Assembly (NCBI GenBank): GCA_035291825.1
Contig: DATDRI010000439.1
Location: 1-37,356 of the forward strand
Reading direction: 5' to 3'
Source of the DNA: Vicinamibacteria bacterium
GTDB lineage: Bacteria > Acidobacteriota > Vicinamibacteria > Marinacidobacterales > DATDRI01
Length of the DNA stretch: 37,356 nucleotides
Positions 1 through 37,356 of the stretch are shown one piece after another. Within the stretch, counting starts at the first letter, position 1. Every line of letters starts with the position of its first letter. A program made the translations under genes and the position numbers. The notes below the pieces were generated by a model. It was not told the DNA's origin and did no database searches. It saw only the letters and a program-made list of their open reading frames with translations.

Positions 1-2378
1 TCATCCTGCACGTTGTAGATGACGGTGTGGAGGCGGATGTCGATGTTTTCCTTTTCCGCCAGCTCCGCTGCAGTTCTCTGCGGTCTCACATTGAAACAAA
101 CAATGATGGCGTTGGAGACCGAGGCCAAGGTGACATCCGCATCGGTGACGGCACCGGCTCCGGCGCGGATGATCTTGACCTTCACTCTGTCGCTGGACAA
201 CTTGGTCAAGGTATCGGACAAGACCTCCACCGAACCCTGCACGTCGGTCTTCAGTACGATGGGTAGTTCCTTGATGGTGCCTTCCTGCACCTGTTGATGA
301 AGCTGATCCAGCGTGAGCCGGGAGCTCTGACCCTGCTGACGCTCTTTCAGCTTTTGCTGTCTGAACTCGCCGATCTGCCTGGCCTTGCTGCTATCGAGAA
401 CGATCTGGAACTGGTCGCCCGCCTGCGGCAGCGAGGTGAGTCCTAGAATCTCGACAGGCGTCGACGGTTCGACTTTTTTCACTTTGTGCCCCCGGTCGTC
501 GATCATGGCTCGGATCTTCCCATGCACCGCCCCGGCGATGAAGGAATCGCCCACTTGGGCGCTCCCGTTTTGCATCAGAACGTGCGCGACCGGCCCCTTG
601 CCCTTGTCGATCTTCGCTTCCAGCACCGTCCCCATCCCCGCCCGCCGGGGGTTCGCTTTCAGTTCCCGGAGATCCGATACCAGCAGGACCATCTCCAGCA
701 ACAGATCCAGTCCCTTGCGCTGCTTGGCCGACACCTCGCAAAAGACCGTACCGCCGCCCCAGTCCTCCGGCACCAAGCCGAGGTCGGCCAATTGCTTCTT
801 GACGCGCTCGCTGTTCGCTTCCGGCTTGTCGATTTTGTTGATCACCACCATGATCGGAACGCCTGCCGCCTTGGCGTGGTCGATGGCTTCTACCGTTTGA
901 GGCATGACGCCGTCATCCGCGGCAACAACCAGGATCACCAGGTCGGTGACGCGAGCACCTCGGGCCCGCATCATGGTAAAGGCCTCGTGACCCGGAGTAT
1001 CCAAAAAGACGATACTCCGAGCGTTCACCGCTACCTTATAGGCGCCGATGTGTTGCGTGATACCGCCGGCTTCCTTCTCCACTACTTTGGTTTCCCGGAT
1101 GGCGTCGAGCAGGCTGGTCTTGCCATGATCCACATGTCCCATGACGGTGACCACCGGTGCACGCAACACCAGATCCTCTGGCTTCTCTTCGAACGTTTCA
1201 TCCCGGATAACGTCCTCTTCGAAAGAGAGTATCTCCGCCTCGCAACCGAACTCCCTCGCCACCTCCACCGCCAAGTCTGCCCCCAAGGTCTGATTGATGG
1301 TGGCCAGCACTCCTCGACTCATCATCGCCTTGATGAGATCCTTGTGCTTGACCTCCATTTTTTCGGCAAGCTCTTTTACCGTCACTCCCTCGGTAAGAGT
1401 GATCTTCCGGAATACCTTGGGGACCGCGGGCTTCTGAGCCTCCACGATCTTGGGCTCGGGAATCGCCTGTTCCTTCACCTCGGCGGCGGTGGGGCGTGGC
1501 TTCCTACCCACCCCTTTGGGTCGAGGCTTCGCCTCGGGACGCCGCCACGGCACTGTTCTTATCGGTGCCGCCGGGCGCGGCGGCGCGGGAATCGGCTTCA
1601 TGGCGGCGGACGGGGCCGGCAGCCGGGGACGGATGACGGTTGAAGTGGGTCCGGGAACGAAAGTGGGTCGCGAAGTACCGAGACGCGCCCGGTCACCGCG
1701 AGCGCCGGGAGCAGCACCGCTGGGTGACGCGGCTCGGGCAGGAATCGGACTGGGACGCGGCCTCTCTCTTTCCGGCGGCTCGCCCCAAGGCCCTTCGGCG
1801 GCGCCCCCAGGTGCAGCCGCTACCGACGGCCCGGCCAGCGACGCTCCCTCGGTTCTCTCTACGCCTTCCGTGACTTCCGCGGCGGCGGCGAAGCTCGCGT
1901 CGGCTCTCGCTTGCTGGTCGACTTCCTTCTGAAGAGCCTCCTGCTCTTCCAGAACCGCTGCCAGCCGAGCCGCTTCTTCCCGCGCCGCTTGCTCGGCAGC
2001 CAGCCTCTCCACTTCCTCCCGTTGTCTGGCGGCCCTCTCTTCCGCCGCCTTTCGCCTCGCTGTCGCCCTTTCTTCCTCCTCTATTTCGGCGAGGATGGCT
2101 TTGCGGGCTCGCTCGGCGCGCTCCTTGTTGGTATTCCTCGCCCGCTCCTCCCTGCTTTCCGGGGGACTCGCCTCCCTTTCGACTCCGGTCCCCTCGGTCG
2201 GGAGCGACCCCGCTCCCTCCAGGCGAATGAGCCTCTTCAGCTTGATGGCAATATCTTCTTCAATAGTACTGGAAGCCGACTTGACCCTAATCTGGAGCTT
2301 GTCCTTGAGGAGCCGGATCGTCTGCGGGCTGGTGATGCCGATATCGCGGGCCAGCTCGTAAACCCGGATCTTATCCAT
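1..2378 (-). CDS. infB: Translation initiation factor IF-2, N-terminal ~792 codons (C-terminus lies beyond the window start)
   Basis: Absent from the ORF track because there is no stop inside the window. Reverse-complement reading from ATG 2378-2376 gives MDKIRVYELARDIGITSPQTIRLLKDKLQIRVKS (IF-2 N-domain). Revcomp of 1101-1160, in frame with that ATG, gives APVVTVMGHVDHGKTSLLDA (GTPase G1 motif). Revcomp of 3-32 gives LHTVIYNVQD. The ATG shares one nt with the nusA TGA (TGATG). Canonical rimP-nusA-infB order. Confidence 0.93.
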   Translation of the reverse strand, partial: MDKIRVYELARDIGITSPQTIRLLKDKLQIRVKSASSTIEEDIAIKLKRLIRLEGAGSLPTEGTGVEREASPPESREERARNTNKERAERARKAILAEIEEEERATARRKAAEERAARQREEVERLAAEQAAREEAARLAAVLEEQEALQKEVDQQARADASFAAAAEVTEGVERTEGASLAGPSVAAAPGGAAEGPWGEPPERERPRPSPIPARAASPSGAAPGARGDRARLGTSRPTFVPGPTSTVIRPRLPAPSAAMKPIPAPPRPAAPIRTVPWRRPEAKPRPKGVGRKPRPTAAEVKEQAIPEPKIVEAQKPAVPKVFRKITLTEGVTVKELAEKMEVKHKDLIKAMMSRGVLATINQTLGADLAVEVAREFGCEAEILSFEEDVIRDETFEEKPEDLVLRAPVVTVMGHVDHGKTSLLDAIRETKVVEKEAGGITQHIGAYKVAVNARSIVFLDTPGHEAFTMMRARGARVTDLVILVVAADDGVMPQTVEAIDHAKAAGVPIMVVINKIDKPEANSERVKKQLADLGLVPEDWGGGTVFCEVSAKQRKGLDLLLEMVLLVSDLRELKANPRRAGMGTVLEAKIDKGKGPVAHVLMQNGSAQVGDSFIAGAVHGKIRAMIDDRGHKVKKVEPSTPVEILGLTSLPQAGDQFQIVLDSSKARQIGEFRQQKLKERQQGQSSRLTLDQLHQQVQEGTIKELPIVLKTDVQGSVEVLSDTLTKLSSDRVKVKIIRAGAGAVTDADVTLASVSNAIIVCFNVRPQRTAAELAEKENIDIRLHTVIYNVQD

Positions 2379-3835
2379 CAGCGCTCACCTCCCGAGCCCT
2401 CGGGCTCCGGCTCGCCGATGCCCGCCTGACGATCGTGAGCCACCTCTCCCACCGGTGCCGGCTGAGCAGGAAGCGCCTCCTCGGCAACTTCCGCGACTTC
2501 CGCCTCATCCGCGTCCTCCGGCAGATTGACATCCTCGGACGCCGCCCCTTCCTCGGCACCTTGAACCGGCTGAGGAATGCTCTCCAACAAGGCGCGGGCC
2601 GAGGCGACTATCTTCCTTGCCGTTTTGGCGCCGATGCCGGGAATCTCCGTTAAGGCCTCCGGTTCGAGGCCAGCAATTTCCTCCAGGGACACGAACCCAT
2701 GCTCCTCGAGCTTCTGTATCATCTTCTCACTCACACCGCTCAACGCGCCGAGCCGGGTCTGCGAGGTGGCCAGAGCATCCATCTGACTCTGCACTTCCAA
2801 CTTTTTCTCTTCCTCACTCTTTATGTCGATTCGCCAACCGATGAGCCTGGCGCCTAGACGAACGTTCTGACCTTTTTTCCCGATCGCCAAGGAGAGCTGC
2901 TTGTCCTCGACGATGACTTCCATGATCTTTTCCTTCTCATCAATGATGGACACGCGGCTGACTTTTGCGGGGTTGAGTGCGTTGATAGCGAAGGTGCACG
3001 GATCCTCGCTCCATTCGACGATGTCGATCTTCTCGCCTCTTAGCTCGCGTATGATGTTCTGGACTCTCGATCCCTTGATACCCACGCACGCCCCTACCGG
3101 GTCCACATTCTTGTCCCGCGAGTAAACGGCCACCTTGGCACGATCACCCGGCTCTCGCACCGCGTTCTTGACGATCACCGTTCCTTCATAGATCTCGGGG
3201 ACTTCCATTTCGAACAACCTGGCCAGCAACGCCGTGTCGGTGCGGGACACGACCACCTGTGGCCCCCGGGAGGTTCGCATGACCCGAACGATAACGACCC
3301 GGATGCGATCCCCGGCAGTGAACACCTCGGCCCGAGACTGTTCCCGCCGCGGAAGGACTGCCTCGGTGCGACCCAAATCGACTACCAGGTCGCCATTCTC
3401 AGCACGTTTCACGATGCCGGTGAGAAGCTGTGCGATGCGATCCCCGAACTCACTGAAGATGTTGTCCCGCTCCGCCTCCCGTACCTTCTGGAAAATCACC
3501 TGCTTGGCGGTCTGGGCGGCGATCCGACCGAGGGCGGCGGTGGGTTTGTGCACCTCCACCTCCTGACCCAATTGTGCTGCCGGCTGCAACCGTCTGGCCT
3601 CGCGAAGCGAGACCTCGCTCTCGGGTGTTATCACCGTGTCGACTACCGTCTTGAGGGTGTACACCTCTATGTTTCCGGCTTCTCGGTTCAACCGAGCGCG
3701 AAGGTCTTCGTCGGTCCGGTAGTACTTTTTAGTGGCGGTTACGATGGCATCCTCCACCGCCCCGATGATGACTTCCGGATCGATGCCCTTCTCCCGGCTA
3801 ATCTGCTCGATCGTCTGATAGAGAAGACTCGTCAT
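2378..3835 (-). CDS. nusA: Transcription termination/antitermination factor NusA
   Basis: 485-aa ORF starting MTSLLYQTIEQISREKGIDPEVIIGAVEDAI. KH-type segments GACVGIKGSRVQNIIRELRGEKIDIV and LAIGKKGQNVRLGARLIGWRIDI. Acidic C-terminal tail. ATGA overlap with the rimP stop at 3832-3835. Confidence 0.96.
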   Translation of the reverse strand: MTSLLYQTIEQISREKGIDPEVIIGAVEDAIVTATKKYYRTDEDLRARLNREAGNIEVYTLKTVVDTVITPESEVSLREARRLQPAAQLGQEVEVHKPTAALGRIAAQTAKQVIFQKVREAERDNIFSEFGDRIAQLLTGIVKRAENGDLVVDLGRTEAVLPRREQSRAEVFTAGDRIRVVIVRVMRTSRGPQVVVSRTDTALLARLFEMEVPEIYEGTVIVKNAVREPGDRAKVAVYSRDKNVDPVGACVGIKGSRVQNIIRELRGEKIDIVEWSEDPCTFAINALNPAKVSRVSIIDEKEKIMEVIVEDKQLSLAIGKKGQNVRLGARLIGWRIDIKSEEEKKLEVQSQMDALATSQTRLGALSGVSEKMIQKLEEHGFVSLEEIAGLEPEALTEIPGIGAKTARKIVASARALLESIPQPVQGAEEGAASEDVNLPEDADEAEVAEVAEEALPAQPAPVGEVAHDRQAGIGEPEPEGSGGER

Positions 3836-4374
3836 GACTTTCTTCTATTCGCAGGGCCTCCGCCAGGGGCGAACAACTCCACCTCCAACCGAGCACTCTC
3901 GATGACCGGGAACGGAATGCTCCTTCGCTCGCCCCGCTGCTCCAGCAATACCGTGTCCCCTTCCACGCCGGCCAACCGTCCGCGAAATTGACGTTTGCCA
4001 TCGAGATGCTCCCGGGTAGTGATGCGAGCCAGCCGGCCGGTGAAACGCTGGTAGTCCTTGAGACTCCAGAGCGGCCGATCCAACCCGGGCGAGCTCACCT
4101 CGAGCGTGTAGCGCGACTCGATGGGATCTTCCACGTCCAAGAGCACCCCCAGGCGTTCGCTCACTCTCGCGCAGTCCTTCAGTCCCACCCCTTCCTCGCC
4201 ATCGATGAAAACCCGAAATAACCAGGAGCCACCGCGCCGCTTGAGCTCGACCCAAGCCACCTCGCAGCCCACCGGCTCGGCGGCTCGTTGCGCCAGCTCC
4301 TTGAGCTTCGCCAGGAGGCTTTCGGTGTACACGGTTCTTCCAAGCTCGCACTTCGCGCCGCCACCGCTCGCCAC
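3832..4374 (-). CDS. rimP: Ribosome maturation factor RimP
   Basis: The ORF contains LEVSSPGLDRPL and the C-terminal SH3-like part GRLAGVEGDTVLLE, and it sits directly upstream of nusA. The start is uncertain: the track start at 4374 is GTG, and an alternative GTG at 4332 (VYTESLLAKLKEL) follows a GGAAGA. Confidence 0.85.
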   Translation of the reverse strand: MASGGGAKCELGRTVYTESLLAKLKELAQRAAEPVGCEVAWVELKRRGGSWLFRVFIDGEEGVGLKDCARVSERLGVLLDVEDPIESRYTLEVSSPGLDRPLWSLKDYQRFTGRLARITTREHLDGKRQFRGRLAGVEGDTVLLEQRGERRSIPFPVIESARLEVELFAPGGGPANRRKS

Positions 4375-4409
4375 CCGGCGTTACGGCATAGTCCGAGCGC
4401 TTTTTTTGC

Positions 4410-4464
4410 CTCCCGATCCCTCTGGCTGTTCCATCGGGAGCCGCTCGAAAGGTCCTTCGAGCGG
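4410..4464 (-). promoter_or_regulatory. Two stem-loops in the putative rimP-nusA-infB 5' leader
   Basis: CTCCCGAT (4410-4417) pairs with ATCGGGAG (4433-4440): 8 bp stem, 15-nt loop. CCGCTCGAA (4441-4449) pairs with TTCGAGCGG (4456-4464): 9 bp stem, 6-nt loop. Both lie between the rimO terminator and the rimP start. Function is unknown. Confidence 0.3.
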
Positions 4465-4473
4465 CCTCAATCC

Positions 4474-4500
4474 ATAAAAAAAGTGGGCAAATGCCCACTT
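4474..4500 (-). terminator. Rho-independent terminator downstream of rimO
   Basis: On the minus strand, AAGTGGGC pairs with GCCCACTT (plus-strand 4481-4488 and 4493-4500) as an 8-bp stem with a 4-nt loop. A run of 7 U follows immediately (plus-strand A-run 4476-4482, partly shared with the stem base). It lies 50 nt after the rimO stop. Confidence 0.65.
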
Positions 4501-4549
4501 CTGTGGACTCTCGACTGTGCGCAACTATAGTCTAAACCATCGGCAGAGA

Positions 4550-5962
4550 TCAAGCCCCAGTTCCGCTAGTGGAGTCGTTTGAGTCGGTTGCACCGTGTAA
4601 CGCCTCCCGGGAAGCCCCCGCCCCGACTGGCTCCGCAACGATACGTCCGACCAGATCGTACGGGTGCGCTTCCGTCACCTCGACGGTCACGAAACTCCCG
4701 GGCTCCGCGTTGCCTTCGTTGATGAGAACCCCGCCGTCGATCTCCGGCGCCTGGCCCTCCGTCCTTCCTCGAAGGAGGAAGTCGGTCTCGGACGAGAGGC
4801 CCTCGACCAGCACCCTCTGCAGGCTGCCCACGCGGCGCCCGTTCCTTTCCAGAGAGACGGCGGTCTGCTGTCTCATCAACAGGTGCCTCCGTCTCCGCTT
4901 CTCGGCAGCCGAGATGGCTTCGGTCGCGACGAACGCGTCGGTCGTCTCTTCGTTCGAGTAGGTGAAGACCCCCAGATGGTCGAACTCCATCTCTCGACAG
5001 AAGCTCATGAGCTCTTCGAAGTCCGCGCTTGTTTCTCCAGGAAACCCCACGATGAAGGAGCTCCGTAACCATACGCCCGGCACCGCCTGGCGGATCTTCT
5101 CGATCAGTCTCTCGTTGCTGGCTCGAGTACCTGGACGCTTCATCGCTTTCAGAATCCGATCGCTGGCGTGCTGCAGGGGAATGTCGAGATAGAGGCAGAC
5201 CCGCGGCTCGCTCGCCATGACCTCCAGCACCTTCTCGTTCACCGTCGTGGGATAGGCGTAGAGGAAACGCACCCATTCCACCCCATCCACCCTGGCCAGA
5301 CCACGCAACAACTGCGCCAAGCTGGGGCCGTCGTTGATCTCCATGCCGTAACGGGTGGTGTCTTGCGCGATGAGGATGAGCTCCTTCACTCCCTGCTGCA
5401 CCAGGGATTCCGCTTCGGCGAGGATCGACTCCGGAGCTCTGCTCCGGTAATGACCCCGAATCTTGGGGATGATGCAAAAGGTGCAGGGATAGTCACAGCC
5501 TTCCGAGATCTTGAGATAGGCGTAGGGGCGCGGCGTGGTGATGACACGCGGAACGAGGTGATCGTAGAGATAGACCACCGAACCGTCCGCCACCAGCGAT
5601 GCGATCTTCCGGTCCTCGGCCTCGGCGACGGACACGATCGACTCCAGCTGATCCAGACCCATTACCGCATCGACCTCGGGTATCTCCCGGGCGATCTCGT
5701 CGCCGTAGCGCTGCGCCAGGCATCCCGACACGACCAAACGCCGACAGCGCCCTTCCCGCTTGTATCGAGCCATCTCCAGAATCGTATCGATGCTTTCCTG
5801 CTTGGCCCGGTCGATGAAACCACAGGTGTTGACCACGAGCACGTCCGCCTCTGCCGGCTCGGCGGTCGGCTCGTATCCAGCTCGCGTCAGCTGTCCCAGC
5901 ATAACCTCCGTATCCACCAGGTTCTTGGGACAACCCAAGCTCACGAACCCTATTTTTTTCAT
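4550..5962 (-). CDS. rimO: Ribosomal protein S12 methylthiotransferase RimO (radical SAM, MTTase family)
   Basis: 470 aa. N-terminus MKKIGFVSLGCPKNLVDTEVMLG is RimO-type rather than MiaB-type. Radical-SAM CxxxCxxC motif in ISEGCDYPCTFCIIP. C-terminal TRAM-like segment GSFVTVEVTEAHPYDLVG. ATG confirmed at 5962. Confidence 0.9.
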   Translation of the reverse strand: MKKIGFVSLGCPKNLVDTEVMLGQLTRAGYEPTAEPAEADVLVVNTCGFIDRAKQESIDTILEMARYKREGRCRRLVVSGCLAQRYGDEIAREIPEVDAVMGLDQLESIVSVAEAEDRKIASLVADGSVVYLYDHLVPRVITTPRPYAYLKISEGCDYPCTFCIIPKIRGHYRSRAPESILAEAESLVQQGVKELILIAQDTTRYGMEINDGPSLAQLLRGLARVDGVEWVRFLYAYPTTVNEKVLEVMASEPRVCLYLDIPLQHASDRILKAMKRPGTRASNERLIEKIRQAVPGVWLRSSFIVGFPGETSADFEELMSFCREMEFDHLGVFTYSNEETTDAFVATEAISAAEKRRRRHLLMRQQTAVSLERNGRRVGSLQRVLVEGLSSETDFLLRGRTEGQAPEIDGGVLINEGNAEPGSFVTVEVTEAHPYDLVGRIVAEPVGAGASREALHGATDSNDSTSGTGA

Positions 5963-6010
5963 AAGGCGACGTCCAGCCTAACCAAAAAACACTGGTGTCG
6001 CAACCGCACC

Positions 6011-7309
6011 CTATGGCGTAAGTCGATACAGCATGCGCGGAAAAGGGATGCTCTCTCGGAGATGATCCAGCTTGCAGATCCAGGCCACCACCCGTTCGAT
6101 GCCCATGCCGAAACCGGCGTGGGGCACGCTTCCGTAGCGACGGAGATCGAGGTACCAGGAGAACGCCTGTTCGGGCAACTGGTGCTCCGCGATTCGCTTC
6201 CGCAGGAGCTCCAGTTCGTGAATGCGCTGCCCGCCGCCGATGATCTCCCCGTAGCCTTCCGGGGCGAGAACGTCCACACAGAGAGCCGTTTCCGGCCGAT
6301 CGGCATCCGGTTGCATATAGAACGCCTTCACCGCGGTGGGATAGTGGGTTATGGCGACCGGGCGCTGGTAGGCTTTCGACAGCATCTCCTCGTCCTGAGC
6401 ACCGAAATCCCCTCCCCACTCGACAGCTTGGCCGTTTTTCTTGAGTAGTTCGACGGCCTGGTCGTAGGTCATTCGGGGAAACGGTTTCCTCACTTGCTCG
6501 AGCGGAGCGACATCCCTCTCCAGAACCTCGAGCTCCGGCCGACGGTTTTCCAGGATCGTTTGAACCACGAAGCACAGGAGATCTTCCGCCAGGACGATGA
6601 TGTCCTCTAGCAACGCAAAGGCCACCTCGGGTTCGACCATCCAGAACTCGATGAGATGGCGTCGGGTCTTTGATTTCTCGGCCCGGAACGTCGGGCCGAA
6701 GCAATAGGTACGACCCACCGACATCGCCACCGCCTCGTTGTAGAGCTGACCGCTTTGGGTCAGATAGGCCTTCTCACCGAAGTATTCGGTCTCGAAAAGC
6801 GTGGTCGTGCCTTCACAGGCGTTGGGAGTGAATATAGGCGTGTCGGCCAGGACGAACCCCTTCTCGTCGAAGAATCGGTGGCAGGCGGAGATGATCTCAT
6901 GCCGAACCCTGAGGATGGCATGCTGCCGGCGAGAGCGAAGCCACAGGTGGCGGTGATCCTGCAGAAAAGCGACGCCATGCTCCTTGGGGCTGATGGGATA
7001 TTCTTCTGCCAGTTGGACGACCTGTAAGTCACGGAGCTCCAGCTCGTAGCCTCCCGGAGCGCGCTCGTCTCTCCGCACCCGTCCTCGGACAACGAGCGAG
7101 CTCTCGGTGGTCAGCTGTGTCGCCCGCTCCCACTGCTCCTCGGAGACGTCCTGCTTGGAAAGGATCGCCTGGATGAAGCCCGAGCCGTCGCGAAGGACCA
7201 AGAACTGGATCTTCCCGCTGGATCGACGCTTCACCAGCCAGCCCTTGATGGTGACCTCTTCCCCGTCATGACTGGCGATATCGGCGATGTAGACGTGGCT
7301 GGCACTCAT
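6011..7309 (-). CDS. asnS: Asparagine--tRNA ligase
   Basis: 432 aa. It matches the remembered Thermus-type AsnRS along its length: [103 protein letters not shown]. Confidence 0.93.
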
Positions 7310-7322
7310 CGAGTTCGCTCCT

Positions 7323-8354
7323 TCACGCCAGTTCCGGCAGGTGGGCGGAAAGCACCCTTCTCAAACCGTCCCAGCGGGGATTCCGCGCCAAGTTCCTCCG
7401 CACCAGCTCCAGAGTGCCGGGCACATACCGCTTGTAAAAGGATTTTCCTCGCACCGACAGCTGGTAGCCGAATGTCCCTAGGGCCTTCAAATTGCGCTGC
7501 AGCGCGACCAGATCGAACTCCTCCTCGAGTTGCGCGAGGCCCGGGCGTTCCACCGACGCACAAAACAATTCCTTCATCTCCTCGACCAAATCGACCTCCA
7601 GATCTACGTAGGAATCGCGGAGCAGCGAGACCAGATCATAACTTACCGGACCCATGCGCGCGTCCTGGAAATCCAGCACCACCAACTCGCCTCTCACCGC
7701 CATGAGGTTGCGGGAATGGTAGTCCCGATGACAGAGCACGCGGGGACGGACGGCGATCTCCCTGCCCAGGCGGGCGAAAGATTCTTCCAGCGATTCCGTC
7801 TCGGCGGCGGTGAGCGAGGCTCTCCGGAATCCTTCCAGGAAATGGCGCCGGAAGTAAGTCAACTCCCCGCCGAGCTTCTGCTCGTCGAAGGCGATGCGGT
7901 AGGGGAAGTAGTTCGTGCTGGTGAGCTCCGCTCCCCGGGTTTGAATCCGCGCCAGGATCCCGATTGCCTGAGAGTACAGGCCCCTCCTCGCTTCCCGGTC
8001 GGCCCGTTCCACCAAACCCTGCAGGAGCTCATCTCCGCAATCCTCCAACAACAGAATACCGTCCGCACCGGACACGTCGTGAATGATCGGAATGCGAACC
8101 GGGATTCCCTCGAACAGACGCGCCACGTTCAGGAAAGACTCCTGCTCGGGCTCGAACGGATCGGGCATCAGCGCCAGCACCCGGCGCACCTCCTCTCCGG
8201 TCTCGGAAAGGGTCAGGCGGTAGTAGCTGCGGGTGGAAGCATCGCCGGCCAACGCCTCTACCGATTGCACGCGCAGCCCGTCTTCCGACCTGCGCGTCAA
8301 GTAGTGGAGGATGCGAGGGTCGAGGTGATCCTTGTCGAGCGTTTTCACCGTCAT
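7323..8354 (-). CDS. Aminoglycoside-phosphotransferase-fold kinase, candidate anomeric sugar kinase (AmgK/NahK-like)
   Basis: The track ORF (to 8576) overlaps the upstream gene. ATG at 8354 makes an ATGA overlap with that gene's stop (8351-8354) and gives [15 protein letters not shown]-fold motifs: [24 protein letters not shown] (catalytic HxD), [12 protein letters not shown] (DFQ/DxG). Paired with a nucleotidyltransferase, as in AmgK-MurU-type salvage. Confidence 0.75.
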
Positions 8355-9430
8355 CTCTTGATGGAGACCACCACGCAGTCGCCGGAGACCTCCCGCTCGC
8401 GCAGGAGGGTCTGATTCCGTCCGAGTCGCGCCATCACTTTCCGCACCGTACGACCGGCGGGCGGCAGGGCAACGTCGCTCGCTATCACCGAGTCCCGGAG
8501 GAGCGCCGCTTCCCCTACCGTCACCCGGTCCCACAGGACGGCCCCGTGAACTCTCGCCCCGCGATCCACACGGCAATCAGCCCCGAGTATCGACGTACCG
8601 GAGAACAGCGCCTCGCGATCGATGGATGTGCCTGGCCCGGCCACCACTAGGGTCCCGGGCGGCCAGCTGGGCGGAGGCTCCACCACCTGGGCTCGCCACC
8701 GGCTCCGGAAAATCCCTCCATGAGCTAGCTCCTGGCAGGCACGGAGGTAGTTCTCCGGCGTGCCGATGTCGAACCAAGGACTGTCCGACACGTAACCGAA
8801 GGCGCTCCCCTCCATCAAGAGCTTGGGCAGCAGATCCACCTCCAGCCGACCGAAACGTCCGGCAGCCAAGTACTCGAAGACGGTGGGCTCCAAGACCCAA
8901 AGACCGGCAAACATGAGAGGGCTGGAAGACTCACTCTTCTTTCCGATGGAGACAATGTGACCGTCATCGGCCAAGTGGAGCTCGGTGTAACTGCTACCCT
9001 CCGGTTTGGATCGTAACAACAGAGTGGCCCGAGCCTCTTTCCTCTTATGCCAGTCGATCAAGGTCCCCAGATCGGTATCCACCACCGTGTCTCCGTTGAG
9101 GAGGACGAAACTCCCATCGGAAAGCCACTCTTCCGCCTGTTTCAAACCGCCCGCCGTGCCGAGAATCTCGGTCTCGCGCGAATAGTGAATGACTAGGTCC
9201 TTCCCCCCGTCGGATCCCGAAAGCGCGTCCACGATGCTCTGGGGCTTGTGATGCAAGTTCACGACTACTTCCCGAACCCCCGCCCGGCGAAGGAGCTCGA
9301 CGGCATACTCGATGGGAGATCCTCCCAGAAGCGGTATGGCCGGTTTCGCCCAAAAGACGGTGAGTGGGCGGAGTCGTCTTCCCTCCCCTGCCGCCAGCAC
9401 CATAGCCTTGATCGGCGATGACGTCGTCAT
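8351..9430 (-). CDS. Sugar-1-phosphate nucleotidyltransferase with C-terminal left-handed beta-helix
   Basis: 359 aa. N-terminal NTP-transferase signature MVLAAGEGRRLRPLT followed by KPAIPLLG. Hexapeptide-repeat-like C-terminus. ATGA overlaps at both ends (9427-9430 and 8351-8354). Confidence 0.8.
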   Translation of the reverse strand: MTTSSPIKAMVLAAGEGRRLRPLTVFWAKPAIPLLGGSPIEYAVELLRRAGVREVVVNLHHKPQSIVDALSGSDGGKDLVIHYSRETEILGTAGGLKQAEEWLSDGSFVLLNGDTVVDTDLGTLIDWHKRKEARATLLLRSKPEGSSYTELHLADDGHIVSIGKKSESSSPLMFAGLWVLEPTVFEYLAAGRFGRLEVDLLPKLLMEGSAFGYVSDSPWFDIGTPENYLRACQELAHGGIFRSRWRAQVVEPPPSWPPGTLVVAGPGTSIDREALFSGTSILGADCRVDRGARVHGAVLWDRVTVGEAALLRDSVIASDVALPPAGRTVRKVMARLGRNQTLLREREVSGDCVVVSIKR

Positions 9431-9993
9431 CGAGATGACTCGCGATCGGGGAAAATCATGAACCGAGGCGCGGCCGGGAACTGCCGACGGTGTTCCTGGT
9501 AGAGCTCCGGGTAAGACAACACCACCGCCTGGTTCATGGTGAGCCCCCAGCTTTCCACCGCCGCCTGGATGGACTCGGTCGGTCCTTCCAGCTCGATGAA
9601 GAAGCCGATGGGAGTCTCATCCAGGCTAGCTTCCAGATCTCCCAGGACGTAGACTTGGCGGTACTTCTCATACCGAAACTGCTCCCGCAGGCCGATCGCT
9701 TGCAGGGTCCGCTCGACCGCGTCGGGGTCGGCGACGGTCGTCTCGTACTCATTGCGGTGCTTGACGTGCCCGCTAATCCGCGCCGACTCCTTGAAGGTGA
9801 GCCAGGCGGAGCCGCGGGCACGGCGGATGCGAAGCGCCTGGCCTCTTTCGCGGAGTGTGCCGTCCCCAAAGTCGAACAGTGAGTTGATCTCTAGGTAACG
9901 CTTCTCGCGAAGCCCGGCCGACACCAGCCAGGCCTCGCCTTCCAGCCAAGACGAAATCCGCAGCTTGACTTCTCGCTCGACGCTGATTGCCAA
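9427..9993 (-). CDS. CYTH-domain protein (triphosphate tunnel metalloenzyme / CyaB-like)
   Basis: 188 aa. ExExK signature at the N-terminus (VEREVKL). Alternating-charge beta-strand pattern (ALRIRR, WLTFKE, RNEYET). The start is TTG at 9993, 1 nt after the smc TAG. The stop overlaps the next ATG. Confidence 0.78.
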   Translation of the reverse strand: MAISVEREVKLRISSWLEGEAWLVSAGLREKRYLEINSLFDFGDGTLRERGQALRIRRARGSAWLTFKESARISGHVKHRNEYETTVADPDAVERTLQAIGLREQFRYEKYRQVYVLGDLEASLDETPIGFFIELEGPTESIQAAVESWGLTMNQAVVLSYPELYQEHRRQFPAAPRFMIFPDRESSR

Positions 9994-9994
9994 A

Positions 9995-12900
9995 CTAGCT
10001 TACAGGTGACGCGGTCGTGACCGGCGCGCCCTCCTCGAGCCTCACCGATACCAGCTTGGAGACCCCGGGCTCCTCCATGGTGACACCGTACATCTGATCG
10101 GCGTGCTCCATCGTCTTGACGTTGTGGGTGATGACGATGAACTGGGTGGTCTTGCGGAGCTCGCCCAGCATGGTCAGGAACCGCCCCACATTGGCCTCAT
10201 CGAGCGGCGCATCCACCTCATCCAACAAGCAGAACGGAGAGGGCTTGTACCGAAAAATGGCAAACATGATGGCAATGGCGGTGAGGGCCTTCTCCCCGCC
10301 GGAAAGGAGCAAGACGTTCTGCAGCTTCTTGCCGGGAGGCTGGGCAATGATATCGATGCCACTCTCCAACACGTCCTGCTCGTCGATGAGTCGAATCCCC
10401 GCTCGACCACCGCGGAAGAGCTGCTTGAAGGTGTCCTGGAAATGCCGATTGATCCCTTCCAGTGCCTCTAGGAACCTCTGGCGCGACGTCGCATCGATTC
10501 GATGTATCGCTTTCTCGGTGGAAGCGATAGAGTCCAACAAGTCCTGTCGTTGGGTAGATAGGAACTCATGCCGGGTTTCGAGCTCGTGAAACTCCTCGTC
10601 CGCCATCGGATTCACCGGACCCATGGAGTCCAACTTGCCCTTCAGCTCGGACAGCTCCTCGCCCAGTGCCTCCTCGTCCCGGGCGAGATCGGCCGGGCTC
10701 ACTACGGCGGCGGCGTCCGCCAGGGAAATTTGGTGCGCGTCCCAGAAGCTTTTTCGGAGATGGCTCATCTCCGACTCTTCCCGCGCCAGCGCGATCTCCT
10801 GGGCAGAGCGCGTCTCACGCGTGGACTCCAGTTCCTTGCGACGGAGCTTCAGCGCGCTTCCGGTAGCTTCAATCCGTTCGCGAAGGCGGCCGGTGGCCGC
10901 TTCCAGCTCCGCCAGAACCTCCCGCAACGAGTCTCTCTGGACAAACGACTGACCGAGCTCCATCTCCGACGCTGCAAGCTCCTCCCTTACAACGGATCGA
11001 CGGACCACCAGCGCCACCTGCTCCTTCTGTCCAGCTTCCACGCGAAAGCGGAGCTCGCTGACCCCTTCTTGCAGTCGCTCCACATCCACTCGGACCGCTT
11101 GCACCCTTTCCCGCAGAGCGGCCACCCGGGAAGCTTCTTCCGCCGCCCTCCCTTGGAAGCGATCCACCGCGGCCCGACGCTCGGCAAGACTCGACCGTGC
11201 CTCCTCGAGCCGTGCCTCCATGCGTGCCTTGGCCTCATCCTCTGCGGAAAGCGAGGCTTCCATCTCTTCGCGTTTGTCGCGTAGGGAGCTTCGCTCCGAA
11301 TCGGCGCGGGCCTGCTCGCTCGCCAGCACTTGGGTCTTTCGCTCTAACTGCTTCCAATCCCCGTCCAGTTGGCGAGAACGATGCTCCAAGCCGACCAAGA
11401 GCTTATCCAGCGAGTGCTGCTCCTGGGAGACAGACGCCAAGTCTGCCTCGCGCTTCTCGAAATCGGCCTGGACCTCGCGTTGCCGAGCCTCGAGCCGCGC
11501 CAGGTCCGACGCGTTCTCCGACAGTGTCTCGCGGAGCTGACGGATCTCGCGCCGGCTACTGAGCAGACCCTCGCTTGGCCCCCCCGGACCGGCCCTTAGA
11601 ACTCCGGGCGGCGCTAGGACTTCCCCACCCTGCAGACTCAGGTAGGCGACCGCCGGTTCGAGACGGAAGGCTCTCAGGGCGGCCTCCACGTCCTCGACCA
11701 CGATGGCGTCGGGAAGCACTCGCGCCAAGAGCTCGGCGTTGCCATTCGTCCAACGCACGGCCTCACGGAGAGATCCCACCACACCGCTTGCCTGCTGGCG
11801 TTTAAGAGACGCCAGAGCCTCCTGAACCCCGGAAGGTGGCGCGGCCTTCGCCAGCGAGGCGATGAGAAACTCACAGCGGCCCGCGTTCTCCCTCTCTAGC
11901 CACCGTTGCGCGGCCAGGGCATCTTCCTCATTCTCCACCAGGATGCGCTGCAGCGCTTCCCCGTAGAACCTTTCGGCGGCGTGCTCGAACTTCGGCTCCA
12001 CTTCCAACGAGTCCGCCATCACACCCCCGAGCTTTACTCCGAGCTCAGGCCCGGCGGTTAACAAGGAGCGGGCGCCCGCTCCGAAGTGGGTCCGGGCGGT
12101 GACCAGCTCCTCGAGCGAGGCCAGCCTACCAGAGAGGGAGGAGGCTTTCTCCCGACCCCGGACCAAGTCGCGCTCGATTTGATCTCGCTCGGTTTGCAGC
12201 TCGGCCAGCTCCCGCTCGGTGGTCTCTCGGGTGGCGGTGAGAGCCACGGCTTGGTTTCGCCGATCCGTTAGCTCGTCATCGAGCAGTCGCCGCTCACGCT
12301 CGACGCGCGCTCTCTCTGCCTCGATCTCTCGCATCTCTTCTTGAAGCTTCAAGGACTCCGAGGAGACTTTCTCTGCGTTCGCCAGAACGCCCTGCAGAAA
12401 ATTGTTGAGGGTCGCGATCTTGCTGATGCGATGGAGCAGCTCGGCTCGCGCCTCCTCGATCTCACGCTCGATCTCGGCCAGCGAGGCGGTAGCGCTTGCG
12501 AGCTCCTGGCGAGTTTGGACGGCATTCCCTTCCAGAGACTTGAGGCTCTCGGTCGCCTCCTCCGCTTCGTGTCGCCGCAGCTCGAGCCGCTGCGCGGCGG
12601 GACCCAAGCGCTCTTCGAGGTCGCGGAGCTCCTGATCGAGATGGCTCTGTCGGGCATCGAAGTCCTTCAGTTGTTGTCGGTCACGAGCGATCTCATGGTC
12701 CAGCCTCTCGATTCCGATCTCCAAGCGGTGAAGCTTTTCTCGAGTCTCCTCCAGGCCGGACTCCTGCTCGACCTGTCGCAGCCGTAAACGCTCCAGGTAG
12801 TTCTCCGCGGTCACCAGGCTGGTGGAGCGGCGAAGCTCCTCATCCGATACCGTTCTGAGCTCGCGGCGCAGCCGTTCGAGCCGGCCTTCGAGCTCCTGGC

Positions 12901-13597
12901 CCCTTCTTACCCCGGCGATCTTCTCCAAGTGACTCATGGAAGCTCTGAGCCGTTTATACCGCCGTGCCTTCCCGGCCTGGCGCTTGAGCGCGCTCATTTG
13001 CCGTTCGACTTCATAGACAATGTCGTTCACGCGCAGAAGATTTTGCTGAGCGGCCTGCAGCTTCACTTCCGCGGAGCGGCGACGCGCCTTGTACTTCGTG
13101 ATCCCTGCCGCCTCCTCGATCACGCCGCGGCGGTCGGACGGCTTGCTGGAGAGAATGAGTCCGATCTTCCCCTGCTCCATGATGGAATAGGCCTTGGTTC
13201 CCATTCCGGTATCCATGAAGAGCTCCACGATGTCCCGCAGTCGGCAAGGGCTCCCGTCCAGCAGGTACTCGCTCTCGCCGGACCGGTAGAGCCTTCGCGT
13301 GACCACCGCCTCGCGGAGATCCGACCCGTTTCCGTTGATTTGGGAGAGACGGAGGTTGACCTCGGCGAAGCCCACCGGAGCGCGGCGCTCGCTGCCATTG
13401 AAGATGAGGTCCTCCATCGTCTGGCCCCTCAGGCTCTTGGCACTTTGTTCCCCAAGTGCCCAGCCGATGGCGTCGGAGATGTTGCTCTTTCCACACCCGT
13501 TGGGCCCCACGATGGCGGTAACCCCTTCGTGGAAGGAAAGTTCGGTGCGCTCACCGAAGCTCTTGAAACCGATGATGTCGACCCGCTCTAGCCTCAT
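9995..13597 (-). CDS. smc: Chromosome partition protein SMC
   Basis: 1200 aa. Walker A in GFKSFGERTELSFHEGVTAIVGPNGCGKSNISDAI. Long coiled coils. A hinge. C-terminal signature and Walker B in LLSGGEKALTAIAIMFAIFRYKPSPFCLLDEVDAPLDEANV. Confidence 0.97.
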   Translation of the reverse strand: MRLERVDIIGFKSFGERTELSFHEGVTAIVGPNGCGKSNISDAIGWALGEQSAKSLRGQTMEDLIFNGSERRAPVGFAEVNLRLSQINGNGSDLREAVVTRRLYRSGESEYLLDGSPCRLRDIVELFMDTGMGTKAYSIMEQGKIGLILSSKPSDRRGVIEEAAGITKYKARRRSAEVKLQAAQQNLLRVNDIVYEVERQMSALKRQAGKARRYKRLRASMSHLEKIAGVRRGQELEGRLERLRRELRTVSDEELRRSTSLVTAENYLERLRLRQVEQESGLEETREKLHRLEIGIERLDHEIARDRQQLKDFDARQSHLDQELRDLEERLGPAAQRLELRRHEAEEATESLKSLEGNAVQTRQELASATASLAEIEREIEEARAELLHRISKIATLNNFLQGVLANAEKVSSESLKLQEEMREIEAERARVERERRLLDDELTDRRNQAVALTATRETTERELAELQTERDQIERDLVRGREKASSLSGRLASLEELVTARTHFGAGARSLLTAGPELGVKLGGVMADSLEVEPKFEHAAERFYGEALQRILVENEEDALAAQRWLERENAGRCEFLIASLAKAAPPSGVQEALASLKRQQASGVVGSLREAVRWTNGNAELLARVLPDAIVVEDVEAALRAFRLEPAVAYLSLQGGEVLAPPGVLRAGPGGPSEGLLSSRREIRQLRETLSENASDLARLEARQREVQADFEKREADLASVSQEQHSLDKLLVGLEHRSRQLDGDWKQLERKTQVLASEQARADSERSSLRDKREEMEASLSAEDEAKARMEARLEEARSSLAERRAAVDRFQGRAAEEASRVAALRERVQAVRVDVERLQEGVSELRFRVEAGQKEQVALVVRRSVVREELAASEMELGQSFVQRDSLREVLAELEAATGRLRERIEATGSALKLRRKELESTRETRSAQEIALAREESEMSHLRKSFWDAHQISLADAAAVVSPADLARDEEALGEELSELKGKLDSMGPVNPMADEEFHELETRHEFLSTQRQDLLDSIASTEKAIHRIDATSRQRFLEALEGINRHFQDTFKQLFRGGRAGIRLIDEQDVLESGIDIIAQPPGKKLQNVLLLSGGEKALTAIAIMFAIFRYKPSPFCLLDEVDAPLDEANVGRFLTMLGELRKTTQFIVITHNVKTMEHADQMYGVTMEEPGVSKLVSVRLEEGAPVTTASPVS

Positions 13598-13805
13598 TTT
13601 GGCTTGTGAGGAGGGGAGTTTAGCACAGCCGGAGATGGGCGTTCAACGAGGAAAGCGCTAGATGTGGTGGAAAGGGTCTCCCAGCCCACTACATCTACCT
13701 CTGGCGGCAGGCTAGACCGGGCTCCGCCATTGGCCCTGGCGGAGGGCATGTGTTAATTTGGGGCAGCCCTTCGAAGGAGCATCGCTTCCGCGTCCTCGCC
13801 GGCCC

Positions 13806-16148
13806 ATGCTGCGTATCCTCGATCGCTATACCCTGCGTGAGATCGGCCCGACGTTCGCCCTGGGGCTGGGAGTCTTCACGTTCGTTTTCCTCTTGAACGA
13901 GATCCTCCGCTACGCCCAAATCTTGATCACGCAGGGAGCCAGTTTTCGCCACGTCATGGGCATCCTGGGCAACCTGTTGCCGAGCGTTCTGTGTCTGACG
14001 ATTCCCATGGGAGTGCTCTTGGGAATCCTCATCGCGCTCGGTCGGCTGGCCGCCGACAGCGAGATCACCGCGCTCCGGGCGAGCGGCGTGAGCCTCTATC
14101 GCCTGCTTCGTCCCATACTTACCGCGGCTCTCCTCGGTTGGATGGCGACGTCCTACCTGATCATCAACGTTCTTCCGGACTCGAACCAAGCGGTTCGAAC
14201 GCTTCTGTTTCAGGTCATCGCCTCCAAAGCTCGGACGGACATTCGTCCACGCGTCTTCTACGACACGCTCTTTCCGAACTTCATGTTCCTAGTGATGGAC
14301 ACTCCCTCCGGGGAGAGTGACTGGCACAACGTTTTCCTTGCCGACGTCACGTCTGCCAGCGCTCCCCGAATCACGCTCGCCCGAGCCGGGCAACTGGTGG
14401 TCGACTCCGATCAGCGAACCGTCAACTTCTATCTGAGGGACGGAGAAAGTCACCAGGTGACCTACAACCACCCCGGCGAGTACGACCTACAGACCTTTTC
14501 CGAGACCGTCCTCCCGTTGGCGAACGAAACCTTCTTCCCGCCCGAGGACACCGACGTGCCTCGCGGGGCGAGGGAAATGGGAATGCGGCAGCTCTATCAG
14601 TCCTATCAAGAGTCGAAGCTCCCCGTCTATTTGGTGGAGATTCACAAGAAGTTCTCGATCCCTTTTGCCTGCTTCGTCTTCGCCGTGCTCGGCCTGGCGC
14701 TGGGGATTCGCAACCGTCGAGAGGGGCGCTCCTGGGGTTTCGTGGTGAGCATCGCGGTGATTTTCGTGTACTACGTCCTCATCCAATTAGGGGACGGTAT
14801 GGCCACGCAGGGCAACCTGGCGCCGTCGCTGGCGATGTGGGTACCCAACGTGGTGTTGGGCATCGTTGGCTTGGCCCTCTTGATCCGCAACGCCCGTGAA
14901 GCCTCTCCGGCCATCCCGCTCTTCGCCCGAAGTGCCAGAGCGCTCATGGCGAGACTCCGAGCGATGGTGGGGCGGCACCGACCCGCTGTGGCCTCCCAGG
15001 AAACGCCCGTTCGCCTCGGTTCGCGACCGGTGGTCGGGATCCGCATTCCCCGGATGGTAGTTCGGTTCCCGAATACGCTCGATCGCTACATTTCCCGCGA
15101 GTTCTTTCGCTATTTCCTTCTGGTGCTGGGGGCCCTGGTGGTCGTCTACGTCCTGGGACTGCTGGTGGACGTCATTCCGGCCGCCATCGAGAACAGAGTC
15201 AAGGGAAAACTGGTGGTCGACTACGTCGGCAACGAGCTGCCGCAAGTCTTGTTTCACATGCTGCCCTTGGCAACGCTGATGGCCACGCTCATCAATTTCG
15301 CTCTACTCTCCAAAACCAGTGAGCTCACCGCCGCCAAGGCTGGCGGAATCAGCATGTATCGCGTTTCCATTCCCATCGTCCTCATCGGATTCCTGGTGAG
15401 CCTCTGCTGTTTTGGAATCCAAGAATACGTTCTTCCCTACACCAACCGCCGGGCGGCGGAGCTGCGGGATGAGCTCAAGGCCCGTCCAGTGCAAACGCAC
15501 AATCTGCTCAACCGGCGCTGGATGCTAGGACAAGGCGGGCGTATCTACAACTATGCCTACTACGACCCCCCACAGCGGCTGTTCAGCGGGCTGGCCGTCT
15601 ACGAGTTCGATAGCGACCGTTTCTCCCTCACCGGACGGTTCTACGCAAGAACGGCGGCATGGGATCCCGCATCCGCCAGCTGGATCTTACGCGACGGCTG
15701 GCTCCGGCACTTCACCGAATCTGCGGGTATCGAGCGCTTCGATGAGCTCAGCATGCGGTCCATGGAGCCGCCCGACTACTTCACCAAGGAGCTCCGGGAG
15801 TCGAGCCAAATGACCTATTTGGAGCTCACCGAGTACATCGATGAGCTGAGCCAAGCCGGTTTCGACGTCATCCGCCTGAGAGTCGCGCTGCACAGCAAGG
15901 TCTCGTTCCCACTGGCGGCTCTGGTGACGTTGCTGATCGGAGTTCCTTTCTCCTTCACGCCCGGGAAGAAGGGAGCTCTTTACGGCATCGGCATCGCTAT
16001 CGTTGTCGGCTTGACTTACTACATCACTACCCGCGTATTCGCATTCATGGGGGACTCGGCGATCCTGCCTCCGCTCATGGCCGCCTGGGCCCCCAACGTT
16101 CTCTTTGGAGTCGCGGCGCTCTACGGCCTCTTCACCGTAAGAACCTAG
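13806..16148 (+). CDS. lptFG: Fused LptF-LptG lipopolysaccharide export permease (two YjgP/YjgQ modules in one polypeptide)
   Basis: One continuous ORF. The first module starts MLRILDRYTLREIGPTFALGLGVFTFVFLLNEIL (ATG 13806). The second starts near 15080 with LDRYISREFFRYFLLVLGALVVVYVLGLLVD. Each has the expected TM segments flanking a large periplasmic loop. There is no stop codon between the modules. Confidence 0.8.
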   Translation: MLRILDRYTLREIGPTFALGLGVFTFVFLLNEILRYAQILITQGASFRHVMGILGNLLPSVLCLTIPMGVLLGILIALGRLAADSEITALRASGVSLYRLLRPILTAALLGWMATSYLIINVLPDSNQAVRTLLFQVIASKARTDIRPRVFYDTLFPNFMFLVMDTPSGESDWHNVFLADVTSASAPRITLARAGQLVVDSDQRTVNFYLRDGESHQVTYNHPGEYDLQTFSETVLPLANETFFPPEDTDVPRGAREMGMRQLYQSYQESKLPVYLVEIHKKFSIPFACFVFAVLGLALGIRNRREGRSWGFVVSIAVIFVYYVLIQLGDGMATQGNLAPSLAMWVPNVVLGIVGLALLIRNAREASPAIPLFARSARALMARLRAMVGRHRPAVASQETPVRLGSRPVVGIRIPRMVVRFPNTLDRYISREFFRYFLLVLGALVVVYVLGLLVDVIPAAIENRVKGKLVVDYVGNELPQVLFHMLPLATLMATLINFALLSKTSELTAAKAGGISMYRVSIPIVLIGFLVSLCCFGIQEYVLPYTNRRAAELRDELKARPVQTHNLLNRRWMLGQGGRIYNYAYYDPPQRLFSGLAVYEFDSDRFSLTGRFYARTAAWDPASASWILRDGWLRHFTESAGIERFDELSMRSMEPPDYFTKELRESSQMTYLELTEYIDELSQAGFDVIRLRVALHSKVSFPLAALVTLLIGVPFSFTPGKKGALYGIGIAIVVGLTYYITTRVFAFMGDSAILPPLMAAWAPNVLFGVAALYGLFTVRT

Positions 16149-17914
16149 GGAGTGGAGGCGCACAACTCGAGGTCTCGGATCTCGATGACCCCGGAAGCTC
16201 CCGGCCGGGTGTTACCCGCATCCAAAACGAAGAACAGTCCTCGCACCCGGTCGAGGTCGAGAGTCCCGTCCGAAGTCTCACTGATGCTGCGAAGACTGTC
16301 GAAGGGGATGACGATTTCTCGCCACTCCGGTGCGGACTTGAAGGAGCCGGCCCACCATTCGGTGTCTTCCTCGGAGGCCCCGGGTCGAGCGTCTCGGATC
16401 TGGAAAGACACGCGATAGACGTCCTTCCCCCACACCTCGAGCCGGATGGCATCAAACCCACTGAGGTCGCGAGGGGTACGGTCCCCCACCGAGCACCAGA
16501 CATAAGGGCGTTGGTCGGACGGTTCGGAAAGGCGAAAATCGATGCGGAAGGATCCCCGGGAAGACTCCGCGGCCGCCTCGTCCATCCGCGAAGCCGGATC
16601 GTGCTCGGCGTGAAAAGCCATCCGCCAGGGAGCGTTTCCCACCGCCTGGCACGCCATCTCGGCTGTGGAGACAGGCTGCGGGAAGTCTCTTTTTAGAGCT
16701 GCCCGCCGCTCGATCTGTTCTTCGGTCAAGACGAAGATGGGATTGGAGACGATCCACGGTTGCTCCCGGCCCCCGGGAACGAAAATGGGATCGAGATGCG
16801 CCTCGGCCCGGTAGACCCCTGGTTCCTCCACACCGAGCGAGAGCGTGCCGTGGGAAGTTTCGGACAGAATGGCCCCGTCTCTCAGGATCCGAAGCCGCGT
16901 GCCGTCGGGCGCTTGGATCGAGGCGACTAATCGAATCCCGCCGGCATCGACTAAGTTCGCGGGAACATGACTTCCCATGGGCCACTCCCGAGAGCCTCCT
17001 TGGGCGAAGAAGCTGAAGCGCGAGCCGTCCGCAATCCCGTCGAAACTCATGTAGCCCTGGCCGCGCTCGAGGGCCCGGTAGATCGACTCGCGATCGCGAT
17101 CCGCGTCTCCCACCAGGGGTCCGTCCAGCACCAGGTGGTTGCGAGCCGTTTGGAACACCTGTCGGTAGCTCGGCCAGGGCAGATGGACGTCGCCAAAAAG
17201 GTTCACCCGACCGTGCGCATCCAGTCCGGCCCACGCCACCAGATCGCGCTCGGCGAGAATACTGTCCCATTTCTCGACGAGCTGGGGATCCCATTCCAAA
17301 CCGGCGGCCAAGCCACGTCGCGAGGAGAACGGATGGACGAGCGCCGCCACGCCCACCCGGTAAGCACTCTGGCCGCTCCAACCGGTAAAAAAATTGAAAA
17401 GCTCGATGCCGGCAAGCCCGGGGAGCTTCCACCCGGTCCAGGTGAAGTTGGGGCGGCGCGCATAGGGATGAGCGGCGAGCGAGAACCCCTTCATCTCGTC
17501 GATGTCCCGGAGCACCTCCCCGGGCTCGGTTCCGAAACGCAACACGGGATCCGGAATCTGGAGGGCCAGAACGTGCCCTCCCTCAGTCGAGATCTCGCTT
17601 CCCACCAGCAGCATGACCCCGTCGATGTACCCCTCCCCCTCTTTGCTCAGTGCATCGGGGTCGCCGTGATCGGACAGCACCACGAAATCGAGGCCTGCTT
17701 CACGGGCGGCTCGGGCAATAGCGGGCACGTCCGCTGCACCATCGGAGTAGCTGGAATGAACGTGAAGGACTCCCACCGCGCGACGTCCGGCGTCCGGGAG
17801 CGGATCGCCGGACGGAAGCGCCGGCACGTCACGGGGAAGGCTCATGACGACGGCGATGGCGGCGGTGGCCAAGAGAACGAGCAAGCCGAGAGTCGCCCGG
17901 AGCAGGAATCTCAT
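16145..17914 (-). CDS. Membrane-anchored PHP-domain metallohydrolase (CehA/McbA-like) with C-terminal CIA30/CBM11-like domain
   Basis: 589 aa. N-terminal TM/signal LLRATLGLLVLLATAAIAVV. PHP motif GVLHVHSSYSDG followed by FVVLSDHGD. The C-terminal ~170 aa have the CIA30/CBM11-like pattern (DLSGFDAIRLEVWGKDVYRVSFQI, then WREIVIPFDSL). Its 3' end overlaps the lptFG stop by 4 nt (convergent). Confidence 0.7.
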   Translation of the reverse strand: MRFLLRATLGLLVLLATAAIAVVMSLPRDVPALPSGDPLPDAGRRAVGVLHVHSSYSDGAADVPAIARAAREAGLDFVVLSDHGDPDALSKEGEGYIDGVMLLVGSEISTEGGHVLALQIPDPVLRFGTEPGEVLRDIDEMKGFSLAAHPYARRPNFTWTGWKLPGLAGIELFNFFTGWSGQSAYRVGVAALVHPFSSRRGLAAGLEWDPQLVEKWDSILAERDLVAWAGLDAHGRVNLFGDVHLPWPSYRQVFQTARNHLVLDGPLVGDADRDRESIYRALERGQGYMSFDGIADGSRFSFFAQGGSREWPMGSHVPANLVDAGGIRLVASIQAPDGTRLRILRDGAILSETSHGTLSLGVEEPGVYRAEAHLDPIFVPGGREQPWIVSNPIFVLTEEQIERRAALKRDFPQPVSTAEMACQAVGNAPWRMAFHAEHDPASRMDEAAAESSRGSFRIDFRLSEPSDQRPYVWCSVGDRTPRDLSGFDAIRLEVWGKDVYRVSFQIRDARPGASEEDTEWWAGSFKSAPEWREIVIPFDSLRSISETSDGTLDLDRVRGLFFVLDAGNTRPGASGVIEIRDLELCASTP

Positions 17915-17962
17915 CCCCTGGGTATACCACGCCCCAGCGAGATCTTCAGGATCCTAAAGAGC

Positions 17963-20409
<2,447 letters not shown>

Positions 20410-20619
20410 CTATGCCTCCATGTTGCTCTTGCTCTTTCGGATCGGCTGCGGCAAAGCTGTCTCTTGTAGCATACCCCTGAAGCCAGGTCAAAGTCGGCTC
20501 AAGAAGAGAGACGCGCCGACACCCAAGGGAAGCCGGTTTTCCGCTTCCCCGGTGGGCGGGCAGGACCAACCCCCCAGCTGCTTGAATCCCGGCTCTCTTT
20601 TAGGTTCAATCGGCTTCGA

Positions 20620-22809
20620 GTGCATCCGAGAACCCCAACTCCCCCGCGGCGCCCCTACCCCGGGCGAGCCGACCTCGCTCGCCGTACTCCCCGTTCCAGG
20701 AATCCAGATCGGCAATCCGGGTGGACCGTCTTCCGCGATCTCTTGGTTGCATCGGCTCTGTTTGCCATGGTGACGTTGGCGGTGACCTATCCCTTGGCTC
20801 TTCACCCGGCAAGCCTGGGACGCTTCGACAATGGAGACGCTCGGCTGAACGCCTGGGCGATGTCGTGGGTCGCCCATCAAGTGGTTCGAGATCCGATTCA
20901 TCTTTTCGAGGCCAACACGTTTTACCCTCTGCCACGTACTCTGGCCTTCTCGGAGCACCTATTCGTGCCCGGCCTGATGACTCTGCCGCCTCTCTTGCTC
21001 ACCAACGACCTCGTTCTGTCTTACAACTTGGTCTTGCTGTTCTCCATCTTCCTGTCGGCGCTGGGAATGTATCTGCTGACCTTCTCCCTCACCGGCAGCC
21101 GCCTGGCGGGCATTCTTGCCGGCATCTTCTTTTCGTTCGCACCTTTTCGATTCAACCGCCTGCCCCATCTTCAAATGCAGCTCTATGCCTTTCTTCCTTT
21201 GGCCCTCCTCTGTCTCCACCGTTTCCTGGAAACGGGCAAGCGCGTCTGGGCGTGGGGCTGCGCCGCCTTCTTCGTGTTACAGGTTCTCTCCGGAACGTAT
21301 CTGGCGGCCATGGCCGCGGTGGCGCTCCTGGTCGCCGCTCTAATCCTCACTCCGGGCTCGGGAAGGTCGAGAAAGGAGCTCCAGAGCCTGGTGTTGGCAT
21401 TCGGGGTGTCCGCGCTGTGCATCTACCCCTTCGCTCGTCCCTATCTATGGGTGAACAGCCATCTGGGCATCGAATGGGATCTTGCTGGAATAGGAACTAT
21501 GTCGGCAACGCCGCAAAGCTATTTGGCGTCTTCCAGCCGCCTGTATCGCGCATTCACCGACGATCTGATCGAGGAGACGGAGAGTAGAGATTTCCTCTTC
21601 CCCGGCCTGACGCTTCCCGTTTTGGGATTGGTAGGATGGATCGTGCTACTCACCCGCCAGGGAGCGAATGCCCGTCCCCGAGCCACCGCGCTTTGCTACC
21701 TGGCCATCGCCTCGGCCGGCTTCCTGCTCTCCCTGGGGCCACACACGCCGCTCTACGGGTTTCTCCACGAGCATCTGATCTTTTTTCGGGGCCTTCGTGC
21801 ACTGAGTCGATTCGCGCTGCTCCCGTTGCTCGGTCTCAGTCTGCTGGCGGGGCATGCGGTGGGCTGGCTTTTCGGAGATCGGGGTTGGTTGCACGACCGA
21901 AGGTGGGTGGCGTCGCTCATCGGTTTGTTCTTCCTCGCCGAGTCGACCGCCCTGCCCTATCCGTTCGAACCGTTCCGGGATGACCCTCCGGAGGTCTACG
22001 CCTGGTTGGCCGAGGAGGCGGAGCCCGGCCCCATGGTCGAGCTTCCCTTTCTCGTCCTCGACACCCGATACATGTTCTGGGCGAGACACCACGGGTTTCG
22101 CGCTACCTTAAACGGCGATAGCGGCTTCGTTCCCCCGTCTCACCGCTGGCTGAAGAATCTCTTCCTCCGGTTTCCTTCACCCGACTCGATCGCCACTTTG
22201 CAGAGACTGGGTGTTCGTTACGTCGTCCTCCACCTCGGTGCCTACCGGGACCAAGCTCTCATCCGTCTGCTGAATGGGCTGGAGAGCCACCGTGCCGAGC
22301 TCCTGAAAATCCGAGACTTCGGCCGCGACATGGTGGTCGAGGTGATCCCTCCCAAGAACGAGGCTTCGCCTCCCCACCCCCAGGTCGTCCTTCCCACCAT
22401 CGGCGAGCCTTCTAGGAAAATCCCGGAACGAGAGAGTTCCGTCGAAGAAGTCATCATCTCCTTGGAGTCGCCCAGCCAAGTGACCGGGATCCGCTTGACG
22501 TACGGCCGTATCCCGCAGTCTCCCGTCACCAGGGTCGAGCTACTCCTGCCGGCCCGTCCCGGTGACTCAGCTGACGATGACGACGGGTGGGAGGAGGCAT
22601 GGATCAGCCCACCGGATTGGCCGGCGCTGACGGAGCTCATACTCGGGCTGCTCGAGCATCCCGCTCAGGGATCGCAAACCCTGAGCTTCCAGGTGCCCGA
22701 ATCCTTCCAAACGTTTACTACCGACACCGTCAAGCTTCGTCTGACCGGTTACCAGGGCCCTCCCGACGTGGCCGCCATCGAGATTCTCGGGGCGGACGAT
22801 CCCAGCTGA
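20620..22809 (+). CDS. Large polytopic membrane protein, GT-C-like (ArnT/PMT/YfhO-like) glycosyltransferase candidate with C-terminal soluble domain
   Basis: 729-aa ORF with a GTG start at 20620 (start uncertain). About 11-13 hydrophobic segments. The first extracytoplasmic loop carries acidic residues (GRFDNGDARLNAWAMSW), as in GT-C enzymes. The last ~230 aa are hydrophilic. Assigned by architecture only. Confidence 0.5.
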   Translation: MHPRTPTPPRRPYPGRADLARRTPRSRNPDRQSGWTVFRDLLVASALFAMVTLAVTYPLALHPASLGRFDNGDARLNAWAMSWVAHQVVRDPIHLFEANTFYPLPRTLAFSEHLFVPGLMTLPPLLLTNDLVLSYNLVLLFSIFLSALGMYLLTFSLTGSRLAGILAGIFFSFAPFRFNRLPHLQMQLYAFLPLALLCLHRFLETGKRVWAWGCAAFFVLQVLSGTYLAAMAAVALLVAALILTPGSGRSRKELQSLVLAFGVSALCIYPFARPYLWVNSHLGIEWDLAGIGTMSATPQSYLASSSRLYRAFTDDLIEETESRDFLFPGLTLPVLGLVGWIVLLTRQGANARPRATALCYLAIASAGFLLSLGPHTPLYGFLHEHLIFFRGLRALSRFALLPLLGLSLLAGHAVGWLFGDRGWLHDRRWVASLIGLFFLAESTALPYPFEPFRDDPPEVYAWLAEEAEPGPMVELPFLVLDTRYMFWARHHGFRATLNGDSGFVPPSHRWLKNLFLRFPSPDSIATLQRLGVRYVVLHLGAYRDQALIRLLNGLESHRAELLKIRDFGRDMVVEVIPPKNEASPPHPQVVLPTIGEPSRKIPERESSVEEVIISLESPSQVTGIRLTYGRIPQSPVTRVELLLPARPGDSADDDDGWEEAWISPPDWPALTELILGLLEHPAQGSQTLSFQVPESFQTFTTDTVKLRLTGYQGPPDVAAIEILGADDPS

Positions 22810-22941
22810 AAACAGGGAACCGGTGGATGACTCGGAATCCCATCGACTGGTAGAACTAGCAAATCGACCGTGGGTCGTGAAGCGCCCAAGAGCAGCCTGG
22901 TGGGGACATTCCTGAGATACAATGGTCGTCTCGGCGAACGG

Positions 22942-23718
22942 ATGAAAGAGCGCGAAGTTTCTGAGACCGGCAGCGACCCGACCCCGTTGGAGAGCCGGCT
23001 GAAGCTGGAAATTCAGCCCCAGCCGGACGCCACCACTTGCGGGCCCACGTGTCTGCAGGCCGTCTACCGATACTATGGCCTCGATCTGTCGCTCGAGCGG
23101 GTCATCCAGGAAGCCGGCCGTCTTCCGGAGGGCGGAACGCTTTCCGTGCTCTTGGCTTGCCACGCTCTCGAGCATGGCTTGAGAGCCACCATCTACACGT
23201 ACAATCTCCAGATCTTCGACCCGACCTGGTTTGGCCCGGACGAGCCCGACTTGGCCGAACGACTCGAAGCTCAAAGGGCCTTCAAAAGGTCGGAGAGACT
23301 CACTCTAACAACGGACGCCTATCTGAATTTCCTCGAGCGAGGCGGTTCGATTCGTTTCCAGGATCTCACGCCGGCTCTCATCCGGAGATACCTCAAACGG
23401 TCCACTCCGATTCTCACCGGACTCAGCGCCACCTATTTGTACCGATCCGCCCGAGAATGGGGACCCGACGACGAGTACGATGACGTGAGGGGAGAGCCTT
23501 CCGGCCATTTCGTGGTTTTGTGTGGATACCATAAGGAGCAACGCCGGGTCCTGGTTGCCGATCCCTGGTTCCCCAATCCGATAGCAGAGGGCCATTACTA
23601 CCAGGTTAGTATCGATCGGCTGATTGGAGCGATTCTCTTGGGCATCCTGACTTATGACGCGAATTTCCTTATCCTGGAACCCTCTCGCCGAGCTCCCTCG
23701 ACTCCATGCCCAGCCTGA
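22942..23718 (+). CDS. Soluble papain-fold cysteine peptidase, C39-like
   Basis: 258 aa from ATG 22942 (the track start, GTG 22870, is also possible). Q-x5-C-G oxyanion/nucleophile motif (QPDATTCGPTCLQAVYRYYG, Cys33). GHFVVLCGY (His189). VLVADPW (Asp207). No signal peptide, no TM segment and no fused ABC transporter. Confidence 0.7.
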   Translation: MKEREVSETGSDPTPLESRLKLEIQPQPDATTCGPTCLQAVYRYYGLDLSLERVIQEAGRLPEGGTLSVLLACHALEHGLRATIYTYNLQIFDPTWFGPDEPDLAERLEAQRAFKRSERLTLTTDAYLNFLERGGSIRFQDLTPALIRRYLKRSTPILTGLSATYLYRSAREWGPDDEYDDVRGEPSGHFVVLCGYHKEQRRVLVADPWFPNPIAEGHYYQVSIDRLIGAILLGILTYDANFLILEPSRRAPSTPCPA

Positions 23719-25175
23719 TCGTCGTCGACAACCCCAAGCACTGGCCGTTCGATATCCCCGGAGTGGAAGTCGTCGACGCTCGCACTTACCTTACCCATCA
23801 GGAATACGGTGAAATTCGCGGCGTGAAAGTCTTCAACCTATGCCGATCGTACCGGTATCAGAGCGTCGGCTACTACGTGACGCTGCTGGCGGCGGCGCGA
23901 GGACACAAACCCCTGCCCAGCATCGCAACCGTCCAGGATCTGAAGACCCAAAGCGTCATTCGATCCGTTTCCGAGGAGCTCGACGAACTGGTGCAGAAGA
24001 GTCTGGCGACGATTCAGTCGAAGCGGTTCCCCTTCAGCATCTATTTCGGCCGGAACCTGGCCAGGCGCTATGACCGACTGGCCTGGCATCTATTTAGCCT
24101 CTTTCCGGCGCCACTCCTCCGTGCCCAATTCGTTCGCAACGACAAGTGGCAGCTCCGCACCGTCCGGGCCATAAGCACCGACGAGGTTCCCGAGAGTCAT
24201 CGTCTGTTCCTGCTGCAGGCGGCGACGGACTATTTTGCCGGACGGCGAGCTCGACCGCCCAAGAGGTTCACCGCGAAGTACGACGTTGCCATCCTGGTCG
24301 ACCCCTCGGAGGAGACCCCGCCATCGGACGAAGCCGCCATCAAGCGGTTCATCAAGGCCGGAGAGGGAATGGGCCTGCGCGTCGAGGTCATCGAGCGTGA
24401 TGACTACCCCAGAGTGGCGGAGTACGACGGGCTCTTCATTCGAGCCACCACCGCGGTCGACCACCATACCTACCGGTTCGCCAGACGGGCGGCGGTGGAG
24501 GGTCTGGTGGTGATCGACGATCCGGAATCTATCATCAGGTGTACGAACAAGGTCTTCCTGGCGGAGCTGCTGGCTCGCCATCGCATCCCCACGCCCAAGA
24601 CCATGGTCATCCATCGCGACAACGTGCAGAACATCGTAAAGGAATTGGGGCTTCCCTGTGTTCTAAAACAACCCGACAGCTCGTTCTCCCGGGGCGTGGT
24701 CAAGGTCGACAGCGAGGCAACCCTGTCGGAGCAAGTGGAGAACTTCTTGTCAGACTCCGAACTGGTCATCGCCCAAGAGTTCCTGCCCACTCCTTTCGAC
24801 TGGAGAATCGGTGTCCTCGACGGAAAGCCTCTTTACGCCTGCCAATACTTCATGGCGCGAGGGCACTGGCAAATCTACAAGCACGCCGTGTCGGGGGCAC
24901 CCAAGGAAGGAGACTTCAAGACGCTGCCCGTCGAGCTGGCGCCCCGCCGGCTCACGCGAACGGCGCTGAAGGCGGCCAATCTCATTGGCAATGGACTCTA
25001 CGGCGTCGACCTCAAGGAGATCGGAGACGAGTGTTATGTCATCGAAGTGAACGACAATCCGAGCATCGAGTCGGGAGTCGAGGACCAGGTTCTTCGCGAG
25101 GAGCTCCACCAGCGCATCATGAGCGTCTTCCTCCGCCGAATCGAACTGAAGAAGATGGGTATTCCTGTCGAATGA
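23706..25175 (+). CDS. RimK-type ATP-grasp ligase with N-terminal RLAN-like domain
   Basis: 489 aa. The N-terminal ~200 aa contain NLCRSYRYQSVGYYVTLLAAARGHKPLPS, which I recognise as the RimK-like ATP-grasp N-terminal (RLAN) domain. The C-terminal half matches RimK: TNKVFLAELLARHRIPTPKT, LPCVLKQPDSSFSRGVVKV, VIAQEFLP, DWRIGVLDG, YGVDLKEIGDECYVIEVNDNPSIESG. ATG 23706 lies 13 nt inside the upstream gene. Confidence 0.85.
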   Translation: MPSLIVVDNPKHWPFDIPGVEVVDARTYLTHQEYGEIRGVKVFNLCRSYRYQSVGYYVTLLAAARGHKPLPSIATVQDLKTQSVIRSVSEELDELVQKSLATIQSKRFPFSIYFGRNLARRYDRLAWHLFSLFPAPLLRAQFVRNDKWQLRTVRAISTDEVPESHRLFLLQAATDYFAGRRARPPKRFTAKYDVAILVDPSEETPPSDEAAIKRFIKAGEGMGLRVEVIERDDYPRVAEYDGLFIRATTAVDHHTYRFARRAAVEGLVVIDDPESIIRCTNKVFLAELLARHRIPTPKTMVIHRDNVQNIVKELGLPCVLKQPDSSFSRGVVKVDSEATLSEQVENFLSDSELVIAQEFLPTPFDWRIGVLDGKPLYACQYFMARGHWQIYKHAVSGAPKEGDFKTLPVELAPRRLTRTALKAANLIGNGLYGVDLKEIGDECYVIEVNDNPSIESGVEDQVLREELHQRIMSVFLRRIELKKMGIPVE

Positions 25176-26467
25176 GATCTTCCAGGCCTCTCCACCTGTT
25201 CGAGGGTTTCGGTGTCGAGCTGGAGTACATGATCGTGGACCGGGATTCGCTTGCCGTGCTCCCGGTCTGTGACGACCTGTTGTGGGCCTCGGCGGGAGCT
25301 CCGGTGTCGGAGGTGGAGCGTGGAGTCTTCGCGTGGTCCAACGAGCTGGTTCAACACGCCATCGAGGTAAGAAACACCGAACCGGTGCCGCAACTAGCTC
25401 CCTTGGCCTCGGGCTTCCAAGCCGAGGTGCGTGCCCTGAACCGTGCCCTGGAGCCGTTCCATGCCAGGCTCATGCCGGGTGGGATGCACCCTTGGATGGA
25501 TCCGGCGCGAGAGACCCACCTGTGGGAGCACGAGTATCAGGAGATCTACCAGAGCTTCCATCGCATCTTCAATTGCCGGACTCACGGTTGGGCCAACGTG
25601 CAGAGCGTGCAGCTCAATCTGCCCTTCGGAAACGAGGAGGAGTTCGGCCGACTCCATGCCGCGGTGCGGCTCCTCCTTCCCATCCTACCTGCTTTGGCCG
25701 CCAGCTCCCCGATCATGGAGGGGAAGGTCACCGGCCTCAGCGACAACCGGTTGGAGATCTCCCGGACCAGCGCTGCCAAGATAGCCGCCATCACCGGCCG
25801 GATGATCCCGGAGCCGGTATTCTCTTTCAGCGATTACCAGACGATCATTCTTCAAAGGATGTACCGGGACATCTCCCCCTATGACCCGAAGGGGGTTCTC
25901 CAACACGAATGGCTCAACGCGCGAGCCGCCATCGCCCGATTCGACCGGAGCGCCATCGAGGTTCGCCTCATGGACATACAGGAGTATCCGGCCGCCGACA
26001 TCGCCATCTGTCGAGCCGCCACCGGGGTACTGCTCGCCTTGGTCGGCGAACGATGGACCAGCCTGGCGCTCCAGCAATCTTGGGAAACGGAACGATTGGA
26101 GAGCATCCTTCTGGCAACGGTGCGAGATGCCGACCGGGCCGTCATCACCGATCGCGCCTATCTCGAGGCCTTCGGCTTCCCGGGCGCCCGGTCGACGGCA
26201 GAGGAGCTTTGGCGACACCTGGCAAGAGAACTGGACATAGCCAGTGAGCCGCTCCAGCTCATCCTCGATAGAGGTCCTCTGGCTCGCCGCCTCCTCGCCG
26301 CCTTGGGCGACCATCCTGACCGCAGCAGGTTCCAGACGGCCTATCAGGAGCTCTGTCATTGTCTCGAGTCTGGAACGCCTTTCGGGGGATCGGGTGATCG
26401 GAAGGACGGGCGCACTACTGGTGCTCCGGACACCGCCGAGATCACTCGACCACCACGAGAAGAATGA
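25172..26467 (+). CDS. GCS2-family carboxylate-amine ligase (YbdK / glutamate-cysteine ligase family 2)
   Basis: 431 aa from ATG 25172 (ATGA overlap with the RimK-like stop). FEGFGVELEYMIVD, WSNELVQHAIEV, GMHPWM, VQLNLPF, LLPILPALAASSP and IEVRLMD. The 5' part of track ORF 24539-26467 is an out-of-frame overlap with the previous gene. Confidence 0.85.
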   Translation: MRSSRPLHLFEGFGVELEYMIVDRDSLAVLPVCDDLLWASAGAPVSEVERGVFAWSNELVQHAIEVRNTEPVPQLAPLASGFQAEVRALNRALEPFHARLMPGGMHPWMDPARETHLWEHEYQEIYQSFHRIFNCRTHGWANVQSVQLNLPFGNEEEFGRLHAAVRLLLPILPALAASSPIMEGKVTGLSDNRLEISRTSAAKIAAITGRMIPEPVFSFSDYQTIILQRMYRDISPYDPKGVLQHEWLNARAAIARFDRSAIEVRLMDIQEYPAADIAICRAATGVLLALVGERWTSLALQQSWETERLESILLATVRDADRAVITDRAYLEAFGFPGARSTAEELWRHLARELDIASEPLQLILDRGPLARRLLAALGDHPDRSRFQTAYQELCHCLESGTPFGGSGDRKDGRTTGAPDTAEITRPPREE

Positions 26468-26485
26468 CAGGGAGGGACGTCTTCC

Positions 26486-27049
26486 ATGGGATTTCTAGAA
26501 ACACTGCCCATCTGGTTCTTGGCTGGACTCATTTTCTCCCTCAGGATTTTCGATGTTTCACTCAGCACCATGCGAACCATCTCGGTTGTCACCGGCCGGA
26601 TCCGATTCTCGGTGTTCCTCGGCTTCGTCGAGATCCTGGTGTGGGTAACGGCTATCTCCCAAGTCATTCTGCGGGTCAGAGAGCATCCGGTGCTGGCAGT
26701 GGCGTACGCCGCCGGTTTCGCCACCGGAAACGCCTTCGGCATCGTCCTGGAGCGCAAGCTCGCACTGGGACGGTGCGTCCTTAGGCTGATCTCGCCTCGG
26801 GGAGAGTCCATCGCCGAGGCGATCGGCCCTTTCGGCGATATTGTCGGCACTTTTCGAAGCGAGCACCGGGGAGTGACCAAGACGCTGGTCTTCGCGACCC
26901 TGGCCCGCCGAGACCTTCCCGCCGCCCTAGAAAGGGCGAAGGAGATCGATCCCCACCCTTTTTACGTCGTGGAGCGCTTTTCCGAGACGAGCCAATTGGG
27001 CCCCTTGCCCCATCCCACCGGTTGGCGAGCGGTCTTCAAGATGAAGTAG
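26486..27049 (+). CDS. UPF0316 / DUF2179-family small membrane protein
   Basis: 187 aa. Three N-terminal TM segments (LAGLIFSLRIFDVSLSTMRTISVV, SVFLGFVEILVWVTAISQVI, VLAVAYAAGFATGNAFGIVLE) followed by a soluble C-terminal domain, as in B. subtilis UPF0316 proteins. GGAGGGA Shine-Dalgarno 9 nt upstream of the ATG. Confidence 0.7.
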   Translation: MGFLETLPIWFLAGLIFSLRIFDVSLSTMRTISVVTGRIRFSVFLGFVEILVWVTAISQVILRVREHPVLAVAYAAGFATGNAFGIVLERKLALGRCVLRLISPRGESIAEAIGPFGDIVGTFRSEHRGVTKTLVFATLARRDLPAALERAKEIDPHPFYVVERFSETSQLGPLPHPTGWRAVFKMK

Positions 27050-28310
27050 GGGGGCCGAACTCATACCCGAGCCTCCGGCGAACCTCCTGGAGACGCTCCA
27101 TAAGATCTTTTCGATTCTCCGCCCCGACGTTGACGATGCCGTAACGGTAGCTCACGCCGTCCTCGAGTCTCTCGAAATCAGAAAGCACCTGGCCGGTCTC
27201 ACACTCGTTCCATATAAGCGTCGAGGGAAACCCGGACTCGACTTCTTCGATGAGCTCCCCATGGGGAGCGTGGATCACTCGGACCGGCTGGAAAACGCGC
27301 AACGGGAAGCTGGAAGCAACCCGGAAATCGCCCCTGCCACGGAGGATCACGGGTTTCGCACCGGTGGCGACCGCCAGAGCGACCTGGTAACCGTTGATGC
27401 CGTCGACCTTCTGGTAGAGGTCCGCAAACTGTCCACAAAGTCGGGGATTGACTTCGACGATCGAGACGCGATCCCGCTCCTCGTCGAAGATCATCTCGAT
27501 ATTGAAGAGCGAATTCGTGAGCCCGAGTTGCCTGATGACCCGCTCCGCCACGTCCACCATGCGGTCCTGAACCTGCGCCGGCAGAGACGAGGGGTAGTCG
27601 AATCTCACGAAACTGTCCGTCCCCTCATGCTTCACCGAGTCCACGATTCCCAGCATCTCTACTTTGCCGTTGACGCTGACCCCTTCTACCGTCGCCTGCC
27701 GGCCGCGCAACAGTTCTTCAGCGATGAAGTAGCTTCCGGTGATTTCGAAGCTCGTCAGCTCGCGAACGAGCTGGTTGAAAATGAAGACGTAGTTCTCGAT
27801 AAACTCCTTCACCGCCGCGCTCTCCAAGAAGGCCGCTAGCTCATCAGGGCCGTGGATTTGGCGCGTCATGACAGAGAAAGCGCCTTTGACCGGCTTGATG
27901 TAGCAGGGGTAGTCGATTTTCCTTAAGACGTCGTGGTAGTCCTTCGGATCGACGAGGCGAAAATCGGCAGTCGCCTTGGGAGCCGCTTCTCTTTGTGCCA
28001 GCCGGGAATAGTACTTGTGCGAGCACCGCATGATGGTTTCCGCCGAAGAGCCCGGCAAATCAAGCCGGGAGGCTATCGCTCCCGCCACCGTGGCCCCCGG
28101 GTAGTCACTCGAGCTCATGACACCGTCGATTTCACCTCTATACGTCTCGGCTGCTCTTGCGATAAAGGATAGGATGTCGTAGTCCCACGGACAGTCTTCA
28201 TCCCGCGGCTCGGCAAAGGTCACTTCGAACTGTTCCCCCCGCTGGGGTCGACTGGTAGACAACTGTTTGCGGTCAACAGCGTTCGGGAAGACCAGCAGCA
28301 CCTTCTTCAC
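27036..28310 (-). CDS. ATP-grasp carboxylate-amine ligase (L-amino-acid-ligase / D-Ala-D-Ala-ligase-like)
   Basis: 424 aa. Pre-ATP-grasp domain (GVMSSSDYPGATVAGAIASRLDLPG). CSHKYYSRL, YPCYIKPVKGAFSV, FIAEELL, and IEMIFDEERDRVSIVEVNPRLCGQFADL (Mg-ATP site). GTG start at 28310, with an alternative GTG at 28301. The 3' end overlaps the DUF2179 gene by 14 nt (convergent). Confidence 0.8.
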   Translation of the reverse strand: MKKVLLVFPNAVDRKQLSTSRPQRGEQFEVTFAEPRDEDCPWDYDILSFIARAAETYRGEIDGVMSSSDYPGATVAGAIASRLDLPGSSAETIMRCSHKYYSRLAQREAAPKATADFRLVDPKDYHDVLRKIDYPCYIKPVKGAFSVMTRQIHGPDELAAFLESAAVKEFIENYVFIFNQLVRELTSFEITGSYFIAEELLRGRQATVEGVSVNGKVEMLGIVDSVKHEGTDSFVRFDYPSSLPAQVQDRMVDVAERVIRQLGLTNSLFNIEMIFDEERDRVSIVEVNPRLCGQFADLYQKVDGINGYQVALAVATGAKPVILRGRGDFRVASSFPLRVFQPVRVIHAPHGELIEEVESGFPSTLIWNECETGQVLSDFERLEDGVSYRYGIVNVGAENRKDLMERLQEVRRRLGYEFGPPTSS

Positions 28311-28453
28311 GTCCTCATGCTAGCTCTTCTGGTCACGGGCAGTCGAGGCCACTTATCCGGGTCATTTCTTACAGTCCGTCCCCACCGCCGGCCCGAGGCA
28401 GGAACCAGATCCTGCGAGCCCAGCAAGAACGGAGACGGCGAACCGGAGGGTGG

Positions 28454-29446
28454 TTAGTGGTTCGTCTGCAGAAGAGGAAATCCGGGCGTAGAAACGGATT
28501 CGATCGCACCCTTCACTCGATAGTAGAGGATACCCTCGACGCCGAATCGGCTCCAGAGATCGATGGCTCCTTGGGATCCTGCCACCAACCCAGCGGTGGA
28601 CAGCGCGTCCACTCTCATCCCCTCGCCCACATTCCCCACCACCGTGGCGGAGACAGAGTCTCGAACCGGCCACCCCGTACTCGGATCGATAATCTGCGAG
28701 AGCCACTCTCCCTCGACCTGGAAACCCTGCTGGTCGCTTCCCGACGTGGAGACGCAACCTTGGTGAATCTCGAACGTGGCAGGCCGCACTGCATTCCTGA
28801 TAGTGAAAGCAGTTGTCCTGGAATCCTCTTTGTTGAAGAGACACACACTGCTCTCCCCTAGATCGACGACCGCCCAGATAGCACCCGCCGCCTCGAGCGT
28901 GGAGAGGGCGCGATCCACTGCATAGCCCTTGGCGATTCCTCCCAGATCGATCTCCACTCCGTTTTGCCCCAGCCAGAGCGTGCTCGCCCGTGGGTCCAAT
29001 CTGAGATGCCGGAATCCCACCTTCGCCCGGGCGATGGCGAGCTCGCCGGGGCCGGGAACGGCGGGATCTCCGCGATGGAAGCCCCAGAGCCTCACCAAGG
29101 GTCCGACGGTGGGGTCGAAAGCGCCTCGCGAGGCCTCGGCAATGCGCATCGACTCGGCGAGAACCTGGAATGTGGACTCGGAGACCACCAGGGGAAAGGC
29201 TACCGGTTGCCGATTGATCCGACTGAGCTCACTGTCCTCCCGGTAGAGGCTCATGAGGAGATCGACCCCTTCGATTTCTTGATAGGCCTGGCTGATGGCC
29301 TTATCGAGCTCCCGCTCCTCGAGTCCGCAGGCCTCGAGAGTAGTGACCGTCCCCATCACGTAGAAGGACTGTTGGCGACAATACGGAGAGTCGAATGACG
29401 ACGCTGCGCCGATTATCCAGAACAAAAGCAGGAGAAAAGGAAACAC
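28454..29446 (-). CDS. apbE: FAD:protein FMN transferase (ApbE family), exported
   Basis: 330 aa, GTG start. Hydrophobic N-terminus FPFLLLLFWIIGAASS. ApbE motifs: YVMGT, SELSRIN, GAFDPTVGPLVRLWGF, IDLGGIAKGYAVD, DLGES, VSTSG. Confidence 0.85.
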   Translation of the reverse strand: MFPFLLLLFWIIGAASSFDSPYCRQQSFYVMGTVTTLEACGLEERELDKAISQAYQEIEGVDLLMSLYREDSELSRINRQPVAFPLVVSESTFQVLAESMRIAEASRGAFDPTVGPLVRLWGFHRGDPAVPGPGELAIARAKVGFRHLRLDPRASTLWLGQNGVEIDLGGIAKGYAVDRALSTLEAAGAIWAVVDLGESSVCLFNKEDSRTTAFTIRNAVRPATFEIHQGCVSTSGSDQQGFQVEGEWLSQIIDPSTGWPVRDSVSATVVGNVGEGMRVDALSTAGLVAGSQGAIDLWSRFGVEGILYYRVKGAIESVSTPGFPLLQTNH

Positions 29447-29461
29447 GATTTCCCTTCACGC

Positions 29462-30037
29462 TCAAGAAATGGATCTTGCCGATCCCAACGAGACGAGCTT
29501 ATCGTCGTCGTCGAGCTCCCGCGGCACCAGCCCCTCTCCGGCGACAGCCCGTCCGTTGGGGCGATGAGACGACGAGCTACACCAAAGCCCCCACCCGATG
29601 ATGCAGATCAAGACGCCCAGAAAGCTCTGCAGGCCGAGGAAGCCCAGCACTTTTACCAGTGCCAGCTCGGGACTCACGAAGCGAACGAGCCACCCTCCCG
29701 CTTCCGAAGTGATGGCGGCGGTAAAGGTGCCCCAGATGAACACAAGCTTCACGCCCTTGCCAAACGGCGCAAAAATGACCAGATGGGTCAGAAGAAGAAG
29801 TACCACCGCCATCATCGCCAGGTGTGCGTGAGTGACTTCCACCATCGAGCCCACCGTGCGCGGAGGCAGGAATCCCTCTTCCGAGCCGTTGTAGTACGCG
29901 ACCACCGAACCTGGACTGAGACCCATCTTCGAGAGGTAGAGAGCGAGGTTGGTTACCCAGAATCCAGAAAGCAGCACCAGCGTGAGACCGATGGTCAATC
30001 GCATCAGGGGATGATTTTGAAAGCCGCCCGATTCCAT
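29462..30037 (-). CDS. Hypothetical 4-TM membrane protein with His-rich second helix
   Basis: 191 aa from ATG 30037, 5 nt after the upstream stop. The track ORF extends to 30205 through that gene. Four hydrophobic helices. Helix 2 reads EVTHAHLAMMAVVLLLLTHLVIF (His70, His72, His85). I recognise no family. Confidence 0.55.
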   Translation of the reverse strand: MESGGFQNHPLMRLTIGLTLVLLSGFWVTNLALYLSKMGLSPGSVVAYYNGSEEGFLPPRTVGSMVEVTHAHLAMMAVVLLLLTHLVIFAPFGKGVKLVFIWGTFTAAITSEAGGWLVRFVSPELALVKVLGFLGLQSFLGVLICIIGWGLWCSSSSHRPNGRAVAGEGLVPRELDDDDKLVSLGSARSIS

Positions 30038-30042
30038 GTATT

Positions 30043-30594
30043 TCACGATTCGTTTTCTCCAACCAGAACCGCATGGAGGGCGAGGGCCCGGCGGACGGTG
30101 GCCGCCAAGGCTCGCACGGTAAGCGTGGCGCCGGTGACCCGCACCAGATCGCGGCCCACCATCAGGTCGTCGCTGAGGTTCTGATCGTTCAATCGATCCA
30201 ACCAACTCTGTCTGACCTTGTAATCTTCCGGCTCGTAAAACGCGAGAATCTCCACTCGCCGCACGCTGCCATCTGGCTTCACCAGAACCATCACCGTCTC
30301 CGTTACGGTCCGCACCACGTGAGTGTCGAAGAAGGCTGCTCCCGCCGGCTTACCCTGGGCGTCGAGCCCGACATAGTAGCTGACGATCTTCGAGGGGAGT
30401 TGCGCCCGCGCCATCTCTTCGACCTTTTCGGCCTGGGCGTCGGTCAGAAAAGCCGACTTCCTCTCGATCCCGCCGCCGGGAAAGGCCTCCTGCAGGGCTT
30501 GCTTCTGCGTTTTGTAGAGCCCGGCTACCAGCTCTCCGGGAAGGATCGCCAGAACCACTACCACTAGAACTGGTAGCCGATGCCGACGTTCCAT
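30043..30594 (-). CDS. Exported FMN_bind-domain protein (NqrC/RnfG-like flavinylation target)
   Basis: 183 aa from ATG 30594 (MERRHRLPVLVVVVLAILPG, signal or anchor). This start overlaps the porin 3' end by 31 nt. An alternative GTG at 30564 overlaps the porin TAG. FMN_bind-type flavinylation motif DLVRVTGATLT, with TGAT codons at 30124-30135. Confidence 0.75.
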   Translation of the reverse strand: MERRHRLPVLVVVVLAILPGELVAGLYKTQKQALQEAFPGGGIERKSAFLTDAQAEKVEEMARAQLPSKIVSYYVGLDAQGKPAGAAFFDTHVVRTVTETVMVLVKPDGSVRRVEILAFYEPEDYKVRQSWLDRLNDQNLSDDLMVGRDLVRVTGATLTVRALAATVRRALALHAVLVGENES

Positions 30595-31919
30595 TGGTTC
30601 GTCCCCGCTCCCGCCCGATTCCCAAAGTCCTGGTAGTCCAGCTTCAGCACCACGCCGGACAGCGGCTTGAGCTCGAAACCGACGGTGAAAACGGACCGAT
30701 CGTTGGCCGGATTCCTCTCGAAGCCGCGCGGCACTTCCGCCTGCGTGTCGTACTCCTCGTAGCGCAGGAAAGGACTGACGGACCAAGCCGAGTCAGCCGC
30801 TACTCCCAACAGATCGTAGGCCGCCTCCACATACCATCCGGCGAGCTCCGAGCCGACCGACGACCTCCCGGTGAGCCCGAGGCTCTCGTTGATGAGCGCC
30901 GCGTCACCCACGCTCCCGCCCGCGTAGAGCCCGCGGAGCTGGAGTCCTCGATAGGTGTACTGAGCATGGATGTCGAAGAGATGGACGTCTCCCCCGATCT
31001 CCGCACCGGTCGGCGTGAGCTCTCCCTGCCCCGATCCACCGAGAAAGAAACTCCCCCCCATCAGGAGACCGGGAAAGCCGGTGAGATCGAGTCGACCCGT
31101 CCAGGCGAAGTCCTCGGCAAGAGATCTCGCGCCCTTCTGGCGGCCCCCTCGCAGTCCGGAGCCGGAAGAAAAGCCGGCACTGTTCAGACCGGCCACCACA
31201 TAGGAACGATAGGTGAAGGGGCCGACGTCGCCGAAGACACCCCCACCGTTCTCGCGCCAGGTGGTGGGGATGATCACGTTCTCCACCTGCGGCCGTGTCG
31301 CCCCATAGAAGATGGTCGGTTCATGGAGCTCGTTCAGAAAACCCATAGGGATGAGAACCATGCCGCCTCGGAAATTGGCTTCGGGACGATAAAGGAAATC
31401 AACGTAGGCGAACTCCACCGAGACCGAGCCTCCTAGCTCGGTCGAGGCATGTTCGAACTCGAGCTCCGAGTTGAAGAGGAAGCGTTCGTTCCATTTGTAG
31501 CCCAGGTAGACGATGGCCCTGAGGAAATCAAACTGATTCAACTTCCCCGAGGCCGTTCCATCGTCGTTCTCGGTGGAAAAGTCCTGGAGCACTGCCTCGC
31601 CGTAGCCTCCTAGGGATGCGCCGCGCTCCACTCCGTAGATCTTGGAGGCCGAGGGTGCCAAACCGTAGCGGCCGGTCAACGGCTCTTCCTCGGTCACTTG
31701 CCCCAACTGGAGTCTTTCGAGCTCCTCACTCAGAAGCTGGAGCTGCCGTTCCAGCTCGTCGATCCGATCTTCGTCAGATGGTTGTTCTTCCGAAACCTGC
31801 TCTCCCTGCTTCGTTTCGCTTTCCGCCGCCAGAGGGCCGGAAAACGAAAAGAGCAACATCCAAAGACTGATGAGGAAGGCGAGGCCGCCCCCCGCCTTCG
31901 TCCGTACGCCATGCCACAT
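30564..31919 (-). CDS. Outer-membrane beta-barrel porin with N-terminal coiled coil
   Basis: 451 aa from ATG 31919. Signal peptide MWHGVRTKAGGGLAFLISLWMLLFSFSGPLAA/ESE. Coiled-coil segment DRIDELERQLQLLSEELERLQL. Alternating beta-strand pattern. C-terminal OMP signature NVGIGYQF. The track start at 31967 is a GTG inside the upstream repeat copy. Confidence 0.7.
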   Translation of the reverse strand: MWHGVRTKAGGGLAFLISLWMLLFSFSGPLAAESETKQGEQVSEEQPSDEDRIDELERQLQLLSEELERLQLGQVTEEEPLTGRYGLAPSASKIYGVERGASLGGYGEAVLQDFSTENDDGTASGKLNQFDFLRAIVYLGYKWNERFLFNSELEFEHASTELGGSVSVEFAYVDFLYRPEANFRGGMVLIPMGFLNELHEPTIFYGATRPQVENVIIPTTWRENGGGVFGDVGPFTYRSYVVAGLNSAGFSSGSGLRGGRQKGARSLAEDFAWTGRLDLTGFPGLLMGGSFFLGGSGQGELTPTGAEIGGDVHLFDIHAQYTYRGLQLRGLYAGGSVGDAALINESLGLTGRSSVGSELAGWYVEAAYDLLGVAADSAWSVSPFLRYEEYDTQAEVPRGFERNPANDRSVFTVGFELKPLSGVVLKLDYQDFGNRAGAGTNQWNVGIGYQF

Positions 31920-31987
31920 GAAATTCACCTCGCTATCCTCTGCTGGGTCTGTGCTACGCCATGCCACATGAAATTCACCTCGCTATC
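31905..31987 (-). repeat. Perfect 33-bp direct repeat (copies 31905-31937 and 31955-31987, 50-bp period) duplicating the porin SD, ATG and first 5 codons
   Basis: Both copies read TACGCCATGCCACATGAAATTCACCTCGCTATC on the plus strand. On the minus strand this is GATAGCGAGGTGAATTTCATGTGGCATGGCGTA. The flanks diverge completely. Confidence 0.95.
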
Positions 31988-32006
31988 GGCTCCCTAGCCG
32001 ATAAAG

Positions 32007-32027
32007 CGAAATTGAAATTCATTTTCA
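32007..32027. promoter_or_regulatory. Fur-box-like operator upstream of the porin/FMN_bind/ApbE operon
   Basis: CGAAAT-TGAAAT-tca-TTTTCA in the only AT-rich patch of this intergenic region. By my hand count, 32008-32026 matches 14/19 positions of the E. coli Fur consensus GATAATGATAATCATTATC. It lies immediately downstream of fur and upstream of the porin start. Confidence 0.5.
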
Positions 32028-32071
32028 TCACATTCGGACTCCTTCGCCTTCCTCACGGAAAAGAGCGTCTG

Positions 32072-32617
32072 CTAGGGCGACGACCTGGGGCGGGAACCGG
32101 TTGCGGCCTTGGTGGCGACCACCTTGTTCTTCTTGGTGCGGGACGGTGCGTCGTTCCGTCCGCGTCTCTGATCGCACTTCTGGCAGACGCCGAATATCTG
32201 GTGCCGGTGAGAATCTATGGTGAACCCATAGGCGTCGGCAATCTCGTCCTGGAGATTCTCGATCTCGGGGCTCACGAACTCGATGATGGTGCCGCATTCG
32301 ATGCAGATCATGTGATCGTGATGCGAGTGCTTGTAGTGATGCTCGAAACGAGTGAGGCCATCCTTCAGCTCGATGGACTCAGCCAGTTTGGCGTCGCAGA
32401 AGAGTTTGAGCGTCCGGTAGATGGTGGTGCGACCGATCTCCCGGTGTTTGCGATGAATCACCCGGTATAGATCGTCGACCGTCATGTGGCCGCCCGTCTC
32501 CAGAAAATATTGCAGGATGACCTCTCGCTGGCGAGAGTGCTTGAGCCCGTTGTCGGCGAGATAGTGCTCGAACACGCGAAACTCCTCGCGGGTCGGGGAA
32601 GAATTACCCGCCGGCAT
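32072..32617 (-). CDS. fur: Fur-family metalloregulator with basic C-terminal extension
   Basis: 181 aa. wHTH region TVDDLYRVIHRKHREIGRTTIYRTLKLF. Metal sites HHDHMICIECG and CQKC. An extra ~30-aa Lys/Arg/Ser-rich tail. ATG 32617 overlaps the upstream stop by 14 nt. Confidence 0.88.
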   Translation of the reverse strand: MPAGNSSPTREEFRVFEHYLADNGLKHSRQREVILQYFLETGGHMTVDDLYRVIHRKHREIGRTTIYRTLKLFCDAKLAESIELKDGLTRFEHHYKHSHHDHMICIECGTIIEFVSPEIENLQDEIADAYGFTIDSHRHQIFGVCQKCDQRRGRNDAPSRTKKNKVVATKAATGSRPRSSP

Positions 32618-33329
32618 CTCGTCCTTCGCCTTGCCGCGGCTCGCGGAGCACGTAGATCTCCTTCGCCAAAGCCTCTTCGATGGCCAGCTGCGTCTCGTCG
32701 CACTCCAGCACGAATGCGGGAGAACGCTGGTGCAACTTCACCCTCACCCCGGGAGTGAAACCGAAGGCAGATAGTTTGTGTAGCCTGGCGTGGTTCTTGG
32801 TGTTCACATAGGCGACCCGCGCCGTCTCGCCGGTGTGCATTTGATTGGCGCTCACCACCACCGCCTCGATGCTTCGCTGCGCCTCGAGACAACAACGCCC
32901 CTCGGGAATGGGTCGGCCGTGAGGACATTGGCGCGGGTGACCGAGCAAGGTGCAGATGCTCTCGGTAATGCCGGGAGCGACGAGATGCTCGAACTCGCAA
33001 GCATTGACCTCCATCTCGAGCATGGGCATGCCCAGGATGTCGTTCACCAGCCGCTCCGCCAACCGGTGGCGGCGAATGATGGCCCGGGCCCGACTCCGTC
33101 CCACCTCGGTGAACGCCAGGGAACCGTCGTCGCGTTCCACGACCTGGCCGCGCCTCTTGAGCTCCTCGATCAATTCTTCGGTGAGCGTTACGTCGGCCAC
33201 GCGGGCCAAATCCTCTCGGCGCGTCGCCCCCCTCTCATCCTCCGTCCACAGAGCCTCCAAGACTTCCTCGAGGACCCTGTCTTGGGGCCGGTGTGTTTGA
33301 TTCCAATCGGCTAGCGGTGTCTCTTTCAT
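32604..33329 (-). CDS. DtxR/MntR-family metal-dependent repressor fused to a C-terminal FeoA (SH3-like) domain
   Basis: 241 aa from ATG 33329 (ATGA overlap with the feoB stop). DtxR core IIRRHRLAERLVNDILGM, EFEH, GHPRQCPHGRPIP. FeoA-like tail GETARVAYV, LSAFGFTPGVRVKLHQRSP. Confidence 0.85.
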   Translation of the reverse strand: MKETPLADWNQTHRPQDRVLEEVLEALWTEDERGATRREDLARVADVTLTEELIEELKRRGQVVERDDGSLAFTEVGRSRARAIIRRHRLAERLVNDILGMPMLEMEVNACEFEHLVAPGITESICTLLGHPRQCPHGRPIPEGRCCLEAQRSIEAVVVSANQMHTGETARVAYVNTKNHARLHKLSAFGFTPGVRVKLHQRSPAFVLECDETQLAIEEALAKEIYVLREPRQGEGRDAGG

Positions 33330-35347
33330 AGCTCGAAGCCCGTCCAACGCAAGAAGAAGTTCACGCCGGCGCCCACCACCACCGCGTAGGGAATGATGAA
33401 ACCCGCCATGAGCGCCGCCTTACGGAAATCGTGTTCCTTGACCATGACCAGGAAATTGGCGACGCAAGGCACGAACAAGGTCATGGTCACCAGGGAGACG
33501 ACGATTTGGGTGTGATCCATCAGACCTTGCCGCGCCAGATCGAACAAGCCGGCCGCTCCGTAGTCACGACGCAGGAAGCCCATGACGAAGGCCTCGCCCG
33601 CCTTGGCGGGCAGCCCCAGCAACCCCACCACCACCGGCTCGGCCGCCCGCACGATGAAGGGGAGAATGTGCAGACGATCCAAGACAAAGAGGGCGATGGT
33701 GCCCAATACGAATAAAGGCACCGCTTCCCGGAGGAACCAGCGGACGCGGCTCCACGTCTTTCGAGTCAGGTTCCCCCACGCCGGAAGCCGCATCGGTGGA
33801 AGCTCCACCATGAAGTCGGAACGGCGTCCGGGAATGATCCGGTCGGCGATCCACCCCACCATCAGAAGCTGCGCCAGTAGGATTCCGAACAGGAAAAGCA
33901 CCGCTCCGAACGAGATCCAGGCCAGCATTCCCAGCACCACACCGAGCTGAGCCGCACAGGGCACCCCCAGAGCGAGCAGCAGCGTCGCGAGAAGCCGCTC
34001 CTTGCGAGTGGAGAGAATGCGGGTGGTCAGTGTCGCCATGGTCACACAGCCCAGTCCCAGCACCATGGGGAGCACTGCCTTTCCGTTGAGTCCCATGAAA
34101 CGAAACATGCGATCGGCGAGCACGGCGAGCCGGGGAAGGTAACCACTGTCCTCGAGAAAGCCGAAGGCCATGAAGAAGGTCGTCACCACCGGCAATACGA
34201 TGGCCACCGAGTAGGTAAGTCCCATCGATATCGCCCCGTAGGGTCCCACCAGAAGGTCTCTGATGAAGGCGATGGGAAGCAGACGTTCGACGAGCCAGGC
34301 GACGCCGGGCACCAGGTAGGCTCCGAAGACCGTTTTCTCGAGAAAATCCACCGCCGTGCCGGCCCCGAACACCCCCACGAAGTAATACATGAAGAGGAGC
34401 ACGCCGAGGAGAATGGGAAACCCGGTGAATGGCTCGCGACACCAGCGGCCGAGTCGGTCCGCGAGCTCTGAGACTTCCCCGACCTTCACGCGCCGAAGCA
34501 TCCCGACCGTGGAGTCGACCCACTGGCTACGGGCTTGAACGATGACGGCCGCCGCCGACCGTCGGTGCCTCTGCTGGTAGAGGTCCAGAGAGTGGGTGAT
34601 GGAACGAACGCGGTCCTCCCCGGCTAGGCCGGGCAGCGTGCCTGTGATCCCTTCGTCCCGGGAACAGAGCCACTCGGCGAAGAGTCCCAAGGGAAGCTCC
34701 CCGCCACCCGGGACGTTGCGTTGGAGCTCGGCGAGCACCGCCGCGAGCTCCGGCGATGGATTACGTGGAACGGCGGGCGTCGCCAGGGCACGCTCCAAAT
34801 CGCTCATTCCGTGGCCCTCGGTCGCCACCGTTTCCACCACCGGGACCCCGAAGAGCCGGCTGAGTCCTTTCACGTCGACCTCGATGCCACGTTTTCGTGA
34901 TTCGTCCGCCATATTGAGATCCAACACGGTGGGCAGACCGAGCTCCACCAGCTGGCTCAACAGGAGCAGAGTTCGGCGAAGATTCTTGGCGTCGGCCACC
35001 ACCAGGACGATGTCCGGTCGCTCTTCGAGGAGAATGTCCCGAGTGACGCGCTCGTCCTCGGACTGCGGAACCAAGGAATTGACTCCCGGGGTGTCGACCA
35101 CCTCATAGGCTTTACCCTCGATCTGCGCCGCACCACGCGCCAGCGCCACGGTGGTCCCTGGATAGTTGGAGACGTAAACGTATTGGCCGGTCAGTCGATT
35201 GAAGATAACGCTCTTCCCGACATTGGGGTTCCCCACCAGCGCGATCTTGGGTCGGTGGCCCCGGACTCTTACTTCGCCGGGAGGCGGGGCAACGACGGGA
35301 GCCGACGGGGAGGCGGCGGTGGCAGGAACGGTGGCTTCGGGCGACAC
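33326..35347 (-). CDS. feoB: Ferrous iron transporter FeoB
   Basis: 673 aa, GTG start at 35347 (approximate). G-domain IALVGNPNVGKSVIFNRLTG, NYPGTTV, VVDTPG. Polytopic gate domains follow. Confidence 0.93.
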   Translation of the reverse strand: MSPEATVPATAASPSAPVVAPPPGEVRVRGHRPKIALVGNPNVGKSVIFNRLTGQYVYVSNYPGTTVALARGAAQIEGKAYEVVDTPGVNSLVPQSEDERVTRDILLEERPDIVLVVADAKNLRRTLLLLSQLVELGLPTVLDLNMADESRKRGIEVDVKGLSRLFGVPVVETVATEGHGMSDLERALATPAVPRNPSPELAAVLAELQRNVPGGGELPLGLFAEWLCSRDEGITGTLPGLAGEDRVRSITHSLDLYQQRHRRSAAAVIVQARSQWVDSTVGMLRRVKVGEVSELADRLGRWCREPFTGFPILLGVLLFMYYFVGVFGAGTAVDFLEKTVFGAYLVPGVAWLVERLLPIAFIRDLLVGPYGAISMGLTYSVAIVLPVVTTFFMAFGFLEDSGYLPRLAVLADRMFRFMGLNGKAVLPMVLGLGCVTMATLTTRILSTRKERLLATLLLALGVPCAAQLGVVLGMLAWISFGAVLFLFGILLAQLLMVGWIADRIIPGRRSDFMVELPPMRLPAWGNLTRKTWSRVRWFLREAVPLFVLGTIALFVLDRLHILPFIVRAAEPVVVGLLGLPAKAGEAFVMGFLRRDYGAAGLFDLARQGLMDHTQIVVSLVTMTLFVPCVANFLVMVKEHDFRKAALMAGFIIPYAVVVGAGVNFFLRWTGFEL

Positions 35348-35381
35348 GGGTCGTCGGTCTTTCAGGCCTCTCGGGCCTTAT

Positions 35382-35408
35382 TGAAAATGAAACCCGATTT
35401 CAATTTCA
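35382..35408. promoter_or_regulatory. Inverted hexamer-repeat operator (Fur-box-like) upstream of feoB
   Basis: TGAAAA-TGAAAC-ccg-ATTTCA-ATTTCA. The two 12-nt arms are 10/12 symmetric. It lies 35-61 nt upstream of the feoB start and shares the TGAAAT/ATTTCA hexamer with the site at 32007-32027. Confidence 0.5.
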
Positions 35409-35524
35409 TGGCTCAGTGTACCGAACGCCAGCCCGGACTGTCAAGCCCTCAATAGGCGATGCGGACGTGGAGCCGAAGACGGTCCTGGCGTAGGCCTTAG
35501 GCGAACTGCTAGGATTTCTGTTCC

Positions 35525-36682
35525 ATGATACAGGCAGTGCTCCTGGCCGCCGGACGCTCGACTCGCACCTACCCGCTGACCGCCACGCGCCCCAAACCCC
35601 TGATCCCGCTACTGGGACGGGCGTTGTTGGAGCACCTTCTTCTTCAAATCGAAGGCTGGGTGGATGAAGCCATCCTGGTGGTTGGATATCGAGCCGATGC
35701 CATTCGCAACCATCTTGGTTCACGCTTCGGCTCCCTTCCGCTCCGTTACCTCGAGCAGCGAGAGCAGCGGGGGACGGCCGACGCACTCTGCCAAGCCACC
35801 CCGCTGATCAAGGAACGCTGCCTGGTTCTGAACGGAGACGATCTCTACCATCGCCACGACTTGCAGGCGCTGTCCCGGCACCGGATCGCCATTCTGGTGA
35901 CTCCCGTCCCCGACCCGGAGAATCGGGCGGTGGTGACGATCGCCGGAGACCAGGTAGCCGAGATCGTGGAGAAGCCTCGCTCCGCCCCGTCGAACTCACT
36001 GGCGAGTGTGGGTGCGTATATGCTGGAACGCGAGTCTTTGGACAAGCTGGGACAGGTGCGGCCCAGCTCCCGCGGAGAGCTGGAGCTTCCTGACTTCATT
36101 CAAATGCTCGCCCGCGCATCGGTGGTGCGATACCACCGGATCGAGCGCTACTGGTTGCCGCTCACTTACTCCTGGGACGTCCTTCGCATCACCCTTTTCC
36201 TCCTGGAAGACGACGCGCGGGCACGCGAGTTCGGGGTGGTGGTTCCCAGTCCCGCGGAGCTTCGGGAAAGGCGAGACATCCATCTGGGAGTGGGGACAAC
36301 GATCGAGGGCCCCGTCCTCCTGGGAGGTGGAGTTACGCTGGGAAGCTTCTGCCGGCTGCGGGGACCGGCGGTCATCGCCGAAGGGTGTACGCTCGGTGAC
36401 CGCGTGGAGCTGGATCGTTCGGTTCTCTTTCGGGGAGCTCGGGTCTCGGACCTCGCCGTCGTTTCTCACTCCGTCCTGGGGGAGCTGGTTCGCATCGGGG
36501 CCCAAACGAGACTGCTGTCCGACCCCTCCCCTGGCCGAACCATCGGCGTCGACCTGAAGGGAAGCACCATCGACACCCGTCTCCATCGACTAGGCCTGGT
36601 GGCCGGAGATCGGGCGGTGGTGCCACCGGGCAGCGAGGTCCCAGCCGGAAGACTCCTCGACGCCGGAGCGTCCTGGGTCTAA
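35525..36682 (+). CDS. Sugar-1-phosphate nucleotidyltransferase with C-terminal left-handed beta-helix (archaeal/GlmU-like architecture)
   Basis: 385 aa. AVLLAAGRSTRTYPLTATRPKPLIPLLG, RGTADAL, NGDDLY, and a hexapeptide-repeat C-terminal half. Confidence 0.8.
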   Translation: MIQAVLLAAGRSTRTYPLTATRPKPLIPLLGRALLEHLLLQIEGWVDEAILVVGYRADAIRNHLGSRFGSLPLRYLEQREQRGTADALCQATPLIKERCLVLNGDDLYHRHDLQALSRHRIAILVTPVPDPENRAVVTIAGDQVAEIVEKPRSAPSNSLASVGAYMLERESLDKLGQVRPSSRGELELPDFIQMLARASVVRYHRIERYWLPLTYSWDVLRITLFLLEDDARAREFGVVVPSPAELRERRDIHLGVGTTIEGPVLLGGGVTLGSFCRLRGPAVIAEGCTLGDRVELDRSVLFRGARVSDLAVVSHSVLGELVRIGAQTRLLSDPSPGRTIGVDLKGSTIDTRLHRLGLVAGDRAVVPPGSEVPAGRLLDAGASWV

Positions 36683-37203
36683 CGGAGCCAGCCGGGCGGA
36701 ACACCGGCCCGGCGGGCATCTTCCCGGAGCTGCCTCAGGGCCTCACTCGCCGCATCGAGCTCCGCCTGGGATTGAGCGACCATGCCCTGAAGCTGCTCTA
36801 CGGAGGTAATGACCGCCTGGTTGTTCTCATCCACGAAATAGGCACCCGTAGTCAGATGGAGCTTGCTGAGAAGCTCGTGGCGCTTCCGCGCCTCTTCCAA
36901 CCGTTCGCGCGCCTCACTGTTCCTCCGGCGCCATTCCATCTCCTGCTGGGCGCGATCCGCTTCCGTGGAGGCGCGCGGCCCCGATTCCTGTGGTGCGGGG
37001 GCGGCCGTTCCGACTAGCGGCGGAGACGGCTGGTCGTCCGCTTCGCCCGCACCGACCTCCCCAATCACCAGCTGAGCCTTCTCCCCCCGTTTCCGGTTGT
37101 CATCACGACGCTCTTTCTCCTGCCGCGCCACGTCCGCCAGCGCCTGGCCGAGAGCCAGAGCCGGAAACAGGAGCAACACAAGGGCGAGATTCACCCTGGT
37201 CAT
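36679..37203 (-). CDS. Secreted hypothetical protein, charged/coiled-coil
   Basis: 174 aa. Signal peptide MTRVNLALVLLLFPALALGQALA. Arg/Glu-rich helical body. GGAGGC 3 nt upstream of the ATG. Its 3' end overlaps the convergent gene by 4 nt. I recognise no family. Confidence 0.5.
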   Translation of the reverse strand: MTRVNLALVLLLFPALALGQALADVARQEKERRDDNRKRGEKAQLVIGEVGAGEADDQPSPPLVGTAAPAPQESGPRASTEADRAQQEMEWRRRNSEARERLEEARKRHELLSKLHLTTGAYFVDENNQAVITSVEQLQGMVAQSQAELDAASEALRQLREDARRAGVPPGWLR

Positions 37204-37356
37204 GTTGCCTCCGTCCGTATTCAGTTGTGTTGGGATTAAATTTAGGATACCAGGTTCGGATCGACCTGTCTAGTCTCCCGACATGTGTGGGAAAAACGTG
37301 TCACGACGATGTCTCCCGCTTGAATCCACCCAGGCGATCCAGCGCTAGAATCAAGG

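Follow-up and report, generated by a model that had tools for sequence, protein, structure and literature searches.

Five tightly packed genes of a Vicinamibacteria bacterium, situated in a window of 37,356 bp (the whole stretch of DNA analysed here), raise the question of which of them belong together functionally and what they might produce. An earlier note had described them as one three-ligase cassette, either for making, extending or trimming, and possibly exporting a small peptide or thiol of gamma-glutamyl type, or for putting a poly-amino-acid tag on a protein encoded elsewhere and taking it off again. The conserved functional unit, however, is not the five-gene block but a three-gene operon (22942-26467), encoding a C39-like peptidase, an RLAN-RimK ligase and a GCS2 ligase. 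This trio is a widely conserved operon of a catalogued but experimentally uncharacterised kind, and its product is probably a small glutamate-containing peptide, which is built and trimmed.

Gene organization

All five genes and their junctions are present as described before (Table 1), and the mapped overlaps and spacer bear out the operon coupling of the co-directional genes. The start of the peptidase gene at the ATG in position 22942 is favoured by orthologues and public gene calls; an alternative longer version with a GTG start at 22870 is possible. The ATG of the RLAN-RimK gene lies 13 nt within the peptidase gene, which ends with TGA at 23716-23718, and the RLAN-RimK and GCS2 genes are joined by an ATGA overlap (25172-25175), i.e., by translational coupling. 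The TGA of the GCS2 gene (26465-26467) is followed by a spacer of 18 nt containing GGGAGGGA as a Shine-Dalgarno sequence and then by the ATG of the membrane gene, which overlaps with the convergent ATP-grasp gene by 14 nt (27036-27049). The previous domain assignments all hold in the Pfam search, with the label DUF2179 being weak, because its score (17.1 bits) is below the cut-off of 22.8.

Table 1. Position of the genes and domains within the window, with their Pfam matches
Feature	Position	Strand	Length	Pfam match
C39-like peptidase gene	22942-23718	+	258 aa	Peptidase_C39_2 4.8e-11 (43.8 bits, cut-off 24); Peptidase_C39 3.6e-7
RLAN-RimK gene, whole	23706-25175	+	489 aa	
RLAN domain (residues 1-195)	23706-24290	+		RLAN 6.3e-48
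RimK-type ATP-grasp module	24291-25175	+		RimK 1.4e-10
GCS2 gene	25172-26467	+	431 aa	GCS2 6.6e-30
DUF5698/DUF2179 membrane gene	26486-27049	+	187 aa	DUF5698 6.9e-17
Convergent ATP-grasp gene	27036-28310	-	424 aa	ATP-grasp_4 6.3e-12

The three core enzymes

The first gene is predicted to encode a stand-alone cytoplasmic cysteine peptidase or transpeptidase of the papain fold (C39-like). Its catalytic residues Gln27, Cys33, His189, and Asp207 are invariant in 11 sequences, GNAT-fused DUF3335 forms among them, as well as in 41 homologues, and the homologues comprise at least 7481 clusters. Foldseek matches of its AF2 model (pLDDT 89.3) include the PeiR isopeptidase (8z4h, E 3.3e-6), C39 double-glycine proteases, and the glutathione-acylated structure of the Nostoc phytochelatin synthase Alr0975 (TMq 0.50).

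Concerning the second gene, the RimK module matches the RimK sequences of Pseudomonas, Thermus, and E. coli and that of LysX in the PDB (residues 236-460), and its Mg-binding E-x-N-D-N-P block is nearly invariant. The RLAN-RimK protein shows about 65% conservation across phyla, matches glutathione synthetase models weakly, and scores 71.3 bits against the NCBIfam model rimK_fam, i.e., under the cut-off of 143.4. According to its AF2 model (pLDDT 88.7), the "unknown" N-terminal RLAN domain has a partial ATP-grasp-like fold: the top Foldseek matches in the PDB are all ATP-grasp proteins, namely ArgX (3vpc, TMq 0.58), RimK (4iwx), and LysX, further synapsin, ITPK1, and MdnC, and they include the substrate-bound structures ArgX-LysW, MdnC-MdnA, and RimK-RpsF. 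No obvious nucleotide-binding Lys strand was seen in the RLAN module on inspection by eye, and neither similarity to the RimK half at the sequence level (hhalign) nor similarity to PDB sequences (profile search) was found.

The third gene is predicted to encode a carboxylate-amine ligase of the GCS2 family. In 9 orthologues, residues E16, E18, E58, E65, H62, N149, R251, E263, and R265 are conserved without exception, a profile matches plant-type glutamate-cysteine ligase near the SVHLNLPF motif, and 445 clusters of homologues exist (50% identity, E <= 1e-30); the equivalog cut-offs for gshA, EgtA, and YbdK are not reached. Each of the three core enzymes has its catalytic residues conserved. 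As all three proteins stay under the curated equivalog cut-offs for RimK, LysX, GshA, GshB, EgtA, and YbdK, their chemistry can be assigned at the superfamily level only.

Conservation of the trio

The order C39-like peptidase, RLAN-RimK, GCS2 recurs in nine other independent loci, with Planctomycetota, Acidobacteriota, and a deltaproteobacterial MAG among the carriers, at identities of 45-72% (peptidase), 48-67% (RimK-like protein), and 41-55% (GCS2). The start-stop overlap between the latter two genes is usually kept (loci L045, L094, L095, L096, L097, and L102). With this recurrence, the first three genes lie together by more than chance, which is not the case for the last two. Co-occurrence with RLAN-RimK and GCS2 across phyla applies to the C39-like gene, but not to the DUF5698/DUF2179 gene, which is confined to the window's own lineage.

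Partner sets were counted in 45 distinct RLAN-RimK loci for which each flank extended over at least 3 kb. They were found in 43 of these, eight with the C39-like and GCS2 genes and 35 of a GNAT type, in which the GNAT is usually fused to a C39-like DUF3335 domain; DUF2817, presumably related to M14 carboxypeptidases, is present in 24 GNAT-type loci. In a neighbour-joining tree, the GCS2-type RLAN-RimK proteins form one clade, and its sister clade has a RimI-like acetyltransferase in place of GCS2. The nearest match of the GNATs from this sister clade is RimI, which acetylates the N-termini of proteins (66-92 bits vs. a cut-off of 86.4, which one of them exceeds with 91.6 bits). GCS2 and GNAT are not simple alternatives, however, since a GCS2-GNAT fusion protein (P0450) exists.

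The neighbouring genes

The fourth gene encodes a small membrane protein of the UPF0316 type, in which a DUF5698 membrane domain, with roughly three hydrophobic helices as judged by eye, precedes a weak DUF2179-like cytoplasmic domain; against the NCBIfam model PRK04164.1-2 it scores 147.7, under the cut-off of 179. It adjoins the trio only in near-identical contigs of the window's lineage (L042-L044, L049-L051) and was not found at any of the nine other trio loci (L001, L045, L047, L094-L097, L100, L102). Depending on the lineage, the fourth position is held by an amidohydrolase (of the FGase or the EgtC-like kind) or by Mg2+ transporters. At the closest trio locus (peptidase 72% identical), FGase occupies the position of the membrane gene; FGase follows GCS2 in L045, L096, L097, and L102, and the GATase_4 protein of L047 matches the gamma-glutamyl amidohydrolase EgtC (3e-38). 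CNNM genes are located near the system in L045/L046 (where the peptidase gene is overlapped by 17 nt), in the Catenovulum loci L027, L030, and L031, and in L100, and other transporters nearby are MgtE (L094), ZIP, TerC, and MgtC (L097), and VIT1 (L045).

The product of the convergent gene resembles L-amino-acid ligases in sequence (PDB matches to BL00235, 3vot, 2.8e-6, and to BacD); the gene is a neighbour outside the conserved core. In all five other loci (L045, L098-L101), its orthologue is accompanied by a divergent gene for a Peptidase_S15/CocE-NonD hydrolase; only in two of them, as in the window, does the ATP-grasp gene lie within 8 kb of RLAN-RimK/GCS2 (54-56% identity; 3.8 kb in L045, 5.7 kb in L100). 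As the conserved partner elsewhere is this hydrolase, the link of the Lal-like gene to the trio is only loose; it constitutes a separate module, which may or may not feed the trio pathway.

A protein target or carrier was not found nearby. In agreement with the earlier note, a tblastn search of the window with the E. coli S6 sequence yielded no rpsF, the scanned flanking ORFs (13.8-22.8 kb and 28.5-36.7 kb) contained no match to NRPS or carrier proteins, and no linked precursor-peptide ORF was detected: beside the trio, neither a carrier protein, a conserved small ORF, nor a target or tag gene was found in ten lineages. Among the ORFs of the window, none is acidic-tailed. LysW, Pup, and in many genomes the partners of RimK are encoded close to their ligases.

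Possible function and alternative explanations

With about even chances, the trio serves the ATP-dependent, non-ribosomal synthesis and the turnover of a small gamma-glutamyl/alpha-glutamyl peptide in the cytoplasm. Judging from its family, GCS2 would form gamma-Glu-X by ATP-driven coupling of a carboxylate (the gamma-carboxyl of Glu being the most likely one) with another small molecule, at the amino group of the latter. RLAN-RimK, equally by family, would then add with ATP at least one alpha-linked Glu to the free carboxylate of gamma-Glu-X; its RLAN module, with the look of a degenerate half ATP-grasp, probably is non-catalytic and binds the acidic substrate or a partner protein. The papain-fold enzyme, the triad of which is intact, may form a thioester with the peptide, ending either in hydrolysis (turnover or trimming) or in transfer to another amine (transpeptidation). 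In related cassettes, the fourth enzyme, an FGase-type zinc amidohydrolase or an EgtC-like Ntn amidohydrolase, would remove glutamyl or acyl groups, and in the sister clade the RimI-like N-acetyltransferase would provide an N-acyl step instead of the GCS2 step. This small-peptide reading is supported by the order and coupling of the trio, by the conserved active sites, by the lack of a linked protein target, and, as far as the model of the peptidase suggests, by its matches to PeiR and the Nostoc enzyme. Glutamyl amide chemistry is what FGase, the EgtC-like enzyme, and DUF2817 suggest as accessory functions, along with the existence of the GCS2-GNAT fusion. Against it, the substrate of RimI-like GNATs could just as well be a protein or peptide as a free amino acid, and high conservation across phyla would also be expected if the target were a conserved macromolecule. 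C39 relatives typically are peptide-processing proteases, and the GCS2-GNAT fusion shows that GCS2 and GNAT do not simply stand in for each other.

The main rival is the second reading of the earlier note, a writer and eraser of protein tags, which we consider possible but unlikely. RLAN-RimK would attach Glu to an unlinked protein, either at its C-terminus or on a side chain, GCS2 would gamma-glutamylate an amine of the target or ligate the new terminal Glu to a lysine (like PafA, a GCS/GS-like Pup ligase), the papain-like enzyme would process the target or remove the tag, and the RimI-like enzyme of the sister clade would acetylate the N-terminus of the target. The closest solved relatives of the ATP-grasp module, RimK (which glutamylates ribosomal protein S6) and LysX/ArgX, all act on protein C-termini, the sister-system GNATs score as RimI-like (66-92 bits, cut-off 86.4), a peptide-leader protease and an isopeptidase are among the best fold matches of the peptidase, cross-phylum conservation is strong for each of the three proteins, and RLAN, whose fold matches include protein- or peptide-bound ATP-grasps, could be the site at which a protein substrate docks. 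However, a target, carrier or small tag gene conserved beside the trio was not found in the ten lineages, nor rpsF or acidic-tailed ORFs in the window; FGase, EgtC-like, and DUF2817 families are known for hydrolysis of small-molecule amides, and a PafA-like ligation is not replaceable by an acetyl-CoA-dependent GNAT. Both earlier readings keep some probability, and the make-and-trim logic is matched by the amidohydrolases (EgtC-like and FGase) that orthologous cassettes carry.

As a special case of the small-peptide reading, a thiol pathway resembling that of glutathione and phytochelatin is improbable. Here GCS2 would form gamma-Glu-Cys, RLAN-RimK would cap it with Glu in the role of GshB, and the papain-fold enzyme would polymerise or degrade the product like phytochelatin synthase, resulting in a metal-binding or redox peptide. 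The GCS2 membership with the match to plant glutamate-cysteine ligase, the weak glutathione synthetase matches of the RimK-like protein, and the Alr0975 match (TMq 0.50) are consistent with this, and cation-transporter genes near the system in several lineages would suit such a role; yet these are adjacent in a minority of loci, and CNNM and MgtE transport Mg2+, not soft metals. Furthermore, no score reaches the equivalog threshold for gshA, gshB, or EgtA, there is no sign of cysteine specificity, phytochelatin synthase is a poorer match of the peptidase than C39 proteases and PeiR (Foldseek), and the GNAT-type sister system is missing a gamma-Glu-Cys-forming enzyme. Very improbable is the five-gene unit as originally conceived, with a dipeptide made by the Lal-like ATP-grasp, extended by GCS2 and RLAN-RimK, trimmed by the peptidase, and exported via the DUF5698/DUF2179 protein. 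It would account for the tight packing (18-nt Shine-Dalgarno spacer, 14-nt convergent overlap) and for a Lal-like orthologue near RLAN-RimK/GCS2 in L045 and L100, which is above random genome placement. However, the membrane gene occurs in none of the nine other trio lineages, the Lal-like gene was not found at seven of them, its constant partner, the S15 hydrolase, is missing from the window, and UPF0316 proteins have no known transport function. With the membrane gene being lineage-specific and the ATP-grasp partnered elsewhere, the idea of export comes down to that single gene.

Comparison with known systems

The arrangement of the trio is catalogued: Pfam has a dedicated RLAN family, and Iyer, Abhiman, Burroughs, and Aravind (Mol Biosyst 2009) reportedly predicted by comparative genomics a gene neighbourhood in which RLAN-RimK is joined by a COOH-NH2 ligase and a papain-like peptidase. 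As the earlier note had supposed, no experimental work on this neighbourhood was found. The proposed steps are modelled on known enzymes: the first on the GCS2 relatives GshA, EgtA, and YbdK, the second on RimK, CofF, MptN, GshB, and RIMKL, and transpeptidation in the third on phytochelatin synthase, BtrH, and CtaG. The pairing of EgtA-like and EgtC-like enzymes in L047 corresponds to the logic of a gamma-glutamyl group that is added and then removed. A joint action of an ATP-grasp enzyme and a papain-like transacylase is described for closthioamide (PMC7183216).

Organization and domain content of the gene group

Five open reading frames occupy positions 22942-28310 of the window, as the earlier note had given them, and all junction details described there agree with direct reading of the sequence: the peptidase and RLAN-RimK genes overlap by 13 nt, the RLAN-RimK and GCS2 genes share an ATGA at 25172-25175, the ATG at 26486 follows a spacer of 18 nt with GGGAGGGA, and the gene for the membrane protein overlaps the convergent ATP-grasp gene by 14 nt. 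Concerning the domain calls, Pfam recovered Peptidase_C39_2, Peptidase_C39, RLAN, RimK, GCS2, DUF5698 and ATP-grasp_4, whereas the proposed DUF2179 domain stayed below its cut-off (17.1 vs 22.8 bits); the membrane protein reaches 62.1 bits for DUF5698 (cut-off 27.5) and 147.7 for NF003191 (cut-off 179). None of the enzymes is assigned to a characterised equivalog in NCBIfam, and none of the five proteins matches a PADLOC model of anti-phage defence. Rfam and tRNA scans of the window found nothing, and promoter and terminator scanning of 22.4-28.7 kb performed no better than on shuffled sequence.

Positions of the genes in the window and of features in the loci compared
Feature	Contig or locus	Position	Strand	Remark
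C39-like peptidase	window	22942-23718	+	258 aa
RLAN-RimK ligase	window	23706-25175	+	489 aa
GCS2 ligase	window	25172-26467	+	431 aa
DUF5698/DUF2179 membrane protein	window	26486-27049	+	187 aa
Second (Lal-like) ATP-grasp	window	27036-28310	-	424 aa
LptF_LptG-matching ORF	window	13758-16148		796 aa
metK and S-adenosylhomocysteinase	window	17963-20409	-	upstream of cassette
Membrane protein, weak PTPS_related match	window	20620-22809		729 aa, upstream
ApbE to FeoB genes	window	28454-35347	-	downstream of cassette
CNNM/CorC	L045	6055-7152
CNNM/CorC	L027, L030, L031	about 7466-8734
CNNM/CorC	L100	right end
MgtE	L094	13707-15086		Pirellulales contig, after operon
ZIP, TerC, MgtC	L097	5900-7201, 13490-14575, 19351-19860		near RLAN-RimK system
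Lal-like/hydrolase pair	L045	13194-16502
Lal-like/hydrolase pair	L098-L101	about 5700-9360
Three neighbouring systems	L100	3541-6030 and 13737-17359		within 17 kb
Sister loci with GNAT partner	L002-L041, L052-L093			e.g. L018 7449-8597, L036 4806-5915, L002 4732-5847
P. aeruginosa RLAN-RimK homologue	L105 (NZ_CP133752.1)	38432-40021		529 aa

The peptidase scores 43.8 bits for C39_2 and 30.5 for C39, both above the Pfam cut-offs, and its residues Gln27, Cys33, His189 and Asp207 are invariant across stand-alone and GNAT-fused forms. Its structural model (pLDDT 89.3) is matched in Foldseek by the pseudomurein isopeptidase PeiR, by C39 double-glycine proteases (6mpz, 3k8u, PCAT1) and by the phytochelatin synthase of Nostoc; C39 and PeiR outrank the last of these (Alr0975, TMq 0.40-0.50, E 5e-4), and the Pfam model Phytochelatin gave no match. 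The predicted fold is certainly papain-like and is combined with the Gln/Cys/His/Asp active site of Peptidase C39. Such a modelled fold does not decide between a hydrolase and a transferase. The protein stands alone, has no signal peptide and is not of the C39 ABC-exporter type; an ABC transporter or leader-peptide gene was found neither in the cassette nor in nine orthologous loci.

In the second protein, RLAN (162.7 bits, cut-off 25; residues 25-171) is fused N-terminally to a RimK-type ATP-grasp domain (41.5, cut-off 21; residues 281-456). This is the architecture of PF14401, shared by more than 8000 homologous clusters. The protein scores 71.3 bits in TIGR00768 (rimK_fam), where 143.4 are required, and 25 bits in the S6 ligase model NF007764, where 331 are required. 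An AF2 model of RLAN alone (residues 1-195, positions 23706-24290; pLDDT 88.7) has only ATP-grasp enzymes as its best PDB matches (ArgX, RimK, LysX, synapsin, ITPK1, MdnC), with a Foldseek probability of about 1.0 and a TMq of 0.50-0.58 for most top matches, lower for some synapsin chains. Comparison of RLAN with the RimK half by hhalign, as a search for internal duplication, gave no significant signal and detected no sequence similarity, so that only the fold comparison marks RLAN as ATP-grasp-like. Taken together, these results suggest a protein in which an active ATP-grasp is preceded by a degenerate half ATP-grasp, and RLAN is read from its model as a probable degenerate, partial ATP-grasp module.

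The third protein reaches 104.9 bits for GCS2 (cut-off 21) and is of the GCS2/YbdK type: E16, E18, E58, E65, E263, R251 and R265 are invariant among nine orthologues, as is an N-terminal G-x-E-x-E motif, and a profile match to plant glutamate-cysteine ligase is found around the motif SVHLNLPF. It misses the equivalog cut-offs of GshA, EgtA (16.6 vs 370.8) and YbdK, the last being its best match (TIGR02050, 53.8 vs 176.4 bits). At its C-terminus (26380-26467), the window protein carries an extension of about 25 residues that ends in ...PREE and is without counterpart in the orthologues. This tail was considered as a substrate of self-modification, which was rejected because it is not conserved; a match of residues 372-395 to the neck repeats of a C-type lectin (3jqh) was judged spurious.

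Conservation of the operon and its variable neighbours

Loci with the three genes were gathered by fetching the contigs of individual homologues, one protein at a time. The order peptidase, RLAN-RimK, GCS2 recurs in a further contig of Vicinamibacteria (L045), in Gemmataceae (L047), in Pirellulales (L094), in a deltaproteobacterial MAG (L001), in three further long contigs (L095, L096, L097), in the closest non-identical lineage (L102) and, in fragmented form, in L100; six of these loci retain the start-stop overlap between RimK and GCS2. The C39-like peptidase is kept with the two ligases in these loci, whereas the DUF5698/DUF2179 gene is lineage-specific: the contigs in which it adjoins the three genes are all of 98-100% identity with the window. 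In other lineages the place directly after GCS2 is taken by FGase (L045, L096, L097, L102); a class-II amidotransferase-like gene is found in L047 and L094, that of L047 being EgtC-like according to NCBIfam. In L045 a CNNM Mg2+ transporter gene overlaps the start of the peptidase gene, and in L094 an MgtE gene follows the cassette.

The core families are large and unusually well conserved. Clustered at 90% identity, the more than 8000 RLAN-RimK clusters include many that are 63-67% identical, several of them labelled Planctomycetota or Vicinamibacteria, and those of the peptidase, at least 7481 in number, show 60-68% identity and carry labels including Planctomycetota, Myxococcota, Thermoanaerobaculia, Vicinamibacteria and Omnitrophota. 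The GCS2 protein forms a separate subfamily (445 clusters at 50% identity, E <= 1e-30) and is somewhat less conserved (41-55%) than the other two proteins (about 60-67% between phyla). Of the 45 distinct RLAN-RimK loci that are flanked on each side by 3 kb of sequence or more, 43 possess a partner set, which is of the GCS2 type in 8 and of the GNAT type in 35; the remaining 2 have neither. The window carries both flanking genes of this family neighbourhood (a papain-like peptidase with either GCS2 or GNAT), its second partner being GCS2.

When genome and metagenome collections were scanned by pattern, most of what was recovered belonged not to close relatives but to the proteobacterial sister clade, with RLAN-RimK genes of 41-49% identity. 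The loci of this clade lack GCS2 and possess instead an acetyltransferase of the GNAT type, in most cases fused to a DUF3335 domain that is C39-like and has the same catalytic Gln/Cys/His/Asp as the stand-alone peptidase of the window; in 24 of them a DUF2817 protein is situated between the RLAN-RimK and GNAT/DUF3335 genes. The GNATs are RimI-like, one of them exceeding the cut-off of TIGR01575. In a neighbour-joining tree, the RimK-like proteins of the GCS2 type form one clade. In a homologous protein of 561 aa (P0450), a C-terminal GNAT is fused to a GCS2 that belongs to the same subfamily as that of the window (45% identity). The two enzymes can therefore serve a single pathway, and one does not simply stand in for the other. 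The four enzyme types thus form one network, in which GCS2 and GNAT are not strictly interchangeable.

An RLAN-RimK homologue, 45% identical, is also present in the genetically tractable Pseudomonas aeruginosa (L105), where it is annotated as 'RimK family alpha-L-glutamate ligase'. No papain-like, GNAT or GCS2 gene is adjacent to it; its neighbours are a glutamate/aspartate ABC transporter and a convergent gene resembling Orn/Lys/Arg decarboxylases. Judging by these neighbouring genes, it is taken to be PA1345, which appears as 'hypothetical ATP-binding protein' in the list of one paper.

For the second ATP-grasp, no curated family scores above its cut-off, and the nearest solved relatives are the L-amino-acid ligases BL00235 (3vot, 2.8e-6) and BacD (1e-3). 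Outside the lineage of the window, this Lal-like gene is divergently paired in all five loci (L045, L098-L101) with the gene of a roughly 680-aa hydrolase, which has Peptidase_S15/PepX_C domains in every case; the copy of L045 is assigned by NCBIfam to the CocE/NonD family. The window contains no S15/CocE-NonD hydrolase gene, and a 673-aa ORF at 33326-35347, considered as the S15 partner, was rejected, being FeoB. The Lal-like gene stands outside the conserved operon; with the S15 hydrolase gene it makes up a separate, uncharacterised module of two genes. Since the pair lies 3.8 kb (L045) and 5.7 kb (L100) from an RLAN-RimK/GCS2 set, a loose functional link with the trio is possible.

Genes for divalent-cation transporters are repeatedly found next to RLAN-RimK systems, whether of the GCS2 or of the GNAT type. 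In three separate locus groups (L045/L046, L100 and Catenovulum), CNNM/CorC either overlaps the operon or comes immediately after it. This pattern hints at a link of these systems to Mg2+/cation homeostasis. In L100, three systems occur with RND efflux genes between them: a canonical RimB-like/RimK/AstE-AspA set, a Lal-like/S15 pair, and a set of frameshifted or fragmented RLAN-RimK with GCS2, C39 and CNNM.

Concerning the surroundings in the window, a metK and S-adenosylhomocysteinase pair is situated upstream of the cassette, and downstream follow ApbE, Aq_1264_TM, an FMN_bind-domain protein, an unassigned 467-aa ORF, Fur, a DtxR-FeoA fusion and FeoB, the labels Aq_1264_TM and Fur coming from the public annotation of near-identical contigs. 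Neither group is conserved with the trio across other lineages, nor is the 729-aa membrane protein conserved beside it. The 796-aa ORF farther upstream has two stretches of similarity to LptF_LptG, the stronger one at residues 443-790 (E 3.9e-157), and looks like a fused LptF-LptG permease.

Possible function

The trio is a conserved operon with translational coupling, in which an intact thiol peptidase is encoded along with two ATP-dependent enzymes of amide ligation, with no linked target or carrier gene beside it and with glutamyl or acyl amidohydrolases in related cassettes. Going by what is known of the families, GCS2 would form a gamma-glutamyl amide, RLAN-RimK would add one or more alpha-glutamates, and the peptidase would hydrolyse or transfer the product. 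We consider the chances about even that the trio makes and turns over a small glutamate-containing peptide. If so, the product would be a common bacterial metabolite, hitherto uncharacterised; the repeated presence of Mg2+ transporter genes next to the system suggests that this product might be connected with Mg2+/cation or osmotic balance. A version resembling glutathione or phytochelatin synthesis is a quite improbable sub-case of this model.

Tagging of an unlinked protein is clearly less probable than the small peptide, although it is favoured by the RimI-like partner that the sister clade possesses, by the relationship to RimK, LysX and ArgX and by the strong conservation of the core proteins; it would amount to a new bacterial post-translational modification system. 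No target gene is linked, however, and the accessory hydrolases are of the small-molecule type; the window of 37 kb contains neither rpsF nor an acidic-tailed ORF. An unlikely form of it, a new prokaryotic system of protein conjugation with writing and erasing, would have RLAN-RimK glutamylate the C-terminus of an unlinked conserved protein with RLAN as docking module, GCS2 make a gamma-glutamyl bond of the isopeptide type, as Pup ligase does, and the papain-fold enzyme act as isopeptidase; it would be spread over Planctomycetota, Acidobacteriota, Myxococcota and related phyla, the proteobacterial sister version using a RimI-like N-terminal acetyltransferase. That all five genes constitute one functional cassette, as the earlier note supposed, is very unlikely, given the lineage-specific membrane gene and the S15 hydrolase as the constant partner of the Lal-like gene. 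The window defines a minimal unit of 3.5 kb (22942-26467) and identifies its dispensable neighbours. In the literature searched, no experimental work on the cassette or functional study of its families was found.

Comparison with known systems

By the membership tests, the trio belongs to none of the characterised families. Its organization invites comparison with the S6 polyglutamylation system of RimK and RimB (and RimA), described for E. coli and Pseudomonas (PMC4741518, PMC7343187, PMC11957791, PMC10092738). Both combine a RimK-type ATP-grasp ligase and a protease in one operon, with a write-then-trim logic, and the ATP-grasp module of the window aligns to RimK structures. The window protein differs, however, by an additional RLAN module of 195 residues and fails the rimK_fam and S6-ligase cut-offs, its protease is papain-fold and not retropepsin-like, a GCS2 ligase is added, and rpsF is missing from the window; among the scanned neighbours of the cassette there is no cyclic-di-GMP phosphodiesterase partner.

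With glutathione and ergothioneine synthesis (GshA/EgtA, GshB, EgtC), the trio shares a GCS-type ligase and an ATP-grasp of the GshB/RimK clade, and EgtC-like amidohydrolases occur in orthologous cassettes; with phytochelatin synthase it shares a papain-fold enzyme, whose model matches that of Nostoc. In contrast to these systems, all equivalog models fail, C39 peptidases are closer to the peptidase than phytochelatin synthase is, and the window gives no sign of cysteine use or hercynine enzymes.

In butirosin synthesis, gamma-glutamyl serves as a removable protecting group. The enzymes BtrJ/BtrH/BtrG of that pathway and CtaD/CtaG of closthioamide resemble the trio in associating an ATP-grasp ligase with a papain-like (C39/BtrH-like) acyl- or peptidyl-transferring enzyme, whereas those pathways are based on carrier proteins (PCP or ACP) and their ATP-grasp is of another clade. 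CtaD/CtaG is described as a pair of ATP-grasp and papain-like transacylase (PMC7183216). The scanned neighbours of the cassette and the related loci revealed neither a carrier protein nor a phosphopantetheinyl transferase.

NAAG metabolism involves NAT8L, RIMKLA/B and aspartoacylase, and bacterial NAGGN synthesis Ngg/AsnO. The sister system possesses an N-acetyltransferase, a RimK-like ligase and the DUF2817 hydrolase, which we take to be Zn carboxypeptidase-like; an N-acetyltransferase, a RimK-like ligase and such a hydrolase form the set that makes and degrades N-acetyl-Asp-Glu. The system of the window differs from both in having GCS2 for the acetyltransferase and the papain-like enzyme as an obligatory extra, and the homology observed does not go beyond the superfamily level. 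By analogy, the trio may work like a hybrid of RimK with its trimming protease, of gamma-glutamyl addition and removal (EgtA/EgtC; butirosin), and of the pairs of ATP-grasp and papain-like transacylase.

The most similar arrangement is reportedly that of the comparative-genomic survey of amidoligases by Iyer, Abhiman, Burroughs and Aravind (Mol Biosyst 2009), from which Pfam PF14401 (RLAN) presumably derives: there RLAN-RimK is encoded next to a COOH-NH2 (GCS2) ligase and a papain-like peptidase, a set for which synthesis of a peptide metabolite or peptide tag is said to have been predicted. To our knowledge, the ATP-grasp-like fold of RLAN and the identities of the RimI-like and EgtC-like partners, found here, are not part of that survey. 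A paper on Planctomycetes that cites it was set aside, since it concerns a different, phage-borne amidoligase cassette. The cassette is genuine, widespread and catalogued but uncharacterised. The accessory families of the 2009 neighbourhood (FGase, class-II amidotransferase-like, GNAT) appear also in the loci compared here. The window, an ordinary member with a lineage-specific fourth gene, possesses the same three adjacent families as that neighbourhood, with no difference in the core, and is distinguished from it by a UPF0316-like membrane protein in the usual place of FGase and by the neighbour resembling L-amino-acid ligases.
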